IMG/VR virus record: IMGVR_UViG_3300045988_162372
Length of the DNA stretch: 64,000 nucleotides
Reading direction: 5' to 3' (one strand)
From: a virus
The notes beneath the pieces are model-generated. The model saw only the letters and a program-made list of their open reading frames with translations, had not been told where the DNA came from and did not search any database. Shown one piece after another: positions 1 to 64,000 of this stretch. The position numbers and the translations under genes are program-made. How positions within the stretch are numbered: position 1 is the first letter of the stretch; each line of letters opens with the position of its first letter.

Positions 1-16
1 AAACCTTTAAAACCTT

Positions 17-244
17 ATGATTATGTGGGAAATTTACGTTGCTGTATTGATAATCCTTATTTTATGTATGTTGTATGTCTACCATAACTATATGTGGTGC
101 AAAACTTGCCATAGATTTGTAAGAATACAAACGCTTTGTTATACTGAAGGCGAGAAGGATATAATGAGAGTTTATGCAAAATGTCCTAAATGCGGCAAGA
201 TGTTAAAAGACGAAATATATACCTCAATAGAAGGTGAGGAATAG
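17..244 (+). CDS. small membrane-anchored zinc-ribbon protein
   Basis: 75-aa ORF; hydrophobic N-terminal helix (VAVLIILILCMLYV) then CKTC...CPKCG cysteine pairs. Confidence 0.55.
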   Translation: MIMWEIYVAVLIILILCMLYVYHNYMWCKTCHRFVRIQTLCYTEGEKDIMRVYAKCPKCGKMLKDEIYTSIEGEE

Positions 245-271
245 AATATTAACATCATTTAACAAAATTAA

Positions 272-303
272 CTTGCATATTTTATTGAAAGTTCATACCT
301 TTG
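272..303 (+). promoter_or_regulatory. Bacteroidota-type promoter (-33/-7)
   Basis: CTTG-N20-TACCTTTG, 28 nt upstream of ATG 332. Confidence 0.6.
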
Positions 304-331
304 TGGTGTAATAATTAAAGCATCTAAGATT

Positions 332-514
332 ATGGATAAAAAGAATGTTATTATTTGTGATGGAATAGAACATGGAGATTATGTCGTATGTTCTAATTGT
401 GGCACAGTGATGCTTGTTCCTTGTGGAGAAGATATTTGCCCAATGTGCCACAAGGACGGATGTCTTATGTGGGCTGATGACGAACAGGAACATAGTGCCA
501 GTGATTTTGTATAA
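332..514 (+). CDS. small zinc-ribbon protein
   Basis: 60-aa ORF after promoter box; CSNCG...CPMCH pairs. Confidence 0.55.
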   Translation: MDKKNVIICDGIEHGDYVVCSNCGTVMLVPCGEDICPMCHKDGCLMWADDEQEHSASDFV

Positions 515-533
515 TGAAAAAAGATATAAAGAT

Positions 534-920
534 ATGAAAACAGCAAAAACTTTCAATGATTTATCTAGTGATGTTACCATTGCCTATTATAGGATTAGCA
601 CTGCCGTAATAGGATATGCAAGGTTTGTAAGGAATTGTCAGAATGAAGCAAGGTTACTTAGTAAAAGTGGAGAGATATTGGTTAATTTTGGCAAGGATAA
701 TTTATTATATACACCTTTTTTTAAATGCGAGACGTTTTTAGGGGAATGTATGTTCGCTGCTGATACTTCATTACTTATGAAAAATATTGCGCAATATCTA
801 AATAAAAATAACGAAATACAAAAACAAGAATGTATCGTCAAAGATATGGAAGAAATATTCGTTAATGAAAAAGAAAAATTGAGGAGGATGAAGCATATAT
901 TGAAAGAAACAAAAGGTTAA
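534..920 (+). CDS. hypothetical protein
   Basis: in-frame ATG (MKTAKTF..) just after stop of 332..514; the longer 414 start would overlap the upstream gene. Confidence 0.5.
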   Translation: MKTAKTFNDLSSDVTIAYYRISTAVIGYARFVRNCQNEARLLSKSGEILVNFGKDNLLYTPFFKCETFLGECMFAADTSLLMKNIAQYLNKNNEIQKQECIVKDMEEIFVNEKEKLRRMKHILKETKG

Positions 921-947
921 TTTGTTAACTTTATTTAACTCAATACA

Positions 948-979
948 TTTGGTAATTTAAAATATTCTTGTTATCTTTG
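948..979 (+). promoter_or_regulatory. Bacteroidota-type promoter (-33/-7)
   Basis: TTTG-N20-TATCTTTG upstream of ATG 1034. Confidence 0.65.
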
Positions 980-1033
980 CAATGTCAAAAGAAAAAGGTA
1001 ACAAGAATATTAATTTAATGGGAGGTATTAATT

Positions 1034-1276
1034 ATGAGAAGTATTAATAGGATTGGTAGAAAAGATACTATTAAGGCTTATTCTTATGATAAGAATAGAA
1101 AACTTATTACAAGTTTGTACGATAGTGGTTTTCATTCTATTGAAGAAATTGTAAATAGACTTAATGAAAAAGGTTCTGGATGGCTTAAAGCAATCTATGA
1201 GGTTAATATCATTAATGAGGATAAAAATATTTCTTACTGGTATGTTATTAAAGGCAACAAGATTATCAAACAATAG
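1034..1276 (+). CDS. hypothetical protein
   Basis: 80-aa ORF in co-directional gene train; no motif recognised. Confidence 0.55.
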   Translation: MRSINRIGRKDTIKAYSYDKNRKLITSLYDSGFHSIEEIVNRLNEKGSGWLKAIYEVNIINEDKNISYWYVIKGNKIIKQ

Positions 1277-1291
1277 AGAGGAGGGTAAAAT

Positions 1292-1783
1292 ATGGACTAT
1301 AAAGAGGAAGTTTTCCCATTAAATAATTTCGCTTTGTTTAGCAAAGGATGGTATTCACCAGTAAATGACGATGAGGATTTATTAACAACGGTAAAACACG
1401 TATTGGCATTGGATGGATATGACTTTATTTCTAATTACAATGACGTTCTTTGTATATTATTGAGCGAGATTGATAGGTACAACAAATATCTGGATAGTGT
1501 TAATGCAAATACTCTTAACTTGTTTAAATTCTGTAAGGAAATTAGTGAAGAAAAGAACTTGTGGCATAAGGATATAAGTAATGAAGAAGCTATTGTGAGA
1601 GTGATTGCAAAATTCTTGCGATATATGGATAGTAAATATATAAAGTTACAATGTCCTTTTTATAGCCGAAAACTTACCAAGAAGTATGGATTAACATTAC
1701 AACCTTTCTTCTATAAAAAGAGTAAGCAGGGAACAACATATAAGGAAATGAACAGAGTTGCAAACAAATATTTTAATCAATAG
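1292..1783 (+). CDS. hypothetical protein
   Basis: 163-aa ORF in co-directional gene train; no motif recognised. Confidence 0.6.
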   Translation: MDYKEEVFPLNNFALFSKGWYSPVNDDEDLLTTVKHVLALDGYDFISNYNDVLCILLSEIDRYNKYLDSVNANTLNLFKFCKEISEEKNLWHKDISNEEAIVRVIAKFLRYMDSKYIKLQCPFYSRKLTKKYGLTLQPFFYKKSKQGTTYKEMNRVANKYFNQ

Positions 1784-1797
1784 AAACATATCATATT

Positions 1798-2052
1798 ATG
1801 ATAGATACTTACGATAAGTTCTGGGATGCAGTACAGAAGATTGAAAAAACAATTAAGAGTTGTAAAACTATTGCACAAATTGAAAACTGCAAACAATGGA
1901 TGGATAATGTGTGGGATGATAACCTTTTACAATATAAAGGTTTAGGTGTGAGCTTGCAAGACATGGTTGAGATTAAACAATTATTAAATACTGCATACTC
2001 AACCCAACGGCAGATTATCTTAAATAATCAAAACTTAAAAGATGATGAATGA
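1798..2052 (+). CDS. hypothetical protein
   Basis: 84-aa ORF in gene train; no motif recognised. Confidence 0.55.
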   Translation: MIDTYDKFWDAVQKIEKTIKSCKTIAQIENCKQWMDNVWDDNLLQYKGLGVSLQDMVEIKQLLNTAYSTQRQIILNNQNLKDDE

Positions 2053-2218
2053 GAAAGAAGTACAAGATTATATAAATCGTTTGATTACTTTGCAAAAGAA
2101 TGGCGATCCTGAAATAGACCATCCCGAAGCAGATAATATATTGTGCGAGATTATAGAACAATTAGGGTATCCAGAGATTATAAAAGAATACGATAAGATA
2201 CATAAATGGTATAGTTGA
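2042..2218 (+). CDS. hypothetical small protein (58 aa, below ORF-track cutoff)
   Basis: hand-translated ATGATG..TGA ORF (MMNEKEVQDYINRL...KWYS) filling the otherwise empty 2053-2218 gap and overlapping the upstream stop. Confidence 0.4.
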   Translation: MMNEKEVQDYINRLITLQKNGDPEIDHPEADNILCEIIEQLGYPEIIKEYDKIHKWYS

Positions 2219-2243
2219 TTTATTATTTATTAACAATAAAAGT

Positions 2244-2274
2244 TTTGGATATAAAAAACATTTTTGTATCTTTG
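2244..2274 (+). promoter_or_regulatory. Bacteroidota-type promoter (-33/-7)
   Basis: TTTG-N19-TATCTTTG upstream of ATG 2322. Confidence 0.65.
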
Positions 2275-2321
2275 CAAAGTAATAAGAAAAGAGATTATTA
2301 ACGTTTAAACTGAATTATATT

Positions 2322-3362
2322 ATGTGTTTGATTAGCCAAAGTTTAAAGCCATTCGTAGCTAAGAAAGATTTGAAAGTGTTTAAAATCCTAAACAAGGATG
2401 AAAAAGGTAATTATGAAACACCCTATCAGCATTGCAAAGTTGAACTTAATAGTTTGATGCAAGCTAATGAAAATAGTGGTGATTATAGTAAATATAACTG
2501 GGGAGATGGCGGTCATAAATGCCAATTACAAATTAATGGTGGATTTATTCATTCTTTGTTCCACGATATTAAGGAATATACAGACAATAATAATCCATGT
2601 ATCGTGGTAGCTTACATTCCAGAAGGAACTGAATATTTCATCAGTACAAGGTTTATGGATGTTTGTTCCAAACAACTTAAATTGACAGATGAGATTGTTA
2701 ACATTGATGATGCAGTTCTTTCAAAAGAGGAAATGATGGATATTCTTTCACCAATTTCTGAAACTATTGACAAAGAAAAGGTAGATGCTGGATGGTTGGT
2801 AAAAAGTGATAAGACTTTTCTTCATCCGTCAGAATATACCAACGAAGTGAAAGATGATATTATTGGTGTTGTGGGAAGCATTATTGACGGGAAGATTATC
2901 GTTATTGCTCTTGATAAAACAAGATGCGAATGGTGTCAGAATAATGAGAAAGTAGATGATATGCCTACTATTCCTTATAGTGAGGTATATGATAACTTTA
3001 AGGGAAAAGAATATACTGAAATTATTAAAAATAACAAAAAATATAAAAAGGATAATAGCTATTTTCCTGCGTTTGATTATTGCCTGAAATACAAAACGAA
3101 AGGCACTGAAAGCGGTGATTGGTATCTGCCTTCAAGTGGGGAATTACATAGAATGCTCAATATGAATAGGGATGTCCTTAATTATGCTTTTTTTATTATG
3201 GGTACGGAATTAATAAAGGACGATACGGGTTACTGGGCTTCTGCCGAGACTAGCTCCACGCATGCTTGGAGTTGCTATACGTACGGTGCGGGTCTGGGCT
3301 ATTGGTACGGTAAGTGGGGTAGCGGTTACGTGCGTCCTTCCTTTGCTATTGAGGCTGATTAA
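2322..3362 (+). CDS. DUF1566 (C-type-lectin-like) domain protein, paralog of 54073..55057
   Basis: 346 aa; N-terminal MCLIS.. domain shared with 54073..55057; C-terminal GDWYLPSSGELHRML ... GYWAS ... YVRP pattern typical of DUF1566/Lcl C-terminal domains. Confidence 0.7.
   Translation: MCLISQSLKPFVAKKDLKVFKILNKDEKGNYETPYQHCKVELNSLMQANENSGDYSKYNWGDGGHKCQLQINGGFIHSLFHDIKEYTDNNNPCIVVAYIPEGTEYFISTRFMDVCSKQLKLTDEIVNIDDAVLSKEEMMDILSPISETIDKEKVDAGWLVKSDKTFLHPSEYTNEVKDDIIGVVGSIIDGKIIVIALDKTRCEWCQNNEKVDDMPTIPYSEVYDNFKGKEYTEIIKNNKKYKKDNSYFPAFDYCLKYKTKGTESGDWYLPSSGELHRMLNMNRDVLNYAFFIMGTELIKDDTGYWASAETSSTHAWSCYTYGAGLGYWYGKWGSGYVRPSFAIEAD
3221..3350 (+). other. adenine-depleted GC-rich segment (DGR variable-region-like) at 3' end of the DUF1566 gene
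   Basis: hand count about 19 A in 130 nt and about 55% G+C inside an otherwise A-rich genome; followed by hairpin GAGGCT-gatta-AGCCTC (3351-3367) across the stop codon. Confidence 0.4.
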
Positions 3363-3440
3363 GCCTCTATTAGCAGTGTAACTGCCTTATTGTAAGCAAA
3401 GCGAACTTGTATTAAGCGTTAGCTTTATTATTTACTATAC

Positions 3441-3480
3441 AGATAGTTAGTGGAACATATCTCATTAACTATCTTTTTTA
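3441..3480 (+). terminator. rho-independent terminator
   Basis: AGATAGTTA / TAACTATCT 9-bp stem followed by TTTTTT. Confidence 0.6.
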
Positions 3481-3515
3481 TTATTCTATTATTAACGTCA
3501 TTTAACCATAATAAT

Positions 3516-3546
3516 TTTGTCAGACGAAATATTTTTACTACCTTTG
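3516..3546 (+). promoter_or_regulatory. Bacteroidota-type promoter (-33/-7)
   Basis: TTTG-N19-TACCTTTG upstream of ATG 3591. Confidence 0.6.
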
Positions 3547-3590
3547 CACCTGTAAGAGATAAGGAAATAAACAAATCGGAGGTTAAAGAT

Positions 3591-3767
3591 ATGGATAAGA
3601 CGATTTCTTATGTAATGAATACCGTTGTAGGTAAGATTACAAGTGTAAGCGAATTTATGAACATCGTTTCAGACTATGATTATTGTCAGTTTGGAATAGA
3701 TAGGGGTGAAGGAGATTTCTTTTTCTTTGAATTGAAGATTAAGGAATTGTATAATAAAGGAAGGTAA
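3591..3767 (+). CDS. hypothetical small protein (possibly 5' part of a gene interrupted by the TnpB element)
   Basis: ATG 3591 (MDKTISYV..) downstream of promoter; the GTG-3450 extension in the ORF track runs through terminator and promoter. Confidence 0.4.
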   Translation: MDKTISYVMNTVVGKITSVSEFMNIVSDYDYCQFGIDRGEGDFFFFELKIKELYNKGR

Positions 3768-3874
3768 TAATATACCAGATGACCCAGAAACGAAAAAGTG
3801 ATAAAAAACGAAGTTTTCTATTAATTTTTTGGAAAGTAACCGATATTTATTAATATAATAGAAACGAGAAGAAT

Positions 3875-5095
3875 ATGAAACGTGCATACAAATACAAACT
3901 GAAACCAACAATGAGGCAGCAACAAATGTTGTTGCAGCATTTCGGTTGTTGCCGTTTCATATACAACTGGGGATTGGATAGGAAAAAGAATGCATGGACG
4001 AATGAAAAGAAATCCATAGGTTATCTTCAACTTGCAAGGGAATTAACGCTATTGAAGAATGACGGCGAACATGGTTGGCTGAAAAATGTGGCAAACGAAA
4101 GTTTGCAGCAATCATTAAGAAACTTGGATAATGCTTATACGCAGTTCTTCAAGGCAAAGAAGGGATTCCCCAAATTCAGATCGAAGAAACACAGCAAGAA
4201 CGTATGCAAGTTCATCAACAACGTGCGCTTTGACTTTGATAAATGGAAAGTCAGAATACCCAAGATGGGATGGACAAAGTTGTGTCACAACAAAGCATTT
4301 GACTTGTCCAAATGCAAGATTGGAACTCTTACAGTGTCACAGGACAAATGTGGAGACTACTGGTGCGTAATCATTGTCGAGGATGGTGAAAAACCGAAAC
4401 CGAAAGCCAAGATTTCGGAGAAAACTGCCGTTGGCGTAGATTTAGGCATCAAAGATTTTGCCATATTGTCCGATGGTACAAAATATGGAAATAACAAATT
4501 CCTTGAAAAAGGACAAATACGCTTGAAGAAATTGCAACGCAGGTTTTCAAAAGCACAGAAAGGGTCGAAAAGAAGGGAAAGGCTGAAAATTAAAATCGCA
4601 AGACAGCACAGAAGAATATCCAACCGCAGGTCGAATTTCTTGCACAAACTGACAACCGATTTAATGTGCAAATATGACACAATCTGCCTTGAGAACCTTA
4701 ATGTGCAAGGGATGATGCAAAATCATCATTTGGCAAATGCAATTTCAAGCGTTTCATGGAATGAATTTGTAAGACAACTTGCATACAAAGCCGAATGGAA
4801 TGGGAAAAACGTGATATTTATCGGCAGGTTTGAACCCAGTAGCAAGACTTGCTCTTGTTGTGGGTACATTAAGAAAGACCTATCATTGAAAGACAGAAGT
4901 TGGATTTGCTCCAAATGTGGCGCAAGCCATGACAGGGATGTGAATGCAGCAATAAACATACGCAACTTTGGATTGCATCCACAATCGCAGGTTGCGATAG
5001 AAAATAAAATCCCAGAGGTAACTGGGATAAATACGGACGGTGAGGGCAATGGCACAAGTCACCCTGTGAAACGTCAAGATAATAAACCGTGTTAG
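3875..5095 (+). CDS. tnpB: TnpB RNA-guided endonuclease (IS200/IS605 OrfB)
   Basis: 406 aa; RuvC-like D (AVGVDLG), E (ICLENLN), D (HDRDVNAAINI) and CSCCG-x16-CSKCG zinc finger. Confidence 0.9.
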   Translation: MKRAYKYKLKPTMRQQQMLLQHFGCCRFIYNWGLDRKKNAWTNEKKSIGYLQLARELTLLKNDGEHGWLKNVANESLQQSLRNLDNAYTQFFKAKKGFPKFRSKKHSKNVCKFINNVRFDFDKWKVRIPKMGWTKLCHNKAFDLSKCKIGTLTVSQDKCGDYWCVIIVEDGEKPKPKAKISEKTAVGVDLGIKDFAILSDGTKYGNNKFLEKGQIRLKKLQRRFSKAQKGSKRRERLKIKIARQHRRISNRRSNFLHKLTTDLMCKYDTICLENLNVQGMMQNHHLANAISSVSWNEFVRQLAYKAEWNGKNVIFIGRFEPSSKTCSCCGYIKKDLSLKDRSWICSKCGASHDRDVNAAINIRNFGLHPQSQVAIENKIPEVTGINTDGEGNGTSHPVKRQDNKPC

Positions 5096-5110
5096 CACAG
5101 CGATGCTGGG
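4930..5110 (+). ncRNA. putative omega/reRNA scaffold of TnpB (boundaries approximate)
   Basis: by analogy with characterised TnpB loci the guide RNA overlaps the tnpB 3' end; local stems at 4984-4998 (ATCGCA/TGCGAT), 5011-5026 (CCCAG/CTGGG), 5039-5063 (GGTGA/TCACC), 5098-5108 (CAGC/GCTG). Confidence 0.35.
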
Positions 5111-5238
5111 TGAACATGTATATCATTACCTTGAAAATGATATTGATACTGCACGTTATTACGCTGCACAAGAATTATTCTACGAATGGGTAGAAAATCT
5201 TTAATTCGTAATTTGTTTCATATAAAAATAATACATAA

Positions 5239-5760
5239 ATGCGAAAGATTTTTACATATATTGGAATTTGTTTTGCAATAGCAGGGATGGTCAATGCTGC
5301 AATGGTACATAGTGAAGAAGCAAGGGAAAACGTAACAACTGAAATGTTATTGAATGATAATGTAGACGTTTCATCTGAAATTGTTAAAGAGGATAAAGAA
5401 CTTCTTGCAGAAGAAAACAATATGAAGAAAAACAAGAACACTATTACCCATGTAAAGGTTACTTGTTATCAGCCAGTAGAAGCACAATGTGATAGTGATC
5501 CACTTATAACGGCAGATGGGAGCAAGATTGATTTACATAAATTAAAGAAAGGAAATGTTAAGTGGTGCGCTATTTCACGTGATTTGTTATGGCTCTTTCC
5601 AAAGGATAAACCTAAACGTGTACATATTGAGGGATATGGCATATACGAAGTGAGAGACGTTATGAACAAGCGTTTTAATCACAGAGTGGATATTCTTATT
5701 CATCCGTCAGAAAAGGCTAATATCAGTGAAGAAAATGTAAAAATGACAATTTTAGGATAA
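5239..5760 (+). CDS. secreted 3D/RlpA-like (MltA-type) cell-wall-binding or lytic protein
   Basis: signal peptide MRKIFTYIGICFAIAGMVNA; C-terminal TCYQP..QCDSDPLITADG..CAISRD..YEVRDVMNKRF..VDIL resembles the 3D domain. Confidence 0.6.
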   Translation: MRKIFTYIGICFAIAGMVNAAMVHSEEARENVTTEMLLNDNVDVSSEIVKEDKELLAEENNMKKNKNTITHVKVTCYQPVEAQCDSDPLITADGSKIDLHKLKKGNVKWCAISRDLLWLFPKDKPKRVHIEGYGIYEVRDVMNKRFNHRVDILIHPSEKANISEENVKMTILG

Positions 5761-5772
5761 GGAGGCAATATT

Positions 5773-6099
5773 ATGGAAGTTTTTGGGAACATTGTTTATT
5801 TCATTATTGTTGCAGGTTTGTTATTTCCAGTCAATAGTATTTTGAATGCAGTTAGAAAGAAATATGATAAAGATGCAGATGTTAAAGCGTTTTATATCTT
5901 GGCGAATGTCGATAGGGCTATCTTTATCTTGGCGATGGTTGCATTGATGGGAACATTGAATTTCTTTACAAATGAGCCAGAAGCAATAGATGTATATAGA
6001 GGAAAAACTGAATTATACATTGAACAGACAATGAGAGGTAATAAAGTCATAAAAAGCGACACCACGGTAGTTTTCAAACAAGAAAAATCTATCAAATAA
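5773..6099 (+). CDS. membrane protein
   Basis: 108 aa with two hydrophobic helices. Confidence 0.55.
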   Translation: MEVFGNIVYFIIVAGLLFPVNSILNAVRKKYDKDADVKAFYILANVDRAIFILAMVALMGTLNFFTNEPEAIDVYRGKTELYIEQTMRGNKVIKSDTTVVFKQEKSIK

Positions 6100-6119
6100 A
6101 CATCATTTAACATACAATG

Positions 6120-6151
6120 TTTGGATAATCAAAATAAAATGATTATTTTTG
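6120..6151 (+). promoter_or_regulatory. Bacteroidota-type promoter (-33/-7)
   Basis: TTTG-N20-TATTTTTG upstream of ATG 6178. Confidence 0.6.
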
Positions 6152-6177
6152 CATCATAATTAAACAAAGGAGACTTT

Positions 6178-6438
6178 ATGAAAAAGAAATATGAAAAATA
6201 TGTAGGAAAATATTTCAGACGTAAATGTGAACATTATATCATAGTGTTCCATATTATCGGATTTGAAGAAATAGATGTTATTCCTTTCTTTATTGGTGAA
6301 GAGTACATTATGTCAAAGAAAGGCGATAATTTTACAATAGAATGTCGTAAAGGATGTGAGTATTTTTTAGATGTGTTTACTGAAATAACAAAAGAAGAAT
6401 ATGCAGAACAGATTTCTTTGGGGTTTCCCCACGATTAA
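6178..6438 (+). CDS. hypothetical protein
   Basis: 86-aa ORF after promoter; no motif recognised. Confidence 0.55.
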   Translation: MKKKYEKYVGKYFRRKCEHYIIVFHIIGFEEIDVIPFFIGEEYIMSKKGDNFTIECRKGCEYFLDVFTEITKEEYAEQISLGFPHD

Positions 6439-6685
6439 TCAAATAAGGCCTGCCGATAATCTTATTGTGAAGGCTTACGGATGGGATAAGAAAGTCATTG
6501 TAGAGAAAACAATGACAGGCATTCATAAAGTGCAAGACGCAATTAATTCAATTAAAAAATGTACTGACAAAGAAGTGGTGTGGGTTAATATCTACAATAG
6601 TAGACTGGATATTTCAAGAACCTATGCAGTATTTAAGAATACACATAAAAGAACATTAATTTATGGAATTGAAGAGAAATTTTAA
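6401..6685 (+). CDS. hypothetical protein (start uncertain)
   Basis: 94-aa ORF overlapping upstream gene by 38 nt. Confidence 0.4.
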   Translation: MQNRFLWGFPTINQIRPADNLIVKAYGWDKKVIVEKTMTGIHKVQDAINSIKKCTDKEVVWVNIYNSRLDISRTYAVFKNTHKRTLIYGIEEKF

Positions 6686-6863
6686 ATTGGTTTGTTATTT
6701 GTTACTAGGAATAGGAGTGTTAGTGATTATATTAAAGATGTTTGGATTATTACCGTTTCTATCTTGGTGGGTGATATTGTTTCCTATATGGTTTCCGATT
6801 ATGGTTATTATTACTCTTATTCTCATCATTTTCTGTTTCTTGAAATATCATAATGTCATTTAA
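6663..6863 (+). CDS. small membrane protein
   Basis: 66 aa, two hydrophobic helices. Confidence 0.5.
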   Translation: MELKRNFKLVCYLLLGIGVLVIILKMFGLLPFLSWWVILFPIWFPIMVIITLILIIFCFLKYHNVI

Positions 6864-6917
6864 CAATCTGATTTTATTATTTAACATATAAAATACTGAT
6901 AATTCAAATATAATTTG

Positions 6918-6925
6918 TATCTTTG
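6918..6925 (+). promoter_or_regulatory. -7 box TATCTTTG (no clear -33)
   Basis: intergenic, 48 nt upstream of ATG 6974. Confidence 0.45.
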
Positions 6926-6973
6926 TATTGCGATAAGAAAGAAGAAGTTTAATAATTAAAACATGAAAGTGAT

Positions 6974-7279
6974 ATGAACAAGAGCAACAAGAATAAAAAT
7001 TACATGGGAGTACATCTTCGTACTTGGTATGGAGAAACTGCTATGTACTTGCTTAACAGCATTAAGGATAAAAAGATGACTCTTGAGGAAGTTATCCAAA
7101 ACTGGAACAATTGCCTCGGTGAGGGAGATAGTTTTGAATCTGAAAAAATTGATACAAATGATTGTAATAAGTTTTATATAGTTAAGGTAAACTATACTGA
7201 TTATATCATTATGTTCTCAAATTGCGAAAGCGAGGTAGATATGATGTGTGATATTTATGAAATTGAATACGAGTTATGA
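6974..7279 (+). CDS. hypothetical protein
   Basis: 101-aa ORF; no motif recognised. Confidence 0.55.
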   Translation: MNKSNKNKNYMGVHLRTWYGETAMYLLNSIKDKKMTLEEVIQNWNNCLGEGDSFESEKIDTNDCNKFYIVKVNYTDYIIMFSNCESEVDMMCDIYEIEYEL

Positions 7280-7497
7280 AAACAAACGAAATTATTTCTG
7301 AATTGTGGATTGTTACCGTATATGACGCAAGACATGACGAAATGGTAAAAGAAGTTACGGTAATTGGTAAACAAAACTTAGATAAGGCGATTAAAAACAT
7401 TAAATCCAGTTATATGGGTTATAATGTAGGTGTAAACAAAGGTATTATCTGTTTTGATGGGTATGTTGCGAAGGGTGATTATATAGGAGATTTTTAA
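7276..7497 (+). CDS. hypothetical protein
   Basis: 73-aa ORF, ATGA overlap with upstream gene. Confidence 0.55.
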   Translation: MKTNEIISELWIVTVYDARHDEMVKEVTVIGKQNLDKAIKNIKSSYMGYNVGVNKGIICFDGYVAKGDYIGDF

Positions 7498-7500
7498 GGT

Positions 7501-7809
7501 ATGGAAATAATTTTCTATTTTTGGATATTACCAGTTCTGATCGGACTGGTAATATTTTACTTTTGGAAATTCAAAGGACAGACAATAAAAGATTTTGTGG
7601 ATGAAATAAGTTACTATGATAGCATAGTACCGCCATACTGGTTGTTTATTACTTTTCCAATAGTTAATATTTTATTCATTGTCGTATGGTGTGTTTTGAT
7701 GATATATAAGGGCATATTTTTTCTATATAGAAAATTTCTGCAACCTCATATCAATTACGAAAGACTGAATAATATATTAGATAAGTTTTTGAATTTAAAA
7801 ATAAAATGA
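7501..7809 (+). CDS. membrane protein
   Basis: 102 aa, two to three hydrophobic helices. Confidence 0.55.
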   Translation: MEIIFYFWILPVLIGLVIFYFWKFKGQTIKDFVDEISYYDSIVPPYWLFITFPIVNILFIVVWCVLMIYKGIFFLYRKFLQPHINYERLNNILDKFLNLKIK

Positions 7810-8039
7810 AAGATTTTGTATATTTGTGTTTAGGAATCTGGTTTATATTATGTATAGTTGCATTCTTTTATTCCAGTTATGAAAAGGATGAACAAGAGAA
7901 GTTAATCAAGATAGGTGATAAAGTTATACTTGGAAATGACACGTTGATAGTCACCAAAATAGAATTATTTGATAAAACCTATCTTCATAACGGAGCTATT
8001 ATAGACACCAATTTTGCAATAGAAAATTTGAGTAAATGA
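7806..8039 (+). CDS. membrane-anchored protein
   Basis: 77 aa, N-terminal helix; ATGA overlap. Confidence 0.55.
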   Translation: MKDFVYLCLGIWFILCIVAFFYSSYEKDEQEKLIKIGDKVILGNDTLIVTKIELFDKTYLHNGAIIDTNFAIENLSK

Positions 8040-8062
8040 TTTATCTTATTTAACACATTATT

Positions 8063-8094
8063 CTTGCATATATTAAATATAATGTTTATCTTTG
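8063..8094 (+). promoter_or_regulatory. Bacteroidota-type promoter (-33/-7)
   Basis: CTTG-N20-TATCTTTG upstream of ATG 8144. Confidence 0.6.
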
Positions 8095-8143
8095 CAAATA
8101 AGAATAATAACCAATATAAATTTATAAAGAAAAATACCAAAAT

Positions 8144-8410
8144 ATGAATAGAAATGAACTGATACAAAGGATTGATGCGAAATTGATTGATAATGGTACG
8201 ATAAGTTTTAATGTACCGTTTTTCGTTAAGAGTGCAAATGATAACATTAAGAACATTTGCTTTGGGGAAATACAATGGGGAAATAGATATACCAACGCTG
8301 ATTTGTCTGATTTATCCAATGACGAGTTATCTGACTTATTGTATGAAGTTGAAAGACAAATTGAAAGTGATAACAATTTTATGCAGCATTGTTCTGATAT
8401 TTGGTATTGA
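8144..8410 (+). CDS. hypothetical protein
   Basis: 88-aa ORF; no motif recognised. Confidence 0.55.
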   Translation: MNRNELIQRIDAKLIDNGTISFNVPFFVKSANDNIKNICFGEIQWGNRYTNADLSDLSNDELSDLLYEVERQIESDNNFMQHCSDIWY

Positions 8411-8431
8411 TTTTTAAAAGGAGGTACACAA

Positions 8432-9157
8432 ATGAGCAAACCGAAACATACGGTATTTTGTCCAGAATGCGGGCGTAGCAAGATATTGTTTGAAACAGAG
8501 AAGAAGGCAAATTTGTTTCTTCAATACAATTCAGACGATATAGCACACAGCAATAGATACGGAAAGAAACCAGTAAGGAGTTATTATTGCAAGGTGTGTG
8601 GCGGATGGCACGTTACAAGTGTCAAAGAGAATCTATATCAAGATTATAGCCTTACTGATAGAGTTGTTTCTTTATATCATCAAGACGAATTAAATAAAAA
8701 ATTAATTTTGAAACATATAACTTCCTCTCCAACAATCAAAGAAATTGTAGATAATTTTCAATATATTGGATTATTTCTGACAAATGAGTCAAAAGATGTA
8801 CTGAAACAATATATCGAAGATAATTTTGCTGATATGATAAAAGATGGAAAGATGTATCTTGACCATTGTACAATTCTACATCGCTCTCAAAAAGAGGATA
8901 AGAAAGCATTACGTTGTCTTGACAGATATATCAAGGATAGTGGCAAAGGTATAAAGGAAACTATTGTTATAAACAAAATAGGGTATAACAATGAAGCTAT
9001 GGCGTTTGGATGTAGGGTGAATACTCCTTGCGTGAATACCCAACCTCATATTACTATCTGTACATTCGGTAACGGAAAACCTATGGCAAGTAATTCTATT
9101 ACTAATTGGAAAGATATCAATCCTATTAAAGTGAAAGCTATCATACATAGAGTTTAA
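8432..9157 (+). CDS. zinc-ribbon / 2H phosphoesterase fusion protein
   Basis: N-terminal CPECG...CKVCGGWH; C-terminal pair of H-x-T-x motifs (LDHCTILH and QPHITICTF) about 65 aa apart, the 2H (LigT/CPDase/Acb1-fold) signature. Confidence 0.55.
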   Translation: MSKPKHTVFCPECGRSKILFETEKKANLFLQYNSDDIAHSNRYGKKPVRSYYCKVCGGWHVTSVKENLYQDYSLTDRVVSLYHQDELNKKLILKHITSSPTIKEIVDNFQYIGLFLTNESKDVLKQYIEDNFADMIKDGKMYLDHCTILHRSQKEDKKALRCLDRYIKDSGKGIKETIVINKIGYNNEAMAFGCRVNTPCVNTQPHITICTFGNGKPMASNSITNWKDINPIKVKAIIHRV

Positions 9158-9178
9158 CTTCTTTTAATAGCTTAACTA

Positions 9179-9209
9179 TTGTGTATCTCAAAGAAAAGTA
9201 TTACCTTTG
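9179..9209 (+). promoter_or_regulatory. Bacteroidota-type promoter (-33/-7)
   Basis: TTG-N20-TACCTTTG upstream of ATG 9239. Confidence 0.55.
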
Positions 9210-9238
9210 CAAAGTAATAAGGAAAAAGAAACAATAAT

Positions 9239-9445
9239 ATGAAAGCAAAATTCAAACAAGGAGACAAAGTAAGAATCGTCAAGAATGGACAGGTTATTCT
9301 TGATAATGGTATTATCAGCAACATTGATATCAATGATTGCACTTTTGAAATGCAATATAGTGTTGAATATTTCAACAAGGAGAAGAATATGCAATATACA
9401 ATGATTTGTATACCAGAGAAGAATGTGGTTAAAATAATTGATTAA
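9239..9445 (+). CDS. hypothetical protein
   Basis: 68-aa ORF after promoter. Confidence 0.5.
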   Translation: MKAKFKQGDKVRIVKNGQVILDNGIISNIDINDCTFEMQYSVEYFNKEKNMQYTMICIPEKNVVKIID

Positions 9446-9464
9446 CAATTATTAACACAATAAA

Positions 9465-9496
9465 TTTGTTTAATCTAAATAAAATAATTAACTTTG
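9465..9496 (+). promoter_or_regulatory. Bacteroidota-type promoter (-33/-7)
   Basis: TTTG-N20-TAACTTTG upstream of ATG 9531. Confidence 0.6.
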
Positions 9497-9530
9497 CACT
9501 ATCAGAACAAATAAAATAGGAGGTAATATT

Positions 9531-10088
9531 ATGAACACAACTTTTAATTTCAAGAAAGGCGATTATGTAATCTTTACTGATACATATAATAATGATTATG
9601 TAGATATCATCGGGGATTATAACCCAGAGAATAATAGTGTAGAGGAAATTGTTTCCGTTATGTATATGGATAGAAATGGAGGTGAGGAAGAAGGATTTAT
9701 CTACTATCGTACAACTTTATTTTTAGATGCAGTAAAGGAAATGCGTCTTGCAACAAAGGATGAGGTAAACTTTTTGAACGCTGTCTTAATGGATGATGAC
9801 AATAAGTTTGACAAGGATAAGATGGAAGTTGTTAGCAGGGAAACTGGTACGAAGAAGACATTTCATCTGACAAGAACCGTCATGCTCGGTGGCTATTATC
9901 AAGACACTATTGATGTGGAAGCAGAGAATTTGGAAATTGCTTTAAACAAGGCCACTGAATTCAATTCATCTTCTGAAAATGTATGGGCCACTATGGATAA
10001 GGATGAAATCATTATGGACGAATCTGATATTAAACGGATAGAAATTTCTGATGCTAACGGAGAAGAGTATCGTGAAATTGATTTTTAA
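9531..10088 (+). CDS. hypothetical acidic protein
   Basis: 185-aa ORF; no motif recognised. Confidence 0.6.
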   Translation: MNTTFNFKKGDYVIFTDTYNNDYVDIIGDYNPENNSVEEIVSVMYMDRNGGEEEGFIYYRTTLFLDAVKEMRLATKDEVNFLNAVLMDDDNKFDKDKMEVVSRETGTKKTFHLTRTVMLGGYYQDTIDVEAENLEIALNKATEFNSSSENVWATMDKDEIIMDESDIKRIEISDANGEEYREIDF

Positions 10089-10097
10089 CAATGTAAT

Positions 10098-10113
10098 GTA
10101 CTTGAATGAGTAC
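10098..10113 (+). repeat. conserved hairpin GTACTT-GAAT-GAGTAC (family member 1 of 3)
   Basis: 10 nt after stop of 9531..10088; same stem as 17189 and 19023 with a C-to-T change giving a G-U pair. Confidence 0.6.
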
Positions 10114-10162
10114 AAAGGGTTTCAAAAATAATTTATTTAATTTTTATTCTCAAATGATTTAA

Positions 10163-11791
10163 ATTTATAAAAAGTATGAAAAGAAACAACACTATCGAAG
10201 AATTATCAACAAAGGCTATGTTTATCAAACATTTGTTGAGGCAAAGGAGGGTACAACTGTTTTCGACGGAATTGACGAAGCGATAGATAATGCAATTGAT
10301 GCAACTGATAAAGGGGGTAGTATCTATGTTATTGTTGATAACGAGAATAATAAAGTACAGGTACTTGATGATGGATGTGGAATGACACATACATTACTAA
10401 AAGATGTGATGCAAAATGCAACTTTTCATAAAGCAGATGGAAAATCTATTGGTATTAATGGTATTGGCATAAAAAAGTTTGCAGCTATTGTTGGTAATCT
10501 TCGTGGTTGTCGTTTGAATGTATTGTCAAGTAAGGGTGATGGATATGTTTCTTCTGCCACATTGCATATTTCTCCGAATGATGAGGAGATTATTCACCCT
10601 ACTATAGAATGGTTTGAGAATGGAAACTTACCAGATAATGGTATGAATATTATTAATGGGAAGTTGAAAGGTACTATTGCAACTTTAACTTATACAGAAG
10701 AAGTTAATTTTACCGATGATATTATTGAGCAATATTCAATTAAATATGCAGAACAAATTTTATTGAACAAGAAACACATTTTTATTAATGATAAGGAATT
10801 AGTTGCAATTGACCCTACTCATACAATAGGTATCAATGATATCAATAAAGACCTTATTGTAGATGAAGAAAATAGATTGTATATTGCTAATTTTAAATTA
10901 GAAGCCTTTATTGAGGGACAAGAGAATATTAAAATACCGTTTATTGTAACATCTGTGCAGGCACTCGATCCGTCACTTCTTCGTAAAAAATATCCTTTTG
11001 AAAATAAGCCTTTTAATTATCTGGGTGGTATATACACTATTCGTGGTGGACGTTTCATTGATTATGGTAATAATACCAATATAATGTTTGCTATGGAAAG
11101 CAGTAAACTTGGCTCAACCAAAGGCAGTGGAATGTATGGAGATATTAGTGGTAGCCTAGCTGGATACAACCGTTTGATTATTAATCTGGATAATACGGAA
11201 AGCGCACGTTTATTTGGTGTCCAATCAATTAAAAGCAAGGGAATAATTCCATTGCATGAAAATGACAACCTTTTCAAATATAAGGTTAATGTAAATGGGG
11301 TGAAAATTACGGTATTTGAAGCTATTTCATACATTCGTTGTTTTAACCATAAATTCTACACAACAACCATTAAATCTTCTAAATATAATTGGAAGAATTT
11401 TAGAGAAGATGTTTACAAGAAATTTTATGAATACGATTTTTCTACGTCCAAACAGATTAAAAAGTCAGTAACTTCTGCCACGGCACACAAGAGTAAGAAT
11501 AACGAAGAGGCGATTTATACCATCGCTGATAGTGCTTGTTATCTTAAAGTTCAATGGAAACAGAACGCTCATAACGACAAGGCAAAAATTGTGTATTCAT
11601 TACCTAATGAAGATTGTTTGTTGTACAGACGCAATAAAGAAAATGTAAATCTAATTAGTAAACTTACAACACTTTTCATAGAAGATTTTAAGTGTTTCGC
11701 TGATTATGCTCATTATGATAGGGAGGGTATTAAGAATTTACTAATTGCAAGAACAAATCAATATCTTGATAAAATGAAAGAGGAGGAATAA
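10163..11791 (+). CDS. GHKL (HATPase_c_3 / MORC-like) ATPase; start codon unresolved
   Basis: open frame from 10163; N box DEAIDNAIDA (10274-10303), G1 box DDGCGM (10367-10384), G2-like SIGINGIGIKKFA; first in-frame ATG/GTG/TTG is the M of DDGCGM at 10382. Confidence 0.65.
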   Translation: MYKKYEKKQHYRRIINKGYVYQTFVEAKEGTTVFDGIDEAIDNAIDATDKGGSIYVIVDNENNKVQVLDDGCGMTHTLLKDVMQNATFHKADGKSIGINGIGIKKFAAIVGNLRGCRLNVLSSKGDGYVSSATLHISPNDEEIIHPTIEWFENGNLPDNGMNIINGKLKGTIATLTYTEEVNFTDDIIEQYSIKYAEQILLNKKHIFINDKELVAIDPTHTIGINDINKDLIVDEENRLYIANFKLEAFIEGQENIKIPFIVTSVQALDPSLLRKKYPFENKPFNYLGGIYTIRGGRFIDYGNNTNIMFAMESSKLGSTKGSGMYGDISGSLAGYNRLIINLDNTESARLFGVQSIKSKGIIPLHENDNLFKYKVNVNGVKITVFEAISYIRCFNHKFYTTTIKSSKYNWKNFREDVYKKFYEYDFSTSKQIKKSVTSATAHKSKNNEEAIYTIADSACYLKVQWKQNAHNDKAKIVYSLPNEDCLLYRRNKENVNLISKLTTLFIEDFKCFADYAHYDREGIKNLLIARTNQYLDKMKEEE

Positions 11792-11845
11792 TATGGAAAA
11801 GTATTTTGTAATTTTTTATTATAAACCAAAGTAAATTTTAATAAA

Positions 11846-12238
11846 ATGAAAAATTTAACATTAAACAATGTGCGAATTGCATGGAATGAAAGTAAGAATA
11901 GTGAATTCTTAAAAACTAAAATGGTTGTGTATAAGTTGGTATTTCCAGATAATACTTGCTATGTAGGATTGACATCACTCACTATGTATGAAATGCTTTC
12001 AAATCTATGTAAGTATTATCATCAGGGAATGAGTAGAATTAATCAAAAAATAAAAGATTATCGTTCTTTCCTTGCTGAAGTGCTTTATGAAGCGGAAGAT
12101 AAAAATGATGCCGAGGATTATAAAAAATATGCAATTTCTAAAATAGTTAAAGAAATTGCACAGAAAGGGCATCTAAGAAAATACCACCATTTACAAGATG
12201 ATAATATTCTAAAAGTCTTATTAAACGATAGGTGGTAA
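11846..12238 (+). CDS. GIY-YIG-like domain protein (weak)
   Basis: VVYKLVFPDNTCYVGLT ... FLAEVLYEAED...DYKKYAISK resembles the GIY-x10-YIG ... E core, but the conserved Arg is not obvious. Confidence 0.35.
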   Translation: MKNLTLNNVRIAWNESKNSEFLKTKMVVYKLVFPDNTCYVGLTSLTMYEMLSNLCKYYHQGMSRINQKIKDYRSFLAEVLYEAEDKNDAEDYKKYAISKIVKEIAQKGHLRKYHHLQDDNILKVLLNDRW

Positions 12239-12973
12239 ATTCTCTGTAAATTTATTTATTCTTTCGTTAGTCATATCAACATATATTTTGAATTTTTCAA
12301 AACCAATATATTCAAAGTTATGTTGTAATGCAGCAAGAGCAACCGTACCACTACCCATAAATGGGTCTAAGACTATTATATTGTTATTCTCTTTTGATGG
12401 GATACAATCCATAATATTGTTAGGCAAGTCTATTGGGAATGGTGCGGGATGCTTTGTATTTTTTTCAAATGGGAATGACCATATTTCGTTTTTGTATTTT
12501 GTCGTAAGGCTACGATAAAAATTAGGTTTAGTTGTTTTTGTTAGCCAAAATACTAATTCAGTCATTGGTAGGAAACGACAAGTATTGACGTTATTCGTAC
12601 TTCCCCTATCCCATATAATTTCTTGTCTGATTTTGAATTTTGTTTTGAACAGCCATTGATAAGGTGATACTATTTCACCTTTATGTATTCTGTTTTTATG
12701 ATTGTAAAACATTGATCCGTCAGACTTTAAGACTCTGAAACATTCATTTAAGAAATTTATTTGCCATTTTTGGTATTCATCTTCTGGAATATTATCGACA
12801 TTTACATCATCATTGTAATCTATCGTTCCTTTCCATTTCTTACCTTTTTGTATACCGTTAAGACCTGCTTTATTGTAAGGTGGCGAAGTAATGATTAAAT
12901 CTATTGAATTATCATCCAATAATTTCAGGCCATCCATCACATCTATATTATATATTCTGTTTGTTTCTAACAT
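12221..12973 (-). CDS. beta-class DNA methyltransferase (N4-cytosine or N6-adenine)
   Basis: motif IV IITSPPYN precedes motif I LDPFMGSGTV; only minus-strand gene inside the plus-strand block, 3' ends overlap 11846..12238 by 18 nt. Confidence 0.9.
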   Translation of the reverse strand: MLETNRIYNIDVMDGLKLLDDNSIDLIITSPPYNKAGLNGIQKGKKWKGTIDYNDDVNVDNIPEDEYQKWQINFLNECFRVLKSDGSMFYNHKNRIHKGEIVSPYQWLFKTKFKIRQEIIWDRGSTNNVNTCRFLPMTELVFWLTKTTKPNFYRSLTTKYKNEIWSFPFEKNTKHPAPFPIDLPNNIMDCIPSKENNNIIVLDPFMGSGTVALAALQHNFEYIGFEKFKIYVDMTNERINKFTENLPPIV

Positions 12974-13050
12974 ATCAAATCATTTTATATATATAAATAG
13001 AGTACTGAATATATTTAGGTATAACTTTTAGTAGTTTTTAACTATTAATA

Positions 13051-13082
13051 TTTGGTTATTTGAGTTAGAATTTATATTTTTG
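13051..13082 (+). promoter_or_regulatory. Bacteroidota-type promoter (-33/-7)
   Basis: TTTG-N20-TATTTTTG upstream of ATG 13099. Confidence 0.6.
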
Positions 13083-13098
13083 CATTATTAAAAATAAA

Positions 13099-13383
13099 AT
13101 GTATAAAGTTATGGCAGTAAGAAAAGAAAGAAGTATTTACTTCACCAGAAAAGAAGAATTGGATTTTGTGAGACTTTGTACTATTCATGGTTTCAAGAAA
13201 CGTGATATTATTAAAGACGAAGAAAATAGAGTGACTAAGTTTGAAATCTATCTGCCGTTTATAAGTGGCAGTATGGAGAAGAAATTGAGCAATGTGGCAA
13301 GATACACGAATAGTCGTAGGACTTCAGCACCTTGCATTGTAGGACGGCAACATCTTATCAAAGTAACATTTAACAAAAAATAA
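13099..13383 (+). CDS. hypothetical protein
   Basis: 94-aa ORF after promoter. Confidence 0.55.
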   Translation: MYKVMAVRKERSIYFTRKEELDFVRLCTIHGFKKRDIIKDEENRVTKFEIYLPFISGSMEKKLSNVARYTNSRRTSAPCIVGRQHLIKVTFNKK

Positions 13384-13395
13384 TTGATTATAGGT

Positions 13396-13872
13396 ATGGC
13401 GACAAGAGCAACAATTACATTAAAAATCAAGGATGAAGATTTGAATAAGACAAAGAAATTTGACATTGATAAACTTCCAGAAAATACGTCTTATAATGAT
13501 GATTGCATCGAGAACTTGAGGGAGGTTACTCTTAACAAACCTTACATAAGTATTTATCATCATTTTGACGGTTATCCAGATGGATTAGGGGTTACTTTGT
13601 TTACTAAATTTCATGATTATGATAAGACATTGAATATCCTTCTAGGCGGTGATGCTTCATCCATTAACGGTGATACCATTATACAGTATTGTCCAGCTTA
13701 TCAAGATGAGGATTGGGATAGTACCAAACCAGATTTAACTGATGAAATTCCTGTTGCTGATCAAGACTATCAGTATTATTTTGACGGTGAAAAATGGTGG
13801 TTTAGAGGTTACGAGAAAACTAAATGGAAAGATTTGGAAAAGTTCTTACAAGAAAATAATTTGGTTAATTAA
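13396..13872 (+). CDS. hypothetical protein
   Basis: ATG 13396 (MATRATITLK..) preferred over TTG 13384; no motif recognised. Confidence 0.6.
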   Translation: MATRATITLKIKDEDLNKTKKFDIDKLPENTSYNDDCIENLREVTLNKPYISIYHHFDGYPDGLGVTLFTKFHDYDKTLNILLGGDASSINGDTIIQYCPAYQDEDWDSTKPDLTDEIPVADQDYQYYFDGEKWWFRGYEKTKWKDLEKFLQENNLVN

Positions 13873-13891
13873 CACTATTTAACTATTTCTT

Positions 13892-13923
13892 CTTGTTTTT
13901 TTCAAATACATCTCTTATCTTTG
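13892..13923 (+). promoter_or_regulatory. Bacteroidota-type promoter (-33/-7)
   Basis: CTTG-N20-TATCTTTG upstream of ATG 13959. Confidence 0.6.
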
Positions 13924-13958
13924 CAGTACGAAACTAAAAAAGATAGGAGATTTTTGTT

Positions 13959-14300
13959 ATGAGAGACTATGGAGTTATAGAAAAAGAAGATTTGTCTGCT
14001 GAAAATATTTATAAGACTCTTAATGAGGTCTTTAAAGATGTGGATAGAGAGTATGATTATGCTGTGATTTACTACGAACGCAAGGAAGATAAAATTACGA
14101 GATTAACAGAATTATTTGGTTGTCCTTGTTCTCAAAACATAGTGGATGTTAATGATTATGGCTGTATTGACTACTATAAAGACTTGTATGATGCCACATA
14201 CAGATGGCGTGAATTACAACAGATAACTAATAAGAGTTATCATAGGGTTGCTATTGTTTCTTATCTTGATTCAAAAATTATTATTTCAGAAGATGAATAA
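13959..14300 (+). CDS. hypothetical protein
   Basis: 113-aa ORF; no motif recognised. Confidence 0.6.
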   Translation: MRDYGVIEKEDLSAENIYKTLNEVFKDVDREYDYAVIYYERKEDKITRLTELFGCPCSQNIVDVNDYGCIDYYKDLYDATYRWRELQQITNKSYHRVAIVSYLDSKIIISEDE

Positions 14301-14682
14301 TCAAGATATATTATTTACAGATGAAATTTGGAGAAACATTGCAGGTTATAATGGCAAATACCAGATTTCAAATATGGGTAGGGTAAGACATAATGAAACA
14401 ATATTAAAACCTTACCCAAATTCTTGTGGATATTTGAGAGTTGGATTATATAAAGAAGGGAAGCATAGAAAAGAGCTGGTACACAGACTTGTTGCAGATG
14501 CTTTTATTGACAATCCTTATAATTTGCCAGTTGTTAATCACAAGAATGAGGACAAAGAAGATAATAGGGCTACTAATTTAGAATGGGCTACAATAAAAGA
14601 AAATATGAATTATGGCTCATTACAGGATAGGAAATCAAGGAGCTTAAAATTAGCATATAACAGAAGAAAAATAATCTATTAA
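14293..14682 (+). CDS. HNH homing endonuclease (NUMOD4 + HNH_3 type)
   Basis: WRNIAGYNGKYQISNMGRVR (NUMOD4) then VHRLVADAF..VNHKNEDKEDNRATNLEW (HNH); ATG 14293 overlaps upstream stop. Confidence 0.85.
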   Translation: MNNQDILFTDEIWRNIAGYNGKYQISNMGRVRHNETILKPYPNSCGYLRVGLYKEGKHRKELVHRLVADAFIDNPYNLPVVNHKNEDKEDNRATNLEWATIKENMNYGSLQDRKSRSLKLAYNRRKIIY

Positions 14683-14701
14683 CTTCAATTAACATAATAT
14701 A

Positions 14702-14733
14702 TTTGGTAGTATGAGAAATAATCACTACCTTTG
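14702..14733 (+). promoter_or_regulatory. Bacteroidota-type promoter (-33/-7)
   Basis: TTTG-N20-TACCTTTG upstream of ATG 14749. Confidence 0.65.
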
Positions 14734-14748
14734 CATTGTGTTTAAGAA

Positions 14749-15369
14749 ATGAGTTATTATTCAAAACAACAATTAAAAATCATAGGAGATAAAATTATGG
14801 GACAAAGAACTCAAATGTTAATTCAAACGGTGAATAATAAAGGTGAAAAGAAAAACCGTTTATATCATTTTCAATGGGGATTTGGTAGGACAATGTTTTT
14901 GCAGTTAATGGATTTATACCTTAGTGATTATTTTAAAGATTGTTTTCAAAGGGATTACTCTGTTTTTGACGTAACAAAACTAACCAAACATGCTTATGAT
15001 ATTACCGATGAGGTTGATATTCCAGAGGATTTGGATATAAATAATATCGAACAGGTAAAATCTATTTTCGAGCATTGTGACAACAATAATGGTGGTATGG
15101 TAATACAAGTAACTGAAGATAAAGTTGATTATCATGGGTTTCATTATCTTGTAGGTCTTGTGCTTGGTTATGAAGGCTGTTGGGATTATGACAAAGAAAT
15201 TGAAATAGAAAAGCCTTTTTCAAGATTTGTTTCTTGGAAAGAATTTTTTGAAAAAGAAGGAGGGAAATTTTGTGAAAATAAAGGATTTCTACAAATGTGG
15301 AGAGGGTTTATTAAATTTGGTAATATCAAGTTTATCAAACCGACAAAGACAAATAAAAAGAATGTATAA
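14749..15369 (+). CDS. hypothetical protein
   Basis: 206-aa ORF; no motif recognised. Confidence 0.6.
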   Translation: MSYYSKQQLKIIGDKIMGQRTQMLIQTVNNKGEKKNRLYHFQWGFGRTMFLQLMDLYLSDYFKDCFQRDYSVFDVTKLTKHAYDITDEVDIPEDLDINNIEQVKSIFEHCDNNNGGMVIQVTEDKVDYHGFHYLVGLVLGYEGCWDYDKEIEIEKPFSRFVSWKEFFEKEGGKFCENKGFLQMWRGFIKFGNIKFIKPTKTNKKNV

Positions 15370-15394
15370 TTACTAAAATATAGGAGATAAAATA

Positions 15395-15619
15395 ATGCGT
15401 AAATTGATTGGTACTATAGTTATTTTGTTGTTTTTGTATGTTGGTTTCTTTGGTTGTGAACGTTATCACATCAAACCGTTTATTGCAGAGTGGTTACAAA
15501 GTGATAAACCAGAAAAGTTAGGGAAGAATATTGAAAAAGTAAGTAACAAAGTAAAAGAAATTACAGATACTGTTGTAGAAAAGGGTGATAAGGTTATCAA
15601 TTCGGCAGTAAACGAGTAA
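15395..15619 (+). CDS. membrane-anchored protein
   Basis: 74 aa, N-terminal hydrophobic helix. Confidence 0.55.
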   Translation: MRKLIGTIVILLFLYVGFFGCERYHIKPFIAEWLQSDKPEKLGKNIEKVSNKVKEITDTVVEKGDKVINSAVNE

Positions 15620-15633
15620 AATAATATAACGAT

Positions 15634-16197
15634 ATGAAGAATACATTTAAGACATACGCAGGGCTGATTTTAGCCCTGCTGTTGGCAAGCTGTTCAACAA
15701 CAAAGGATTTTCATCTTTACCAAAGTGACCATTCATTTAAGGTAAAGGCTGAATTTGACCAGGTGTGGGAAGAAGTAATTGATTATGTTGCAGAAAGCAA
15801 TTATGAAATTACTAATTTGGAAAAAGAAAGTGGTATCATAACGATTAGTCCATGTCGTTTTAAGGCTGCATTTCAAGTAAAAGGTATGCAGAATAACAAT
15901 TACTACTATGCAGTGCAGAACTATCCTAAATATAAGAAAAAGGACTTATATGTAATAAGTAATTGGAACATCCGTGTAAAGCCTATCAATCATTATGTAA
16001 CCAAAATATCGGTGAACCTTTTGGATAACGGCAGGGTAATAGCCATTGATGACGATAAGAAGCAGACTGAATTGGATTTGGCAAACCAAAGCACAGGCAC
16101 GTTTGAAAAGAAAATACTTTATCAGATTTTGGATAATTTACGAAAGAGAAATTTTGACGAATACGATTGGAGATATTATGAAGGCGAAAATCATTGA
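15634..16197 (+). CDS. lipoprotein
   Basis: signal peptide with lipobox LLLASC (MKNTFKTYAGLILALLLASCSTT). Confidence 0.7.
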   Translation: MKNTFKTYAGLILALLLASCSTTKDFHLYQSDHSFKVKAEFDQVWEEVIDYVAESNYEITNLEKESGIITISPCRFKAAFQVKGMQNNNYYYAVQNYPKYKKKDLYVISNWNIRVKPINHYVTKISVNLLDNGRVIAIDDDKKQTELDLANQSTGTFEKKILYQILDNLRKRNFDEYDWRYYEGENH

Positions 16198-16202
16198 TAA
16201 GT

Positions 16203-16913
16203 ATGAAGTATATTCAACGATATATAAAGACGTTGGCAGATGGAGTCATTGAAAAGAAATCAGAAATATCAAACTCGGTATATTATAAATTAACTGGTAA
16301 AGACGGGAGTAGATTTACCATACGTTGTAGCGACCATTTTTCTGTAATGAAAGCATATATCACCAATGATATTGACATCATACAGGCGTTTGGTGAAAAG
16401 GATAAGTTTGTTGTAATGTATGATGAATACAACACCCCAATGATAAAAAATCGTAAAGAAACAAAAGACTTCATTAAATTCGCTTATGACTTGTATATGA
16501 TGAAAACCTTTAAAAAAGAAAGTGAAATGTTAAAGAAGAGTAAAGAAAGCATAAGTGAAGAAGAGTTGATGGAAATCAGAGATTTACCAGAAAGTGTTTC
16601 TTTGAAATGGAATAATCATCTAGCAGACGTAGTAAAACTAAAACATAAGCATACAAAAGTATTTGAAGGTGAATGGTCATCGTTCTATGGTATGCTTGTA
16701 TGTACATTTAAAGGCAGAATCGAATTTACCAAGAAGGAACGAGATATAATTGCCAAATATTTGGAAAAAGAATACCTGAACAGGGACGAAATTTGCGAAG
16801 TATTGTACAATATTGTATCATTAGAACCTAAAAGAGAGTTTAACGAAGGAAAATTAAAACAATATCTCTATCATAGATATTTGATGAAAAAAGAAGAGGA
16901 GGAAAAGAAATGA
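16203..16913 (+). CDS. hypothetical protein
   Basis: ATG 16203 preferred over TTG 16194; no motif recognised. Confidence 0.6.
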   Translation: MKYIQRYIKTLADGVIEKKSEISNSVYYKLTGKDGSRFTIRCSDHFSVMKAYITNDIDIIQAFGEKDKFVVMYDEYNTPMIKNRKETKDFIKFAYDLYMMKTFKKESEMLKKSKESISEEELMEIRDLPESVSLKWNNHLADVVKLKHKHTKVFEGEWSSFYGMLVCTFKGRIEFTKKERDIIAKYLEKEYLNRDEICEVLYNIVSLEPKREFNEGKLKQYLYHRYLMKKEEEEKK

Positions 16914-17185
16914 CAAGAGAGGAATTAAATAAGATATTGGTTGAACATCATTTTCAACTGATTTCAGAACATAATAATAAACGTGTGACTACATATACCT
17001 ATACTTGTAGTATATCGTATCTCAATCGTTTTATCACATTCAATGTACTAAACGGTAGTGATGATATATATAATGATAGTGTTCTGTATGAGATACAATC
17101 ACCAATATATCATAGAACTATTGATAGTAGTGAATGGAAAGGAATACAAGAGGTGAAAGATTATTTAATAAGAAACCATTTCTGA
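16910..17185 (+). CDS. hypothetical protein
   Basis: 91-aa ORF, ATGA overlap. Confidence 0.55.
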   Translation: MTREELNKILVEHHFQLISEHNNKRVTTYTYTCSISYLNRFITFNVLNGSDDIYNDSVLYEIQSPIYHRTIDSSEWKGIQEVKDYLIRNHF

Positions 17186-17188
17186 ATT

Positions 17189-17204
17189 GTACTCAATTGA
17201 GTAC
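17189..17204 (+). repeat. conserved hairpin / 16-bp palindrome GTACTCAATTGAGTAC (family member 2 of 3)
   Basis: 3 nt after stop of 16910..17185; followed at 17217-17230 by AAATTTATAAAAAG, identical to 10161-10174. Confidence 0.6.
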
Positions 17205-17237
17205 AAGGACTCATCTAAATTTATAAAAAGGGAAGTT

Positions 17238-17465
17238 ATGGAAACATTTGAAATAGTATTGATAATATTAGGGTTGTTAATGTTGGTCTGTGCATTACTA
17301 TACAGTTATAATAGAGGTTGCTTGAATGGCTTAATGCAAGCAAAGAAAATTGTTGAACAATTATATAATGATATGGATGAACAAAAGAAAATATATCAAG
17401 ATATCTTAAAGGCATACCAGAAACTATTAGATGAAAAGAAAGAAAAAGGGCTTAATATTAATTAA
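17238..17465 (+). CDS. small membrane protein with charged coiled C-terminus
   Basis: ATG 17238 (METFEIVLIILGLLMLVCALL..); the upstream extension in the ORF track covers the hairpin. Confidence 0.5.
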   Translation: METFEIVLIILGLLMLVCALLYSYNRGCLNGLMQAKKIVEQLYNDMDEQKKIYQDILKAYQKLLDEKKEKGLNIN

Positions 17466-17475
17466 CTATTATTCA

Positions 17476-17507
17476 TTTGGCTAAACCAATAATAAGCGGT
17501 ATCTTTG
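17476..17507 (+). promoter_or_regulatory. Bacteroidota-type promoter (-33/-7)
   Basis: TTTG-N20-TATCTTTG upstream of ATG 17534. Confidence 0.65.
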
Positions 17508-17533
17508 CAACAAATAAAATTAGAGAATATAGG

Positions 17534-17809
17534 ATGAAAGATGATAAATCAAAATATAAATTAATAGCAATAATAATGATGCTTGCAGGAATCTTATTCG
17601 ACGGTTCATTAATATTTTCCTGTATTATTGTAATGCTGTTTATGATGCCGCTTATTAACGTGAATCAAATTGAAGAAATGTCTATAAGTGAAATGACACA
17701 AGAAGATATTGAAACGATGGTTTTCAAAGCGTTGGCATATATGAGTATGTATGTTGCGAGTGTAGCGGTAGTTAATAATATGATAGAAACTGCTATGACC
17801 ACATTTTGA
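17534..17809 (+). CDS. membrane protein
   Basis: ATG 17534 (MKDDKSKYKLIAIIMMLAG..) downstream of promoter; two or three helices. Confidence 0.55.
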   Translation: MKDDKSKYKLIAIIMMLAGILFDGSLIFSCIIVMLFMMPLINVNQIEEMSISEMTQEDIETMVFKALAYMSMYVASVAVVNNMIETAMTTF

Positions 17810-17820
17810 GTTATGGGCTA

Positions 17821-18423
17821 ATGAATGATAAAAATTTATTGAAAATGATAACAAGGTATATTGCAGGAAATTGTAAGATTGATATTGAAAAGAAAAAGGC
17901 AAATGATGAGGAAATCAAAAATTATATCAATAGTTTGCCTTTTAAAATTGTAGTGTATAACAAGGATAACCAATCATTGAAGAATTTATCCGCCTTTGAC
18001 AGCATTGATAATATTCGTGATTACAAACGAATGTATGGAAAGAAAAGCTATTTTACTTTTCCTATAAAAATCGAAGGAGAAGCAAGTATCAGGATTGACG
18101 ACGATGTTGTTGTAGAGGATAGCAAAGATGGCGTTATGGCTGTTTCTAAGCGTTATATGAGGACTTTCTTTCCTGAGTTGAAGACTGCCTTATCTAAGGA
18201 TGTAAAGCTCAAAGGACGGCAAATATGCGATAATTTTATAACTTCGTCATTATCTTCCATCATTAATCGGGAATATTACAATGTAACATTGTATGAGGGT
18301 GATAATGTACAGAATCTAAATATGATATTCGCAGATGATACGCTGGTACTTAGACGATATATTACCAATAACCTTGTATTGTCTAGTAATTCAATGAGGG
18401 CATTGGTGAATGAGATTAAATGA
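17821..18423 (+). CDS. hypothetical protein
   Basis: ATG 17821 preferred over TTG 17806. Confidence 0.6.
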   Translation: MNDKNLLKMITRYIAGNCKIDIEKKKANDEEIKNYINSLPFKIVVYNKDNQSLKNLSAFDSIDNIRDYKRMYGKKSYFTFPIKIEGEASIRIDDDVVVEDSKDGVMAVSKRYMRTFFPELKTALSKDVKLKGRQICDNFITSSLSSIINREYYNVTLYEGDNVQNLNMIFADDTLVLRRYITNNLVLSSNSMRALVNEIK

Positions 18424-18441
18424 AACTAAAATAGAATTTTT

Positions 18442-18993
18442 ATGGAAAGAACAGACAAATTTGTAGCAAAATTGGATAAGTTTGATACCACCGCTTTTCC
18501 TGACAGATATTATGACATCGAGGAAATGATATATGCTTATAAAAAACTAAACGAAACTGATGAAGTGGTTAATTCTCATCTTACTGCTCTTAAAAACATT
18601 ATAAACAATGCAAGAAAAGAAAAAGGAACGATGGTAATGGATAGGATACGTTTCTGGGAAAAATTGCTATATGATTTTTATCATATCAAAGTAATGGATA
18701 ACAATGAAACTGACAAAGTGCTTTACGAATTCTATTTCTATCCTTATAAAGTGGTAAGAAGTAATTCTACCGTCTTTGGATTATATTGTGAAAAGAAAAA
18801 TCAAGATAATTTTTATGTCTATGAATGTGGTATTGTAGATAAGGGTCTTAATATCTTCAAGGATCTGGGAACAAACCCTATGGAAATTGAATATTCTGAT
18901 GAAAAGGAGATGTTGAAGAATGCAACAGATACGTGTAAGAACTTGATTGATATGCGAATGTGGAAACTGAAATACAGGGATAAGGTAATTTAA
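18442..18993 (+). CDS. hypothetical protein
   Basis: 183-aa ORF; no motif recognised. Confidence 0.6.
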   Translation: MERTDKFVAKLDKFDTTAFPDRYYDIEEMIYAYKKLNETDEVVNSHLTALKNIINNARKEKGTMVMDRIRFWEKLLYDFYHIKVMDNNETDKVLYEFYFYPYKVVRSNSTVFGLYCEKKNQDNFYVYECGIVDKGLNIFKDLGTNPMEIEYSDEKEMLKNATDTCKNLIDMRMWKLKYRDKVI

Positions 18994-19022
18994 TGTTTTG
19001 ACATAAGAAATAATTTCTGTAT

Positions 19023-19038
19023 GTACTCAATTGAGTAT
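19023..19038 (+). repeat. conserved hairpin GTACTC-AATT-GAGTAT (family member 3 of 3)
   Basis: 30 nt after stop of 18442..18993; terminal pair becomes G-U. Confidence 0.55.
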
Positions 19039-19069
19039 TATTTATTCACTAATTTTAATATAAAAGAAC

Positions 19070-19474
19070 ATGGAAGTAAAAGAATGGTTTAACAGTCTTT
19101 TTAGGAAGATTGAACCGAAAGAAAAGGCTCTGACGGCAGAGGAGGCGTATTTCAAAACCAAGTATGGTGTTTATCGTACTGTGGAACAACGTATCAAGGA
19201 CAATCAGAAGAACATCAAAGAACTTATCAAGTCAAAGGTAACACCTGCTTATAAAGCAGAAACAAAGTTCAGTTCTTTCTATTGTGTCATTGATTTGGAT
19301 GATGAATTGAAGCCTTACGTGAATGACATATTTAAGCCGTTTGTGGAGAATGGTTTTAAAGTAATCAATCTTTCAGATAAAGTTGAAGAAATCAATGATG
19401 AACTTGTATTTCTTATTTCGTGGTACAAAAACGATTTTGGAGAAGTTGTTAAGTCAAACACTAAAAATAAATAA
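19070..19474 (+). CDS. hypothetical protein
   Basis: 134-aa ORF; no motif recognised. Confidence 0.6.
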   Translation: MEVKEWFNSLFRKIEPKEKALTAEEAYFKTKYGVYRTVEQRIKDNQKNIKELIKSKVTPAYKAETKFSSFYCVIDLDDELKPYVNDIFKPFVENGFKVINLSDKVEEINDELVFLISWYKNDFGEVVKSNTKNK

Positions 19475-19479
19475 AAACT

Positions 19480-20097
19480 ATGTTTAAGAATGGAGTCGAT
19501 TTGAATAAGAATGGATGGTATTGCAAGTTCCTGGAATTTCTGTGGGGAGGCAATATTGCAAAGGAGTATAAAAACTTCTGTCCGTTGTTTTGGCTGATTA
19601 TTGGTTCAATAGTCATATCTCCAATAGTCTTGATAATAAAAGGTTTAATTCGTTTTGGTAATATCAAAATAGGATATATGCCAAATAAGGATACTGCCAT
19701 TACTATTGGAAAAAGTGTATTCTGGATTATGAGATTTGTATTTAGTTTGGTAGTAGCTATTAGTATTTCAATATTCTTATACTTAGTAGTTGTTGTCGTT
19801 AGTGATGCTATAGCACAAGGAGAAATATATATGATATTGGCAGTAATAGGGATTTCTGTAATTGTTGCTGCTATTATTGGTGGTTTCCTTTACTATCTTA
19901 TTCATTATGATGGAAAAATGGAAAAAGTCGGTTATCATTATAAAGACCTTGACACTACAAAAGATAAAATAATGGCAATACCATTTATGTTTTTGCGAAT
20001 TATTTTTGTAAAGATATTTGGTGGTTTTTTCAAACTGATAGGTGGTGCGATATATCATATTTATAAAAAATGTTGCCCTATAATTAATTGGAATTAA
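19480..20097 (+). CDS. polytopic membrane protein
   Basis: 205 aa with at least four hydrophobic helices. Confidence 0.6.
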   Translation: MFKNGVDLNKNGWYCKFLEFLWGGNIAKEYKNFCPLFWLIIGSIVISPIVLIIKGLIRFGNIKIGYMPNKDTAITIGKSVFWIMRFVFSLVVAISISIFLYLVVVVVSDAIAQGEIYMILAVIGISVIVAAIIGGFLYYLIHYDGKMEKVGYHYKDLDTTKDKIMAIPFMFLRIIFVKIFGGFFKLIGGAIYHIYKKCCPIINWN

Positions 20098-20120
20098 GAA
20101 CAATATAAAATAAAAAGATT

Positions 20121-20573
20121 ATGTTATTGATTATAATATTATTTGTGGCATTTTATATACTTGCCTATACACTCTTGAAAAATTGGGACTCTTTTAAATG
20201 GGGTGGAACTTTTGAAGGAAATCAAATGGGATTTGCAATAATTGCAACGGTGGTAGTTGCAGTAATAGTTAATGTAACTTCATATTACATCAATGTTGAT
20301 GATATCAAATATTACCCGTCAGCACCAGAAAAATGTAAAGTTACTACATACGATAAAGAGAATAATAAGATAGTAATTGATAGCGAAGATAAATGGGATA
20401 GTAATGACAAAATATTACGATATTACAACAACAATGAAGTTGATAGCTGTTATGCGGTGAAATATGTTAGCAAGGCAGATACAACATTGAGTATGGCGTG
20501 GTTATTTAATATGTTTCCACCAAAAACTGATTCTGTTATTGTTTATAATATATACAAATACAAGGAAAAATAA
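20121..20573 (+). CDS. membrane protein
   Basis: 150 aa, two N-terminal helices. Confidence 0.6.
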   Translation: MLLIIILFVAFYILAYTLLKNWDSFKWGGTFEGNQMGFAIIATVVVAVIVNVTSYYINVDDIKYYPSAPEKCKVTTYDKENNKIVIDSEDKWDSNDKILRYYNNNEVDSCYAVKYVSKADTTLSMAWLFNMFPPKTDSVIVYNIYKYKEK

Positions 20574-20607
20574 GACTATTTATATCTATAAGAATAGATA
20601 TAAAAAG

Positions 20608-21069
20608 ATGAGAAATAGAGAATACACTTTTATATACTCAAGCCCTTGCATAGAATCTTTACGGGAGCTAATAAATGAAATGTTGTTAATCTTCAATTCA
20701 CCGTTGAGGATTGACGACATTTTCTATTATGGTGTGTTTTGCAAGCCTGAAACATATGCGAATTATCAACATTGGGATGAAGCACCTCTTGACATGGAAG
20801 TACCTTTCTATTTAACTAACCCTTGTTCGACAGAGAAAGATAGAATGGAATATGTCAAAGATATTATCGTACAAGTAATGAAGGGGGAAATGGATAAGCC
20901 ATCTTGGATGATATATGTCGAAATGGAGGAAATATGTAATGAGTATGAACAAGCTCCATCAACATTCCTTTATATTGAAGTTAAGGATGAAACATATAGA
21001 ATACTTGCGGAGAAATTAATAAATTTCTTATATTCTCCAAACTTAATAATAACACTGGCAAATACTTAA
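20608..21069 (+). CDS. hypothetical protein
   Basis: ATG 20608 (MRNREYTF..) after stop of upstream gene; 20539 extension overlaps it. Confidence 0.55.
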   Translation: MRNREYTFIYSSPCIESLRELINEMLLIFNSPLRIDDIFYYGVFCKPETYANYQHWDEAPLDMEVPFYLTNPCSTEKDRMEYVKDIIVQVMKGEMDKPSWMIYVEMEEICNEYEQAPSTFLYIEVKDETYRILAEKLINFLYSPNLIITLANT

Positions 21070-21078
21070 AGGGAATAT

Positions 21079-21645
21079 ATGGGAAAACTAATAATATCAG
21101 AAAGCCGTTTGAAACAAATAATAAAGGAAGAAGTCTCTAAGTTAATCAAAGAAACATCTCAAAAATATAAGACTATTTCTATTGATGCGCCTTCGAACAA
21201 AAAGCCAATAGATAATTCAGTCAAAGTATTTTTGGCAGGAACTATTGATGCTGACACTGGAAGTGAGGATTGGCAGCACAAAATTTGTAAAAGAATAGAA
21301 GATACCACTAACAATAAATACAATATCACAATATACAATCCACGAAGAGAGGAATTCCCTGATAGCGGAAGCTCAGAAGTGAGAAGACAAATCAAGTGGG
21401 AACATAAGCACATGGATGATGCAGATTTGATAGTTATGAATATATTAGAGGATTCCAAAAGTCCTATAAGCCTTATGGAAATCGGTATGTATGCAGAGAG
21501 CGGAAAATTGGTGGTGTTCTGTAAGCCTGGTTTTTATCGTTATGATAATGTTCAAATGGTTTGTAAGAAATATAACGTGCCTTTACATAACACAAATGAT
21601 ATTGATGAGATTTGTAAATTAATTTTAAATTATAAAAAGAAATGA
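21079..21645 (+). CDS. nucleoside 2-deoxyribosyltransferase-like (DNPH1/Nuc_deoxyri_tr2-like) protein
   Basis: VFLAGTID..W..IYNPRR..IKWEH..ADLIVMN..SPISLMEIGMYA pattern. Confidence 0.6.
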   Translation: MGKLIISESRLKQIIKEEVSKLIKETSQKYKTISIDAPSNKKPIDNSVKVFLAGTIDADTGSEDWQHKICKRIEDTTNNKYNITIYNPRREEFPDSGSSEVRRQIKWEHKHMDDADLIVMNILEDSKSPISLMEIGMYAESGKLVVFCKPGFYRYDNVQMVCKKYNVPLHNTNDIDEICKLILNYKKK

Positions 21646-22697
21646 TGGAATTAGAACAAATAAAAACAATCCTGATTGATAGAGTAAAAAAATATGATAA
21701 GGATGATATAATTAATCCTATTGATATTCAGCTTTGTGCAGATATACCCACATTATTGTCTGTTATATTAAAACATAAAAAAGATGTTTGTTATAATTTA
21801 GCAGAAGATAAGTATATTGATATGTTATTGAAGAACAATACTTTGACTGTAGATTTACTTGTAGAGTTGTTTACTGAGAAAACACTTAATGAAAATTACA
21901 TTTATACAACGGGTAGTCATAGATTAAGCGGAAGTCACACATATCATGTATTTGGAAATGCGGATGTAAGCGTTTATCACGACAGCATTGTATATGCTTA
22001 TAATCAGGCAATAGTCAAAACAAGACAGAAAGCTACGTTAATAGCGTATGATGAAGTTACATTCACAGCATCTGATGACAGTGTAGTTTATTGTGATAGC
22101 ACTATAAGTGTCAATGGTGATTTCTATGAAAGAACACAAGGTTTATTATCAAATATACATGGCAAAATAAGAGCGTATGCTAATTCCAAATTGACAGCTA
22201 TCAAATGTTCTCAGATTGAAATGTATGATAAATCTACTGCTGAGATAAGATGTGGCTCAAAGGCAAAGACTCTGGATAAATCCCAAATAACTTGTTGCTA
22301 CGATTCATCTGTGGATGCTTTTGATAATTCTTGTATATACGCTTATGGTAGTTCAACTGTAAGAATGTTTAATAATTCTTATGGCTACTTCTTTGATAAT
22401 AGTTATTGCATCGCTGATTCTGCAAATGAGATAACTGCAAAGGACAATAGTATTGTTGAAGCAGGTCAATATGTTAAATTTATAAATGCCTATAATTATA
22501 GCACTATCAAGATTAAGAAAATGGGAGCAAAACTAAGGGCATACGATAATTCAATCATAGAAGATTATGCTGACATCTACACCAACGCATTAAATAATGC
22601 CGTTATTATATGGATGAACAAACATCAAATATTTAAAAACCAACAAAAATATAGCGCAGAAGTTCCATTTGATTATACAGATGAACAGAAATGCTAA
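21642..22697 (+). CDS. repeat (beta-solenoid-like) protein
   Basis: 351 aa with many degenerate x-[AY]-[YF]-D-[NSK]-S-x-[IV] repeats (AYDEV, ASDDS, FDNSC, FNNSY, FDNSY, AKDNS, AYDNS). Confidence 0.55.
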   Translation: MMELEQIKTILIDRVKKYDKDDIINPIDIQLCADIPTLLSVILKHKKDVCYNLAEDKYIDMLLKNNTLTVDLLVELFTEKTLNENYIYTTGSHRLSGSHTYHVFGNADVSVYHDSIVYAYNQAIVKTRQKATLIAYDEVTFTASDDSVVYCDSTISVNGDFYERTQGLLSNIHGKIRAYANSKLTAIKCSQIEMYDKSTAEIRCGSKAKTLDKSQITCCYDSSVDAFDNSCIYAYGSSTVRMFNNSYGYFFDNSYCIADSANEITAKDNSIVEAGQYVKFINAYNYSTIKIKKMGAKLRAYDNSIIEDYADIYTNALNNAVIIWMNKHQIFKNQQKYSAEVPFDYTDEQKC

Positions 22698-22728
22698 GAC
22701 AGAAAAATAATATGTTTTTGTATTTTTT

Positions 22729-22760
22729 AACGGGAATTATTGTGTTAGTTCCCGTTTATT
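22729..22760 (+). terminator. rho-independent terminator
   Basis: AACGGGAA / TTCCCGTT 8-bp stem then TTATTTT; overlaps next promoter. Confidence 0.6.
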
Positions 22761-22771
22761 TTGTATCTTTG
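22740..22771 (+). promoter_or_regulatory. Bacteroidota-type promoter (-33/-7)
   Basis: TTG-N21-TATCTTTG upstream of ATG 22806. Confidence 0.55.
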
Positions 22772-22805
22772 CGACAAATAATATAATCAAATAAGCTAAA
22801 CAGTT

Positions 22806-23477
22806 ATGGTAGTTATCAGTAAAGACTTAGAGAATACAATTAAAAATAAGTTTGTCGTTCCTTACTTGACTATTCTGAAAGACAATCAATATTTGGTAAT
22901 CACTGATGAAGACGATGTGATTCAAGGAAGATTTGTAAATAATGATGATAATTTAATTGAAATATTCAATATATACAATACAAAAGAAGTGGAGAAATAT
23001 GTTGAATGGATGTATCCCCTCTCATTCTTTGTTCGAGATATTGATAAATGGGAGTTGTTGAAATTCAATGTATTTGACAGAAAGGGTTATGTGCAATTTA
23101 TGAAGAACAATCTGAGAAAGAGCGTGGAACAAGTAATCAAATTTCGTAGTGATGATAATGACACCTATTCAATGATGAAAGAAAAGATTGAAAAATATGG
23201 TGGCAAAGTTGTGTCATTTGAGACTAATGATGATGGTTTACTGGTAGGAGCAACAATAACCGATGAGGATTTGTATTGGGTATACGTAGATAAAGATTTC
23301 AAAGTACATTTGTCTTCCGCTGTCGGTGCTTTCAAGGTTATAGAAAATCCTGACGATAGTTTCAAAACATTATTGCATGTAGCACAAAGTGAACCTGAGA
23401 ATATTGCACTTATTGTTAATGAAAGAGTGGAAGATGATATTGATTACATATTTACAGGATTAAAAATCAGAGAATAA
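22806..23477 (+). CDS. hypothetical protein
   Basis: 223-aa ORF; no motif recognised. Confidence 0.6.
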   Translation: MVVISKDLENTIKNKFVVPYLTILKDNQYLVITDEDDVIQGRFVNNDDNLIEIFNIYNTKEVEKYVEWMYPLSFFVRDIDKWELLKFNVFDRKGYVQFMKNNLRKSVEQVIKFRSDDNDTYSMMKEKIEKYGGKVVSFETNDDGLLVGATITDEDLYWVYVDKDFKVHLSSAVGAFKVIENPDDSFKTLLHVAQSEPENIALIVNERVEDDIDYIFTGLKIRE

Positions 23478-23478
23478 G

Positions 23479-23694
23479 ATGAAAAATATAAAAGTTTCTT
23501 ATAGAATAACTACTAAAAGTGGTGGATGGTCTAAATTTAATAGCATTGAAGGAGCTATTACATATTATAAAAAGTTATATATTCAAGGTATTAAACGTCA
23601 AATCTTAAACATTATTAAGGTAACGGAAGAATATTTACCACAGGAAGAAATTGACAAAATTAATAAAGAAATTCAAAAGGAGATTAAAATATGA
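23479..23694 (+). CDS. hypothetical protein
   Basis: 71-aa ORF in gene train. Confidence 0.5.
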   Translation: MKNIKVSYRITTKSGGWSKFNSIEGAITYYKKLYIQGIKRQILNIIKVTEEYLPQEEIDKINKEIQKEIKI

Positions 23695-24098
23695 AAACAA
23701 AAAATTACAATCAGGCATTTGAAGAATTGATTAAATGTCTTTTGAAGAACACAAAAGAAGCAAAGTGTGTCACAGCATTAAAGTTCTTGGTGGAAGAATA
23801 TAAAGGTGACGTGAATCTAAAAGAAATCGTTGTCACAGAATATGCTAAATTCTTAGGATTTTGGTTTCCTTATTTGCGAGAAACATTAAAAACTTCAAAG
23901 AAAATGCAGAATTATCTTTTGACTAAAAGATTTCTTAATCCTAATGGATGGTTTGATAAAATTTGGGATTTAAAATATGAAAAAACAGATAAAAATAGAA
24001 TGTACCAAATTATAAGTCACACACAAGCAATAGTTAAGGCTCTCATTCAGACACAGAGAAGAAAACTTGGTTTTGACCAAAACAGTACAAAATATTAA
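23691..24098 (+). CDS. hypothetical protein
   Basis: 135-aa ORF, ATGA overlap. Confidence 0.55.
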   Translation: MKTKNYNQAFEELIKCLLKNTKEAKCVTALKFLVEEYKGDVNLKEIVVTEYAKFLGFWFPYLRETLKTSKKMQNYLLTKRFLNPNGWFDKIWDLKYEKTDKNRMYQIISHTQAIVKALIQTQRRKLGFDQNSTKY

Positions 24099-24110
24099 AG
24101 ACATAGAGAA

Positions 24111-24320
24111 ATGGGCGAAGCATTTAAAGAATTTCAAAAAGAAGTACGTGGGACACTTGAAACACTTTTAATCGTGTTCATTGTTCTGAAGCTAACAGAC
24201 CTAATAAATTGGTCTTGGGTGTGGGTTTTAGCTCCATTTTGGATACCTGCATGTGTGGCAATAGTCGGAGTAATAATATATTTAATTATTTTCATCTGTA
24301 ATAAAGACATTAATGAGTAA
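24111..24320 (+). CDS. small membrane protein
   Basis: 69 aa, two hydrophobic helices. Confidence 0.55.
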   Translation: MGEAFKEFQKEVRGTLETLLIVFIVLKLTDLINWSWVWVLAPFWIPACVAIVGVIIYLIIFICNKDINE

Positions 24321-24975
24321 CACAAAATATCCAAGAACATACCATTTTCCATTTTCACCAGGTGCTACAAGCGACGATAAAATAGTTGATGAGGAATGGT
24401 TTGAATATTTCAAAGGTAAAGAATTAGTTATCACTGAAAAACTTGACGGTTCTAATACTGCCATAATGCAGAGTGGTGTATATTCTCGTTCACATGCCGC
24501 ACCATCAGTAAATGAATGGGATAAATATCTCTTTAGGCATGGTGGTATTTTCGACAAGATTAAGCCTTTAATAAGTGAGGATGAAATTATATACGGAGAA
24601 AATATGTATGCCGTTCATTCCATTGAATATGAGCATCTTCCTGATTATTTCTTTGTATTTAATATCCGTAATAGTGAAGAATATTATTCTTGGGATGAAC
24701 TTGAAGAAATGTGTGAAATCATCGGTTTGAAGCATGTTCCACTGCTTGATAGAGCAGTATTTAATAAGCCAGAGGACTTACAGAATACAATACTTGAACT
24801 TATGAAAAATGGTTCAACCTTTGGTAATACTATTGAAGGTGTTGTAGTCAGAGTAGCTGAAAGATTTTCGACACAAGATTTCAAACATAATGTAATAAAA
24901 TATGTGCGAGCAAACCATGTTCAAACTGATATTCATTGGACAAGGAATTGGAAACAGGCAAAATTGAATCCTTAA
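24313..24975 (+). CDS. ATP-dependent RNA ligase family protein (stand-alone nucleotidyltransferase domain)
   Basis: motif I EKLDGSN, III IYGENMY, IV FFVFNI, V EGVVVRV, then KYVRANH. Confidence 0.75.
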   Translation: MSNTKYPRTYHFPFSPGATSDDKIVDEEWFEYFKGKELVITEKLDGSNTAIMQSGVYSRSHAAPSVNEWDKYLFRHGGIFDKIKPLISEDEIIYGENMYAVHSIEYEHLPDYFFVFNIRNSEEYYSWDELEEMCEIIGLKHVPLLDRAVFNKPEDLQNTILELMKNGSTFGNTIEGVVVRVAERFSTQDFKHNVIKYVRANHVQTDIHWTRNWKQAKLNP

Positions 24976-24990
24976 AAACAATAAAAAATT

Positions 24991-25380
24991 ATGACATATC
25001 AGATTTATTATAGACCCGACAACTCTGCCGAAAATAGTAGAGGATATGTGATGTTCGATATTGAATATTATCGTGAACAATCTCAAACGAAAGATAAATG
25101 GTTTTCTGAAATTAGATGTCTACCTTGTGTAGAAGGTAATACACGTTTTTTAAGAGATGTATTTGAGCATAAAATAGATATTGACTTTGATTTTGAAGAA
25201 TTTATCAAAGAAGGGACTGAAATACAAGAATTACGTGGTTTACTATATGAAAGGTTTAATAACAAGCCAAAAGAAGATGAAGAATCCCGTGAATTCCATT
25301 ACCATATCTTTGGAAAAGTATTAGAAAAATTATTAAATGATTTCGCTAATAAATATAAATTATATATTAATAAAGACTAA
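24991..25380 (+). CDS. hypothetical protein
   Basis: 129-aa ORF; no motif recognised. Confidence 0.55.
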   Translation: MTYQIYYRPDNSAENSRGYVMFDIEYYREQSQTKDKWFSEIRCLPCVEGNTRFLRDVFEHKIDIDFDFEEFIKEGTEIQELRGLLYERFNNKPKEDEESREFHYHIFGKVLEKLLNDFANKYKLYINKD

Positions 25381-25398
25381 CTTAAAAAATCATAAATT

Positions 25399-25815
25399 AT
25401 GAATGTAGAAAATAAGAAAATTTGGGATGAAATTTTCCAAAAGCAGCCACCTGTAAACAATGATGATTGTTGTGTAATGTGTGAGGGTGAGAATGGCGAA
25501 TATATACCTGCAACTCCACTTGGTTTTGATGACGAGCAGAAAACATTTGATGCTTTGAAAGAAATCATCGAAACAGCTATTAAAGTCAAGAAATATAAAA
25601 CTTGGCATATAGGAAGTGGACTTGTAGAAACTTATACTGAAGATAAATCTCCCATTGAAGAGTTCGATGTTGTTTATCTTTTTTCAAAATCCTGGGAAGA
25701 GCCATTGTTCCCTGTTTTGGTTAAAGAGATTACTGACAAAGTGATTAAAGTTCAGTGGATAGGTGGAAAAGAGAATGAGGATATTATTAATAAGGAAATT
25801 CCTTACAAACAATAA
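25399..25815 (+). CDS. hypothetical protein
   Basis: 138-aa ORF; no motif recognised. Confidence 0.55.
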   Translation: MNVENKKIWDEIFQKQPPVNNDDCCVMCEGENGEYIPATPLGFDDEQKTFDALKEIIETAIKVKKYKTWHIGSGLVETYTEDKSPIEEFDVVYLFSKSWEEPLFPVLVKEITDKVIKVQWIGGKENEDIINKEIPYKQ

Positions 25816-25837
25816 TTTAATTTGAATTATTAGATAT

Positions 25838-25885
25838 AAAATGCTGTGATATGCGACAAATATCATAGCATTTTTACTTTTTTAA
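25838..25885 (+). terminator. rho-independent terminator
   Basis: 15-bp stem AAAATGCTGTGATAT / ATATCATAGCATTTT (one G-U) then T-rich tail. Confidence 0.7.
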
Positions 25886-25895
25886 CATTATAAAT

Positions 25896-25926
25896 TTTGA
25901 TTTCTGTGTTGATTTCACTATCTTTG
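25896..25926 (+). promoter_or_regulatory. Bacteroidota-type promoter (-33/-7)
   Basis: TTTG-N19-TATCTTTG upstream of ATG 25957. Confidence 0.65.
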
Positions 25927-25956
25927 CACTTAGTTAATATAAAATATAAATATAAT

Positions 25957-27162
25957 ATGGAACAAATTATCAAACATTTTACAGACAATGACGCTTATAC
26001 GTTTACTTGTCAATACTACATATTGAAGACATATCCTCGTGCTGAAGTAGAATATAAATTCTTTGATAGGAATCATACAAAGTATCCGAAAGGCTTTGCC
26101 GAGCTATTACAAGAACAGGTGAATTACATGAAAGATGTGATTATCACAGACGAAGAGATTGCATTTATGTCTAAGAATATGTATTATCTTCCTTTATGGT
26201 ATTTTACTTTCTTGAAAGGTTATAGATTTAACCCTAACGAAGTAACTATTTCACAAGATAATGAGGGTCATCTTGATATTGCGGTAAAAGGAAAGTGGTT
26301 TTCAACGATTATGTGGGAAATGCCATTACTTTCTTGTATTTCTGAATTGATGCATAAACTTAATGGTGATGAGGATAAATATAATTTAGCAACAGAATAT
26401 TGGAAAAATTATGATAAAATGACCAAAGCACTTCAAAATGGCTTAATCATCTCCGATATGGGAACAAGACGCAGATTTTCTTATAATTATCATCACAATG
26501 TAATTAGATCTTTTGTTGAAGCATCTGAAAAATCAATGGAAGAACTTTATAGTTACGGAGAATTTGTAGGAACATCAAACGTATGGCTTGCCAAAAGATA
26601 TAATTTAAGACCAATCGGTACGATGTCTCATCAAATTATTTCGTTTGAAGAAACTGTTAGTGGTATCTTTGAATGTAATAATCAAACAATGTCTAAATGG
26701 AGTGAATGTTATGATGGTTTAAACGGAACATATCTCTATGATTGTTTTGGTGATAAAGTATTCTTTAACAATTTCCAAACAAAATATGCAAAATTATTTG
26801 ATGGATTAAGAGTAGATAGTGGTGACGAGTTTGAACAAATAGAAAAAATCATTGATAAATATAAGTCTTTGGGAGTTGATCCTAAGACAAAAACTGTCGT
26901 ATTCAGCAATGGGTTGAATTTGGATAAAGCATTGGAAATACATAAATACATTGGTGGAAGAGTTAGAGATACATATGGTATCGGCACATTCTTTACTTGT
27001 GATATTGAGAATGTTAAACCTTCAAATATTGTAATCAAATTGGTAAAAGGGAGAATTACTGAACAACGTGAATGGCATGATTGTGTGAAGCTCTCCTGTG
27101 ATAAAGGAAAGACACTGGGTAATCAAGAGAAATGTAACTATTTGTCTAACATTATTAATTGA
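25957..27162 (+). CDS. pncB: nicotinate phosphoribosyltransferase
   Basis: 401 aa from ATG 25957; FTDNDAYTF, RFNPNEVTISQDNEGHLDIAVKGKW..IMWEMPLLSCISE aligns by eye with E. coli PncB ([36 protein letters not shown]). Confidence 0.85.
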   Translation: MEQIIKHFTDNDAYTFTCQYYILKTYPRAEVEYKFFDRNHTKYPKGFAELLQEQVNYMKDVIITDEEIAFMSKNMYYLPLWYFTFLKGYRFNPNEVTISQDNEGHLDIAVKGKWFSTIMWEMPLLSCISELMHKLNGDEDKYNLATEYWKNYDKMTKALQNGLIISDMGTRRRFSYNYHHNVIRSFVEASEKSMEELYSYGEFVGTSNVWLAKRYNLRPIGTMSHQIISFEETVSGIFECNNQTMSKWSECYDGLNGTYLYDCFGDKVFFNNFQTKYAKLFDGLRVDSGDEFEQIEKIIDKYKSLGVDPKTKTVVFSNGLNLDKALEIHKYIGGRVRDTYGIGTFFTCDIENVKPSNIVIKLVKGRITEQREWHDCVKLSCDKGKTLGNQEKCNYLSNIIN

Positions 27163-27169
27163 TGAAATT

Positions 27170-27979
27170 ATGAAAAATAACAAACTTATACTTTGTGGAA
27201 TTTTTGGAGATATTATCGGAAAGCATTTCGAGTTTTTGAGAATAGCCAATAAGACAAAAGACTTTGAATTGTTTAGTAAAGATTCAACATACACAGATGA
27301 TACAATGTGTACGTTGGCTGTAATGAAGTGGCTCATTGATGATGTAAAGAAGCCCTTAGCACCTATTATGCGTGAAACATGTAATGTTGAACCATATAGA
27401 GGATATGGTGGAATGTTTCGTAAATGGTTACATGATGAAACTATGAGTGCCTACGGCAGTTTTGGGAATGGCAGTGGAATGCGAGTTGCACCTGTAGGTT
27501 GGTATGCCAAGACGGAAGAAGAGTGTCTTGAACTTGCAAAGCAATCTGCGATAATCACACATAATCATCCAGAGGGTATAAAGGGTGCGCAAGCTATTGC
27601 ATTGTCTGTATTTATGGCAAAGAATGGTAAGAGCAAACAAGATATTAAAGAAAGAATAACAGAGTTGTTCCACTATAATTTGGATAGAACACTCGATGAA
27701 ATTCGCCCTCACTATCATTTTGATGTAACTTGTCAAGGCTCTGTTCCAGAAGCAATTATTTCTTTCCTTGAAAGTACATCCGTCGAAGATGCTGTAAGAA
27801 ATGCTGTTTCACTTGGTGGTGATACTGACACACAAGGAATAATGGCAGGAGCTATTGCAGAAGCATATTACAAAGATTATGGAGATAGCATTATCTATGA
27901 CAAGACGTTGGAATATCTTCCACAAAAACATCTTGATGTAATAAAGAAATTTAACGAGAAAGTAAAAAATGCACAGTAA
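27170..27979 (+). CDS. ADP-ribosylglycohydrolase (ARH/DraG family)
   Basis: ATG 27170; GDIIGKHFEF, YTDDT, GNGSGMRVAPVG, THNHPEGIKGAQA, GGDTDTQGIMAGAIAEAYY. Confidence 0.85.
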   Translation: MKNNKLILCGIFGDIIGKHFEFLRIANKTKDFELFSKDSTYTDDTMCTLAVMKWLIDDVKKPLAPIMRETCNVEPYRGYGGMFRKWLHDETMSAYGSFGNGSGMRVAPVGWYAKTEEECLELAKQSAIITHNHPEGIKGAQAIALSVFMAKNGKSKQDIKERITELFHYNLDRTLDEIRPHYHFDVTCQGSVPEAIISFLESTSVEDAVRNAVSLGGDTDTQGIMAGAIAEAYYKDYGDSIIYDKTLEYLPQKHLDVIKKFNEKVKNAQ

Positions 27980-28880
27980 TAGATTTATTGTTAAGGAAGA
28001 ACTTTCTGTATCTGATACAGTTGTAAAAATAACAAATGAAATATATACCCAATTGCTTAATAAATTAAGTATTGGAAAATCTTTTATTTCAAAAGAACGA
28101 AATGTTATAATTAAAAAAGGTATTTTTGATTATCAAACAGCAGGAAAACTCAAGAATACATCTTTTATTAAAGTAAAATATGTCGTTTATTATTTTAATG
28201 ATGAACAAGAACATCAAGCATATATGAAATACGGTTATTTCAGAATGAATTCTTCTGCTGATTATGAAAATAGGGTAATTAATTTATATTTATCAATGGT
28301 AGATAACAAACCTACGATTGATTTCAAGAGTGATATACAACACGAAGTTAATCATATATTCCAATATGATAATGGTCAGCAAAAGGATGAGGATTTCTAT
28401 AAAAAGATTATTGATTTGAACAAAAGTAAGGTTAAAATGGATAGAATCATCGCTCGTGCGTTGTATTACACTTTCCCAACGGAACAGGATTCTTTTGTTT
28501 CTCAATATTATGCTTATTTAAAACGAAATAATATCCCTATCAAACAAGCAATTAATTATCGTTATGATAAAAATTGTCCTTATTATGATTTTGATACTCT
28601 TTTTGATAATATTGATGATATAAGTGGAGAAATAACTGATGAATATACACAAGATAAATTAGGTATCAGTTCTAAAAAATTATTCAACATCTTGAATAAT
28701 GCAGATGATAGATTTACTAACAAATTAGGAAAAGTAATAATGCGTTATGTTCAAGAAAAAGAACTAAATGAAGATTTCGAACACAGCGAAATTCATCTTA
28801 AAATTGATCCTCGTTTATCATTTGTATTAGAATGTTATAAGAAAGGAATTAATGAAGAAGAAAGTGAGTATTTTGAATAA
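27969..28880 (+). CDS. HExxH (gluzincin-like) protein, paralog of 38651..39694
   Basis: QHEVNHIFQ followed about 40 aa later by YYTFPTEQDSF; overlaps ARH gene end by 11 nt (same operon). Confidence 0.45.
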   Translation: MHSNRFIVKEELSVSDTVVKITNEIYTQLLNKLSIGKSFISKERNVIIKKGIFDYQTAGKLKNTSFIKVKYVVYYFNDEQEHQAYMKYGYFRMNSSADYENRVINLYLSMVDNKPTIDFKSDIQHEVNHIFQYDNGQQKDEDFYKKIIDLNKSKVKMDRIIARALYYTFPTEQDSFVSQYYAYLKRNNIPIKQAINYRYDKNCPYYDFDTLFDNIDDISGEITDEYTQDKLGISSKKLFNILNNADDRFTNKLGKVIMRYVQEKELNEDFEHSEIHLKIDPRLSFVLECYKKGINEEESEYFE

Positions 28881-28888
28881 TATGTGTA

Positions 28889-28921
28889 ATGACTTAGAAA
28901 ATTAGTCCTAAGTCATTTTTA
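28889..28921 (+). terminator. rho-independent terminator
   Basis: ATGACTTAG / CTAAGTCAT 9-bp stem followed by TTTTT. Confidence 0.7.
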
Positions 28922-28939
28922 TATTATTAACAGTTCTAA

Positions 28940-28971
28940 TTTGTTTCTTTCATTGAAAAATGTTATCTTTG
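28940..28971 (+). promoter_or_regulatory. Bacteroidota-type promoter (-33/-7)
   Basis: TTTG-N20-TATCTTTG, about 98 nt upstream of ATG 29069. Confidence 0.65.
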
Positions 28972-29017
28972 CAACGTGAGATGTAAAAAAAAATAATGTT
29001 TAACAATAAAAGGATAT

Positions 29018-29061
29018 GTTTCAATCCCTCTCCATCCTGAAGGACGGAGTTCCCTTGAAAC
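29018..29061 (+). promoter_or_regulatory. structured 5' leader hairpin
   Basis: outer stem GTTTCAA/TTGAAAC, 5x5 pyrimidine internal loop (TCCCT/TTCCC), inner stem CTCCATCC/GGACGGAG with TGAA loop; ends 7 nt before the start codon. Confidence 0.5.
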
Positions 29062-29068
29062 AAATTAT

Positions 29069-30079
29069 ATGGAAAATAATGAACTTTTGTATGACAAGGA
29101 TTTGGCTAATCGCTTTGTAAGTGATTATAAGTTGCCTATACAGCTAACTGATAAGAAGTATTTCTTTTATTTTCTTTCATTATATGAGAAAGAATACAAA
29201 TCATTAACAAAATATATACAGCTTTGTAATTTAATCAAAGAGAAGTATTACGATTCACCTAAGCTGTTCTTGGAGAAATATTACGAAGTGCGTGATGATA
29301 TTATAAAAACTGTCGAGGCAAGTAAGGCATATCAGAAGTTTAATAATATGGATATGTCTGTGTTTTCTATTAAAAATAAAAAGAATATCACAACAAACAA
29401 TATCTATAATGAGAATAATGCAGGGCGTATTTTCGTTTCATTTGACTTAAAGAAGGCTAATTTCCAAGCATTGAAGTATGTTAACCCTGACATCGTATTA
29501 AATGCTGATACTTATCAGGATTTTATTAAGAAATTCACAGATTTGGATTATGTTGCAGAAAGCAAGTATACAAGGCAAGTAGTGTTTGGCAAAATGAACC
29601 CAAAACGTCATATTACTGTTGAAAAGTATATGATTGATAAGGTATACGAATATATCACCGAAACCCATCATCTTACGAATTGTGTATCTATGTCAAATGA
29701 CGAACTTGTATTTGATATGGGTGAGGCTAAAAAACTTGACAGTCTTGCTATTCATAGTATTAATATTACTTGTGAGATGATTAGACAATTCATCCAAACA
29801 ATGTTGGGATTTGAAATGAATTTAGAAGTTTTCAAACTGCATAAATTACAACTTTGCTGTAACAAGTTCAAGAGAAGCCCTTATTATTATAAGGAATATT
29901 TGAATACAGAAGAACCAAAAGGAAAACTGATGTGCGTACCTATGAATTACTTTGCAATTGTATATAAGCTGTTTAATAATCTACCTTTGCAAGAAGAAGA
30001 CTATCATTTCGATTATGAAGGATTGGATAGCAAATATTGTGAGAATTTTTACCTTCTAACTGATTTTCAAAATAACTAA
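29069..30079 (+). CDS. compact family-A-polymerase-like protein (tentative)
   Basis: IFVSFDLKKANFQAL (motif A-like), SKYTRQVVFGKMNP (motif B-like), SMSNDELVFDMG (compare Pol I QVHDELVFE), MNLEVFKL; only about 85 aa between the A and C aspartates. Confidence 0.4.
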   Translation: MENNELLYDKDLANRFVSDYKLPIQLTDKKYFFYFLSLYEKEYKSLTKYIQLCNLIKEKYYDSPKLFLEKYYEVRDDIIKTVEASKAYQKFNNMDMSVFSIKNKKNITTNNIYNENNAGRIFVSFDLKKANFQALKYVNPDIVLNADTYQDFIKKFTDLDYVAESKYTRQVVFGKMNPKRHITVEKYMIDKVYEYITETHHLTNCVSMSNDELVFDMGEAKKLDSLAIHSINITCEMIRQFIQTMLGFEMNLEVFKLHKLQLCCNKFKRSPYYYKEYLNTEEPKGKLMCVPMNYFAIVYKLFNNLPLQEEDYHFDYEGLDSKYCENFYLLTDFQNN

Positions 30080-30083
30080 ATAT

Positions 30084-31130
30084 ATGGATAATAATAAAAC
30101 AAGTATTATATTTTTTGGTTCTGGGGATTTTCCTTACCCTACATTTAAGACCATTGTAGAGAATGAAGTTTATGATGTGAAAGGTTTGGTTACTTCTCCG
30201 TATAAGCCGTATTTTTATTCTGAGACATTGAAAGATGTAGCAGAAAGAAACAATATACCTGTGTTTTCAACACATAAGCCAAATTGTGCAGAGCTTGTCG
30301 AATGGTTGAAAGAAAAGGAAACCGACATTTTCTGTGTGATTTCTTATAAATTCCTTTCAAATGATATATTGAGAATTCCAAAGATAACAGCATTTAATGT
30401 ACACGCTTCATTACTGCCACTACTTCGAGGTGCTGCCCCTATTAACTGGGCAATCAGATATGGTTTTAAAAATACTGGTTTAACCTCATTTGTATTAAAT
30501 GAACATATTGATTGCGGAGAGATTATAAATAATATAAGTATCCCGATTGAAAGTAATGATGATTATGGTGTAGTTTTCAATAGATTATCTGTTCTTAATG
30601 TTGGCTTTACCATTGAAACAATATCACGTTTAAGAAAGTCTGATTGGAGACGTTATTTAATACTTCAACCAGATCATATTGAAGATGATATGTTCATGAA
30701 TGCTCCAAGATTGAATAATGATAATTGTACATTAAATACACATATATTTTCTGCATTTAATTATGCAATACCACAACTTTATGATGTGATTAGGTCGCTA
30801 TCACCAAATATAGGGTTAAATATTACATTAAGGGCAATGAATGAAGAAAGAAATGGTTTCTGTTGCCTTAAAAAATATGATGCCAAAATATATAAAGCTA
30901 AACTTTTTCCTGAGATACCAGAAGAACATAAAAGTTATTGCAAGAGTTATTCAAACGTGGTAACTGATGGTAAATCTTTCATGTACTTAGTTAATAATTT
31001 AAACACACAAATTATATCCATTGAAGAAATACAATTAGCAGGAAAGAAAAAACTTAATATAAAGGATTTTGTTGCAGGTTTTCAATGGGCAAGAGATAAA
31101 AATGTATATTTGCTAATAACTGGTAGATAA
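30084..31130 (+). CDS. methionyl-tRNA formyltransferase-like formyltransferase
   Basis: IIFFGSGDF..., NVHASLLPLLRGAAPINWAI, TGLTSFVLNEHIDCGEI match the Fmt N-terminal domain; C-terminal extension present. Confidence 0.75.
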   Translation: MDNNKTSIIFFGSGDFPYPTFKTIVENEVYDVKGLVTSPYKPYFYSETLKDVAERNNIPVFSTHKPNCAELVEWLKEKETDIFCVISYKFLSNDILRIPKITAFNVHASLLPLLRGAAPINWAIRYGFKNTGLTSFVLNEHIDCGEIINNISIPIESNDDYGVVFNRLSVLNVGFTIETISRLRKSDWRRYLILQPDHIEDDMFMNAPRLNNDNCTLNTHIFSAFNYAIPQLYDVIRSLSPNIGLNITLRAMNEERNGFCCLKKYDAKIYKAKLFPEIPEEHKSYCKSYSNVVTDGKSFMYLVNNLNTQIISIEEIQLAGKKKLNIKDFVAGFQWARDKNVYLLITGR

Positions 31131-31146
31131 CAAAAAACTTAAATAA

Positions 31147-32358
31147 ATGACATTAAATTTAACGTATAAAGGAAATAAATGGTTGAGTGGGGCAATTCCT
31201 GCTCTTTTGATACACTGCTGCATTGGCAGTGTATATTGTTGGTCTTTGATTAAGAACAACATCGCAATTGAAATGGGTGTGGCTTCTTCCCAAATTGAAT
31301 TTGCATTTTCATTGGCAATTTTCTTTTTGGGCATGAGTGCTGCGTTCTGTGGCAGATTCATCGAAAAGAACGTGAAGTATTCTTCACTTATTTCAGCGAT
31401 TTGCTTTACTTCTGGATTGTTCTTGACAACAGTTGCGATGCATTTGCATAGTATACCCTTGCTGTTCTTATCTTACGGATGTATCATGGGTATCGGATTG
31501 GGTATAGGCTATTTAAGTCCAGTCAAAACATTGATGTTATGGTTCAGCGAACATAAGGGCTTGGCAACTGGTATTGCTATTAGTGGCTTTGGATTATCAA
31601 AAGCAATTCTTTCACCATTCATTGAATGGTGTAATGCAAATTATTCCATTTATGTAACATTGTGGGCTATTTCATTGATAAGTATGTTCTGTATGTTATT
31701 GGCTTCAGCACTTATTAAAAAACCTGAAGGATGGGTGGAAACTACTGATAAATTTTCGATAAAGGATGTGTGGAAAATAATTACAAATTCAGAGTATATT
31801 AAGATATGGCTGATATTTTACATTAACATAACCTTGGGTTTATGTCTGATAAGTTTTGAGAAAGATTTATGTCTTACTAACGGCATAGTTGCTGTGGGCA
31901 TTATATCGTCATTAACGGCATTGTTCAATACTATTGGTAGATTTGGCTATTCTTCCTGTTCGGACTTTTTAAAACGTAAGGAAATAATCTATGTTATTAT
32001 ATTTGCAAGCAGTTTGATAGTATGCGCCATATATGGCTTAAATCTGATTAATATTGGGGTTGCAACAATACTATTGCTTTGCGTTATTAACGCAGGATAC
32101 GGTGGAGGGTTTTCTACTTTACCCACATTACTACAATCCAAATTCGGTATGGGGAATATCTCAACTATTCATGGTTTAGCATTAAGTGCTTGGGCGTGGG
32201 CTGGGCTTTCAGGAAATCAGTTATCTAATCTTGTGATTAATAGAATGGGATTAGGATATGAACACCTGATAACAATAGTTGCTTGTTTATATTGCATTAG
32301 CTTGATAATTACATTAACTATCAAAAATAAAATATGGAAAATAAAGAGAAACAATTAA
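31147..32358 (+). CDS. MFS transporter (oxalate/formate antiporter-like)
   Basis: 403 aa, about 12 hydrophobic helices; N-terminal GSVYCWS motif typical of OFA/YhjX-type MFS. Confidence 0.75.
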   Translation: MTLNLTYKGNKWLSGAIPALLIHCCIGSVYCWSLIKNNIAIEMGVASSQIEFAFSLAIFFLGMSAAFCGRFIEKNVKYSSLISAICFTSGLFLTTVAMHLHSIPLLFLSYGCIMGIGLGIGYLSPVKTLMLWFSEHKGLATGIAISGFGLSKAILSPFIEWCNANYSIYVTLWAISLISMFCMLLASALIKKPEGWVETTDKFSIKDVWKIITNSEYIKIWLIFYINITLGLCLISFEKDLCLTNGIVAVGIISSLTALFNTIGRFGYSSCSDFLKRKEIIYVIIFASSLIVCAIYGLNLINIGVATILLLCVINAGYGGGFSTLPTLLQSKFGMGNISTIHGLALSAWAWAGLSGNQLSNLVINRMGLGYEHLITIVACLYCISLIITLTIKNKIWKIKRNN

Positions 32359-32687
32359 TTGATGGCTTCATTGAAAAATATGAAGATAATGATTATTTTC
32401 GCAACAAGTGTCTTTATATGTTAGACACAGATGAAATGATGAATCGTATTGATGAGAGAGACTGTTACCATGAATTTGGTGATGATTTATTAGATGAGTT
32501 TGAAGATTATGAATTGATAAACTATCTTGAAAAAGAGGGGTATAACGTATCTGATAGAAAGATTGAGGATGAGAGCATCGTTGATATGATATACAGTATC
32601 TGTAAGACATTGTCCCCACGAAGATATCTTGGTAAAGAAGATATGAAAGAGTTAATTAATGATTATATTGATACTTGGATTTGTTGA
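32334..32687 (+). CDS. hypothetical acidic protein
   Basis: 117-aa ORF; no motif recognised. Confidence 0.5.
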   Translation: MENKEKQLIDGFIEKYEDNDYFRNKCLYMLDTDEMMNRIDERDCYHEFGDDLLDEFEDYELINYLEKEGYNVSDRKIEDESIVDMIYSICKTLSPRRYLGKEDMKELINDYIDTWIC

Positions 32688-32704
32688 TTTCAAAATATTT
32701 TCGT

Positions 32705-32914
32705 ATGTTTGCGGTGAGTTTTGAAGAATATATAGAAAAAGTCAAAAGTAATCTTTATTGCAATTTGTCCGAGGATGAAAAGAAAGTTTTTTATTCTTAT
32801 GATTTCACCGAAGATGAAATTGATAATAACTTGGAATATTTCAAAGATTGTTATAACAATGATATATCTGCATATACCTCATTGTTATTTTTTGCTGATT
32901 ATTTAAGAAAATAA
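32705..32914 (+). CDS. hypothetical protein
   Basis: ATG 32705 (MFAVSFEEY..) preferred over TTG 32675. Confidence 0.45.
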   Translation: MFAVSFEEYIEKVKSNLYCNLSEDEKKVFYSYDFTEDEIDNNLEYFKDCYNNDISAYTSLLFFADYLRK

Positions 32915-32917
32915 AAT

Positions 32918-33655
32918 ATGGGAAATATTAAATATAATGATGTAATAAGAAGTATCTCATATGACCAGCATGAGATACTATACAATATAATGAAGATGCA
33001 TAATAACGGAAAAGCGTTTGATTGCGATATTACATATAGTACAGGCAAGTTCTATGGTAAATTTAATGTCGAAACATTAGATGGAAATAAGGTTGAAATA
33101 GAGATTCCACAGCCTAAATTCAAGTTCGATGTATGCCCACAATCTGATGATGTGGTGCAAATTGAGGATGGAAAACTGTTGCCGTTGGAAGATAATAGTA
33201 TAAGCAGTATTGTAGTTGATTTACCTTTTGTTGTATCCCCACATACAGCACCAAGTATATTGAATGATAATGGGGATAAGAAAAAGAATATTATTTTTAA
33301 ACGGTTTTCAAGTTACTATCCGTAGTATACAATGCCTAAATCATACAGTCATTGGCTTAACGAAGCATATAGGGTGTTAAAAAATGAGGGAATTGTTGTA
33401 TTTAAAACACAATCTACTATTTCCGCACGTAAGAACATTATGATGCCCTATTATTCTTGGATGGAAGCAGAAAAAGCAGGTTTTTATACTTTGGACGAAT
33501 TCATCTTATTGGCAAAGAATAGACTTCATTCAGGCAAGATAAAAAAACAGGAACATGCAAGAAAATTTCATTCACATTTCTTTGTATTCAAGAAAAGTGT
33601 AAAAGAAAAACCAATAAATTACTATAAATTTAAAACAAATGGAAATAACAAATAA
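32918..33655 (+). pseudogene. SAM-methyltransferase-like gene interrupted by one in-frame TAG (33323-33325)
   Basis: 32918..33325 and 33332..33655 are in the same frame; VVDLPF (motif IV-like) lies before and AYRVLKNEGIVVFK after the TAG. Confidence 0.5.
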
Positions 33656-33944
33656 CTTTATGCAAATAAAAGAGCAAACCTTTGAACAAAAGGTAGAAAT
33701 GTATATGCAATGTGATAAGAAAAAACTTGCAGAAATGCTTGCGATGAGGGATATGATCGACGAACAGAAGAACAAAGAAAAAGAGAATATCGTAGAACCA
33801 TATTTTCCTAATAAATCAAGTTTACCTTATTGGTATAACAAATGCAAAACTTGGAGTGATTGCGTAAATCCTCATTATGATTGCATTAATTGTCCTTTAA
33901 GAGATGGGATGTCAATAAACAAGAAGACTGAAGTAACTTGTTGA
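33639..33944 (+). CDS. hypothetical Cys-rich protein
   Basis: 101-aa ORF; C-terminal CKTWSDC..CINCP. Confidence 0.5.
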   Translation: MEITNNFMQIKEQTFEQKVEMYMQCDKKKLAEMLAMRDMIDEQKNKEKENIVEPYFPNKSSLPYWYNKCKTWSDCVNPHYDCINCPLRDGMSINKKTEVTC

Positions 33945-33974
33945 ATATGATAATTTATTATTAGGATTAAACAA

Positions 33975-34313
33975 ATGATAGAAAAAGTTACAATTACTGA
34001 TAGTTTGCAAAAAGAAATATTAGTTAATAAAGATGTTAAATCATGGCTTGAAAAATTATCTGAAAAAATAGATATAATTGATAATATTCAAGAATTATAT
34101 ATTGATTATTCAATAACAAATAAAGCCATAAGAGCAGATATTTTGGTTAAGAATAATGTTCTTATAATGTTGAGACATATTATTGATGATGATAAGGATG
34201 ATATTGTTTCTTATTCAATATCTATCGGTAAGACAGTAATGGAAGTTAATTGGTGTGGTATAGAAAAATTAAATGATAAAATAAATGAAAACAAAAAGAA
34301 ATACAATTGGTGA
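33975..34313 (+). CDS. hypothetical protein
   Basis: 112-aa ORF; no motif recognised. Confidence 0.55.
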   Translation: MIEKVTITDSLQKEILVNKDVKSWLEKLSEKIDIIDNIQELYIDYSITNKAIRADILVKNNVLIMLRHIIDDDKDDIVSYSISIGKTVMEVNWCGIEKLNDKINENKKKYNW

Positions 34314-34749
34314 TGCAAGACATTACAAAGACGAAATCAAAGATTTAGTTGGGAAGAAACTGCCTATTTGCGTTGACTTTGATGGTTGTTTATGCGCTCA
34401 TCATTATCCAATGATAGGCAAAGAAAATAAACCATGTGTTGAAGTATTAAAGAAATGGCAAGAAAATGGAGTAGGCATCATTCTTGACACAATGCGTGAC
34501 GGTAAACAACTTGAAGAAGCTGTGCAATGGTGCAAGGATAGAGGAATTAAATTGTACGGTATAGGTAAAGAACCAGGACAAGAAAAGTGGACTACAAGCA
34601 ACAAATGTTATGGAATATTCAGTGTTGATGATAGAAATCTTGGAGTACCTTTGGTTATAGAAGAAGGCGAGAGGCCAAGAGTTGATTGGAAAAAGATTGA
34701 TGAGCTATATACAGAGCAAATTTTAGAAATGGCAAAACCATACAAGTGA
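34285..34749 (+). CDS. HAD-superfamily-like phosphatase (tentative)
   Basis: CVDFDGCL (DxDx motif I-like), ILDTMR, FSVDDRN (motif IV-like). Confidence 0.45.
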   Translation: MKTKRNTIGDARHYKDEIKDLVGKKLPICVDFDGCLCAHHYPMIGKENKPCVEVLKKWQENGVGIILDTMRDGKQLEEAVQWCKDRGIKLYGIGKEPGQEKWTTSNKCYGIFSVDDRNLGVPLVIEEGERPRVDWKKIDELYTEQILEMAKPYK

Positions 34750-34750
34750 T

Positions 34751-35080
34751 ATGTTTATAAAAAAATTACCTAAAATTGTCGGAAAAAGATATGAACTACA
34801 GACAAACATTTATTATGTTCGTTTTAAAATTACAGACGAAAGTGAAATATATCTCGAAGATGTAATTATACATCCAAAATATCGTAGAAAAGGCTATTTG
34901 AGAAAGATAATGGATAATCTCTGCACTGAATACAAATGTTCTTTATTCTTTGAAAGCGCAAGAGATGAGCTTATTCCAATGTATGAGCATATAGGTGCTT
35001 TTGTCTATGAGCCTGACGAAAATGGAAATGTTTGTAGATGCAAAACAATGATATATGATCCTTTAGGCATAAATTATTGA
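34751..35080 (+). CDS. small GNAT-like acetyltransferase (tentative)
   Basis: IIHPKYRRKGYLRKIMDNL resembles the GNAT motif A. Confidence 0.45.
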   Translation: MFIKKLPKIVGKRYELQTNIYYVRFKITDESEIYLEDVIIHPKYRRKGYLRKIMDNLCTEYKCSLFFESARDELIPMYEHIGAFVYEPDENGNVCRCKTMIYDPLGINY

Positions 35081-35132
35081 TTTTCTTGTTAATCATAGTT
35101 ATATTATATAAAAGATAAATATAAACACAATT

Positions 35133-35351
35133 ATGCAACAATATAGAAGATTTAAATTTGTAAAACCCTTTGTAGACCACGGTGAAGTCGTGCCAGCAGG
35201 TTCTGAACTTACGCTTATGGGTGATAGAGTATTTTTCAATGGTGGTCAGATTATGCCAGGTTTGCACAACCTATTCTATAACCTTATTATGCAGGAGATA
35301 AAAAAACCTTATTACTTGAGAGAAGTTCCTATTCCATATAACAAAGTCTAA
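35133..35351 (+). CDS. hypothetical protein
   Basis: 72-aa ORF. Confidence 0.5.
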   Translation: MQQYRRFKFVKPFVDHGEVVPAGSELTLMGDRVFFNGGQIMPGLHNLFYNLIMQEIKKPYYLREVPIPYNKV

Positions 35352-35360
35352 TTTTAATTA

Positions 35361-35885
35361 ATGCATCCGATAGTAGAATATATCAAGAATAGTTGGAAAG
35401 AACATAGGAATAATTCTGATAAAAAAAATACCTTTGCAGTCAATAGATACATATTCCCTCAAATAGTAGATATGCTATCTGATTGCAAAGATATTGCTTT
35501 CATTTCCATTGGTGAGACAAAAGATTGCATTGAATATAATAAGTTTGAGGATTATGGGCATTATCTTAAAGATAGTAAAAACGTATTGAATATTGACTTT
35601 GATGATTTAGAATGCGATTTTACTTTTGAAGGATACAACTTTAAAGCAATTACTGACGAACAAGCAGTACAGATATATGATTTTCTCATGAAACATTCGG
35701 ATAAACATATTATCTGTCATTGCAGGGCAGGAAAGAGCAGAAGTGCAGCAATTTCAGAGTTTCTTTTGCAGATGTTTTCTGACAAATATGAAGAATGTGA
35801 AGCGAACAGAATAAATAGTGATAAAACTCCAAACGGAGAAGTATTAAGAAAATTAAAAAGAATATATTATGAATACCCAAACTAA
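35361..35885 (+). CDS. cysteine phosphatase (PTP/dual-specificity or RNA 5'-phosphatase type)
   Basis: HCX5R(S/T) signature ICHCRAGKSRS. Confidence 0.75.
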   Translation: MHPIVEYIKNSWKEHRNNSDKKNTFAVNRYIFPQIVDMLSDCKDIAFISIGETKDCIEYNKFEDYGHYLKDSKNVLNIDFDDLECDFTFEGYNFKAITDEQAVQIYDFLMKHSDKHIICHCRAGKSRSAAISEFLLQMFSDKYEECEANRINSDKTPNGEVLRKLKRIYYEYPN

Positions 35886-36045
35886 AAGAAAAACTTTATA
35901 TACAGCTTATAATAATTTATACAAGTATTGCAAACGATTAGCTTTAAAGGTTTCAGATACATTTAGAAAAAGAGCTATAGAATGTTTGCATAAGATGTCT
36001 GATGAACAAATAAATGAACTATATAAACAATATAAAGAAAAATGA
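35869..36045 (+). CDS. hypothetical small protein (58 aa, below ORF-track cutoff)
   Basis: hand-translated MNTQTKRKTLYTAY...YKQYKEK; ATGA overlap with next gene. Confidence 0.4.
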   Translation: MNTQTKRKTLYTAYNNLYKYCKRLALKVSDTFRKRAIECLHKMSDEQINELYKQYKEK

Positions 36046-36686
36046 CAACTCAACAGATATGGTTCACTTCGGATATCCACGCCTTCCATAAAAACATCCT
36101 AAAACATTGTCCTGAACGGCAAAAGATATGTGGAGCAAAAGATGAAAACGATGTCGAAGCATGGGATAAGTGGATGATTGAGAAATGGAATTCTACCATT
36201 TCCAAGAAAGATATGGTGTATATTCTTGGAGATTTTGCCTTCGGCTCTCCTGAAAGTGTAAGAAAACTTTTGGATAAATTACACGGAAAGAAATTCCTTA
36301 TTCTTGGCAACCATGACAAATCTTCTGAACATCTTGATAATTATTTCGTGCAAATAACCCAACAGAAATTGGTAACATTTAAGAAGTCTAACTTTGATTT
36401 TCTTGACGAGGACTTTCAAGTATTTATGTGCCATTATCCGATGGTTACTTGGGCAAGTAAACATTATGGTGTGATAAATGCACATGGTCACTGTCATGGA
36501 AGATTGGATGATTATAATGAAGCATCAACAGATTTACGTGTAGATGTTGGAATTGATGGAAAACTTGCAAATTTCAAGTTCATTACCCTTGAACAAATAT
36601 ATAGGTATTTCAAAGAGAAAACCAAAGGAGAGAAGTTTATCCACTATGCGATGGAGAAGAAAAACGAGAACTTAATGGTGATATAA
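36042..36686 (+). CDS. calcineurin-like metallophosphoesterase
   Basis: FTSDIHAFH, ILGDF, LGNHD, AHGHCHG motifs. Confidence 0.8.
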   Translation: MTTQQIWFTSDIHAFHKNILKHCPERQKICGAKDENDVEAWDKWMIEKWNSTISKKDMVYILGDFAFGSPESVRKLLDKLHGKKFLILGNHDKSSEHLDNYFVQITQQKLVTFKKSNFDFLDEDFQVFMCHYPMVTWASKHYGVINAHGHCHGRLDDYNEASTDLRVDVGIDGKLANFKFITLEQIYRYFKEKTKGEKFIHYAMEKKNENLMVI

Positions 36687-36718
36687 TTATCTTTTAACAG
36701 TTTTTTAACACGGAATAT

Positions 36719-36749
36719 TTTGTCATATACAAATATATTCGTACCTTTG
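36719..36749 (+). promoter_or_regulatory. Bacteroidota-type promoter (-33/-7)
   Basis: TTTG-N19-TACCTTTG upstream of ATG 36805. Confidence 0.65.
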
Positions 36750-36804
36750 CAACAGAAAACGAGAAAAGAACTCAAAGTTTAACATTTTAAAAAGACATTT
36801 AGTT

Positions 36805-37317
36805 ATGAGCAGAAAATTGAAAGTAGGAGAATCTGTACGAGTTAATGAAACTGGTGAATACGGAGTTATTAAAGGACGTGAGATTGTGCCTACTGATAGT
36901 AAGCGTATTGAAATTCAGTACATTGTGAAAACTGGTGAGGGAATTAACAAATGGAAGGCATATTCCAAGAAGGAGTTGTCGCCAATTGTCAAGACAAATA
37001 CGGAAGTATATCCAAAAGTATATACCAATATGTTCATTGATGACAAGACAGACCGTGAACTGATGTTGGTAGCCATTGTTGGCAAGAATTACGTTAACCA
37101 CAAGGTTCTTCGCATGGGATATGCTTTGCGTCATCCTCACGATGAGAGTAATACCAAGATGGCATTGAAGATTGCAAAGCATCGTGCTATTGAACGTCCT
37201 ATCTGCATCTTGGAAAGCTATTACAAGGGTGAGTTCAATGAAGATACTGTTAATTCATTGATGTCCGCAAAGGCTCGCTACATCTTTACTCATTTGGAGA
37301 ACTTTGTGAAGAAGTAA
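36805..37317 (+). CDS. hypothetical protein
   Basis: 170-aa ORF bracketed by its own promoter and terminator. Confidence 0.6.
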   Translation: MSRKLKVGESVRVNETGEYGVIKGREIVPTDSKRIEIQYIVKTGEGINKWKAYSKKELSPIVKTNTEVYPKVYTNMFIDDKTDRELMLVAIVGKNYVNHKVLRMGYALRHPHDESNTKMALKIAKHRAIERPICILESYYKGEFNEDTVNSLMSAKARYIFTHLENFVKK

Positions 37318-37350
37318 ATCTTTGTAATTTAATTTTGTTGTTGTTTTTTG

Positions 37351-37405
37351 GAATGCGGAGGAAATAAGTCAATATGGCATTTGTTTCTTTCGCATTCTTT
37401 TATTA
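37351..37405 (+). terminator. rho-independent terminator
   Basis: about 18-bp stem GAATGCGGAGGAAATAAG / CATTTGTTTCTTTCGCATTC (several G-U pairs) then TTTTATTATTTT. Confidence 0.6.
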
Positions 37406-37416
37406 TTTTGAAATAT

Positions 37417-37809
37417 ATGATCGATAATTCAAAAGAATATATAGCTTGTTCTGCCTTACATTATGATAACGGCAAAAAATATCATTTCATGGAAGGTTAT
37501 GGAATCAAAAGTGGCTTCGTAATAGGTGGATTACGTCATCCTTTCATTATGTCTGTTTTACCTGAAAATGTATATGTAGCAGAAGAAAGGCAAAAAGAAT
37601 TAAATCCAGAACTTGAATGGAACAAGGATTTAGAAAAACATGAAGTCATACAAGGTTTCATTACCTCGTATGGTCGTTTTGTCGATAGAAAAGAAGCAAT
37701 GAAAATAGCTTTGGAATGTGGTCAAGTTAAAAAAGAAGAACTTGGGAATGAAAGAATTGGTCTATTTTCAGAAGACATATTTCCCGAACAAGCGTATTAT
37801 GCAAAATAA
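37417..37809 (+). CDS. hypothetical protein
   Basis: ATG 37417 (MIDNSKEY..) after terminator; 37348 extension runs through the hairpin. Confidence 0.55.
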   Translation: MIDNSKEYIACSALHYDNGKKYHFMEGYGIKSGFVIGGLRHPFIMSVLPENVYVAEERQKELNPELEWNKDLEKHEVIQGFITSYGRFVDRKEAMKIALECGQVKKEELGNERIGLFSEDIFPEQAYYAK

Positions 37810-37829
37810 TAACTATAAAAAATAATAGT

Positions 37830-38624
37830 ATGGCACAGAGTGGTTTTAAGAAGATATTGGTTATTGGCGATAACCATGAACAGATAATAAAGAAATATTC
37901 TGCCGACACAAAGGTAGAAAAGTACGTTTATATGAAACGTGATGATGCCGAGAAGAATCAACGCAAATATTTGAAATATTTGGACACGCTGTTGAATAAC
38001 ACGGAAATCAAGCTTCCAGAATACCAGAGAGAGGTATACCAAGACCTTTATATGGATATCAAGGAAATGGATGATTTTGAATATTACCTTTATGCAACAA
38101 AAGGCTGTACTTATGACGAAGACAATGGTGATGCCTTGACTGATAAGAATCCTAATGCACATTATCAATATGAAAAATGTTATCAGAAATCTCTTTTGAA
38201 ATATGGAGAGGAAGGTGAAGGAACATTCTCCAATCCGTTTCATTTGTTGGACGGAAGCCTATCATATTCAGCAAAGAAAGAAGATATTGATTGGAGCGTG
38301 GAACATATGTACCATATTGATATATATGAAGCAGCTTGGGATATTGTAGTCAATGGACGTGAACCACAAAACAAACAGGAGGAAATCATAAAGAATAATA
38401 TGTCAAGAAAGCTCAATTACTTTATGAATTTCAAAAACAAGGATGAATATGTAAAACATTCTTGCTCATTCTGGTGTTATGGAGTTGCAACTGATAAGGA
38501 ATATATTGAAATGGACGGAACAACAGAAGACAAGCAGTGGGTTGCGAACTTTTATGACAGATTTATTGTTCCTCTTCCTGATGATACATTACTTACAATA
38601 TATGAAGCGAAATCGTTAAATTAA
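37830..38624 (+). CDS. hypothetical protein
   Basis: 264-aa ORF; no motif recognised. Confidence 0.6.
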   Translation: MAQSGFKKILVIGDNHEQIIKKYSADTKVEKYVYMKRDDAEKNQRKYLKYLDTLLNNTEIKLPEYQREVYQDLYMDIKEMDDFEYYLYATKGCTYDEDNGDALTDKNPNAHYQYEKCYQKSLLKYGEEGEGTFSNPFHLLDGSLSYSAKKEDIDWSVEHMYHIDIYEAAWDIVVNGREPQNKQEEIIKNNMSRKLNYFMNFKNKDEYVKHSCSFWCYGVATDKEYIEMDGTTEDKQWVANFYDRFIVPLPDDTLLTIYEAKSLN

Positions 38625-38650
38625 ACAAGAAACTTAAAAACCTTTCTACA

Positions 38651-39694
38651 ATGGATATATATGATATAATTGAGGAAGAATATGCCTCTTATGTGTTTAG
38701 AAACAAGACATTAAATACATTGGGTACATTCCTATTTGAAAGCCGTAGAATAAATGATGAGGTGAATGAGCTAACTAATAAAATATCTGATTATATTATG
38801 CAGAATCCATCTGTTGAATTACAAACAGGTACAAATGGAAAGATGTATTTTAAATATTTACCTAAATTTGATATAGGAACGAATTATTTCATGCTCTATC
38901 CTAATATCATAATAAAAATAATTTTATCAGATAAAAAAGGCAAATCAGACAGTTCGATTTCACCTTCCTCCAAAGAAGTTCCATTTAAAAATAATAAATT
39001 AAATAACCCTACTATTATAATTAGGCATACCAATACACGGCCTGTAATTGATAAAACTTTATTAGAAAATGCTTTAAGCCATGAAATAATGCATGGTTAT
39101 CGAATGTTACAAATATATTTGAGAAATGAAAAAGATAACGGTAATAGAGACGTTAAACGTCAAAAACTTTATAATAACATTTCTGATTTTACTAATGATG
39201 ATGAATTTGTACATCTTATTAAAACATCATATTATATTACGGATATAGATGAAATCAATGCTAATGCAGCTTCTGAAGCTCATTATATATTATCAAACAA
39301 AAATATCCATTTTTATAATTATAAAGAATATCTTAACAAAATACCTTTTTATGATAAAATAAATGAAATTAGAAATAATATTAATCTTATTAAAAATTTA
39401 ATCGCAAATAACGAAGAAAATAAAAAGATATTTGGACAAATAATTTCACTCGTCATTTATCAAGGAAAATATGAAAATAATCCATTAATTGCATTTAATA
39501 AGTTATATAATAGATTACAAAGAACATATACATATTGTATAAGACGTTTTTATGATATATTATGGTCAGCATTAGATAAAGATAATAGAGATAGAGTTTC
39601 TCCAATATATCAAAATAAAATGACACAAGAGGAATTGCATCGAGAATTATTAAAGTTATTAAAGGAAAGCAAAAGAAATGTTAAGAAAAAGTAA
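38651..39694 (+). CDS. HExxH (gluzincin-like) protein, paralog of 27969..28880
   Basis: LSHEIMHGY followed about 45 aa later by YYITDIDEINA. Confidence 0.45.
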   Translation: MDIYDIIEEEYASYVFRNKTLNTLGTFLFESRRINDEVNELTNKISDYIMQNPSVELQTGTNGKMYFKYLPKFDIGTNYFMLYPNIIIKIILSDKKGKSDSSISPSSKEVPFKNNKLNNPTIIIRHTNTRPVIDKTLLENALSHEIMHGYRMLQIYLRNEKDNGNRDVKRQKLYNNISDFTNDDEFVHLIKTSYYITDIDEINANAASEAHYILSNKNIHFYNYKEYLNKIPFYDKINEIRNNINLIKNLIANNEENKKIFGQIISLVIYQGKYENNPLIAFNKLYNRLQRTYTYCIRRFYDILWSALDKDNRDRVSPIYQNKMTQEELHRELLKLLKESKRNVKKK

Positions 39695-39731
39695 TGTCAT
39701 AATTTTATTTTTTTTTTTTAACTAAAAATAT

Positions 39732-39762
39732 TTTGGTATGATTATTTAATATCATATCTTTG
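39732..39762 (+). promoter_or_regulatory. Bacteroidota-type promoter (-33/-7)
   Basis: TTTG-N19-TATCTTTG upstream of ATG 39791; preceded by a T12 run (39708-39719). Confidence 0.65.
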
Positions 39763-39790
39763 TAAGGCGAAATTAAAATTAAATATTATC

Positions 39791-41122
39791 ATGAAATTTG
39801 TAGAATTATTTGATAACGATATGAAACCAAAGTGGGATATAATAGAAAACATCCCACAGTTTGCAGCACTTAAGACAACCAAGCAAAGCAATACTTGGCA
39901 TAAAGAGGGTGATGCTCTTAGGCATACACGGCTTGTTGTTGAAAATATGCAAAGAGAATTGGATGAACAGAATATTGACAATCATTCTGCATATTATCTT
40001 GTAATGATGTCTGCCGCACTTTGTCATGACTTAGGCAAGGCAACTTCAACCAAATGGGATAAAGAGAAGAATGACTATGTATGTAATCATCATGGACAAG
40101 CAGGTGAGAATATTACCCGTATGTTGTTTTATGATGAGAAATTTATCATAAGGGAACTTGTATGCTATATGGTACGTTGGCATATGAATTTACATCATAT
40201 CTTGGATGATGAGGAAAAAGTTGATGAGAAACTGATAAATATGGCTCACGGATGGGTATCAATTCAAGATATGTTACTTCTCAACAAATGTGATTCTCTT
40301 GGAAGCCAGAATGACATTGAAACAAGAGAATTCCTTGAGAACAGATGGGATACCATTAAGGAAAGAGCAGAGAAGTTGGATGTATTTGATATGGTCTATG
40401 ATGATTATAATACGAAACATATATGTGAAAATCTGAATACTGCCCTAAATGCATCTAATCCAATTGCTCCATTTTCATTTATGACACTAAATTGGAGGGA
40501 TGTGCGAGAGTCTTGTAGTAATATATTGAGGCATACTCCTATAAATTGGAAAACAAATAATATAAAGATATTAAATCAATTCACTGTCTTTATGATGGTA
40601 GGTATTCCTGGAAGTGGTAAAGATACTATTATACGAAAATACTTAAATGATATTCCAACTGTATGTAGAGATGATATCCGCACTGAAATAGGTATTCAAG
40701 GAGAGAAGCCTATGGGTAATAAAGAACAGGAGAAGAAAGTGACTCAAATATTCGAGGAAAGAATGTTGGAATATTGCAAACAAGGTAAGAGTTTTGTTAT
40801 TAATAATACAAACCTTAAAAAGCAATACCGTAACAGATTCTTGGATATCATAAAGCCTTATAAACCAGTCGTGATTTATATTTATGTGGAAGCTCCGTCA
40901 ATAGTTGATAATTTTGCAAGACGTGCTGGACAAATAGATAAGGATATAATACGCAGGATGGCTTCAAACTTTGATTTCCCTTATCCTACGGAATATACTA
41001 CTTTGTGGCTCGATATACAAGGTGAACCACAATTCACTGAAATATATGGTAACGCAATGATGAGTCATATAATTCAAGATATGATGCAACCAAGAAAGAA
41101 GAAAGATGAACAAGAACATTAA
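39791..41122 (+). CDS. HD-Pnk: HD phosphoesterase fused to P-loop polynucleotide 5'-kinase
   Basis: N-terminal H..(ALRHTRLV)..CHDLGKA..HHG HD domain; C-terminal MMVGIPGSGKDT Walker A, CRDDIR, NNTNL; same architecture as bacterial HD-Pnk end-healing enzymes. Confidence 0.8.
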   Translation: MKFVELFDNDMKPKWDIIENIPQFAALKTTKQSNTWHKEGDALRHTRLVVENMQRELDEQNIDNHSAYYLVMMSAALCHDLGKATSTKWDKEKNDYVCNHHGQAGENITRMLFYDEKFIIRELVCYMVRWHMNLHHILDDEEKVDEKLINMAHGWVSIQDMLLLNKCDSLGSQNDIETREFLENRWDTIKERAEKLDVFDMVYDDYNTKHICENLNTALNASNPIAPFSFMTLNWRDVRESCSNILRHTPINWKTNNIKILNQFTVFMMVGIPGSGKDTIIRKYLNDIPTVCRDDIRTEIGIQGEKPMGNKEQEKKVTQIFEERMLEYCKQGKSFVINNTNLKKQYRNRFLDIIKPYKPVVIYIYVEAPSIVDNFARRAGQIDKDIIRRMASNFDFPYPTEYTTLWLDIQGEPQFTEIYGNAMMSHIIQDMMQPRKKKDEQEH

Positions 41123-41369
41123 TCTATTTGGTGAGGACATCACTAAAGAAATCGAAGCAGAGGAAAGGAAACATAAATATTCAGAAAGGGCTAAGAAAGC
41201 GGCCGAAACAAGGAAAAGACATAAGGCTGAACAAGAAGCCCTTTTTGATAAAATGTTCACCATTGCGAGAAGTGAATGTGATTTATTTGGTAATAAATAT
41301 ACCGACGAGGAAAGAAAAGAAGCTGAGAAATATATTAGGGAAAACTTTAAAAAAAGAAATAAGAAATGA
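41106..41369 (+). CDS. hypothetical Lys/Glu-rich protein
   Basis: 87-aa ORF. Confidence 0.5.
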   Translation: MNKNINLFGEDITKEIEAEERKHKYSERAKKAAETRKRHKAEQEALFDKMFTIARSECDLFGNKYTDEERKEAEKYIRENFKKRNKK

Positions 41370-41785
41370 TAGTATCAGAAGAATTTTTGCTTGAGAAATT
41401 AAAAGGATACAAACAGAAAACTTGGTCAGGACATTGGACTAACAAGGGAAACATCCACTTTATTTTGTGGAATTTGTTAGGAATATTCAACGGACATTAT
41501 AATGTGGTTGTTAATCCAGAAACCTTTGAATATCGAGTTAAAAAGCATAGTGAATATGGTAATCTTGTTTCATACCTACCAACACAAGAAACAACCGTTT
41601 GGACAAAAGAAAATATGTCACAAGAACAAATAGATTATATTGAGCCTTGTATTGCCAAAACTTTGTATGATTTGCTATACCCTTCGATTTTTTCTTATAA
41701 TACAAAAGAAGGTTATTCCCAATGGTTATCCAATCTTCTTGTGGATGATGATACGTTTGAATTTACCTGGAAATGGCGAGAATAA
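41366..41785 (+). CDS. hypothetical protein
   Basis: 139-aa ORF, ATGA overlap. Confidence 0.55.
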   Translation: MIVSEEFLLEKLKGYKQKTWSGHWTNKGNIHFILWNLLGIFNGHYNVVVNPETFEYRVKKHSEYGNLVSYLPTQETTVWTKENMSQEQIDYIEPCIAKTLYDLLYPSIFSYNTKEGYSQWLSNLLVDDDTFEFTWKWRE

Positions 41786-41802
41786 ATTAAAAAATATAAA
41801 AT

Positions 41803-42489
41803 ATGGAATATACTCTTGAAACAAGTTCAGAAACTTTTATTAATAAAATAAAAAAATTTCTTCATTATGGAAACATAATGATAGATTTGGAAACATTGTC
41901 TACCAGAACCAATGCATCCATAATAAGCGTTGCTGCCGTAGAATTTGGATTAAATGGTGATACTGGCAGGGAAATGATATTAAAAATCAAACCATCAGAA
42001 TGGGGAAAATATGATAGACATATTGATGGTAATACAATCGCATGGTGGATGGGACAAGATGCAGAGGCTGTTAAAAACCTTTTTGCAAAGGACGGGGAAG
42101 ATTTCACGTTGCTTGATGCCTTATCTCATTTGTCTGATTTTGTAAAAGAATGTGATATGCCTATACCAATTACGCAAGAACAAGAAATGACTGCCAGTTT
42201 TATGAGCAGTTTCAGATACAGTGATGTAAAAGACAAAAGGATTAAAGTATGGGGAAATGGTTCTACAATGGATATTACAATTCTTCAATCTGCTTATGAG
42301 TATTTCAATATGCAGATACCGTGGCAATATTGGGCTGTAAATGATGTGCGTACTATTGTGGATTTAAACCCTGAAATTAAAAAGAACTGTACTTTTGAAG
42401 GTGTGAAACATAATCCTATTGACGATTGTAATTATCAGATTAAATATATGACTGAAACAATTAAAAATATTAGAGAAAATAGATATTAA
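41803..42489 (+). CDS. DEDDh 3'-5' exonuclease (Rv2179c-like exoribonuclease type)
   Basis: MIDLETLS (DxE), WGNGSTMDITIL (D), HNPIDDCNYQ (H-x4-D). Confidence 0.75.
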   Translation: MEYTLETSSETFINKIKKFLHYGNIMIDLETLSTRTNASIISVAAVEFGLNGDTGREMILKIKPSEWGKYDRHIDGNTIAWWMGQDAEAVKNLFAKDGEDFTLLDALSHLSDFVKECDMPIPITQEQEMTASFMSSFRYSDVKDKRIKVWGNGSTMDITILQSAYEYFNMQIPWQYWAVNDVRTIVDLNPEIKKNCTFEGVKHNPIDDCNYQIKYMTETIKNIRENRY

Positions 42490-42545
42490 TTTTTTTTACA
42501 AAAATTATATGTTGAAAATATTTTCGCATTAAAAAATTTAAAAAT

Positions 42546-42983
42546 ATGGCACTTTTGAAACTTATAGTTTATGCATTGTTAATTTGTACTGGGGTAATAG
42601 GGTTAATTTGCTTCGGATACTATTTATTATTCATCTTAAAAACTAATTTCGCAGAAACAAGAAAATATTTGGATCAATTTCCTGATAAATTTAAAAATTA
42701 TACTGATGAATATCATTCTTATTGTAATGGTGATATTCTAATACACTTATATGATAATAGGGATACAAAACGTTTGTACAATAGATATACAGTTACGATT
42801 GAATATAATTTATTGGGTTACATTATATATAATGATGCTATTAATATAATACGAGTACCGTATCCGTTTTTCAAAAAGGAAAGAAAGTGGCTTAATAATT
42901 TATTTAGACAAAAATATGAAAGAGTTAAAAAGCAAGAGATGAAAGAAATGAACAAATTAATAGAAGTAATGAAAAATAATTAG
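42546..42983 (+). CDS. membrane-anchored protein
   Basis: 145 aa, N-terminal helix. Confidence 0.55.
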   Translation: MALLKLIVYALLICTGVIGLICFGYYLLFILKTNFAETRKYLDQFPDKFKNYTDEYHSYCNGDILIHLYDNRDTKRLYNRYTVTIEYNLLGYIIYNDAINIIRVPYPFFKKERKWLNNLFRQKYERVKKQEMKEMNKLIEVMKNN

Positions 42984-42987
42984 AAAT

Positions 42988-43215
42988 ATGGAAAAGAAAG
43001 AACTAAACGAACACAATGAGTGTTATTATTGCAAACTCATGTACCGTATTCCTGGTGATGCGCATATTGGTTGTAAGAAGTTTTGTGAAGGTAATAAATT
43101 TAATGCACATGGCATTAGATGTGGATGGGTCGTAATTATGCCGATGCTTGACCTTTGCAATTTTGATCCTGTGTGGAAAGAAACCATGTGTCCGAATTTT
43201 GAAGAAAATAAATAA
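42988..43215 (+). CDS. hypothetical Cys-rich protein
   Basis: 75-aa ORF with seven Cys. Confidence 0.5.
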   Translation: MEKKELNEHNECYYCKLMYRIPGDAHIGCKKFCEGNKFNAHGIRCGWVVIMPMLDLCNFDPVWKETMCPNFEENK

Positions 43216-43235
43216 AACATTAAAATCATACAAAC

Positions 43236-43826
43236 ATGAAAAAGTTAAAAGAATGTTATAATTTGTATATTAACGAATGTATTGATAAAGATGCACTTAA
43301 AAGTCTGAATGAAGATATTATCAAGTATACAACGGAGATTGAGGAGATTTTATGTGAAAATGAGAATGAATTAAGAAGTTGTGGATATCCTATTCCAGAT
43401 AGAAATAATGTCACTAAACCTATTTTCTATCTTCACATAAATACTTTTGGCGGTTCTGTATATGACGGTCTTGGAATATACAACATCATCAGGAAATTGT
43501 CAGAAGATTATAAAGTCATCGCCTATTGTCGTGGCTATATCATGTCTATGGGTATTCCTATTATCCTTGCTGCGACAGAACGTTATTCATACCCTGATAC
43601 CACGTTTATGATACATGAAATAAGTAGTTTCTATTGGGGGAAATTGACTGAGGCAAAAGAAAACCTGCAAGAAATTGAACGTCTAAACAAAGCTATATGT
43701 GATATTATTGTTAGACACACTTCAATTACACAAGATATGTTGGATGATTGGTATAAACATAAGAAAGATGTGTTTATGTCGGCACAACAAGCACTTGATT
43801 ATAAGTTGATTGATAAAATACTCTAA
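43236..43826 (+). CDS. clpP: ClpP-like serine protease (S14)
   Basis: HINTFGGSVYDGLGIYNII, GYIMSMGIPIILAA (Ser), TFMIHE (His). Confidence 0.75.
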   Translation: MKKLKECYNLYINECIDKDALKSLNEDIIKYTTEIEEILCENENELRSCGYPIPDRNNVTKPIFYLHINTFGGSVYDGLGIYNIIRKLSEDYKVIAYCRGYIMSMGIPIILAATERYSYPDTTFMIHEISSFYWGKLTEAKENLQEIERLNKAICDIIVRHTSITQDMLDDWYKHKKDVFMSAQQALDYKLIDKIL

Positions 43827-43854
43827 TCAGTTATATTTTTTTAACGAAATATAT

Positions 43855-43885
43855 TTTGGTATAATTCTCTAATGTTGTACATTTG
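43855..43885 (+). promoter_or_regulatory. Bacteroidota-type promoter (-33/-7)
   Basis: TTTG-N19-TACATTTG upstream of ATG 43922. Confidence 0.6.
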
Positions 43886-43921
43886 CAATGTGAATAATAA
43901 AATACATATTGTAAATTAAAA

Positions 43922-44161
43922 ATGGAAAACAATGTTAGAGAATTTTTGGTATTGGAAGGTTATACAAATGATTTGTTGATGATAAATTCTTCAGGCTCAA
44001 TGAAAATGACAAGACTTATCAAGCTTGACCCAAACAATAAAGAATTGGATGAAGAAATTGTGGATATTGCTGTTACATCAACAAATGAATATGGAACGCA
44101 TCCGTTATTTGATGAGTTGCTTGGAAAGAAAATAAGATTAAAGGTAGAAATTTTGAAATAA
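43922..44161 (+). CDS. hypothetical protein
   Basis: 79-aa ORF after promoter. Confidence 0.5.
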   Translation: MENNVREFLVLEGYTNDLLMINSSGSMKMTRLIKLDPNNKELDEEIVDIAVTSTNEYGTHPLFDELLGKKIRLKVEILK

Positions 44162-44176
44162 TAAAAAGAGAATTGA

Positions 44177-45043
44177 ATGGCAATAAACCTTTTAAAAATT
44201 AACGCAGAAGCCGTACTATGTACGGGTGATTTGCATGGAAACCTGAATAGCATTGGATACCAGATTAAACAGTTTGGTATCCAAAATTCAGTTCTGATAT
44301 GTTGTGGGGATATTGGATTAGGCTTTAATAAGTTGGAATATTATAAACAATACTTGAATAAGTTGAAGAAGGTATTGACCAAATATAATGATTATGTCAT
44401 TCTTCTTAGGGGTAATCATGATGATAAGGCGTATTTCGACAATAAGCTCATTAATGATAAAAGGATTAAGGCGGTTTCTGATTATACAATAGTGCAGGTA
44501 TATCCTATGGATGATACAGAATGCCTTTCTCTTCCATACAATGTGTTATGTGTCGGTGGAGCTACCTCAATTGACAGAATGCACAGAATTAGTGTAAACA
44601 ACAAACTGTTGATGGAATATTCCAAACATCATAATATGGAAACTTTGGAGGAAGCAAAAAAGAATTGTCTGAAATGTTATTGGGAAGACGAAGCACCTGT
44701 ATATGATGAAGAGACACTGAATGAGATTAAGGAACAAGGAATTACCATTGATGCTGTAACAACACATACTTGTCCATCTTTCTGTCAACCATTGACTAAG
44801 GATGGCATTCGATATTGGATGCAGTTTGACACTAATCTTGAAAAAGATATTGACAATGAACGCAACGTGATGGATAAACTTTATGATAAGTTGATAGAGG
44901 ATAAACACCCATTATCTGTATGGTGTTATGGCCATTATCATTATCATCATAATGACAGTATTAATGGAATAAGATATTACCTCCTTGATATGGAGAGAAA
45001 TGGAAAGATGGATATAATAACGATATATAAAAGTGGAAAATAA
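44177..45043 (+). CDS. calcineurin-like metallophosphoesterase (lambda-PPase-like)
   Basis: CTGDLHGN, CCGDIGLGF, LRGNHDD, GHYHYHH. Confidence 0.8.
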   Translation: MAINLLKINAEAVLCTGDLHGNLNSIGYQIKQFGIQNSVLICCGDIGLGFNKLEYYKQYLNKLKKVLTKYNDYVILLRGNHDDKAYFDNKLINDKRIKAVSDYTIVQVYPMDDTECLSLPYNVLCVGGATSIDRMHRISVNNKLLMEYSKHHNMETLEEAKKNCLKCYWEDEAPVYDEETLNEIKEQGITIDAVTTHTCPSFCQPLTKDGIRYWMQFDTNLEKDIDNERNVMDKLYDKLIEDKHPLSVWCYGHYHYHHNDSINGIRYYLLDMERNGKMDIITIYKSGK

Positions 45044-45347
45044 GATAGATTATAAAGAACAAATATTTCAGTTAAAGCATTTGCATCAACAAACAGGACA
45101 AGTAATTGATAAAATGTCGTTGTTGGAAATAGATGCAGAACATATGTATGCAAGAAACATTCTTTATCTATTATTTTCAATAATGAGGAAGAATTTGAAT
45201 ACATTGGATGAGTTTTTGCAAATACTAAATGACATAGAACATGAACAAGAGGAAGGACATAAACTTATCAAACGAATATACTCTAAAACTTGGTTCGCAA
45301 ATTCTTCTGGGATAGAAATTTCAAATGATAACGAGACAAAAACTTAA
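45033..45347 (+). CDS. hypothetical protein (GTG start uncertain)
   Basis: 104-aa ORF; alternative ATG at 45114. Confidence 0.4.
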   Translation: MENKIDYKEQIFQLKHLHQQTGQVIDKMSLLEIDAEHMYARNILYLLFSIMRKNLNTLDEFLQILNDIEHEQEEGHKLIKRIYSKTWFANSSGIEISNDNETKT

Positions 45348-45353
45348 TATATA

Positions 45354-45887
45354 ATGAAAGGAATAATTGCAATAAAAAATATATCGGATGTAATCACAAA
45401 TTCTTCAAGCGAAGTGTTTATGTTACAAACTGATGGTGTCATTAAAGGTATTAAAAATAACATTGAAAAATATCACAATGAACATATGTGGTATCACAAC
45501 GATTTTTCTGAACTTCCTGATGATATTAAACAGCTATTAGGCGGTGAGGATATTTTAAATGAAGCGGAAAAAATGCTCAATGAATCTTCTGGCGAAGGTG
45601 GAGAAATTAACATTTATGATTGGGAGGACGCATATAACGGATATTGCAAAATATACAAAAAACATTCCAAGAGTTTCACACCCGAACAGTGGGCAAAAAA
45701 AATTGATATACCATTGGAAGAATTGAAGAAAATCATTGTGGTTGATGTGGATTGGGCAGCTAAAAGTACTATCTCCATGTTAAAAGAACGTTATAATGTT
45801 GTCTTTGAAGGAGATATTTATTACGAATCAAAATATAGTGATGCCTTTGCGTATGCTTCCTATGCTAACGGAGAAAACTATCTATAA
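45354..45887 (+). CDS. ITNSSSE-motif family protein, copy 1
   Basis: N-terminus MKGIIAIKNISDVITNSSSEVFML; C-terminal IIVVDVDW. Confidence 0.6.
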   Translation: MKGIIAIKNISDVITNSSSEVFMLQTDGVIKGIKNNIEKYHNEHMWYHNDFSELPDDIKQLLGGEDILNEAEKMLNESSGEGGEINIYDWEDAYNGYCKIYKKHSKSFTPEQWAKKIDIPLEELKKIIVVDVDWAAKSTISMLKERYNVVFEGDIYYESKYSDAFAYASYANGENYL

Positions 45888-45896
45888 CAAAAATTT

Positions 45897-46580
45897 TTGA
45901 ATATGAAACACTACGATTCTATTCCAAGTATCAAAGAGGACAAATCTTTGGTCGGAGAAAATATTTTTGCTTTTAATAAATTGGACGGACAAAACTTCTG
46001 TGCAAAATATTCTCCAAAAGTGAATGAATTTACAATGTTTGGCAGTAGAACACAAAATGTGGATGAAACTTCCGAACAATTCGGAGATGCTGTTAGATAT
46101 TTCAAAGCTAACTTGGAGACACCGTTGAAAGAAGTTATTAAAAATAACAAAGGGAAAAATCAAATCTTTCATGGTATTGAAGAGATAACATTTTTCTTTG
46201 AATGGTATGGTGAGCATAGTTTTGCTGGTTTTCATCAGCCTAATGAAACATTAAAACTTGCATTAATAGATGTTTTTTTGAAAAAGAAAGGTTATATTGA
46301 GCCTAAAATATTTGTTGATATATTCTATGATAATCCATCAATAGAAACACCATTATTGGTATATAGTGGAAAATTGACAAATGATTTCATAAAGGCAATT
46401 CAAGAAAATGACTATACAGAAGCAAATTGTAACTTAAATGAGGTAAAAGAAGGCGTTGTCTGCAAACGTTCAACACTTCTGAAAGGGCAAAGACTTCCAA
46501 TGGTAAAGATTAAAACACAATGGTGGCTTGATAAATTGCATAGCACATTCTCAGAAGAACAATGCAAGAAATTAGAATAA
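45897..46580 (+). CDS. Rnl2-like RNA ligase nucleotidyltransferase
   Basis: motif I FNKLDGQN, III FFFEWYGEHSFAG, IV LALIDVF, V EGVVCK, then VKIKT. Confidence 0.7.
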   Translation: MNMKHYDSIPSIKEDKSLVGENIFAFNKLDGQNFCAKYSPKVNEFTMFGSRTQNVDETSEQFGDAVRYFKANLETPLKEVIKNNKGKNQIFHGIEEITFFFEWYGEHSFAGFHQPNETLKLALIDVFLKKKGYIEPKIFVDIFYDNPSIETPLLVYSGKLTNDFIKAIQENDYTEANCNLNEVKEGVVCKRSTLLKGQRLPMVKIKTQWWLDKLHSTFSEEQCKKLE

Positions 46581-46622
46581 GATAATAAAAAGGATTTATT
46601 AACAATTAAAATTGAATATAAT

Positions 46623-48167
46623 ATGACAAAAGAAATTTTCACGCTGTCAGAAAATGCGAAACTGGAATATTCTTGTACAGTAGTTCAAATTGGGGAAGTA
46701 AAACCTGTTGAAGGTTCAGACTTTCTTGGTTCAACACTAGTAAATGGTAATCCTATAGTTGTGCGCAAAGACCAAATCAAGGAGGGTGATATAATGATAT
46801 ATGCCCCTATTGAAACTGTGCTTAACAAACAATTTCTCTCTGTAAACAACCTATTTGAAATTGGAGAAAAAGAACTGAATTCAAATTTTAAGGAAGTTCA
46901 AGCACTTATCAATGAGGGAAAGAAAGAAGATGCTAAGAAAAAGGTGGGCTTCTTTAATAAGCATGGTCGTGTGAAGCTTATCCGCTTGCGTGGGTGTCCG
47001 TCTATGGGTTTCCTTATTGAAAAGGAGTCACTTGTAAAGTGGAAACCTAAGTTGCAGGACGTTGATTTCTCTCAATACGTGGATAAGGACTTTGATACCA
47101 TTGATGGGGAACTCTTTGTCAAGGTATATGTGCCTTATGTACCACCTATAAGAACAAGGGATAAATCAGCAAAACGAGACAAGAAATTAAAAAGATTTTC
47201 AAGACTTATTGAAGGTGAATTTAAGTTTCATTACGATACACAACAACTTGCTCGTAACATTCATCTGATTAAGCCAGATGATAAAGTGTTAATAACCAAC
47301 AAATTACATGGCACGAGCTTCATTTGCGCTAACATATTGACAAAGAAACCTGTTCAGCTTTCCAACATTCAAAAGCTCTTTAACAAGATGTCTAATAAAA
47401 AGATTAAGAAGTTAAAAAAGCAGAATGCTACTCACTATGCAGATAAGAAAAGATTGGAAAATCAAATCAAGCAGTATGAAAAGATTAAGAGACCTACATA
47501 TACTGTCGGATATGGTAATATCTATTCTTCTCATACTGTCATTAAAAATCAGTATATTAATAGTGGTGTAAATAGTGGCTTCTATGGAGTGGATATTTGG
47601 GGAGTATACGATAAGATTATGAAACCTTATATTCCACAAGGTATGACGTTGTATGGCGAAATCTGCGGTTATCTTGACGCTACTGGCAAGATGATACAGA
47701 AGGGTTACGACTATGGCTGCAAAGTAGGCGAAAATTTTTTGATGCCGTATCGTATCACCACTACAAAAGAAGACCATACTAAGAAGGAATGGACTGTGAA
47801 AGAGGTATATGATTGGACTGTCAAACTCTTGAAAGAACATCCTGAATTAAAAAAGAATGTAAGACCTATTACAATTCTTTACAGTGGTACATTAAAGGAC
47901 TTGTATCCAGAAATTAGTGTTTCTGATCATTGGCATGAGAATGTTCTTGAAACTATGAGAAATGATAAGGAACATTTCGGAATGGAAGAGCTTGAACCTG
48001 AATGTATCAATAAAGTTCCGAGAGAAGGAATTGTCTTGAGAATTATGGAAGACCCTGTGGCTGAGGCATTTAAGTTGAAGAGTTTCCGCTTTCTTGACAG
48101 AGAGAGGTCTGAAATGGACAAGGGACAAGTTGATATGGAAATGGCTGATGCCTACACTGAACAATAA
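46623..48167 (+). CDS. RNA ligase with N-terminal OB-like domain (Rnl5-like architecture)
   Basis: N-terminal VVQIGEVKPVEGSDFLGSTLVNGNPIVV (OB/tRNA-binding-like); motif I TNKLHGTSF, III TLYGEICGY, V EGIVLRI..FKLKS. Confidence 0.7.
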   Translation: MTKEIFTLSENAKLEYSCTVVQIGEVKPVEGSDFLGSTLVNGNPIVVRKDQIKEGDIMIYAPIETVLNKQFLSVNNLFEIGEKELNSNFKEVQALINEGKKEDAKKKVGFFNKHGRVKLIRLRGCPSMGFLIEKESLVKWKPKLQDVDFSQYVDKDFDTIDGELFVKVYVPYVPPIRTRDKSAKRDKKLKRFSRLIEGEFKFHYDTQQLARNIHLIKPDDKVLITNKLHGTSFICANILTKKPVQLSNIQKLFNKMSNKKIKKLKKQNATHYADKKRLENQIKQYEKIKRPTYTVGYGNIYSSHTVIKNQYINSGVNSGFYGVDIWGVYDKIMKPYIPQGMTLYGEICGYLDATGKMIQKGYDYGCKVGENFLMPYRITTTKEDHTKKEWTVKEVYDWTVKLLKEHPELKKNVRPITILYSGTLKDLYPEISVSDHWHENVLETMRNDKEHFGMEELEPECINKVPREGIVLRIMEDPVAEAFKLKSFRFLDRERSEMDKGQVDMEMADAYTEQ

Positions 48168-48169
48168 AT

Positions 48170-48199
48170 AAATCCCCACAATACGAAAAGTGGGGATTT
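48170..48199 (+). terminator. terminator-like hairpin
   Basis: AAATCCCCAC / GTGGGGATTT 10-bp stem directly after the stop; short T tail. Confidence 0.55.
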
Positions 48200-48230
48200 C
48201 AAATATTAAACTCTAAAAATTGTAGAAATT

Positions 48231-48740
48231 ATGAAGAAAATTAACATTAAATCATTGACGGACGTGATTACAAACTCTTCGACAGAGATATTCACAATCT
48301 ATAATAAAGAGGCTGTTAATAAAATCAAACAGATGGTTAATTCTATACTTGCGCTGAGTGACGCTACTTCTAATCTGACATTCGATGACTTGTTTGAGGT
48401 TGATTATCGTCTTTACGATTATGGAACGGGAGAACTTATCATAAATCTTGTAGAAAAACTGAAAGAAAAAGGCTATATAGAACATGCAGAAGCTATCAAT
48501 GCTACCGTTACAACGGAAGAAGAATTGTGGAACTATTCCAAACAAAACAATATCTATGATGTTGTTATGGAAATTATCGAAAAAATTGATGATGATAATT
48601 ACGACGATTACCGTATAATAGATGGTATTCATATCAAAGCCAAAAATAATCCTAATGTGGATAAAGCAAAACTTGACAAGGCGGTTGATATGCTTAATAA
48701 CATCGACCACATCTTTGAACAATACGCTTCTTATTGCTAA
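48231..48740 (+). CDS. ITNSSSE-motif family protein, copy 2
   Basis: N-terminus MKKINIKSLTDVITNSSTEIFTI. Confidence 0.6.
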   Translation: MKKINIKSLTDVITNSSTEIFTIYNKEAVNKIKQMVNSILALSDATSNLTFDDLFEVDYRLYDYGTGELIINLVEKLKEKGYIEHAEAINATVTTEEELWNYSKQNNIYDVVMEIIEKIDDDNYDDYRIIDGIHIKAKNNPNVDKAKLDKAVDMLNNIDHIFEQYASYC

Positions 48741-48745
48741 ATGAC

Positions 48746-48770
48746 AAAATCACAGTGCATTGTGATTTTT
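48746..48770 (+). terminator. rho-independent terminator
   Basis: AAAATCACA / TGTGATTTT stem, loop GTGCAT, T tail; a degenerate copy of the same hairpin lies at 48807-48831. Confidence 0.6.
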
Positions 48771-48841
48771 GAAGAAATAAGATAATTTTGAAACATTGTT
48801 GAGTATAAAATTCACATTACAGTGTGATTTTGCATTAATTA

Positions 48842-48882
48842 ACGTCAAATATTTGCATATGTCAGATATTTGACGTATTTTT
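48842..48882 (+). terminator. hairpin with T tail (terminator or operator)
   Basis: ACGTCAAATAT / ATATTTGACGT 11-bp stem, 13-nt loop, then ATTTTT. Confidence 0.5.
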
Positions 48883-48901
48883 GTGTTCAAATAAAAGGAT
48901 T

Positions 48902-49162
48902 ATGATTAAGAAGAATAAAGGATTGAGAAATGCAATAAAAAAAGCGGAAGAGAAATATTGTGAAGCATCTTCTGCATTGCAGTTGATAAAACAATATGTA
49001 GTGTTTCAAGGGTTTGATGATGAAACGCCTGAAATATCTATTGCCTCTGGTGATGAAATAATTGCATTGTATAAAGGAAGAGAAATTGATAGAAACGGAA
49101 TAATAGACCTTATGGAAATACGAGGTTTTATCACACCCGAAGATTTTGGATTTTACAATTAA
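48902..49162 (+). CDS. hypothetical protein
   Basis: ATG 48902 (MIKKNKGLRN..) after the hairpins. Confidence 0.5.
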   Translation: MIKKNKGLRNAIKKAEEKYCEASSALQLIKQYVVFQGFDDETPEISIASGDEIIALYKGREIDRNGIIDLMEIRGFITPEDFGFYN

Positions 49163-49181
49163 CAAAAGAATATGAAAGATT

Positions 49182-49523
49182 ATGCTGAGATTATTCAATT
49201 ACAAAGAAACAAACTTAAATCATCTGGTACATGAACTTCAACGAGAAAAAGTCATTGAAGGATATGTATCTTGGGAACGATTAGATAGGTTTAATGATAA
49301 CCATGACTATCAAATCTTAGAATGGGATAAATTTAGAAAGGAAAGAAAGGTATCTTTTTGGTGGAAATGTACAACCATCTTCTTTTTCATCTATTATCTT
49401 TTGGTGTTGATATATTGTTTGTTAAAACTATTGTTCACTGGTAGTTTCTATATATCAACTCAAAGCACATTGGGAAAAATACAAATGAAATGGGCTGATA
49501 AAATTAAATTTGATATCGCATGA
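49182..49523 (+). CDS. membrane-anchored protein
   Basis: 113 aa with one C-terminal-half helix (TTIFFFIYYLLVLIYCLL). Confidence 0.5.
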   Translation: MLRLFNYKETNLNHLVHELQREKVIEGYVSWERLDRFNDNHDYQILEWDKFRKERKVSFWWKCTTIFFFIYYLLVLIYCLLKLLFTGSFYISTQSTLGKIQMKWADKIKFDIA

Positions 49524-49822
49524 AATACAGGCTACCAAGAAAATTAAAGAAAGCTGTCAAGAAATGTATTATCATTTCTGGCGTTGATACGAATTCTAAA
49601 CTGACCACAATTAGGGTAGTCGGTAATGTCAAATATGTCGGAAGACATACAAAATATACTAAAAAGGCAATTAGAATTCTTAGACAAAGAGATTATGACG
49701 CATTCCATAAACGATTAGTAAACATTTTAAAAAATTCATACGCTAAAAGTATAAATAAAGAAAATTTAAAATTTTCAAAGGTTTTGTATGATTGGGATAT
49801 TATTATCAGGGAGAAAAATTAA
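49520..49822 (+). CDS. hypothetical basic protein
   Basis: 100 aa, Lys/Arg-rich; ATGA overlap. Confidence 0.5.
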   Translation: MKYRLPRKLKKAVKKCIIISGVDTNSKLTTIRVVGNVKYVGRHTKYTKKAIRILRQRDYDAFHKRLVNILKNSYAKSINKENLKFSKVLYDWDIIIREKN

Positions 49823-50224
49823 ATGAAAAAGATTATTAAGAACGTATCAGATGTGATTACGAATTCTTCCAGTGAAGTTTTCGTGATGAATAAAGAAGAT
49901 GCTTGTGAAATTGCGCTCTTCGATAAAGACAATGAAACCTATGATTGTATTTCAATTCATAAGATGGATGAGAATTGGGTGAGAACACAAGGAAGTTGGG
50001 AAGCACAAATGATTTGCGACCTTCTTAAAATTAACAATCCATTCAATGAGAATTTCTATCCAGATGAAGATGATTGGTCTGAATTTGTAGATGAACATTT
50101 GGATGATATGAAAGAGAATGTATTTGGAAAATACTACATAGACATTGAAGACCATTTTGCTAATGCGGAAGAAATCCTTGAATTTTCAAGAAGCCATTGT
50201 GAATGGTCTGACTATAGACATTAA
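49823..50224 (+). CDS. ITNSSSE-motif family protein, copy 3
   Basis: MKKIIKNVSDVITNSSSEVFVM; C-terminal KYYIDIEDHFANAEEI. Confidence 0.6.
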   Translation: MKKIIKNVSDVITNSSSEVFVMNKEDACEIALFDKDNETYDCISIHKMDENWVRTQGSWEAQMICDLLKINNPFNENFYPDEDDWSEFVDEHLDDMKENVFGKYYIDIEDHFANAEEILEFSRSHCEWSDYRH

Positions 50225-50241
50225 AAACTAAAATAGAAAAT

Positions 50242-50652
50242 ATGAAACAATGTTTTATAATTAAATCAATCAGTGATATCATTACGAACTCGTCTTCCGA
50301 AGTTTTTGTTTTGAACAAGGAAGATGCAAGATATTTTGCAATACGTTCATTTGATGAAGATACTTGTGATTGTATTTCAGTTACTAAAATGGACTATGGT
50401 TGGATATACGAACTAGGACGTTTTGAGACAGAAATTTTCCAAACATTGCTTGGGATAGCTGACGAGTTATTGTCCAGAGATACTACACCAACAGAAGAAG
50501 AGTGGAATGCTTTTTGTTTGAAATATTCGGATGAAATAGAAGAAAAGGTACTTAACAAATACATTATTGAAATCGAAGATCATTACCTTAATGCAATTGA
50601 AGAAATTGATAAGGCACGTGATAAATGTTTATATTATGAGAACTTACACTAA
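50242..50652 (+). CDS. ITNSSSE-motif family protein, copy 4
   Basis: MKQCFIIKSISDIITNSSSEVFVL; C-terminal KYIIEIEDHYLNAIEEI. Confidence 0.6.
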   Translation: MKQCFIIKSISDIITNSSSEVFVLNKEDARYFAIRSFDEDTCDCISVTKMDYGWIYELGRFETEIFQTLLGIADELLSRDTTPTEEEWNAFCLKYSDEIEEKVLNKYIIEIEDHYLNAIEEIDKARDKCLYYENLH

Positions 50653-50666
50653 AAAAAAATATAATT

Positions 50667-51116
50667 ATGAAATATCATTTACTAAAAATCAAATCAATTA
50701 CAGATGTGATAACTAACTCATCTACAGAAGTATTTTTGTTGAAAAATACAAATGCATTCAAAGAGTTGAATGACTCATTGCGTTCGCTAAAAGCTGATTA
50801 TATCTTTAATACCGAAGAGGTATTAAAAGAATATCTTTCCGATTGTTATGAAGGTAATTCGTATAAATATGAATATTTATCAAACTTCTTGGATTCTAAT
50901 CCGTTGGCTAATTATGACTTTATCTATATGGTCAAAGATAATCTTAAGAAATCTTTTGATGAAACATGGGAATTTGTCAAATCGTGCTATCTGCCTTTGA
51001 TCGGCTATGCGGTCATTACTACTGAAGACGATTGCCTTTCTGATATGCAGTCGTTGGAATTGGATAAGATATGTGAGTTCAAATCAAAACACGGCGGATT
51101 TTTTGACCGCTACTAA
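50667..51116 (+). CDS. ITNSSSE-motif family protein, copy 5
   Basis: MKYHLLKIKSITDVITNSSTEVFLL; C-terminal GYAVITTEDD. Confidence 0.6.
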   Translation: MKYHLLKIKSITDVITNSSTEVFLLKNTNAFKELNDSLRSLKADYIFNTEEVLKEYLSDCYEGNSYKYEYLSNFLDSNPLANYDFIYMVKDNLKKSFDETWEFVKSCYLPLIGYAVITTEDDCLSDMQSLELDKICEFKSKHGGFFDRY

Positions 51117-51129
51117 AAATAAGGGAAAA

Positions 51130-51678
51130 ATGAGGATATATGTCGTTTTGAAATTCCCTTCTCTGCTGACAGATGATAACATCTTTCTGAGTGAAGAGGA
51201 CGCTTATAAATGCGCATCACAGTTGGGAAGGGAATACAAAGTTCACTCTTATCTCGTGAATGAAAGTTATGAAGCGAATGAGAAATTCCTTTGGCGAGTT
51301 TCCATATATAATGATGGAAATAATAAAGTAGATAAAGTGATTGGAAAACCAGAGAAAGAATTGGTGCGCTACTTCGATACTGATAATGAGAGCTATATGT
51401 TCCTAATTCCATCATATACCTATGATGAAGCTTTGAACAAAGCATTGGCTTATTATAAGGATATCGAAAGTAAACCCGAAAAATACAACTTCCTTAAAGA
51501 AAAATTAATATCCAAGAAAACGGATTTCTATCATAAAGGATTGCCATATAAATGCCCTACCTACGAACTTGGGACAAATAACATTCTTCTTAGAAAAGAC
51601 GAATATATTAACTACGCAGTCTTGACAAAAGAACAGTCAAACATTGTTTCTAAATTTAACATCATTTATCTCGGATAA
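51130..51678 (+). CDS. hypothetical protein
   Basis: ATG 51130 (MRIYVVLKF..) after stop of copy 5; 51007 extension overlaps it. Confidence 0.55.
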   Translation: MRIYVVLKFPSLLTDDNIFLSEEDAYKCASQLGREYKVHSYLVNESYEANEKFLWRVSIYNDGNNKVDKVIGKPEKELVRYFDTDNESYMFLIPSYTYDEALNKALAYYKDIESKPEKYNFLKEKLISKKTDFYHKGLPYKCPTYELGTNNILLRKDEYINYAVLTKEQSNIVSKFNIIYLG

Positions 51679-51702
51679 TTTTTATTTTTCAAATCTTTGT
51701 TA

Positions 51703-51710
51703 TATCTTTG
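51703..51710 (+). promoter_or_regulatory. -7 box TATCTTTG (no clear -33)
   Basis: intergenic, 30 nt upstream of ATG 51741. Confidence 0.45.
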
Positions 51711-51740
51711 CAATGTGAAACTTAAAAAACAGAGTATCAA

Positions 51741-52202
51741 ATGAAACAGGAAATCACAGAAAAACAGGAGGCTTACCTTTGTGTGTGCTTTCTATTAAAA
51801 AAACTTGGATACAAAGAGGGTTCAAGGGCTTCAGTTGTAATATTTGATGACGATTATATATATGATGAAGATCCTGACCATCCTGAAAGTCATAAAAAGG
51901 GTGAGATGCGTTTCTATGACCACTATTATAAAAACAGTGATGAGGATACCAATCGTTGTGAGATGCCCACATTGGAAGAGATTAATATGTGGTTGTTGAA
52001 ACAGAAGGGCTATTATGTAGGAATTAATATCAATGATGGTAAACACTTTGATTACACTGTTTACGAAAAACAGAAAGGATGTACTATCAGCCTATTTGAA
52101 TGGGTAGGAATTATTCACGGCATTAGTGAAAGCCTTAATCCAGAAGAATCATATATTAAAGGTTTTAGAAGTATATTGACAAAACTAAAAACATCGAAAT
52201 AA
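51741..52202 (+). CDS. hypothetical protein
   Basis: 153-aa ORF. Confidence 0.55.
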   Translation: MKQEITEKQEAYLCVCFLLKKLGYKEGSRASVVIFDDDYIYDEDPDHPESHKKGEMRFYDHYYKNSDEDTNRCEMPTLEEINMWLLKQKGYYVGININDGKHFDYTVYEKQKGCTISLFEWVGIIHGISESLNPEESYIKGFRSILTKLKTSK

Positions 52203-52205
52203 ATT

Positions 52206-53189
52206 ATGGCAAAGAAAATCAGCAAGGACAAATGGGTAGGTCTAAAAATGAGAAACCTCCCCGATTATAATTACAGTGCGATTTGGAGCAATCTGGTTAC
52301 AATCCGTCTTGACAAAGGCGAGGTAATGGAACTTCCACCTGACCAGAGCGAATTCTATGATGTCTCTCTTGGTAACAAATGTACCACTGGAAAATGTAAT
52401 TTTTGTTATGTGGCAGCAAATCCAAATGGAAAATACTATGAGGATATTTGCGAAACTTGGAAAAAGTGGATGTCATTGTATCCAGATAAGTATGATGATA
52501 AAGGTAATTTACTAACTATCAAACCTTTACAAATAGCAATAGGAAGTGAGGGAGAGCCTTTGGAACATCCAAATATATGTGATTTCCTCAAAACGGTATA
52601 CGAAACGGATGTTGTTCCTAACTACACAACTAATGGTGTGATTCTTTCATATTGGGATAAGCCTGAAAGCAAGTATTATCAAAAAGCAAATGATATCCTT
52701 GCTGTAACATCTCTTTATGTTGGCGGTGTTGCGGTCAGCTTTGGAAACAAGGCACTTCGTCAATATGCAAAGAACGCTATTGAAGGATTGCTTGCAAAAG
52801 GTAATTGTCATGTTATGATACATCATATCATTTCGACAATGGAAAGTGTGGATGAATTTGTTGAATGTTGGAAAGAATATGGCGACAAGATTAAAAATCA
52901 TGTATTGCTTCCATTGATGCCTTCTGGTAGAAGCAAAAAAGGTATTGATGACGGCGTGTTTGAATATCTTGAGAAGGTTGTAAAGGAGAATAATATAGGT
53001 AATGTTGCCTTTGGTGCGCACTTTATCAAGTATCTTGAAAAATCAGACAAGATTAAGACATGGCTTTATCCTGCTGAGAGTTATTCAAAAAACGTAATCC
53101 TTACAAAAGACTGTGTACAGATTACACCAAGTTCATTTGATTTGAAACCTATCAAAAAGATTGATTTAAGTAATATTAATTTAAAATAA
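52206..53189 (+). CDS. radical-SAM-like enzyme with Cx4Cx2C cluster motif
   Basis: GNKCTTGKCNFCYVA, IGSEGEPLEHP (GGE-like), NYTTNG. Confidence 0.65.
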   Translation: MAKKISKDKWVGLKMRNLPDYNYSAIWSNLVTIRLDKGEVMELPPDQSEFYDVSLGNKCTTGKCNFCYVAANPNGKYYEDICETWKKWMSLYPDKYDDKGNLLTIKPLQIAIGSEGEPLEHPNICDFLKTVYETDVVPNYTTNGVILSYWDKPESKYYQKANDILAVTSLYVGGVAVSFGNKALRQYAKNAIEGLLAKGNCHVMIHHIISTMESVDEFVECWKEYGDKIKNHVLLPLMPSGRSKKGIDDGVFEYLEKVVKENNIGNVAFGAHFIKYLEKSDKIKTWLYPAESYSKNVILTKDCVQITPSSFDLKPIKKIDLSNINLK

Positions 53190-53190
53190 A

Positions 53191-53445
53191 ATGATAAATA
53201 TTAAACGATTTTTATGTCATCATAAATATGATTATATTATATGCGAAGATGTCATTGCTAATATTGAAAATGACAATGATGATTTAGAAGATGAATCACT
53301 TTATATGGCAATTGTATATTGTCCGAAATGTGGAAAAATATTTCTAAAAACAAGGATTTTCAATAATATGTTATCTGGCATTGACAAAATAAGAGAATTT
53401 CAAAGAATTACTAAGAAAAGTATTAAAAAAATAACAGTTAAGTAA
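53191..53445 (+). CDS. small zinc-ribbon-like protein
   Basis: 84 aa; CHH..C...CPKCG. Confidence 0.5.
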   Translation: MINIKRFLCHHKYDYIICEDVIANIENDNDDLEDESLYMAIVYCPKCGKIFLKTRIFNNMLSGIDKIREFQRITKKSIKKITVK

Positions 53446-53448
53446 AAT

Positions 53449-53961
53449 ATGACACAAATTATTAAAAATACAGAGCTAATCACCTCATTAATTAAACAAG
53501 TAATCGAACACGAAGGTACTGGTGATAAGATATATAATTATTATGCTAATGTTTGCCGCTTAGTACCAGATAAAGTAATAATGGTAGATGACTTTACCGA
53601 ATTATTATATCCTATTTATTATCAAAAAGTTGCTGATGATTTGAATTTGCATAATAAAAAATGTTTCATCAGCATCCCTATTACAGGTGTTGAAGAACAA
53701 GCAAGAGAAGAATGTAAAAAGGTGCAAAAACTATTCTCTGAATATTTGACAGATTGTGAAGTATTCTCACCATTTGAAGTTGCTCCTGAAAAGAATATGC
53801 CTGATTCCTATTATATGGGTAAAGATATTGAACAACTTATGAATTGTAATATTATGATACAAATGAACGGATGGGAAAATAGTAAAGGATGTAGAGTAGA
53901 GAATTTCGTTGCAGATACTTATAACATTGAAAAGATTCCTGTTGATAGTTTGTTTATTTAA
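53449..53961 (+). CDS. DUF4406 / nucleoside-deoxyribosyltransferase-like domain protein
   Basis: C-terminal half KKCFISIPITG...VFSPFE...MNCNIMIQMNGWENSKGCRVENFVA matches the DUF4406 pattern (..cD.v..l.gW..S.G...E...A). Confidence 0.55.
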   Translation: MTQIIKNTELITSLIKQVIEHEGTGDKIYNYYANVCRLVPDKVIMVDDFTELLYPIYYQKVADDLNLHNKKCFISIPITGVEEQAREECKKVQKLFSEYLTDCEVFSPFEVAPEKNMPDSYYMGKDIEQLMNCNIMIQMNGWENSKGCRVENFVADTYNIEKIPVDSLFI

Positions 53962-53990
53962 TCTAATAAGAAAATTATATTTCTACATTT

Positions 53991-54029
53991 AAAAAACAGA
54001 TACTTAAATCAGTATCTGTTTTTTTTTTT
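53991..54029 (+). terminator. rho-independent terminator
   Basis: AAAAAACAGATACT / AGTATCTGTTTTTT stem, loop TAAATC, T run extending to 54029. Confidence 0.75.
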
Positions 54030-54072
54030 AATATTTATATGAAGAAATAATATTTTTATAATTCTTTAAAAT

Positions 54073-55057
54073 ATGTGTTTAATTACTTCACAATTTAAAG
54101 CATATACACCTACAAGCGAGATAACGGCATATAAACTTGTCAAGAAAGCGACTAACAAGGAAAATATCTATTATTCTCCATTTCAAGGAGCTGTATATGA
54201 TTTTAATTCAAAAACTTCTCCCATACAATTATCAACTGGTAAAAAGAAAGAAACTGCTTCGACAAATCATGGTAATAAGAATTCATGGGGGGGGGTGGCT
54301 TCATGCTTTGCTTAATCCAAGCGAATACCCTTTATATCAAGACAAATATGTTATTCTAAGAGTAACAATACCCACATACCATGAAGATAATGATGGAAAT
54401 AGAATTGACACTGTTGTTTATATTTCAGACAATATGAATGAAATATGTACTAATAATATGAACATCTATAATGAAGTAATAGATATAAATTCTGCAAAGG
54501 TTAATTTATCAAGTGTTCCAATAAATTTTGAATTACCAGAAGGCATTAACATATCTTATAGTGGCAACAATATTAATCTTACTGTCAATTCACATAGCTA
54601 TACATTAGTAACAAGTTCTCCTAATTTTAATTCTTCTGTACAATGGGCAAAAGTTAAACCTGCTTCTGACATTATATCTGAATTTACTGATTTGCCTCAA
54701 TCCTACAAAGCAGCTAAACAATACTTCAATGGTAAAAATGATACCTCTATCATTAAACAGCTAGAAACAGAATACGAAAGGAAAAATAATAACAATATAT
54801 GTTATGAAGCAATAACAAAACTACAAGATGGGGAATATTTGCCTTCAATTGGCGAATTAAATGAGATAATTCAATATCAACATTACATTAACTACGAATT
54901 AAAACGTAATAACTCTGATAAACTTATCCAAAATGCTACATATTTTAGTAGCACACCATATTCGATTAATAATGTGTGGACTGTTAATGCAGAATATCTG
55001 ACGATATATAATTACTATTCAAGACAGAACAAATGTCTATTCTTACCTGTTAGATAA
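54073..55057 (+). pseudogene. DUF1566-domain gene (paralog of 2322..3362) split by a frameshift in a G9 tract
   Basis: 54073..54315 (MCLITSQ..) and 54137..55057 (..GGGWLHALLN.. YLPSIGELNEII..) each match successive parts of the 2322 protein; frames change inside G9 at 54287-54295. Confidence 0.7.
54287..54295 (+). repeat. G9 homopolymer (only G/C run longer than 5 that I saw)
   Basis: attcatGGGGGGGGGtggctt; G8 or G11 would restore one continuous reading frame. Confidence 0.9.
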
Positions 55058-55064
55058 TAATATA

Positions 55065-55096
55065 AATCCTACCAACATTTTGTAATTGGTAGGATT
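55065..55096. terminator. bidirectional terminator at the strand-switch point
   Basis: AATCCTACCAA / TTGGTAGGATT 11-bp stem between convergent genes ending at 55057 (+) and 55106 (-); T-rich on both sides. Confidence 0.7.
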
Positions 55097-55105
55097 ATTT
55101 CTTTT

Positions 55106-55996
55106 CTAAGAATTCCAAATGTCAAATGCTTGTATTATTTGTTCCTTGATATAAGGAAGTTTTATCTTTTCATATTCCCCATTATCTTTTAACCATATAA
55201 TACGCCTATCTATAACATCATAGCCCAAATTTTCAAGCATCATCGAATACAAACTAAGCTGAATGGTATAATGAGAGAGAGCTTCATCTATCATATCATC
55301 AAATGGTTGTAACATTGTAATGTTATTGTTACGATTGTAACTCTTTGATAATGAGGTATTTGTTTTAAAATCGGTCAAAATTATACTCCATTTATCTTTA
55401 TATTTATATGCTAATGTAGTATCTGCCGTACCACAGAATACTTCTCTAATACCAAATTTATTTCCTAATGGCATATACATCTTACATTCGGGAAGCAATG
55501 GATATATCTCTGGTATATTTAACAAATCTTGCCAATATTTCTGTATCGCATCTTGCTTTGGCCCATACGGTATCAAATAACCATCTTCGTATTGAGGCTT
55601 GATTACATCACATATTTCCTCCTCTTTTAAGTTTGTTATAAACCTTTGTAAGTTCTCCCCATAAAGATGTACACTTGATCCGTTGTTTGTTGCCTTAATA
55701 TTATTCTCGTGCCACATCCTTTGTACCTGTTCTTTTGTTGAATCATATTTAAGGGCATACCTCAATGCAATCTCATCCCAATCACTTTCAGGTTCATATC
55801 TTGCAATAATAGTAGATGCTGATGGTATCTTTTCAATAACAGTACCATCAGCGTTATGCAAATTGTATATATGTCCTTCTTCAATAAATTCCAGATTAGC
55901 AAAAGATGAAAGGATATGCTCTCTCATCTTTGTTACCTCTATTGGTTCTGGATTTTCCTTTAACCTTTTTTCTATATCACTTTTATGTATTAACAT
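55106..55996 (-). CDS. PD-(D/E)XK nuclease (RecB/Cas4-like fold, no Cys cluster)
   Basis: GHIYNL..PSASTII, GSSVH, CGTADTTL (D), ILTDFKT (D/E-x-K), YTIQLSLYSMM (QxxxY). Confidence 0.65.
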   Translation of the reverse strand: MLIHKSDIEKRLKENPEPIEVTKMREHILSSFANLEFIEEGHIYNLHNADGTVIEKIPSASTIIARYEPESDWDEIALRYALKYDSTKEQVQRMWHENNIKATNNGSSVHLYGENLQRFITNLKEEEICDVIKPQYEDGYLIPYGPKQDAIQKYWQDLLNIPEIYPLLPECKMYMPLGNKFGIREVFCGTADTTLAYKYKDKWSIILTDFKTNTSLSKSYNRNNNITMLQPFDDMIDEALSHYTIQLSLYSMMLENLGYDVIDRRIIWLKDNGEYEKIKLPYIKEQIIQAFDIWNS

Positions 55997-57563
55997 ATTT
56001 CTTTTTCAAATTAAAGTATTTATTCTTATCAAAATATGGCAGATATTCTTCATAGAAATCTTTACTTTTTGTAAACTGCCAATAAGGTTCAATGTCTTCT
56101 TCCTCATTATTGCTATTGTCTTTTGAAAATAACCAGGCAACAACAAAATTGTCTTTGGGAAGATTATTATCTATCGAAATTCCAATGTAACCACTCGGTG
56201 TTTGTCCTTGTATTCTGCAAGGCTTTTGCAAATCAATCTCTATTTTGATACAGTTCTCGTCATCATCACAAATAGTCATATGTTTACCAATCTGTTTTAC
56301 AGAAACAACACGAAATGGCAACGCTCCATTAGCTTTAAATGATGCGCAGTCATCATATTCAATAATATCATTTTTAGTGAGGATTTTCAATGTAGAAAGA
56401 AAATCATTAACAGCAATTATATGACCATACGGATCTATGATAGTATCATCACTATAACTGTATGTATTAAATCCGTTTACTTTAATTACGACACTATCAA
56501 TTGTTAAACCGTCATAACAGGTTGTAGTTATTTCGGAATTGGTTGTATATATGTCTGAAGCATCTCCACCAGTGAAAACAAAGAAATCGTGGGAATATAA
56601 TTCGTATAAGGCTTTCTGTAAATCATTCTTATCTTGTTTCTTCTCGCCATCTGTGCTATATGCTTTGTGATTTGTTTCCAATTGTTTCCAATCCATATTT
56701 GCAGGGAACAATTGTAATCCTGGTACATATTTTATACCAAGTTCCTTACAATCAGCCTTTGTAAGAGAGAATATTGTTGTATTATCTCCACCTATTTGTT
56801 TTACGATGACAGCATCTATCTCGATGTTATTCAGTTTGTCAATTTTCCCAACAACGACATAAGTCCTTTCAATGTTCTGAAAATCTTCTTCCCCTTGCAA
56901 TACAAGGGCATACTTATCCCCTCTATTGAATGATAATTGCGGAAGATAGTCTTGTTTCTTCGATGGTAACGACTTTATATTATTTTCATTTCCATCAATT
57001 TCTGCCATTAAAAAACTCTCATCATTAATAATGATGTCAGTTCTTTTGATAGAACACTTTTGTCTATTAATATATTTGTATGTCTGTACCTTTATTTCCA
57101 TACCATTACTATCAAAACCTAATATTTGATATGGCAACACTTCTCCTTTATAAAAGGAGGCATATCCATGTCCGTAATCAATATTATGGTGCGCTTTTAT
57201 TTTTAGGCAATGATATAAATCAAATAAAGGCATTAATTTACCGTTTGGTAGACATACAGTCTTTTCATCTATCTTTCTGATACCTTTGACCACGCCGAAA
57301 ATAAAACTTAGAGTACCATCAGAATTTCTATTGTGCATTGTACGACCGTGATCTATTTCCACTGTAATCTCGGAATATGGCGTATATATGTAATTTGTCA
57401 AATCTATCATTTGTGACGGATTAGAAGCGTTAAAATCAGCTATTGAATCTACTGGTATAGTTATTTTTGTATCATCCATATAACTGATTTCCACTGTTTG
57501 TTCAACCTCATTATAAGATGTGCTTTTTATCAATCTATCTATTTCATTAGAAATTGAGGGCAT
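55983..57563 (-). CDS. hypothetical protein (526 aa)
   Basis: longest ORF in the window; no motif recognised. Confidence 0.65.
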   Translation of the reverse strand: MPSISNEIDRLIKSTSYNEVEQTVEISYMDDTKITIPVDSIADFNASNPSQMIDLTNYIYTPYSEITVEIDHGRTMHNRNSDGTLSFIFGVVKGIRKIDEKTVCLPNGKLMPLFDLYHCLKIKAHHNIDYGHGYASFYKGEVLPYQILGFDSNGMEIKVQTYKYINRQKCSIKRTDIIINDESFLMAEIDGNENNIKSLPSKKQDYLPQLSFNRGDKYALVLQGEEDFQNIERTYVVVGKIDKLNNIEIDAVIVKQIGGDNTTIFSLTKADCKELGIKYVPGLQLFPANMDWKQLETNHKAYSTDGEKKQDKNDLQKALYELYSHDFFVFTGGDASDIYTTNSEITTTCYDGLTIDSVVIKVNGFNTYSYSDDTIIDPYGHIIAVNDFLSTLKILTKNDIIEYDDCASFKANGALPFRVVSVKQIGKHMTICDDDENCIKIEIDLQKPCRIQGQTPSGYIGISIDNNLPKDNFVVAWLFSKDNSNNEEEDIEPYWQFTKSKDFYEEYLPYFDKNKYFNLKKKYVNT

Positions 57564-57589
57564 TTCTCATATATGTTATACTATTTATT

Positions 57590-58714
57590 TTATTTCACCA
57601 TTGCCGTCATTGCCGACTCAAGCTCTTTTTCAACCTTAATGATTTCTTCTTCCGTTGCTTTCCTATTTTTGGTTGCTTCCTCATGGATTGCTTGTACTTC
57701 TTTCAGCGTTTCGATGAGTCTTGCAGTAGTGGTACGCAGGGTTTCCACATCAACGACACTTCTTTCACTTTCTTTAGCAACATATATACTGTTTTGTTTC
57801 AAAAGTTCAGAATTCTTCAAAAGAATTTGATTAGTAGTATCACTGATTTTCTTCTGTGCATCAATGTTATTCTTCTGATTGTTCAACGCAACAGCAATTG
57901 ATAGCTGGTTTCTCCACACTGGAATTGTTGTGGAAATAATGCTTTGAGCTTTGTCTGCAACTGAAAGATTGTTATACTGTACAGTTCTAATCTGTGGAAG
58001 TGATTGTTTGATGACATATCTAAGTGTAAACATATCATTCAAACGCCTTTCAAGATTATTCTTGAACACTTGTGTATCTTGTATCTCAGTGGCAGTATAT
58101 TTGTCAGGATTCTGTTCCATATCTTGAATGGAACTTTCTAATTCTTCTACCTTTATCTTTCCTGCGATGATAAGTTCCTCAATCTGTTGACCATATAGAA
58201 TATTATTATCGAACATAACCTGCAAGGCATTATTATCACGTAAAGCAAGCATTCGCATTGCAGTAATCTTCTTGGATATTTCATCCACGTTCTGTGCAAT
58301 GCTGTCATATTTCTTCATTATCTTTTCAACTGATTTTACTAAATTCTTCAAAATAGGTATTCTACTGAGGAATTTCTTGATAGGTGATATATCCTCAAAA
58401 TCATCAAGCTCAACATAGCCAAGTTCAGTAAGTAAGTTGTCCACCAATGTGCCGATTTCTCCACACTTTGATGTCCTTACAGCATTCAAGAAATCATTGG
58501 AATACTTCGTCATAGAAGTCTGCAAATCAGAGCCAAAACTTGATACCGAGTTAATGTCTTTGACGACAAGACAAGAATTCAATCTGTTATATTTAGCTTT
58601 TTCCTCTTCTGTTAAGTTTGCAAGATTAATCTCTCCGTTCTCGCTTACTCTTTTTACCAATGCATTAGTAACTATTTTCTCTTTGTTTTCGATATTGTTG
58701 TTGTTATTTTCCAT
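57590..58714 (-). CDS. telA: TelA-like (toxic anion resistance family) protein
   Basis: 374 aa; SSFGSDLQTSMTKYSNDFLNAVRTSKCGEIGTLVDNLL and long coiled regions as in TelA/KlaA proteins. Confidence 0.7.
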   Translation of the reverse strand: MENNNNNIENKEKIVTNALVKRVSENGEINLANLTEEEKAKYNRLNSCLVVKDINSVSSFGSDLQTSMTKYSNDFLNAVRTSKCGEIGTLVDNLLTELGYVELDDFEDISPIKKFLSRIPILKNLVKSVEKIMKKYDSIAQNVDEISKKITAMRMLALRDNNALQVMFDNNILYGQQIEELIIAGKIKVEELESSIQDMEQNPDKYTATEIQDTQVFKNNLERRLNDMFTLRYVIKQSLPQIRTVQYNNLSVADKAQSIISTTIPVWRNQLSIAVALNNQKNNIDAQKKISDTTNQILLKNSELLKQNSIYVAKESERSVVDVETLRTTTARLIETLKEVQAIHEEATKNRKATEEEIIKVEKELESAMTAMVK

Positions 58715-58747
58715 ATTTATTCTAATTATGTTGTTAAATTAATAATA

Positions 58748-58783
58748 GGTAGGTATCTAATTGTTGCCAATCAAACACCTACC
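58748..58783 (-). terminator. terminator-like hairpin after ssb
   Basis: GGTAGGT / ACCTACC stem with 22-nt loop, U-rich (TATTATT) tail on the minus strand. Confidence 0.4.
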
Positions 58784-58828
58784 ATTGTCAAAAGATAAGA
58801 GAGATACATCGTTTGTTCTCAAATTGGT

Positions 58829-59347
58829 TTAGAATGGCAAATCATCATCGCTATCACCATTAACCAAAGGAATCTTCAAGCCTGAATTATCGACAACAGC
58901 TTGTTGCTCAGGTGTCAACATCTTAGTCTGTGTTTTTGGAATTTCCACTTCACTTGTTTGCTTTGAAGCGGATACTGGTGCTGCTTGTGATGTTTGATTT
59001 CCGTTTCCATCATTATTCCTATTGCTTGACTCTGAGAAATAAATCATTTCTGCACGGATATTTCTTCCAACCTCACAATTACCAGTGATTTTATTAGGAT
59101 AAACATTATCTGAATATTCCCCGATCACATTAATAGGTCTTCCCTTAGTCAGATACTTCTGAATGTTCATACCTTGTGTTGTAAAACAAGTTACTGAAAA
59201 CCAATAAGTGATAGGATTTCCTTGTTCATCCTTTGCATCACCAAACTCGTTATTTGCCATACGGAAGTGAATGTATTCCCTTCCCGATTGTGTAGTTTTC
59301 TTAACAGCGTCAGAAACAACTCTTCCGCTGAGTGTCATAATTCTCAT
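58829..59347 (-). CDS. ssb: single-stranded DNA-binding protein
   Basis: N-terminal OB-fold pattern (LSGRVVSDAV..., WFSVTCF) and canonical acidic tip DDDLPF. Confidence 0.9.
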   Translation of the reverse strand: MRIMTLSGRVVSDAVKKTTQSGREYIHFRMANNEFGDAKDEQGNPITYWFSVTCFTTQGMNIQKYLTKGRPINVIGEYSDNVYPNKITGNCEVGRNIRAEMIYFSESSNRNNDGNGNQTSQAAPVSASKQTSEVEIPKTQTKMLTPEQQAVVDNSGLKIPLVNGDSDDDLPF

Positions 59348-59405
59348 TTCTTTTTATTCTTTTTAAATTGTTCAACAATATGTTTTCCTTTATGTTTTCT
59401 CGATG

Positions 59406-59413
59406 CAAATATA
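59406..59413 (-). promoter_or_regulatory. -7 box TATATTTG on minus strand
   Basis: 58 nt upstream of ssb ATG; -33 region reads TTTT rather than TTTG. Confidence 0.5.
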
Positions 59414-59459
59414 CTACTTTTTCTCGAAATATAAAACTGTTTAATGGTTTTTAACATTG

Positions 59460-60257
59460 TTATTTTCTGATTATATCCAATAGCTTTTCCCTGTTATATT
59501 CGTCATTCAATACAAAAGCATCATGCTCAGTCCATATATTCCTTATATATGTCAAGTTCAATTCTTCATTGACTTGTCTAACTTCTTCCTTGTATATAAA
59601 ACGTCCATATTTCTTCCCATCTGAAAAATCAGTATTCCAGTCAATACCTTTCTTTTCTTTTAGAAGTGCAATCTGTTCATCAGTATTCAAATTGAGAAGT
59701 TCTTTATGGGAAAGATATGTTTGTGCTGCCTGTTGTTTTGAATTTTTAATGCAGTCATTCTGTCTATAGAGACACCACGCAAACATATCGTTTTCGTTTG
59801 GTACATTCCAAGCCTTGCAATCAAATTCAACAAGTTTCTGGCCTTCTACCATCTGTATCATATCACTTTGTGAACAAGGCGTATTCAATAAATCCATTGT
59901 TACCATATGATTGAACTTTGATGCTGCCATAGCTGCTGCGATTGACTGCAATTTGCATAAGCGATATCCGAAGAACGTATCAGTTGTTGGTGTGTCAAAA
60001 TCAGATAATGCCATAGTAATTTCATCTGATTGCACATACGCAAATTTGCATCCGCCAATATTCTTGCAAAGATACTTGGCGGTTTCATTCATATAATGAA
60101 TAAACTTGTTATCAAATGGTTTTTCATACTTATTTTTAATCAATTTTGAGAATGCTCTTCCGTCAAGCATCATTATTACATACTGATTAGGCACAAGCCT
60201 ATAATCTGACAAACTCCTATAATATAAACATTTATCTTCTAGATTCTTAAAATTCAT
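59460..60257 (-). CDS. Thg1-like protein (tRNA-His guanylyltransferase family, 3'-5' polymerase)
   Basis: YVIMMLDGRAFSKL, KPFD, AYVQSDEITMAL match the Thg1/TLP palm motifs. Confidence 0.8.
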   Translation of the reverse strand: MNFKNLEDKCLYYRSLSDYRLVPNQYVIMMLDGRAFSKLIKNKYEKPFDNKFIHYMNETAKYLCKNIGGCKFAYVQSDEITMALSDFDTPTTDTFFGYRLCKLQSIAAAMAASKFNHMVTMDLLNTPCSQSDMIQMVEGQKLVEFDCKAWNVPNENDMFAWCLYRQNDCIKNSKQQAAQTYLSHKELLNLNTDEQIALLKEKKGIDWNTDFSDGKKYGRFIYKEEVRQVNEELNLTYIRNIWTEHDAFVLNDEYNREKLLDIIRK

Positions 60258-60323
60258 TTCCCTCTCTTTTTATTTTAACTAAAAAAAAACTATATTTTAT
60301 AGAATAAAATGTTTTAATAAAAA

Positions 60324-60722
60324 TTAAATTAGTTTGGCTATAAGTTCTGTATATTTATCAAATAATCCATCTGGATATTCCTTTAATGTTCCATTCTTGT
60401 CAATAGGGATTTTCTTACCAAGAAATTTGACGTAATATCCATAAACTTGTTTTTCTTTTATTTGCGCCAAAATATCTGTATAAACAAGTTGGTTGTTAGT
60501 GCAAACAAGCAATTCATCATTTGGTTTATAGATAGAACAATACTCATTTTTAATATCTCTCGCAACTACTTCATTTTCTTCTATTTCTGTAACATTTATG
60601 ACACTACCTTGTCCATAAACACATTCAATTATAAATTTTCCATCAATAAGATATTTGCTTACACAAATGTCATTTTCAATATAAAGTGATTCTCCATATT
60701 TCTCAGCATAGTCATCAAGCAT
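60324..60722 (-). CDS. hypothetical protein
   Basis: ATG at 60722 (MLDDYAEKYG..) preferred over TTG 60731. Confidence 0.55.
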   Translation of the reverse strand: MLDDYAEKYGESLYIENDICVSKYLIDGKFIIECVYGQGSVINVTEIEENEVVARDIKNEYCSIYKPNDELLVCTNNQLVYTDILAQIKEKQVYGYYVKFLGKKIPIDKNGTLKEYPDGLFDKYTELIAKLI

Positions 60723-60824
60723 ATAAAACAATGTATTTTCAGGAAAACGACCTTTCTTATATTCCTTGTCTTTATATTCATCACTGTCATATTTTTTGAT
60801 ACACTTACGTATAACATCAGCACG

Positions 60825-60971
60825 TTATTCAACAGTTAGACTATGTATTTTCTCTATCCATTTGTCCTTCCAACTATTGAGGAAAAATTCTCTTTTATTT
60901 TTCTCTTCCAATCTTTGCTTATATTCATCACTTTCAAGATATTTCTTCAATGATTCTACTATACTCCCCAT
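60825..60971 (-). CDS. hypothetical small protein (48 aa, below ORF-track cutoff)
   Basis: hand-translated MGSIVESLKKYLESDEYKQRLEEKNK...HSLTVE; same frame as 60324..60722 across one TAA. Confidence 0.35.
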   Translation of the reverse strand: MGSIVESLKKYLESDEYKQRLEEKNKREFFLNSWKDKWIEKIHSLTVE

Positions 60972-61252
60972 GACTTTGTTTTTTTATAAAATTTCTCTGT
61001 TTGTATCTGCTTTTTAATCTTTTCCCTATCTTCTTCTGTTAGAATACGATTTTTGTTTTTTCCTATGTGCCATTTTCCACAAACTTGACATTTATATATT
61101 GAATATTTATGTATTGTTTGTGGCTTCAGATTCATCTTTCTTGCCATAACAAGAGCTTCTTCTTGTGTCGCATAACATTTCTTCGACTTGTATTGTTTCT
61201 CACCGTTCTCGTTATAATGAGAGAACGTATAATGGGTATTCTTCTCGCACAT
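60959..61252 (-). CDS. zinc-ribbon protein
   Basis: YKCQVCGKWHIG, same Y-x-C-x-V-C-G-x-W-H element as the N-terminus of 8432..9157. Confidence 0.55.
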   Translation of the reverse strand: MCEKNTHYTFSHYNENGEKQYKSKKCYATQEEALVMARKMNLKPQTIHKYSIYKCQVCGKWHIGKNKNRILTEEDREKIKKQIQTEKFYKKTKSWGV

Positions 61253-61264
61253 AGTAATTTGGTT

Positions 61265-61855
61265 TTAAAGATTGTCAAAATTCTCAATGAACCAATTGGC
61301 GGCACATCTTGCTTCTTCTTTAGTTAGCCATTTCTGGTTTTTATTTTCATCAATCACATCAAATTTTCCTATCTTTGCATACCAGTGCGTACCATTATCC
61401 CATTGAATGTATCTTACGTCATCCAAAGACATCTTTTCATCGTCTGGATAAACTAATTTCTCCTTAATTACTGTTTCGATAACCTCAAGGGTGGAATTGT
61501 CAACTAGTGACACCATTTCTTTATTCAAATAGAATTTTACACCTTTATTGAAAAGGTTTATTTCTGATTGAAGCATCAAGTTTTCAACCTTAGTAGCCAC
61601 AATGACCCACGGCAATCCTTGATTTTCTGGTTTCTGTGCCGTGATTTCCACAATATAAGGGAAACGATGTTCGTAATGGCCTACGCCACCTATACTGAGA
61701 TACCTAAAATAATCAGCAACACCTTCCTTAAAATAACTTTTTCCATAGGTGTTAAAATGCTCTTTGATGGTATTAATGGAATCAGCTAACAGATACCAAT
61801 GCCCTTTATCATTTTCCTTACCTTTGTTTCGTATTTTTGCAAATGTATAACTCAT
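61265..61855 (-). CDS. hypothetical protein
   Basis: 196-aa ORF downstream of a minus-strand -7 box. Confidence 0.6.
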   Translation of the reverse strand: MSYTFAKIRNKGKENDKGHWYLLADSINTIKEHFNTYGKSYFKEGVADYFRYLSIGGVGHYEHRFPYIVEITAQKPENQGLPWVIVATKVENLMLQSEINLFNKGVKFYLNKEMVSLVDNSTLEVIETVIKEKLVYPDDEKMSLDDVRYIQWDNGTHWYAKIGKFDVIDENKNQKWLTKEEARCAANWFIENFDNL

Positions 61856-61890
61856 AGCTTATTCTCTTATTTCTTCTAAGTTTGATAATG

Positions 61891-61898
61891 CAAAGATA
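61891..61898 (-). promoter_or_regulatory. -7 box TATCTTTG on minus strand
   Basis: 35 nt upstream of ATG 61855; no clear -33. Confidence 0.5.
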
Positions 61899-61941
61899 AG
61901 GCAATATATTGGAATAAAGAAATTATAATCGTTAATTAATA

Positions 61942-62550
61942 CTAATCTCTCCACAATTTATTATCGACAATAAATTTCCTAACCTTATCAGGAACATAAA
62001 AGTTTATAGTCTTACCCTGCCTTATTTCTCTTCTGATAAATGTTGAACTCAGGTTTGAAAGAGGACAATTATGCAATATCTTTATATTTTTGATATTGTA
62101 TTTGTTTTCCAAATTATTTATTTCTTTCTCGCAATCAATATTACCTCTTGGGATAACAATAATATTAACCATTGATAACAATTCATCAATTTTGTACCAA
62201 TTATCCAACTGTTTCACATTATCAGCACCAACAATCAGAGAGAACTCCACATTATAAGACAATTCCTGTAATTTTTTAACTGTATTATAAGTATATGTCG
62301 GTCTTGATAACATTTCTTCAATGTAAGAATAAGACATTCGTCTATTTTCGATATCACAAATAGATAACTCAATCATGTTACATCTCATACTGAAATCTGC
62401 TAATTCGTTACCAGTATATTTAAATGGTGCATCTGGGCTTGGTATAAATAATACTTTGTCAACATTAGCATTGTTTAATACATAGTTAGCGATCATTAAA
62501 TGCCCGTTATGAATAGGATTAAATGTTCCGATAAATAAAGCTGTTGTCAT
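61942..62550 (-). CDS. nadD: nicotinate/nicotinamide-mononucleotide adenylyltransferase
   Basis: FIGTFNPIHNGHL (H/TxGH) and SSTFIRREI (ISSTxxR) motifs. Confidence 0.85.
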   Translation of the reverse strand: MTTALFIGTFNPIHNGHLMIANYVLNNANVDKVLFIPSPDAPFKYTGNELADFSMRCNMIELSICDIENRRMSYSYIEEMLSRPTYTYNTVKKLQELSYNVEFSLIVGADNVKQLDNWYKIDELLSMVNIIVIPRGNIDCEKEINNLENKYNIKNIKILHNCPLSNLSSTFIRREIRQGKTINFYVPDKVRKFIVDNKLWRD

Positions 62551-62900
62551 TTACTATTTTTCTTTATTAAATAATTACATGTTCCAGTTTTCCTATGTAT
62601 GCAGTTTGTCAAACAATCATTACAGAATAGTTTACCATCGCTGTTTTTCTTTAATATTATAAAATGATATTTGCAATAATCGTCCTCTTCTGGTATATCT
62701 AAATTGTCCTGTTTTTCAACATCGTTTTTTAAAACTATTTCTTTAGGTTCTTCATCTTCCCATTTGACTTCTGGAAATAATCCAGAAGGGAGTTGAATAA
62801 CTGTTGTAGTTGCACTACTCATTAACCAAAACTCTTCTCTTTTAGAAGGTTTTTCTGAAAAAAGGTACAATTCTTCGTCTTTATCTCTTGCTATCCACAT
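62547..62900 (-). CDS. hypothetical Cys-rich protein
   Basis: 117-aa ORF; ATGA-type overlap with nadD. Confidence 0.55.
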   Translation of the reverse strand: MWIARDKDEELYLFSEKPSKREEFWLMSSATTTVIQLPSGLFPEVKWEDEEPKEIVLKNDVEKQDNLDIPEEDDYCKYHFIILKKNSDGKLFCNDCLTNCIHRKTGTCNYLIKKNSK

Positions 62901-62903
62901 AGT

Positions 62904-63098
62904 TTATTCCTCCTCTGTTAAAGTATCATCAGGAATATCGTTCCACTTTTCGATGAAGATATTGAGATATTCCCCATATTCTTCATCAGACCATCCATGC
63001 AATGATTGCATTACTGCTTTAAGTTCACCTTCTTCGGCTATTCTTAAAAGACCGCCTATAAATACTCTGAATATGTTATTCTTACAAATCTTTGCCAT
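62904..63098 (-). CDS. hypothetical protein
   Basis: 64-aa ORF in minus-strand gene train. Confidence 0.5.
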   Translation of the reverse strand: MAKICKNNIFRVFIGGLLRIAEEGELKAVMQSLHGWSDEEYGEYLNIFIEKWNDIPDDTLTEEE

Positions 63099-63100
63099 AG

Positions 63101-63991
63101 TTATTCCTCCCAGTTTATCTTAGTAGTTGTAATATAACCTTTAGGGCAAGCATTATCAAAGGCATCTTTTCTCGTCTTATAGATAGTCTGTTCTATTAAA
63201 CGCTCATTGTTATTGGTTTCTTCCCTATACACATTCACCCATCCCTCTTTCTTTTCTGGAAGCATCATAAGATCTTCATCTTTCGGGTTCTGTGAATCAA
63301 CTATGTACCCATCAATACCATAGAATAAAACTTCTTCAAAATCCCCGTCAAAAGCTGTAACACAAGCAACGATTTTATAATAATCACCATTAATTCTGTC
63401 AAAGCAAATAATCCTTGCCTTTCTTCCATCTCTTGTGCATACTGGCTTGCCTTGTTTAGCCGAGTTAATATCGAATGGGGTTAATGTAGGTTTATCATCA
63501 CAACCTTTAAAGTGGGAAGTAAACTTGTCATCACACCAATATTTGATATTCTCGATAATCTTATTTACATCTTTCATCATTACCTCCTCACTGCTATATT
63601 TTGTTTCAGAATGAATAAAATAATCGTAAGCACCACTATCTTTTGTTTGCAATTCAATATGCCACGGCTGTGAAGTACCAATATAACGCCTATCAAAAAC
63701 TCGTGCAATAATTGCAAGTGAATGAGGGTTATCACAAGTGAAGAAAATCATAAATCTATCCTTGCAATGGCCGCAACAACTTTCTGTTGTGCATACATCT
63801 GAAATTGAATTTAGCACATCACAAATCTGAATGCATTCTTTATCCATATTTCCGTCATAATTATCTTTCTTTTCTTCCATATCTTCTTTGTTTTTAATTT
63901 CTATTGATATTGTCTCATTTACCATATTATATGTAGTAATAATTGAATTATTAGTAAATATAGGCTTTACAAATACTTTGTACCGTTGCAT
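63101..63991 (-). CDS. hypothetical protein
   Basis: 296-aa ORF; Cys cluster CTTESCCGHC; no family recognised. Confidence 0.6.
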   Translation of the reverse strand: MQRYKVFVKPIFTNNSIITTYNMVNETISIEIKNKEDMEEKKDNYDGNMDKECIQICDVLNSISDVCTTESCCGHCKDRFMIFFTCDNPHSLAIIARVFDRRYIGTSQPWHIELQTKDSGAYDYFIHSETKYSSEEVMMKDVNKIIENIKYWCDDKFTSHFKGCDDKPTLTPFDINSAKQGKPVCTRDGRKARIICFDRINGDYYKIVACVTAFDGDFEEVLFYGIDGYIVDSQNPKDEDLMMLPEKKEGWVNVYREETNNNERLIEQTIYKTRKDAFDNACPKGYITTTKINWEE

Positions 63992-64000
63992 GGTAATATT

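Follow-up and report, generated by a model that had tools for sequence, protein, structure and literature searches.

A dispersed set of RNA ligases and end-healing enzymes, probably an RNA break-repair kit, in a relative of the Lak megaphages

Introduction

A gut phage known from metagenomes, about 313 kb long and related to the Lak megaphages, carries three RNA ligases together with enzymes predicted to heal RNA ends. The window (the whole 64-kb stretch of DNA analysed) is on balance probably part of the accessory, or “conflict”, arm of this jumbo phage, where it would encode a dispersed RNA break-repair kit. All ten genes named in a sequence-only reading of the window are present where they had been placed, the start of one ligase being the sole correction. 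The domain calls made there by eye are nearly all right. Nine of the ten genes score above the curated Pfam gathering cut-offs, which serve here as the pass mark for domain scores (in bits). The repair genes are spread across 52 kb, with unrelated genes (ClpP, the DexA-like exonuclease, unknowns) in between, and the set is therefore not one operon. Around them lie other counter-defence candidates: a NAPRTase/Nampt-family gene, an ADP-ribosylglycohydrolase, an NMNAT-like gene, an rIIA-like ATPase and TelA, with a HAD_SAK_2 gene just beyond the window boundary. RtcB, a CCA-adding enzyme, RlaP, KptA and a Macro domain were not seen within the window.

The genes are real, and RNA break-repair kits of jumbo phages have already been described (Burroughs and Aravind, 2016, NAR 44:8525; Iyer, Anantharaman, Krishnan, Burroughs and Aravind, 2021, Viruses 13:63, PMC7824862). 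These hold up to three ligases per genome with PNK, 2H, HAD, calcineurin-like and HD phosphatases and a sporadic Thg1; they are held to be directed against tRNA-cleaving defences, and their ligases are argued to be specialised for different RNase effectors (Iyer et al., 2021). The novelty implied by calling the present set “well beyond the T4 paradigm” thus falls away, comparable kits having been published. The likeness extends to the number of ligases, to the PNK, 2H, HD and calcineurin-like phosphoesterases and occasional Thg1, and to the adjacent NAD+ salvage genes. Phage XacN1, with three Rnl2 paralogues (Iyer et al., 2021), has homologues of two of our ligases, LigA (36%) and LigB (28%). 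In contrast to the published arsenals, the third ligase of the window is an Rnl5-like protein joining an OB and a nucleotidyltransferase domain, rather than RtcB or Rnl1, and healing falls to an HD-Pnk fusion instead of the usual PNK-HAD.

The sealing enzymes

All three proteins taken for RNA ligases, LigA (24313), LigB (45903) and LigC (46623), do belong to the ATP-dependent RNA ligase family and have intact catalytic motifs. LigA (24313..24975, + strand; 220 residues) is a nucleotidyltransferase domain alone, of the type that partners HD-Pnk in bacteria. It matches Pfam RNA_ligase at 106.8 bits (cut-off 27; 1.8e-30), and K43-x-D45-G46, E96, E175-G176 and K196-x-V198-R199 are invariant in its family alignment (A4). 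When its profile is compared to the PDB, the top matches are the nucleotidyltransferase domain of Naegleria Rnl5 (8e-5) and a tRNA ligase. Elsewhere, domains of this type are joined to PTP-SAK, 2H-SAK, kinase and HNH domains in large proteins.

LigB (45903..46580, + strand) is likewise a minimal ligase, from a clade common to the Lak megaphages. Its start is probably the ATG at 45903, giving 225 residues, and not the TTG at 45897, as judged from the lengths of homologues and from the gene as called on the source contig. The frame 45897-46580 matches RNA_ligase at 32.3 bits (cut-off 27; 1.3e-7) and also phrog_548. Alignment A1 has K26 (in NKLDGQN), E100, E183-G184-V185-V186 and K202-x-K204 invariant. 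In a Foldseek search with the AF2 model (pLDDT 91), TbREL1 (6e-8) and T4 Rnl2 (8e-8) lead and DNA ligases are weaker, which bears out its description as Rnl2-like.

LigC (46623..48167, + strand; 514 residues) joins an OB domain at its N terminus to a nucleotidyltransferase domain at its C terminus. The Pfam PHA02142 OB model scores 28.8 bits (cut-off 27), RNA_ligase falls slightly below its threshold (26.6 against 27), and phrog_968, “RNA ligase”, matches at 1.7e-37. Invariant in alignment A2 are K227-x-H229-G230, E346, E468-G469 and K484-x-K486; past motif I there is a helical insertion of about 55 residues, variable between lineages. With an AF2 model of pLDDT 85, Foldseek finds the Naegleria RNA ligase over the whole length (E 1.6e-14, TM 0.64-0.66; runner-up 3e-6), and the Rnl5-like architecture proposed for LigC accordingly holds. 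The domain order is that of the Rnl5 ligases of Naegleria gruberi (NgrRnl) and Deinococcus radiodurans (DraRnl), an OB-like domain followed by the nucleotidyltransferase domain. LigC is nevertheless longer (514 residues against 340), with the insertion and extra elements, and its best NCBIfam model, TIGR02306 of the DRB0094 family (2e-9), gives 36.7 bits, far under the 151-bit cut-off. Its motif I, KLHGTS, also sets it apart from Rnl5 ligases, as it is likened to the KxHGxN of T4 Rnl2.

Loss of the motif I lysine, or closer kinship to DNA ligases or capping enzymes, would speak against these assignments. The lysine is invariant in the alignments of all three families, RNA ligases are the closest structures to LigB and LigC, and they head the PDB sequence matches to the LigA profile. 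These results also bear on a sceptical explanation that we consider unlikely, in which one conventional healing-plus-sealing pair repairs RNA and the remaining listed genes are unrelated to it, at least one ligase sealing DNA or RNA-DNA hybrid nicks during replication. Ligases of the Rnl2 and Rnl5 types (T4 Rnl2, DraRnl, NgrRnl) seal duplex nicks in which only the 3'-OH strand must be RNA, and this is counted in its favour; against it, RNA ligases rank above DNA ligases in the fold searches of LigB and LigC and top the profile search of LigA.

The healing enzymes and tRNA 5'-end repair

In the predicted end-healing enzyme HD-Pnk (39791..41122, + strand), an HD phosphoesterase at the N terminus (residues ~37-168) is fused to a P-loop 5'-OH polynucleotide kinase at the C terminus (~266-400). 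Both parts pass Pfam (HD, 28.5 bits, cut-off 22; AAA_33 kinase, 55, cut-off 27), the HD domain most resembling that of CCA-adding enzymes (NCBIfam PRK10885, 1.7e-8). Across 21 homologues (alignment A3), H45, H79, D80 and D168 are invariant in the HD part, as are G271/G274/G276/K277, R293-D294, R297 and R377-R378 in the kinase part. Loss of the HD dyad or of the Walker A lysine would have undermined the assignment, but H79-D80 and K277 are both kept. As described, the LIG/HD-Pnk cluster of Runella slithyformis (Munir and Shuman, 2017; Munir et al., 2018, PMC6097658) has an enzyme of the same layout, a characterised 2',3'-phosphoesterase/5'-kinase. A difference is that in HD-Pnk of the phage clade the Walker A lysine is followed by Asp in place of Ser/Thr. 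A small ATP-dependent ligase of the LigA type also stands immediately 5' of HD-Pnk in bacterial and huge-phage relatives; in the window, however, LigA and HD-Pnk are 15 kb apart, and Tpt1 and MTase-HIT genes were not found.

As in T4, where Pnkp acts with Rnl1 (and Rnl2), the kit would remove 3'-phosphate, phosphorylate 5' ends and ligate with ATP, healing then sealing, and the RDDxR motif of T4 Pnk recurs in the HD-Pnk kinase. Unlike T4, the window has an HD rather than a HAD phosphatase and contains no Rnl1-type ligase (PF09511 matches LigA only below threshold), and LigB is without the C-terminal domain of T4 Rnl2.

Two further enzymes complete the set. A protein with a zinc ribbon (CPEC...CKVC) and a small 2H domain (8432..9157, + strand) is a predicted 2',3'-cyclic phosphodiesterase; Pfam tRNA_lig_CPD matches residues 145-225 at 29.4 bits (cut-off 23; 7e-7), and both H-x-T motifs (H145, H206) are retained in four 2H-bearing homologues from related phages. 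The Thg1-like protein (59460..60257, - strand) is of the bacterial TLP type (Pfam Thg1, 88.4 bits, cut-off 29.2; 4.8e-25) and, judging by its sequence, may be a template-dependent 3'-5' polymerase able to rebuild 5'-truncated tRNA. Among solved proteins the Bacillus thuringiensis TLP (BtTLP; 4kgk, 1e-24, residues 8-225) comes closest, and relatives keep the carboxylate motifs D32-G and S77-D78-E79 without variation.

The same enzymes could serve housekeeping, processing the phage's own RNAs: tRNA exon halves would be joined after endonucleolytic removal of introns, and the 5' end of phage tRNA-His (G-1) would be added or mended by the Thg1-like protein. We judge this quite improbable. Lak phages do have up to 35 tRNAs, some with conserved introns, as well as a suppressor tRNA and code 15, with its recoded stop codon (bioRxiv 10.1101/356790). 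The 2H domain's best Pfam match is the CPD domain of fungal tRNA-splicing ligase, tRNA_lig_kinase also matches the kinase region in fused relatives, and the Thg1 family was originally one of tRNA-His maturation. Yet the 64-kb window holds neither a tRNA gene nor a recognisable splicing endonuclease, and 20 loci, comprising the window flanks and related phages, contain one tRNA gene in total; none was found by the repair genes, here or in those loci. tRNA introns of bacteria and phages are mostly of group I, which splice themselves and require no ligase, and the LigA/HD-Pnk pair is also found in many bacteria without intron-containing tRNAs. The nearest solved relative of the Thg1 homologue, BtTLP, is known for 5'-end repair and not for G-1 addition.

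The less specific members

The overall repertoire was overstated in size. The ligases, HD-Pnk, the 2H enzyme and the Thg1-like protein stand, but the exonuclease is DexA-like, nothing here specifically ties the cysteine phosphatase or one metallophosphoesterase (MPE2) to RNA repair, and the other (MPE1) is tied to it by synteny only. Any action of these four on RNA is putative, and the two metallophosphoesterases and the phosphatase are generic. MPE1 (44177..45043, + strand) is a calcineurin-type enzyme (Pfam Metallophos, 45.6 bits, cut-off 21.5; 1.5e-11; phrog_1649) with all five family motifs (GDLHG, GDIG, GNHD, H196, GHYH), and its synteny makes it a candidate 3'-end phosphoesterase. Wherever the block is conserved, a 79-residue frame (43922..44161, + strand) immediately precedes it; this frame is 44-46% identical in five related loci, each time directly before MPE1 (tblastn), and has no match in Pfam or PHROG searches. 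MPE2 (36042..36686, + strand; Metallophos, 36.3 bits, cut-off 21.5; 1e-8; phrog_547, 1.7e-46) has the uncharacterised aq_1665 as its nearest solved protein, and a distant homologue (26-27% identity) lies just 5' of LigC in two loci (L008, L044). The cysteine phosphatase (35361..35885, + strand) has a canonical H-C-X5-R-S loop (HCRAGKSRS) and is the single gene under the Pfam threshold (DSPc, 18.7 against 33.5; PTP-SAK is also sub-threshold). It belongs to phrog_5614 (2.5e-19), a family without annotated function, resembles the SAK phosphatase domain in the P-loop only, and has no counterpart close to repair genes in related phage loci.

The gene at 41803..42489 (+ strand), described as a DEDDh exoribonuclease, is indeed a DEDDh 3'-5' exonuclease, of the T4 DexA/Rv2179c family (Pfam Rv2179c-like, 144.5 bits, cut-off 27; 3.7e-42). 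The RNA part of the description is overstated: the protein aligns end to end with DexA, a DNA exonuclease (residues 24-221 of 228, 25% identity, E 3e-11), its top PDB match is a 227-residue “exodeoxyribonuclease” (8kel), and DNA seems at least as likely a substrate as RNA. That alignment fits the sceptical explanation, by which the exonuclease would degrade host DNA like DexA, the cysteine phosphatase would act on proteins, and the metallophosphoesterases would either break down cyclic-nucleotide signals of defence systems or dephosphorylate proteins. The cysteine phosphatase's want of a neighbourhood or specific family tie to repair counts the same way, and phage calcineurin-like enzymes of the T5 A1 type have been assigned to nucleotide-signal degradation (Iyer et al., 2021, PMC7824862). 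On the other side, MPE1 sits within a conserved block, immediately 5' of LigB-LigC.

Gene neighbourhoods

The co-occurrence of the repair enzymes is not a one-off. Within 10 kb on either side of LigB homologues in 40 related huge-phage loci from IMG/VR, HD-Pnk is present in 13 loci, LigC in 12, MPE1 and Thg1 in six each, and LigA and 2H in five each, whereas a random gene of a 300-550 kb genome would be expected within 10 kb in roughly 5% of cases by our estimate; the loci are not phylogenetically independent, and so the counts overstate the evidence. Gene order is shuffled, but the repair genes lie repeatedly near each other along with NAD+ salvage genes. LigB directly adjoins LigC in seven loci, HD-Pnk is followed by 2H as the next matched gene downstream in two (L007, L025), and the block from HD-Pnk to the 79-residue frame, MPE1, LigB and LigC is kept in five (L021/22/26/27/28). 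This joint recurrence of three ligase families, HD-Pnk, 2H and TLP argues against a single repair pair among unrelated genes. In bacteria, LigA-type ligases have an HD-Pnk or kinase homologue adjacent in 40 of 80 loci (14 full length), and the same is seen in L045 and L048-L050; the Runella repair cluster has been described with its genes arranged in this way.

In Lak phages, a tRNA-His guanylyltransferase and an RNA ligase assigned to tRNA repair have been reported (Devoto et al., 2018/2019; bioRxiv 10.1101/356790). Lak genomes share with the present phage LigB (64% identity), the Thg1-like protein (56%) and LigC (33%). The present phage is smaller than these ~540-550 kb genomes and adds full-length LigA and HD-Pnk, neither of which was found intact in deposited Lak genomes (tblastn).

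A model for RNA repair

Host ribonuclease defences would cut tRNA or other RNAs, leaving 2',3'-cyclic-phosphate and 5'-OH ends. HD-Pnk, through its HD domain, and/or the 2H enzyme, and possibly also MPE1, would open and remove the 3'-end phosphate, and the 5'-OH would be phosphorylated by the HD-Pnk kinase domain. One of the three ATP-dependent ligases would then seal the break via a lysyl-AMP intermediate, and nucleotides lost at tRNA 5' ends would be refilled by the Thg1-like protein, with the 3' strand serving as template. Substrate geometry probably decides which ligase does what: LigC, with its OB domain, would close nicked duplexes or stems, LigA would be the cognate partner of HD-Pnk, and LigB a second minimal ligase travelling with LigC. 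Against the model, LigA and LigB are free of accessory domains. The ligase of the Runella HD-Pnk cassette self-adenylylates, but sealed none of the tested 3'-OH/5'-PO4 substrates (PMC6097658), and so conventional breaks may not be the target of LigA at least. The metallophosphoesterases, cysteine phosphatase and exonuclease may have other purposes. A countermeasure against RNA-cleaving host defences, as first proposed, is the standard and most plausible reading, though it was put too strongly. The analysis shows that the genes are present, that catalytic residues are intact, which folds are adopted and which neighbourhoods recur; from these we infer on what the enzymes act, in which order, and that they serve against defences. 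In this phage the repair set most likely mends RNAs cut by host defences.

Three RNA ligases

All ten open reading frames (ORFs) that a sequence-only reading had assembled into a large RNA end-healing and sealing repertoire are present where it placed them, and nine of them exceed the Pfam gathering thresholds for the claimed domains, with PHROGs in agreement. The sole coordinate correction concerns the ligase LigB, whose start is most likely the ATG at 45903. The three RNA-ligase-family proteins, LigA (24313-24975), LigB (45903-46580) and LigC (46623-48167), have invariant residues at motifs I, III, IIIa, IV and V in their family alignments, and RNA ligases lead DNA ligases and capping enzymes in the comparisons made for each (Foldseek for LigB and LigC; for LigA a PDB sequence profile, used without a fold model).

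LigA (220 aa) is a nucleotidyltransferase domain alone (Pfam RNA_ligase, 1.8e-30). An alignment of 30 diverse homologues shows motif I (K43-x-D-G), E96, E175-G176 and K196 to be invariant, and every PDB match of the profile below E 0.01 is an RNA ligase (Naegleria Rnl5 at 8e-5, tRNA ligase at 3e-4). In large proteins of other organisms, LigA-type domains are found fused with 2H-SAK, PTP-SAK, kinase or HNH domains. Single-protein PDB sequence searches with LigA and with the metallophosphoesterases MPE1 and MPE2 were mostly uninformative, a single-protein search with LigB found no match and the LigB family profile returned nothing relevant, so fold prediction was needed.

LigB (225 aa) is a bare nucleotidyltransferase domain that ends shortly past motif V and is modeled as a single domain (pLDDT 91), with K26, E100, E183-G184 and K202/K204 invariant in the family. 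Its nearest Foldseek relatives are T. brucei REL1 and T4 Rnl2 (6-8e-8); Rnl1, Rnl5 and Rnl3 rank behind these, and the best DNA ligases reach about 4e-5 or weaker. By TM-score, 0.58-0.62 for REL1/T4 Rnl2 versus 0.59-0.63 for the Naegleria gruberi RNA ligase (NgrRnl), the RNA ligase families are not told apart, and an hhalign comparison with T4 Rnl2 reaches an E-value of 0.16. The Rnl2 C-terminal domain, which is needed for the 5'-adenylylation step, is absent from LigB. Because the TM-scores are not family-specific and this domain is missing, the earlier term “Rnl2-like” stands as a resemblance, given the first place of REL1 and T4 Rnl2 by Foldseek E-value, and not as membership of the family.

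LigC combines an N-terminal OB domain (PF21189, residues 19-69) with a C-terminal nucleotidyltransferase domain (Pfam RNA_ligase, 340-477) and has no C-terminal accessory domain. K227-x-H-G, E346, E468-G469 and K484/K486 are invariant in its family. The model (pLDDT 85) aligns over its full length with NgrRnl, the structural exemplar of Rnl5, at E 1.6e-14, eight orders of magnitude ahead of the next family, with target-normalised TM-scores of 0.64-0.66; a capping enzyme is matched at E 0.24 only. The best NCBIfam model, TIGR02306 (DRB0094/Rnl5), scores 36.7 bits, far under its cut-off of 151.15, and covers residues 22-236 only, so LigC is Rnl5-like in architecture and not an equivalog. Domain order and full-length fold match agree on this architecture, as had been read from the sequence, and LigC is enlarged by insertions. 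Some nearly identical LigC alleles (identity up to 97%) appear in the gene calls as fragments of 320-322 aa with an intein-splicing domain (P0144, P0145, P0183, P0235). The fragments start with an intein C-terminus ending in ...IHN and followed by TS..., which places the intein within LigC motif I in those variants, between KLHG and TS (residues G230/T231).

Comparisons of LigA and LigB with T4 Rnl2 and with each other (hhalign, BLASTP) gave nothing significant. As LigC is also distinct in architecture, the three ligases are not recent paralogues. The LigB-LigC pair is flanked on both sides by two weak paralogues of each other, 45354-45887 (+) and 48231-48740 (+), with a common N-terminal motif DVITNSSxExF (BLASTP E 3e-5); neither has a Pfam or PHROGs match or a counterpart in the related loci. 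Pfam and PHROGs likewise returned nothing for eight small ORFs of the span and two upstream neighbours. Just past the block formed by LigB, LigC and the 48231 ORF lies a perfect hairpin of 14 bp with a T-run after it (48842-48876, +). It is the only strong terminator-like site within 38-49.5 kb, and may mark the end of the block's transcription unit. A sigma-70 promoter scan, which excludes Bacteroidales-type promoters, found no more sites than in shuffled sequence.

Healing enzymes and Thg1-like protein

HD-Pnk (39791-41122) is a fusion of an HD phosphoesterase and a P-loop kinase. Its HD domain is above the Pfam HD cut-off and is closest to CCA-adding enzymes. Among 21 homologues, the invariant residues are H45, H79-D80 and D168 in the HD domain, and G271-x2-G274-x-G276-K277, the T4-Pnk-like R293-D294-x2-R297 and R377-R378 in the kinase, while H37, H101, H131 and H135 are kept in at least 90% of the aligned sequences. 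The HD dyad and the Walker A lysine, on which the assignment depended, are both intact and invariant. The kinase region matches AAA_33 (1.4e-14) and the phrog_505 “polynucleotide kinase” (5e-20). The Walker A motif of the phage clade is GSGKD, in which residue 278, just past the lysine, is Asp and not the expected Ser/Thr; more distant homologues carry Ser, Thr, Asn or Ala at this position. When bacterial genomes were scanned with an HD-Pnk pattern, most hits were HD domains of CCA enzymes, and Runella was not among them.

In the 2H protein (8432-9157), a four-cysteine zinc ribbon is fused with a small 2H domain, which scores 29.4 bits against Pfam tRNA_lig_CPD (cut-off 23). Both of its H-x-T motifs are present, in line with the original call, and H145-C-T and H206-I-T are conserved in four 2H-bearing homologues from related phage loci. 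The Thg1-like protein (59460-60257, -) passes the Pfam Thg1 threshold comfortably (88.4 bits, cut-off 29.2) and keeps both carboxylate motifs, D32 and S77-D78-E79, which are invariant in its relatives. The best solved relative is the Thg1-like protein (TLP) of Bacillus thuringiensis (4kgk, 1e-24, residues 8-225), and the phage protein is of the bacterial TLP type.

Genes with a weaker link to RNA repair

The true repertoire may be smaller than these ten genes, with the exonuclease, the metallophosphoesterases and the cysteine phosphatase having unrelated roles. The exonuclease (41803-42489) had been taken for a DEDDh exoribonuclease, but it may just as well act on DNA and does not stand as an RNA repair gene: the protein is a member of the Rv2179c-like family, among solved structures it comes nearest to a 227-aa exodeoxyribonuclease, and it aligns end to end with T4 DexA (25% identity, E 3e-11), a DNA exonuclease within the same family. 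The two metallophosphoesterases, weighed here as calcineurin-type enzymes for RNA 3'-end healing (CthPnkp type), have complete metal-binding motifs (GDLHG, GDIG, GNHD, H196 and GHYH in MPE1, 44177-45043; DIH, GDF, GNHD and GHCH in MPE2, 36042-36686), and PDB sequence searches with them found no informative relatives. Synteny speaks for MPE1, which immediately precedes LigB-LigC in five related loci. It gives essentially no support for MPE2, of which a distant homologue lies upstream of LigC in two related loci, nor for the cysteine phosphatase (35361-35885). The latter has a textbook HCRAGKSRS loop, but its Pfam score is under threshold. Its similarity to a Swiss-army-knife PTP domain was rejected as a sign of membership, being found only within the catalytic loop.

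Gene neighbourhoods

The surroundings of the repair genes were compared by taking 40 IMG/VR loci, each with a LigB homologue at its centre and from contigs of 23-554 kb, and searching them with all proteins of the window. Within 10 kb of LigB are found HD-Pnk (13/40), LigC (12/40), a Nampt-family gene (10/40), an NMNAT-like gene (8/40), MPE1 and Thg1 (6/40 each), and LigA and 2H (5/40 each). LigB and LigC are direct neighbours in seven loci, and five loci have a block running from HD-Pnk through a 79-aa ORF (43922-44161 in the window) to MPE1, LigB and LigC. In two loci, the next matched gene downstream of HD-Pnk is 2H. The order of the repair genes around LigB varies between lineages, and this recurring association despite rearrangement argues for a functional linkage, though the loci are not independent.

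In the window, HD-Pnk is 15 kb from LigA, with LigB 4.8 kb and LigC 5.5 kb downstream of it. In relatives, a ligase is encoded beside HD-Pnk (L045, L048-L050, L034), and in the huge phage LR756500, as in three Clostridia/Bacillota genomes, HD-Pnk directly follows the LigA-type gene; the two ORFs overlap in L050. In half of the 80 best bacterial LigA loci, the LigA-type ligase adjoins an HD-Pnk or kinase homologue. In 14 of these 40 the homologue is full length and directly beside the ligase, mostly just downstream, and these come mainly from Bacteroidota including Cytophagales. This adjacency in bacteria and a huge phage is the same arrangement as in the cluster of Runella slithyformis, where HD-Pnk is a characterised 2',3'-phosphoesterase/5'-kinase and the ligase, upstream of and overlapping it, forms ligase-AMP but sealed no tested 3'-OH/5'-PO4 substrate (PMC6097658).

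LigA, HD-Pnk and 2H could together make up a phage counterpart of the bacterial LIG/HD-Pnk pathway, with a ligase that works on ends other than the ordinary 3'-OH/5'-PO4 ones, LigB and LigC forming a separate conventional route. In one variant, 2H would open the cyclic phosphate to a 2'-phosphate and LigA would seal such 2'-PO4 ends only. The resulting junction mark would guard the repaired RNA from re-cleavage, or its removal would use NAD+, which would connect it to the neighbouring NAD+ salvage genes. With LigB and LigC carrying out conventional nick-sealing, two chemically distinct pathways would face different host nucleases. The likeness of 2H to the fungal tRNA ligase CPD, its closest relative, and the negative results obtained with the Runella ligase on standard ends (PMC6097658) favour this scheme, while the removal of such phosphates by HD-Pnk and the lack of a visible Tpt1 in the window weigh against it, and we consider it very improbable.

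The phage and its accessory arm

The window is AT-rich (about 31% GC) and 93% coding under the standard code. Its genes lie on the + strand over the first 54 kb or so and on the - strand thereafter, and GC skew and coding strand both change sign near 54-55 kb. Exact-protein matches place it at roughly 204-268 kb of the 312,870-bp metagenomic contig ENA ERZ1314577 NODE_1. Exact window proteins recur on at least 12-21 contigs each, the longest carriers reaching 0.2-1 Mb (8-9 index blocks each). When the span was searched for near-identical DNA, none of 50,697 deposited phage genomes gave a match, and hence there is no close sequenced relative. The protein relatives are found in the Lak megaphage lineage of Prevotella as well as in other huge phages. 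Identity with Lak proteins is 64% for LigB and 56% for the Thg1-like protein, and Lak_Megaphage_Sonny carries one annotated LigB homologue. Together with the large carrying contigs, these relatives indicate an uncultured jumbo phage, the window being part of its accessory arm.

The repair genes might also process the phage's own tRNAs, since intron-bearing tRNAs occur in Lak phages (Devoto et al., bioRxiv 10.1101/356790). However, there are no tRNA genes near the repair genes: ARAGORN found none in the window and only one across 20 loci drawn from the window flanks and related phages, and an Rfam search returned nothing at gathering thresholds. These results reduce the case for a direct connection with tRNA genes of the phage, and make such a role unlikely.

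Several neighbours are of a different kind. A NAPRTase/Nampt-family phosphoribosyltransferase (25897-27162, +) adjoins an ADP-ribosylglycohydrolase (27170-27979, +), and a cytidylyltransferase-like gene of NMNAT type lies at 61942-62550 (-); together they look like a route by which the phage could rebuild NAD+ in the face of NAD+-depleting defences. An rIIA-like GHKL ATPase (10176-11791, +; 538 aa in the contig's gene call) is followed on the opposite strand by an N6/N4 DNA methyltransferase (12221-12973, -), and a TelA-family protein (57590-58714, -; 2.8e-83) by an SSB (58829-59347, -). About 4.5-8.5 kb past the right end of the window, the source contig carries conflict-type genes (L003 1-4018): a HAD_SAK_2 “Swiss-army-knife” phosphatase, an AAA_28 kinase-like gene, YAcAr (SLOG), a D12-class methyltransferase and a reverse transcriptase. 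NAD+ salvage, the rIIA-like ATPase and TelA, with HAD_SAK_2, YAcAr and the reverse transcriptase outside, fit an anti-defence island. The window also encodes a full-length TnpB/IS605 OrfB (3875-5095, +; HTH, OrfB_IS605 and Cas12f1-like TNB domains) with homologues in two related phage loci, and a methionyl-tRNA formyltransferase-like protein with N- and C-terminal domains (30084-31130, +), directly followed by a Major Facilitator Superfamily transporter (31147-32358, +), a gene that is unusual in a phage. Two nucleoside 2-deoxyribosyltransferase-like genes (21079-21645, +, PF15891 2e-25; 53449-53961, +, DUF4406 1.5e-8) may act in nucleotide salvage or in the processing of nucleotide signals.

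A model for RNA repair

The best-supported reading is that the window encodes a heal-and-seal kit for RNAs cut by transesterifying nucleases. From the identities, motifs, folds and linkage of the genes, we infer substrates, order and purpose as follows. HD-Pnk, with 2H and perhaps MPE1, would convert 2',3'-cyclic-phosphate/5'-OH ends to 3'-OH/5'-phosphate ends, and the break would then be sealed by one of the three ligases. LigA would pair with HD-Pnk as its cognate ligase, LigB would be a minimal ligase that accompanies LigC, and LigC, by analogy with Rnl5, would seal nicks in duplex regions. The TLP would rebuild tRNA 5' ends.

The concept and most of the components are already known. The XacN1 phage, in which our searches find homologues of LigA and LigB, encodes three Rnl2 paralogues, and jumbo phages carry PNK, 2H, HAD, occasional calcineurin-like and HD phosphatases and sporadic Thg1, their ligases having been proposed to be specialised against different RNases (Iyer et al., PMC7824862). 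Lak phages encode an RNA ligase for tRNA repair as well as tRNA-His guanylyltransferase, CCA-adding and peptidyl-tRNA functions (Devoto et al., bioRxiv 10.1101/356790). Since multi-ligase jumbo-phage kits against tRNA-cleaving immunity are established, the window adds only modestly to the concept. Its distinctive feature is that one Lak-related phage brings together a Runella-type LigA/HD-Pnk pair, a zinc-ribbon/2H fusion, a TLP and two further ligases, one Rnl5-like and enlarged, the other Rnl2-like and minimal.

The window is thus a well-resolved case, in an uncultured gut megaphage lineage, of the stacking of RNA repair functions by large phages. It offers for study a phage HD-Pnk, a phage counterpart of the bacterial HD-Pnk-associated ligase, an enlarged Rnl5-like ligase and the minimal ligase that travels with it. 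If characterised, these enzymes could help settle what the LIG/HD-Pnk cassette repairs, and could reveal the RNA-targeting defences that are active in Bacteroidales gut bacteria.

Follow-up and report, generated by a model that had tools for sequence, protein, structure and literature searches.

The 64,000-nucleotide viral sequence analysed here (IMG/VR record IMGVR_UViG_3300045988_162372, referred to as the window in the rest of the text) raises the question of what is done by five small, diverged proteins that begin with nearly the same motif and whose genes are interleaved with RNA ligase genes. We confirmed five motif-bearing ORFs, all on the plus strand, at the coordinates given in an earlier note made from the sequence alone, together with the neighbours named there: a radical SAM gene at 52206, and genes at 45897 and 46623 for two proteins with an RNA_ligase domain. 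The features considered below, the small genes located by ORF and motif searches and the enzyme by alignment, homologues and co-occurrence, are as follows.

45354..45887, + strand: paralog 1, 177 aa, subfamily A; tag DVITNSSSEVF at 45387-45419
48231..48740, + strand: paralog 2, 169 aa, subfamily B; tag DVITNSSTEIF at 48261-48293
49823..50224, + strand: paralog 3, 133 aa, subfamily CD; tag at 49850-49882
50242..50652, + strand: paralog 4, 136 aa, subfamily CD; tag DIITNSSSEVF at 50275-50307
50667..51116, + strand: paralog 5, 149 aa, subfamily E; tag DVITNSSTEVF at 50703-50735
52206..53189, + strand: radical SAM enzyme of 327 aa, obligate partner gene of the small-protein family

The N-terminal strings, the C-terminal acidic strands and the N-S-S-[ST]-E codons quoted earlier for the five paralogs were all exact. 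The motif D[VI]ITNSS[ST]E[VI]F lies within residues 10-23 of each protein, and alignment of the five, whose overall identity is 18-33%, left 12 invariant columns (M1, K2, I7, K8, D12, I14, T15, N16, S17, S18, E20 and F22), all of them in residues 1-22. Over the 11 codons of the motif, pairs of paralogs share 8-11 residues but only 2-5 third positions; the motif is therefore conserved as protein and not as a DNA repeat, and the old protein-level conservation claimed earlier is borne out by these scrambled third positions. A six-frame regular-expression search found the full motif in exactly five places in the window, and a family HMM run against the window ORFs scored exactly the same number (E values from 5e-24 to 6e-32, the next best being 0.14). 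With 0 matches to a degenerate DNA pattern of the motif expected in shuffles, the five occurrences are beyond chance. All five proteins are acidic (pI 4.3-4.8).

Beyond the window, the family comprises 1443 clusters at 90% identity and at least 602 at 50%, and spans phages of about 60 to over 360 kb as well as many bacterial and archaeal phyla. Of 267 family sequences, 260 have the tag, and nearly all of these place its T between residues 11 and 17. It consists of a hydrophobic, lysine-containing strand followed by a near-invariant motif, whose universal core is phi-[ST]-N-S-S-[ST]-x-phi-[FY]. By their C-terminal parts the sequences divide into four subfamilies, which show little if any profile similarity to one another and no conserved residues common to all bodies: paralog 1 carries the SG.GG and VDxDW motifs conserved in its subfamily, paralog 2 belongs to the largest one (B, 119 of 249 sequences), and paralog 3 has the acidic strand YYIDIEDH and ends in RH. 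That the family is unassigned, as first noted, held up in profile searches, structure prediction and Foldseek, which recovered no well-characterised family: the small proteins gave no above-threshold match in Pfam, PHROGs, NCBIfam or PADLOC, no sulfatase or other Pfam domain, and no match among PDB sequences or in Foldseek PDB/BFVD. Members are named 'hypothetical protein' in their source databases or not at all, and the motif was not found in any of the papers searched.

The radical SAM gene just downstream, present as the earlier note had remarked, turned out to be the key partner. All 80 IMG/VR phage loci fetched with a profile of the enzyme contain 1-6 motif genes, invariably upstream of the enzyme and on the same strand; relative to the enzyme match, the end of the last one is usually at -21 to +45 nt. 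After dereplication at 85%, 33/33 loci were still positive. In the reciprocal search, 44 of the 49 loci fetched by the small proteins or by the motif contained a homologue of the 52206 gene (38-71% identity), and no other window neighbour was found to be conserved across these 49 loci. Members also occur away from the enzyme: the window genes at 45354 and 48231 lie 4-7 kb upstream, and a 218-kb contig has three arrays and one detected enzyme locus, a distribution that fits an enzyme acting in trans. The phage arrays lie in replication or RNA-repair modules, not in head modules.

The same pairing was recovered from cells. A motif ORF lies within 3.5 kb in 66 of 69 genome-collection loci found by the enzyme profile, most of which encode distant cellular radical SAM and SPASM homologues (23-34% identity) from Proteobacteria, Acidobacteriota, Verrucomicrobiota, Chloroflexi, cyanobacteria and archaea; the linkage thus survives deep divergence. 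The upstream ORF encodes about 133 aa and starts M-K-[IV]-[KR]-x-[DG]-F-[VI]-[ST]-N-S-S-S-T-S-F (e.g. MKIKxDFVSNSSSTSF), so that in this branch G often stands in place of D12 and T in place of E20. In cells, the cassette is a chromosomal operon of four genes, in which the enzyme and one small protein are accompanied by an Avs2-like STAND NTPase and another protein of 121 aa. In all three surveys (80/80, 44/49 and 66/69) the linked partner genes combine a shared, putative recognition segment with a variable remainder, and their products range from 100 to 265 aa. In phages and in cells alike, the linkage is obligate: the family goes with one radical SAM enzyme as its dedicated partner in the genome, and not with the RNA ligases. 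This pairing of small protein and radical SAM enzyme appears to be undescribed so far.

The enzyme carries the cluster motif C59-x4-C64-x2-C67 together with GSxGEP, PNYTTNG and HVLLPLMPSGRS; the three cysteines, GSxGEP and PNYTTNG are invariant in the alignment, as befits the cluster and SAM-binding motifs of a radical SAM enzyme. It has 746 homologues, many with a precomputed PF04055 assignment (found also in the enzymes of loci L138 and L139) and one named MoaA/NifB/PqqE/SkfB family radical SAM enzyme. Profile-profile comparison with hhalign matched the phage enzyme to the cellular radical SAM/SPASM proteins with 99.9% probability (E 3.7e-33), and the homology takes in a conserved N-terminal extension of about 55 residues. 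The cellular enzymes carry SPASM (PF13186) besides Radical_SAM, and their best NCBIfam match is MftC (7e-21), followed by GeoRSP, AhbD, WgkB and PqqE, all below cut-offs. In the window enzyme and its phage relatives the alignment contains no conserved cysteine after residue 82, and therefore no intact SPASM or twitch domain with its auxiliary cluster; over the last 80 residues an alignment to SPASM has the expected register but is not significant. The generic radical SAM core also gave weak matches to viperins, which leaves room for small-molecule chemistry. In some phages an intein sits exactly at the third cluster cysteine of the enzyme gene, which fits an enzyme under strong functional constraint.

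In two independent AlphaFold models of the small proteins, residues 1-16 have pLDDT below 50 and the remainder reaches 85-98. Paralog 1 is confident over residues 19-175, and paralog 4 has a mean pLDDT of 87.7, with residues 19-136 at 93-98 and the element order b1-a-b2-(helices)-b3-a-b4. In both models the invariant segment is thus a low-confidence extension before a confident beta-alpha-beta/beta-alpha-beta domain whose elements follow a ferredoxin-like order and whose third strand is acidic. The recurring distal acidic strand pointed out earlier is this beta3, and it is present in every subfamily and in the cellular family (EIFEIES). The most likely reading is that each member combines a compact alpha/beta domain with a flexible N-terminal tag about 18 residues long. 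The low pLDDT of residues 1-16 would fit a tag bound by another partner; it may instead reflect strand pairing within an oligomer.

Among characterised systems, the SPASM maturases (MftC/MftA, PqqE/PqqA, and those of sactipeptides and streptide) likewise have an enzyme gene directly after one or several small genes that are variable apart from a conserved recognition segment, and the cellular homologues of our enzyme share their Radical_SAM and SPASM domains. The differences are that no curated model reaches its cut-off here, that the phage enzymes are without any SPASM cysteines, that the conserved segment is Ser/Asn-rich and at the extreme N-terminus, and that the partners are not short precursor peptides subject to leader removal and export but acidic, folded proteins, 130-180 aa long with a maximum of 265 aa. 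No recognisable RRE/PqqD domain was found, nor any protease or exporter gene among the conserved neighbours of the small genes. The radical SAM/SPASM enzyme anSME/AtsB acts on a Ser or Cys in the sulfatase motif C/S-x-P/A-x-R; were the tag modified, the likeness would be that the target serine belongs to a short, invariant motif close to the N-terminal end of a whole protein rather than a peptide. However, the motif here is [ST]-N-S-S-[ST]-x-phi-[FY], the partners are not sulfatases, and no sequence match to anSME rose above noise. In the HXS anti-phage system, an effector (HxsA) is matured by the radical SAM enzymes HxsB and HxsC in the context of phage-host conflict, and the operon encodes an additional small protein, HxsD (PMC13128918). 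The cellular cassette described here similarly lies beside a defence-type STAND NTPase. Unlike HXS, the system is phage-borne and multi-copy and has one enzyme instead of two, the five proteins contain no HxS repeats, and the match to HxsC is weak and partial (4.5e-6 against a cut-off of 268 bits).

We propose, with about an even chance of being right, that the small proteins are diversified substrates of a dedicated radical SAM maturase that recognises or modifies them at the [ST]-N-S-S-[ST] tag. The enzyme would dock the extended tag, possibly through its own N-terminal extension, and the 5'-deoxyadenosyl radical would then serve to modify a residue within or beside the N-S-S-[ST] segment; a set of proteins with different bodies would thereby be matured and would then act in trans. 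In favour of this proposal are the association of one conserved enzyme with many diverged partners sharing only a short tag, the reciprocal linkage that survives deep divergence, and the fact that, among characterised proteins, those nearest to the cellular enzyme by NCBIfam mature peptides or cofactors. The low-confidence tag in both models, the intein at the cluster cysteine, the members distant from the enzyme and the HXS precedent (PMC13128918) point the same way. Against it, the partners are folded domains of 100-250 aa rather than short peptides, the phage enzymes are without the auxiliary-cluster cysteines typical of SPASM maturases, and an invariant tag on diverged bodies is equally explained by a docking interface for alternative subunits. 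We infer the role of the tag as a recognition or modification site, the status of the small proteins as substrates and not subunits, and all biological roles.

The last of these objections leads to the main rival, which we consider unlikely without dismissing it: the small proteins would be subunits of the radical SAM enzyme with a docking, adaptor or regulatory role, and their invariant N-terminal strand would plug into the enzyme, for instance by adding a beta-strand where the partial barrel is open or at the enzyme's N-terminal extension. The variable bodies would recruit different targets or tune activity, and the true substrate (a nucleotide, a nucleic acid or another protein) would be elsewhere. 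The same linkage data apply, as do the several partners with different bodies for one enzyme and the tag left unplaced in monomer models; the loss of the SPASM cysteines from the phage enzyme, the weak similarity of its core to viperin-type nucleotide-modifying enzymes and the cellular operon with just one small protein and one 121-aa protein would also suit a subunit. However, one would sooner expect a strictly invariant polar N-S-S-[ST] stretch where a reaction takes place than in a strand used for docking. The arrangement in which a single enzyme gene follows several small ones is also the classical precursor-maturase layout, and the named proteins closest to the enzyme mature peptides or proteins.

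Other explanations fared worse. The earlier note had taken the invariant D..TNSS[ST]E and the distal acidic strand for a small catalytic or metal-binding core, which would make the small proteins stand-alone enzymes or metal-binders (active site D12, N16, S17-S19, E20 and the acidic strand) and the radical SAM enzyme a mere pathway neighbour. The acidic strand does recur throughout, and in a ferredoxin-like sheet beta1, starting from S19-E20, would adjoin beta3, judging by the element order of the two models. The motif does not behave as such a core: many cellular members have G for D12 and T for E20, the confident fold of both models leaves out residues 1-16, the bodies share no conserved residues, and searches by structure and by sequence matched no enzyme, which makes this explanation improbable. 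More improbable still is a role as accessory or specificity factors of the interleaved RNA ligases. The interleaving is kept in the closest relatives, and 4 of the 33 dereplicated loci have genes for RNA ligase or RNA repair no more than 10 kb away, among them L138 with an independent HNH-RNA ligase fusion directly upstream. But 29 of the 33 have no ligase nearby, the array of L132 is contiguous with the ligase beyond the enzyme, 15 Lak genomes (Lak-A/B/C) keep a homologue of the 45897 ligase while both the family and the radical SAM enzyme are absent, and the cellular operons contain no ligase; the survey thus found no linkage to RNA-repair genes, an outcome that the earlier note had itself named as counting against its suggestion. 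The internal proteins of T4 offer another parallel, being encoded by tandem, fast-diversifying small genes that share only a short N-terminal capsid-targeting segment. By analogy, the tag would be a capsid-targeting propeptide with a prohead-protease site (S-x-E|) on diversified internal or ejected proteins, and the tandem, diversified genes indeed share only an N-terminal segment ending in E. Yet free-living bacteria and archaea have the same tag, with T for E, in operons of their chromosomes, the phage genes are not in head modules, and the constant partner is a radical SAM enzyme and not a protease. This explanation, to which we give next to no chance, is largely refuted by the cellular homologues.

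For the maturase substrates that we favour, the only hints of a role in conflict (host takeover or counter-defence) are the tandem diversification and the STAND-NTPase setting of the cellular homologues. A wider and more tentative picture is that of an ancient, so far unrecognised two-component module of a dedicated radical SAM enzyme and tagged proteins, shared by jumbo- or mega-phages and cellular operons with Avs2-like STAND NTPases, which would place a new Ser/Asn modification on the tag of folded proteins and which phages may have expanded into arrays of 2-6 diversified effectors for takeover or counter-defence. For annotation, the linkage data correct a tempting but wrong guilt-by-association with RNA ligases. 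If the substrate proposal is true, a widespread pair of radical SAM enzyme and protein substrate, named in no database, would bring new post-translational chemistry on folded proteins, with a putative reaction site sharply confined to a Ser/Asn motif of four or five residues whose N-terminal position is fixed. Such a pair would also link gene arrays of giant phages to cellular STAND-NTPase conflict operons and provide a function-first handle on hundreds of 'hypothetical' genes of uncultivated megaphages.

Five paralogous small ORFs sharing an N-terminal motif had been proposed in an earlier note on this DNA, and this observation is confirmed. They lie on the + strand, with the gene for a radical SAM enzyme further downstream:

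45354-45887, +, small protein of 177 aa
48231-48740, +, small protein of 169 aa
49823-50224, +, small protein of 133 aa
50242-50652, +, small protein of 136 aa
50667-51116, +, small protein of 149 aa
52206-53189, +, radical SAM enzyme of 327 aa

Each small protein begins with M-K and a short hydrophobic, lysine-containing stretch, followed at residues 10-23 by D[VI]ITNSS[ST]E[VI]F (the conserved N-terminal segment is referred to as the tag and the remainder as the body). All 12 invariant columns in an alignment of the five fall within residues 1-22, overall identity being 18-33%. The codons reported for NSS[ST]E are exact, and their third positions are indeed scrambled, as pairs share 8-11 residues versus 2-5 third positions over the 11-codon motif; the acidic character of the proteins also holds (pI 4.3-4.8 for all five). 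A six-frame regular-expression search found the motif at exactly five places in the window, and with a family HMM the same ORFs reached E 5e-24 to 6e-32, against E 0.14 for the next best window ORF. The only terminator-like hairpin in 44900-53600, a 14-bp stem followed by a T-run at 48842-48876, sits just past the second paralog, so the array is probably carried on more than one transcript.

A profile of the five proteins retrieved a family of 1443 clusters when grouped at 90% identity and of 602 at 50% (E ≤ 0.001). The members listed range from 35 to 265 aa, and all are unnamed and without Pfam domains. The pattern [ST]D[VIL][IV]TNSS[ST]E[VI][FY] occurs in 260 of the 267 retrieved sequences, and its T is nearly always at residues 11-17. 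The parts beyond the motif separate into four BLAST-connected subfamilies, A (45354), B (48231), CD (49823 and 50242) and E (50667), and profile-profile comparison between their C-terminal parts gave probabilities below 1% except for CD-E (50%) and CD-A (13%). Neither the five proteins nor 105 family members matched anything in Pfam, PHROGs, NCBIfam or PADLOC, or in a profile search of PDB, and full-text searching recovered no paper with the motif strings. Three of the paralogs and the radical SAM enzyme found no match by tblastn among 50,697 GenBank phages, a search in which the RNA ligase, used as a positive control, was detected.

AlphaFold2 models were obtained for two independent subfamilies, A (45354, 15-sequence alignment) and CD (50242, 45-sequence alignment). 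Mean pLDDT was 81.8 for the former (75-94 at residues 21-150) and 87.7 for the latter (90-98 at residues 21-130). In both models, residues 1-16 score below 50 and the first strand begins at S19-E20, so that the invariant segment forms an N-terminal extension left unplaced by the models. Both also display the order beta1-alpha-beta2-(helical insert)-beta3-alpha-beta4, in which the distal acidic strand noticed earlier corresponds to beta3. This predicted order would be that of a ferredoxin-like fold. Foldseek returned nothing significant for the A model in PDB or for the CD model in PDB or BFVD, the best results (E 0.08-0.2, TM ≤ 0.38) being weak ferredoxin-like matches only. Judging from the models, the bodies probably share an ancient fold despite sequence divergence past detection.

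Family genes again form same-strand tandem arrays of 2-6 copies on distant phage contigs. We compared every neighbour in the window with 49 loci retrieved by way of the small proteins or the motif, and the sole recurring one was the radical SAM enzyme, found in 44 of these loci at 38-71% identity and usually directly after the array. In the reverse test, a profile of the enzyme searched against IMG/VR yielded 80 loci, every one of which contained 1-6 motif genes, all upstream and on the same strand, with none downstream or antisense. The distance from the end of the last motif gene to the enzyme match is typically -21 to +45 nt, and after dereplication at 85% enzyme identity motif genes were present in 33/33 loci. 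The 218-kb phage contig IMGVR_UViG_3300026549_000032 carries three separate arrays (L036, L043 and L044) with 8 motif genes in total, of which only L036 adjoins the radical SAM gene; among the remote members are longer proteins, with 238-268 aa past the tag.

The enzyme has 746 homologues, many with a precomputed PF04055 assignment and one named as a MoaA/NifB/PqqE/SkfB family enzyme. It shows the conserved motifs C59-x4-C64-x2-C67 (x3 in some homologues), GSxGEP, PNYTTNG and HVLLPLMPSGRS. The SPASM cysteines are lost in the phage enzymes. Residues 288-311 contain an invariant C-terminal segment, ES.SKNVIL..D.V.ITPSSF, that aligns in register, albeit not significantly, with the SPASM hairpin of cellular relatives (C.AG..S.YVSED..V.PCSF), which suggests a SPASM remnant devoid of its cysteines. 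The I-T-P-S-S-F of this segment resembles the I-T-N-S-S-S-E-V-F of the tag; rather than a tag mimic, it is more probably the SPASM '..PC' hairpin with a Cys-to-Ser change. Several radical SAM homologues are interrupted by an intein exactly at the third iron-sulfur cluster cysteine (L001:10526-13051, and also L002, L005, L126, L129 and L130), with junctions ..GKCNF|CLVPGTLI.. and ..LVHN|CYVSS.. and matches to Hint, Intein_splicing and LAGLIDADG; the intein region of L001 is split into several ORFs. Some homologues (P0270, P0277 and P0286) have instead an insertion of ~45 aa within the Cys motif.

The association extends to cells. Searching a genome collection with the enzyme profile gave 69 loci, seven of which are MAG contigs with a phage-type enzyme (31-71% identity), accompanied by phage-type tags in six. 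The other 62 encode remote homologues (23-38% identity across the matched part) and come from Rhizobium, Agrobacterium, Sphingomonas, Desulfobacterota, Acidobacteriota, Verrucomicrobiota, Chloroflexi, cyanobacteria and several archaea. Within 3.5 kb of the enzyme gene, 66 of these 69 loci contain an ORF bearing the tag core, and of the three that do not, two are truncated contigs. This ORF mostly sits immediately upstream of the enzyme gene in cellular loci, begins with M-K-[IV]-[KR]-x-[DG]-F-[VI]-[ST]-N-S-S-S-T-S-F and continues for ~120 residues past the tag; every cellular tag protein is annotated 'hypothetical protein'. The core common to phages and cells is phi-[ST]-N-S-S-[ST]-x-phi-[FY]; in the cellular branch G often replaces D12, and T takes the place of E20. 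Cellular enzymes have Radical_SAM and SPASM domains, their best partial matches (MftC, GeoRSP, AhbD, WgkB and PqqE) all falling below cut-off, and align with the phage enzymes at 99.9% probability over residues 10-244, N-terminal extension included. In cells the genes are arranged as a same-strand four-gene cassette, exemplified by L139:6460-10924 on a Rhizobium sp. chromosome, a layout that recurs in most of L139-L200.

Components of the cellular cassette and their occurrence among 62 loci
SMEK_N + NACHT (Avs2-like) NTPase, ~885 aa, 57/62
protein of no assigned family, ~121 aa, 54/62
tag protein, ~133 aa, 56/62
radical SAM/SPASM enzyme, ~353 aa, 62/62

Pfam and PDB gave no support for the 121-aa partner as a PqqD/RRE-like chaperone.

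The surroundings of the array in the window include a dense RNA-repair-like set at 39791-48167, made up of the HD + AAA_33, exoribonuclease, metallophosphoesterase and two RNA_ligase-domain proteins, one of the latter with a PHA02142 OB domain. The neighbouring genes are:

39791, HD + AAA_33 protein (Pnk-like)
41803, Rv2179c-like 3'-5' exoribonuclease
43236, ClpP-like protein
44177, metallophosphoesterase
45897 and 46623, two RNA_ligase-domain proteins
53449, DUF4406 protein

Similarity of this region to Prevotella Lak megaphages is confined to the 45897 ligase (~69% nucleotide and ~64% amino-acid identity), and metagenomic contigs of up to 368 kb carry close relatives of the window paralogs (subfamily-CD representative P0009) and of the enzyme (~70% identical). 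One close relative, L201, also has Thg1-like and CTP_transf_like genes, encoded on the opposite strand a few kb further downstream. Two ORFs between the last paralog and the enzyme gene, 51127-51678 (183 aa) and 51741-52202 (153 aa), matched no family, Pfam or NCBIfam entry and had no homologue in the other loci; the ORFs of this stretch are ordered differently in L201, where a 178-aa ORF precedes the 148-aa ORF, while in the window the 149-aa paralog precedes the 183-aa ORF. GC skew changes sign at ~54000, and coding passes from the + to the - strand at ~54 kb. Among 54 ORFs of at least 150 aa, 44 stop with TAA and only 4 with TAG. Scans of the window for tRNA and Rfam elements found none.

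Systems in which a radical SAM enzyme is paired with cognate protein or peptide partners are known. Radical SAM maturases with their precursors and anSME with sulfatases follow the logic proposed for the pair described here, as does the recently described HXS system (PMC13128918). Unlike in known radical SAM systems, the partners here are folded proteins of 130-180 aa, bear a Ser/Asn tag at the extreme N-terminus and occur as multi-copy arrays in phages, and the enzyme is without SPASM in phages and with SPASM in cells. The pair is not in Pfam, PHROGs, NCBIfam, PADLOC or the searched literature.

One conserved radical SAM enzyme faces several diverged partners whose only common feature is a short, flexible N-terminal tag at a fixed position. 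The genes have the order and spacing usual for precursor-maturase pairs and are co-inherited across phages, bacteria and archaea. For these reasons, we give an even chance to the reading that the enzyme recognises the small proteins at the tag and probably modifies them there. The main rival, possible if rather unlikely, is that the tag acts as a docking strand and the bodies as alternative adaptor or regulatory subunits; it agrees equally well with the linkage data and is strengthened by the loss of the SPASM cysteines in phage enzymes. The earlier suggestion of a stand-alone D/E metal enzyme carries little weight, since neither D12 nor E20 is conserved throughout the family and the tag is not part of the fold.

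That the small proteins are accessory to the RNA ligases, also put forward at first, deserves little weight because co-occurrence fails: a ligase lies within 10 kb in only 4/33 dereplicated loci (the window, L053, L132 and L138), and 15 GenBank Lak genomes keep a homologue of the 45897 ligase without the enzyme or the three paralogs tested, no motif occurring within 20 kb of it. The interleaving of ligases and paralogs is kept only in the immediate clade of the window. On L138, a MAG contig from Woesebacteria with an enzyme sharing only 31% identity with that of the window, an HNH + RNA_ligase fusion (8347-9414) directly precedes the tag gene/radical SAM pair; this independent second case of ligase adjacency may be a coincidence. 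A tag serving as capsid-targeting or prohead-protease propeptide, likewise of low weight, is refuted by its presence in cellular operons, and a ClpP degron, considered in view of the ClpP-like gene at 43236, was rejected, as no co-occurrence of ClpP with the family was seen among the 49 loci.

The cellular cassette of STAND NTPase, 121-aa protein, tag protein and radical SAM/SPASM enzyme is not a PADLOC 2.0 system, and the literature on STAND and radical SAM/SPASM defence yielded only analogous systems (HXS, Ophion and VMAP/FtsH ternary systems). It has the look of a conflict or defence operon that has yet to be described. Tandem diversification, together with the STAND-NTPase context of this cassette, hints at a possible role of the tag proteins and their enzyme in host-virus conflict.

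Follow-up and report, generated by a model that had tools for sequence, protein, structure and literature searches.

In a 64,000-nucleotide stretch of viral DNA (IMG/VR record IMGVR_UViG_3300045988_162372; hereafter the window), a run of nine G residues (G9) splits an otherwise open gene. This gene is very probably a slipped-strand contingency locus, in which a hypermutable poly-G tract switches the reading frame by replication slippage. What we observed directly is the tract itself, the frame change that it causes, its varying length on identical sequence backgrounds, and OFF copies free of other lesions; an adaptive bet-hedging role is plausible. In the proposed mechanism, slipped-strand mispairing during phage DNA replication would add or remove G residues. 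Tracts of G8, G11, and G14 are ON and encode a full-length protein of 327–329 aa, G9 and G12 give a stub of 80 or 81 aa, and G10 and G13 a stub of 95 or 96 aa, so that the copy in the window is OFF. Part of the progeny would make, and part would avoid, an accessory protein that may be helpful in some hosts and harmful in others. The features of the locus and its paralogue are:

54287..54295, plus strand: poly-G tract of the OFF length G9, tract DNA GGGGGGGGG
54073..54315, plus strand: 5′ part as read in the G9 state, 80 aa, with a stop 7 codons past the tract
54296..55057, plus strand: 3′ continuation in the +1 frame, 253 codons and a stop, open from the TGG at 54296
2322..3362, plus strand: paralogue, intact at 346 aa and built from the same two parts

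A preliminary description of this DNA had proposed that the G9 tract at 54287–54295 splits one gene, that it is the sole G or C run longer than five, and that the two pieces match consecutive parts of the paralogue; all three points were confirmed. The split leaves an 80-codon open reading frame (ORF) and a 253-codon continuation. The tract covers codons 72–74 of the gene. Apart from G9, no G or C run in the 64-kb window exceeds five, and the runs of five are three G5 runs; at a G+C content of 31.3%, base composition leads one to expect about 0.008 G9 runs. Changing the run length in silico gave products of 327 aa for G8 and 328 aa for G11, 80 aa for G9 and 81 aa for G12, and 94 aa for G7 and 95 aa for G10, which reproduces the earlier claim that G8 or G11 yields a continuous frame of 327 or 328 codons and that G9 terminates after 7 codons. 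The 80-aa product of the G9 state comprises only the first half of the N-terminal domain and contains Cys2 without His77. The 3′ continuation, with its stop codon at 55055–55057, encodes the rest of this domain (G-x-x-His77 and Cys125), then a middle part rich in beta structure and, at the C terminus, a region resembling Lcl_C/DUF1566. We consider the two halves to be one gene because the repaired protein aligns over its full length with the paralogue (end to end, 20% identity, E = 2e-10) and with 27 full-length orthologues. In the paralogue, the matching glycines are encoded by GGT GGA (2538–2543), without a homopolymer.

Orthologues were sought in a large protein collection with the repaired protein as the query. 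The 27 full-length orthologues, all from metagenomes, are 320–344 aa long and 82–97% identical to the repaired protein, and several further clusters hold the C-terminal 78% alone and start with ‘MVIRIHGGGGWLH’. In the full-length proteins, the tract region reads NSWGGW, NSWGGGW, NSLGGW, or, most often, NSLGGGW, and it reads NSLGAGW, NSLGEGW, or NSLAGGW where the tract is interrupted. The more distant orthologues P0033 (‘VGRGYFH’) and P0034 (‘VGSGYFH’) have no G run. At the DNA level, 27 orthologous loci were read, and all lengths, namely G8, G9, G10, G11, G12, G13, and G14, were confirmed, with the following frames:

T followed by G8: L003-5, in frame
T followed by G9: the window and L030-34, out of frame
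T followed by G10: L017-19, out of frame
T followed by G11: L013, in frame
T followed by G12: L001-2, out of frame
T followed by G13: L021-22, out of frame
T followed by G14: L020, in frame
TTGGGGGGAGGG: L006-10, in frame
TTGGGTGGTGGG: L011-12, in frame at the tract
TTGGGGGGGAGGG: L014, out of frame, with +1 in the G6 sub-run

The 213 nt on the 5′ side and the 253 codons on the 3′ side of the tract are open in every tract-bearing locus as far as its contig extends, and the 3′ part is open in 17 of the 17 tract-bearing loci covered to the stop codon. Tract length can also be diagnosed from the proteins, as seen among the members of four clusters. Full-length products of 327, 328, and 329 aa correspond to G8, G11, and G14, respectively, and differ solely in the number of glycines. 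Pairs of 80 and 262 aa correspond to G9, pairs of 81 and 263 aa to G12, and pairs of 95 and 257 aa to G10, and a 258-aa form is diagnostic of G13. Across the relatives, the OFF stubs range from 80 to 96 aa (80/81 aa at G9/G12 and 95/96 aa at G10/G13).

The orthologues sit on contigs of up to 357–364 kb, one of them in NCBI assembly GCA_949300175.1, and contigs of this size indicate that the element is a jumbo phage genome of about 310–364 kb. Megablast of positions 53000–56500 and tblastn of the repaired protein gave no match among 50,697 phage records. Nothing was found in IMG/VR by a protein scan and an exact flank pattern, nor in JGI metagenome contigs by the exact flank pattern, and a scan of GTDB genomes with an orthologue found no relative. 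One relative, L011, carries a second run of 11, a C11 located in a methyltransferase gene; the window has one tract per 64 kb.

The evidence on tract length consists throughout of assembled consensus sequences. Eight sets of relatives have identical 253-aa downstream sequences, and each set includes two or three tract lengths, for example G9, G10, and G11 (P0043, P0042, and P0074), G9, G11, and G13 (P0055, P0068, and P0058), or G10, G11, and G12 (P0056, P0072, and P0061). When haplotypes at most 2 aa apart are grouped, nine groups have more than one member; eight of the nine are mixed in tract length, one of them spanning G8–G11, and the ninth consists of P0029 (G12) and P0010 (interrupted tract). 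L017 (G10) and L021 (G13) come from the same assembly series, and with the tract set aside they show 5 differences in 972 nt. Judging from these comparisons, tract length changes much faster than point substitutions accumulate. Furthermore, ON and OFF lengths are interleaved on the same haplotypes, and no OFF copy has a secondary lesion, from which we infer that switching may be reversible and also run from OFF to ON.

Other long A/T runs, including intergenic ones, also vary in length among the relatives. Length variation thus appears to be general to long homopolymers in these genomes and is not proof of selection on the poly-G tract.

Long homopolymers are error-prone in sequencing, and the split frame could in principle result from a sequencing or assembly error, with a true tract of G8 or G11 and an intact gene. 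The first nucleotide of three contigs (L015/L016 and L022) lies at the tract or 8 nt ahead of it, which shows that assemblers struggle at this site and may also be a hint of length heterogeneity. An error of this kind is nevertheless highly improbable. The exact 80-aa G9 product of the window recurs in several data sets, on 18 contigs in total, and 14 of these measure 50 kb or more. The five contigs read at the DNA level all have G9 and represent three different 3′ haplotypes, which makes a one-off sequencing error in the window very unlikely. In addition, where separate samples contain the same haplotype, they give the same length (three times for G8, three times for G10, and twice for G13), and length calls that are reproducible across samples do not represent random assembly noise.

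Full-length protein could also be produced from the split frames by recoding, through either programmed ribosomal frameshifting or RNA polymerase slippage on the G run. Both tRNA-Gly and the polymerase could plausibly slip on a G run, and the downstream frame is open in all OFF copies. As a design of the locus, however, programmed frameshifting is not supported, since the frame relation is not conserved: all three phases are found among the relatives, many of which are simply in frame. Inspection by eye revealed no stimulatory element at the tract, be it a stop or rare codon, a Shine-Dalgarno-like site on its 5′ side, or a structure on its 3′ side, and the more distant orthologues have VGRGYFH or VGSGYFH in its place. 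We regard recoding as a most unlikely account of the locus, and low-level leaky ribosomal or transcriptional slippage on the long G run as possible.

Homopolymer error, programmed +1/−2 frameshifting, and slipped-strand ON/OFF switching had been put forward side by side in the preliminary description, together with a comparison of the tract in related genomes. The first is disfavoured by the recurrence of the G9 product across data sets and the second by the occurrence of all three phases. In the comparison, the tract is neither fixed at G8 nor fixed at G9 with stops downstream. Lengths of G8–G14 in close relatives, with the same haplotype both in and out of frame, favour slipped-strand switching.

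To describe how often the gene is in frame, we use the contigs listed, at most 15 members for each cluster, which provide rough figures. These comprise 4 contigs with G8, 21 with G9, 29 with G10, 35 with G11, 18 with G12, 6 with G13, and 2 with G14, corresponding to an in-frame share of 41/115 among the contigs listed (36%; binomial comparison with 1/3, p = 0.62). Counted by distinct sequences, 10 of the 38 among the matches listed are in frame. The length distribution among the contigs listed forms a single hump at G10–G12, with no in-frame excess and no period-3 enrichment, and the consensus state among these contigs is OFF in about two thirds of the sampled populations. An in-frame share of about one third gives no indication that ON has an advantage in the populations sampled. 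Such frame counts would fit both a freely switching, intermittently selected locus and a neutral hotspot in a dispensable gene.

If the tract were an incidental mutational hotspot of the latter kind, it would slip with no adaptive role, the OFF copies would be dead ends with neutral or slightly harmful effects, and the gene would be heading to loss. The in-frame share, which among the contigs listed is that expected without frame selection, agrees with this possibility, as do the single-humped distribution and the length variation of intergenic A/T runs. Furthermore, L011 and L012, whose tract is fully interrupted, are inactivated by two nucleotides inserted near codon 231; the remainder of the frame is still open. 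These copies are broken by another lesion, which suggests that loss of function is tolerated at times. We nevertheless consider a purely incidental hotspot unlikely. No second stop or frameshift was found in the OFF copies (0 of 28 distinct sequences among the matches listed), and identical haplotypes alternate between ON and OFF lengths. The uninterrupted tract occurs on two 5′ alleles and many 3′ haplotypes and has not been purged by interruption, and the N-domain family keeps the motif at the tract (G74 and H77) invariant or nearly so. The coding sequence is also under purifying selection: dN/dS of the 3′ part in tract-bearing loci is 0.14–0.31 in all but the closest pair, OFF–OFF pairs included. 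Interrupted-tract alleles are nearly all intact: their cluster representatives comprise 26 in-frame sequences and 2 out-of-frame ones, L014 being one of these two, and this ties frame loss to the long run.

The alleles on the two sides of the tract differ in their variability. The tract-bearing 5′ allele is nearly invariant (1–4 differences in 213 nt), and divergence among the 3′ haplotypes reaches 13%. Several of these haplotypes are nearer to interrupted-tract alleles than to each other, P0029 and P0010 being 1 aa apart, and L002 carries G12 on the other 5′ allele, which places the uninterrupted tract on both. This pattern points to recombination or to repeated origin of the tract, in which case much of the purifying selection, and with it the low dN/dS, may largely predate the tract. 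The origin of the tract can be followed in a series of versions, TTG GGT GGT GGG, then TTG GGG GGA GGG, then TGG GGG GGG (GGG), in which synonymous changes and a Leu-to-Trp change apparently merged short G runs. Once these runs had merged, slippage would add or remove whole or partial Gly codons. Of the four Gly codons, GGG is used least in the window (9%).

The slippage switch matches what is seen in contingency loci, in that the homopolymer is intragenic, its length toggles between an intact and a truncated frame, and this length varies among near-identical genomes. A more far-reaching version of the slippage switch, which we put forward tentatively and hold to be rather doubtful as a whole, is that the poly-G allele is a selected bet-hedging device of a gut jumbo phage that toggles a new kind of effector, in which an N-terminal Cys/His domain is fused to a lectin-like one. 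Making this effector would benefit the phage on some hosts and lay it open to defence on others, and the hypermutable 5′ allele would have spread onto many 3′ haplotypes by recombination through second-order selection. An OFF isoform started from ATG codons that abut the tract would be possible under this version.

These start codons lie as follows:

54269..54287, plus strand: two ATGs just 5′ of the tract (54269 and 54285), in frame with the 3′ part depending on the tract phase

The ATG at 54269 is in frame with the 3′ part at G9 or G12, and the ATG at 54285 at G10 or G13. Gene callers start ORFs of 262/263 aa and 257/258 aa at these two positions, giving the forms MVIRIHGGG(G)W... and MGGG(G)W..., respectively. 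The locus could accordingly be a three-state switch, in which the OFF phases yield an N-truncated protein of 257–263 aa that lacks Cys2 and the first five strands. Both OFF phases offer an ATG at most 18 nt 5′ of the tract in frame with the 3′ part, and the T-to-G change that lengthens the run into the long tract also creates the second ATG. Shine-Dalgarno-like motifs precede few genes here (6 of the 53 in the window), and their absence is therefore no argument against initiation at these ATGs. The truncation, however, would cut through a single domain that is modelled with confidence (pLDDT 85) and would remove the nearly invariant Cys2, and the ATGs may be there by chance. We regard a three-state switch as improbable, and truncated isoforms from ATGs 54269 and 54285 as possible but unsupported.

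The two-state slippage switch would act on a gene that is probably transcribed on its own, as its flanking elements indicate:

53991..54029, plus strand: T11-tailed, terminator-like hairpin at the end of the upstream DUF4406 gene
54034..54062, plus strand: promoter-like TTTATA-17 nt-TATAAT, recognised by consensus match alone, its end 10 nt from the ATG at 54073
55065..55096, no strand assigned: terminator-like hairpin of 12 pairs between the gene and a convergent minus-strand block

The upstream hairpin and the −10 element are kept in all relatives that cover them, and the T run of the hairpin ranges from T9 to T12 among the relatives. Because the hairpin with its T11 tail closes the upstream gene, the poly-G gene is likely a monocistronic transcription unit of its own. 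The neighbouring genes encode DUF4406, radical-SAM-like (weak match), exonuclease-like, TelA, SSB, Thg1, RNA ligase, and kinase/nucleotidyltransferase proteins. Judged by these annotations, the gene sits among nucleic-acid-metabolism and auxiliary genes in a non-structural region, not in the tail module, which leaves the initial suggestion of a receptor-binding protein without a basis. The low use of Shine-Dalgarno motifs is a weak hint of a Bacteroidota-like host. TnpB encoded in the window has archaeal relatives alone (37–48% identity) and is uninformative for the host, and no tRNA genes were found in the 64-kb window.

The N-terminal domain of the protein comprises about 135 aa and belongs to an uncharacterised phage family. 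A profile of residues 1–143 retrieved 149 clusters of relatives (50% clustering), nearly all of them starting at residue 1, either as stand-alone proteins of 120–150 aa or fused to a C-terminal part of about 200 aa. Met1-Cys2-Leu3, Lys21, Gly74, His77, and Cys125 are conserved in this family, with the motifs MCLxT, G[FWY][IL]HA, IPKGTxYY, and EICA. The tract encodes Trp and the Gly residues ending in the invariant Gly74, three residues before His77. The model of the domain is a confident beta-rich fold (pLDDT 85). Pfam has no family for it, and a sequence-profile search of the PDB returned 0 matches. Foldseek against the PDB, with both the full model and the confident N-domain model, gave nothing below E = 0.04 and no TM-score above 0.22. 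Structural matches in BFVD were uncharacterised phage proteins of 130–170 aa alone, matches in PHROGs were families of unknown function alone, and the PDB, BFVD, and PHROGs searches gave no structural-protein match. A Hint/intein-like or Ntn-hydrolase reading of the ‘MCL...H’ pattern was rejected for want of a fold match.

For the C-terminal part, the DUF1566 assignment of the preliminary description proved to be below threshold. The Pfam family Lcl_C/DUF1566 (PF07603) scores 20.6 bits against the repaired protein and 23.7 bits against the paralogue, with a gathering threshold of 34.9. A precomputed PF07603 match exists for each of the more distant orthologues P0033 and P0034, and 50 relatives of the N-domain, including about 23 long two-domain forms, yielded 9 weak matches to this family. 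A relation of the C-terminal part to the Lcl_C/DUF1566 lectin-like domain is likely. As a guess, the protein may join a Cys/His enzyme or metal site to a ligand-binding domain.

Experimental demonstrations of homopolymer contingency loci in phages are known from only a few that have been cultured. Public metagenomes add a natural-population picture of one such candidate locus, with seven tract lengths on shared haplotypes. The slippage switch would mark this accessory gene as conditionally useful, and thus as a candidate for a role in host interaction or anti-defence. Where a G/C run splits a gene call in a phage assembly, the call should be neither ‘corrected’ nor labelled as a pseudogene, and the named samples that contain this locus are a ready test set for read-level analysis of switching in situ. 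They include the samples behind SRR30861130, ERZ24773268, SRR29449369, ERR15003729, ERR10610430, ERZ16268139/147, and ERZ1314577, the last of which has the same sequence as the window at this gene.

The closest parallel in the type of tract is found in Campylobacter phages of the genus Fletchervirus, in which poly-G tracts of 7–11 in receptor-binding genes create phenotypic diversity, according to the account of Sorensen et al. 2021 in 10.1101/2025.10.21.683753; the same work (Cell Rep 35:109214) is cited for Fletchervirus poly-G tracts in PMC12823448 and PMC10877375. As far as these accounts describe them, the Fletchervirus loci share with ours an intragenic poly-G tract in a phage gene, a shift of frame, and mixed progeny, with lengths of 7–11 there and 8–14 here. 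They differ in that several tracts per genome lie in receptor-binding genes, whereas the tract described here is the sole G/C run longer than five in 64 kb and lies in a non-structural gene. The phage studied here is also unrelated to Fletchervirus (no match among the 50,697 phage records), and the evidence is population-genomic rather than experimental.

In T2 agt and T4 rIIA, reversible frameshifts through polymerase slippage in A runs serve as bet-hedging against host defences (Gomez, Barrick & Waters, 10.1101/2025.10.21.683753), and the same source describes poly-G runs in the BPP-1 methylase gene and in a PB1-like baseplate gene. The T2 and T4 loci, with a homopolymer in a non-structural, conditionally useful gene, best match the gene context found here. 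Their A runs are about 6–9 long, with a mutant frequency near 1e-3 and a mostly in-frame population (10.1101/2025.10.21.683753), whereas here the tract is G8–G14 and the consensus is OFF in about two thirds among the contigs listed.

Phase variation through poly-G/C tracts is established in the bacteria Campylobacter, Neisseria, and Haemophilus (PMC11868660, PMC8355987). The locus resembles these bacterial contingency loci in its intragenic G run near the 5′ end, in being ON at 3n+2 and OFF at all other lengths, and in its use of rare GGG codons; it differs in that it is carried by a virus and that its product is not a demonstrated surface structure.

DUF1566/C-type-lectin domains are targets of diversity-generating retroelements (DGRs) in phages (PMC5758913, PMC4159848). 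The C-terminal domain of our protein, with its sub-threshold Pfam match, is of the type that phages use for variable ligand binding. Unlike DGR targets, however, neither paralogue has a template/variable repeat in the window, where the only stretch they share is 45 nt at 78% identity, and variation takes the form of an ON/OFF frameshift instead of adenine mutagenesis. A reverse-transcriptase gene is present in the relative L011.

Slippage switching at a homopolymer is itself already known in a few other phages. The locus differs from these in its setting, a non-structural two-domain gene of an uncultivated jumbo phage, in its G8–G14 range, and in its evidence, which is natural polymorphism across many metagenomes rather than experiment.

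Assemblers break at the poly-G tract of the DUF1566 gene. Three contigs from different assemblies start exactly at the tract or 8 nt upstream of it, a pattern that is consistent with either mixed tract lengths or poor coverage at this site.

L015 and L016, positions 1–20: contig start at the tract or 8 nt upstream
L022, positions 1–15: contig start at the tract or 8 nt upstream

Length variation is also found at other homopolymers, including two T-runs, in the upstream terminator and in a promoter-like element.

Window 54019–54029: terminator-tail T-run, same site in L001–L021
Window 54049–54056: T-run within the promoter-like spacer, same site in L001–L021

Among these relatives, whose orthologous loci were fetched from metagenome contigs, the terminator tail ranges from T9 to T12, and it differs even where the genes are identical (T10 in L017 versus T12 in L018). 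The spacer run ranges from T5 to T7, a variation that would bring the distance between the -35 and -10 elements from 17 to 19 nt. Elsewhere in the window, A9 runs correspond to A7 in relatives.

In L011 and L012, both of them retrieved assemblies, the orthologue is broken elsewhere than at the tract, which in this lineage is fully interrupted by other bases.

L011 10690–10700, also in L012; orthologous to window ~54760: 2-nt insertion

The insertion (AAAGAGTTA to AAAGAGAGTTA) shifts the frame at approximately codon 231, after which the last 94 codons stay free of stops in the shifted frame. The 232-aa product of this allele was found on four contigs.

The same lineage, in L011, carries a second long homopolymer of this phage group besides the DUF1566-gene tract. 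This run, located outside the window at L011 19894–19904, is G11 on the plus strand and C11 in the coding strand, where it encodes ‘LPPPH’ within a methyltransferase ORF.

L011 19634–20014, minus strand: D12-class DNA adenine methyltransferase ORF (PF02086)

The ORF ends at 126 aa and is adjoined by an IS607-like resolvase and TnpB pair. The methyltransferase gene may be a second phase-variable gene.

The N-terminal domain of the DUF1566 gene, which is shared with the intact paralogue (window 2322–3362), comprises ~135 aa and forms a family of 149 clusters at 50% identity.

Window 54073–54480 and 2322–2720; related proteins P0083–P0230: N-terminal domain

Matches start at residue 1 in almost all clusters, Cys2, Gly74, His77 and Cys125 are conserved, and the domain occurs stand-alone or joined to a lectin-like C-terminus. 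No Pfam model was found for the family, and a Foldseek search of the PDB with a model of pLDDT 85 gave no match.

Across the whole window, a Shine-Dalgarno-like motif precedes only 6 of the 53 larger genes, stop codons are mostly TAA (43/53), and a search for tRNA genes found none. Auxiliary genes and genes of RNA-repair-like type form a cluster in the window, which also contains a transposon-type gene. One relative additionally carries a reverse-transcriptase gene.

Window 3875–5095, plus strand: IS200/IS605-type TnpB (OrfB), 406 aa, inside the phage genome
Window 39791–48167 and 57590–60257: RNA-repair-like and auxiliary genes
L011 20208–20699: reverse-transcriptase gene

Copies of TnpB, or of resolvase plus TnpB, occupy different positions in relatives; among species-representative genomes, the nearest matches to the window TnpB are archaeal (Thermoplasmata, 37–48% identity). 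The cluster encodes a kinase/nucleotidyltransferase fusion, a TelA-like protein, an SSB, a Thg1-like protein and an RNA ligase, the last being ~33% identical to proteins of Lak megaphages and cyanophages.
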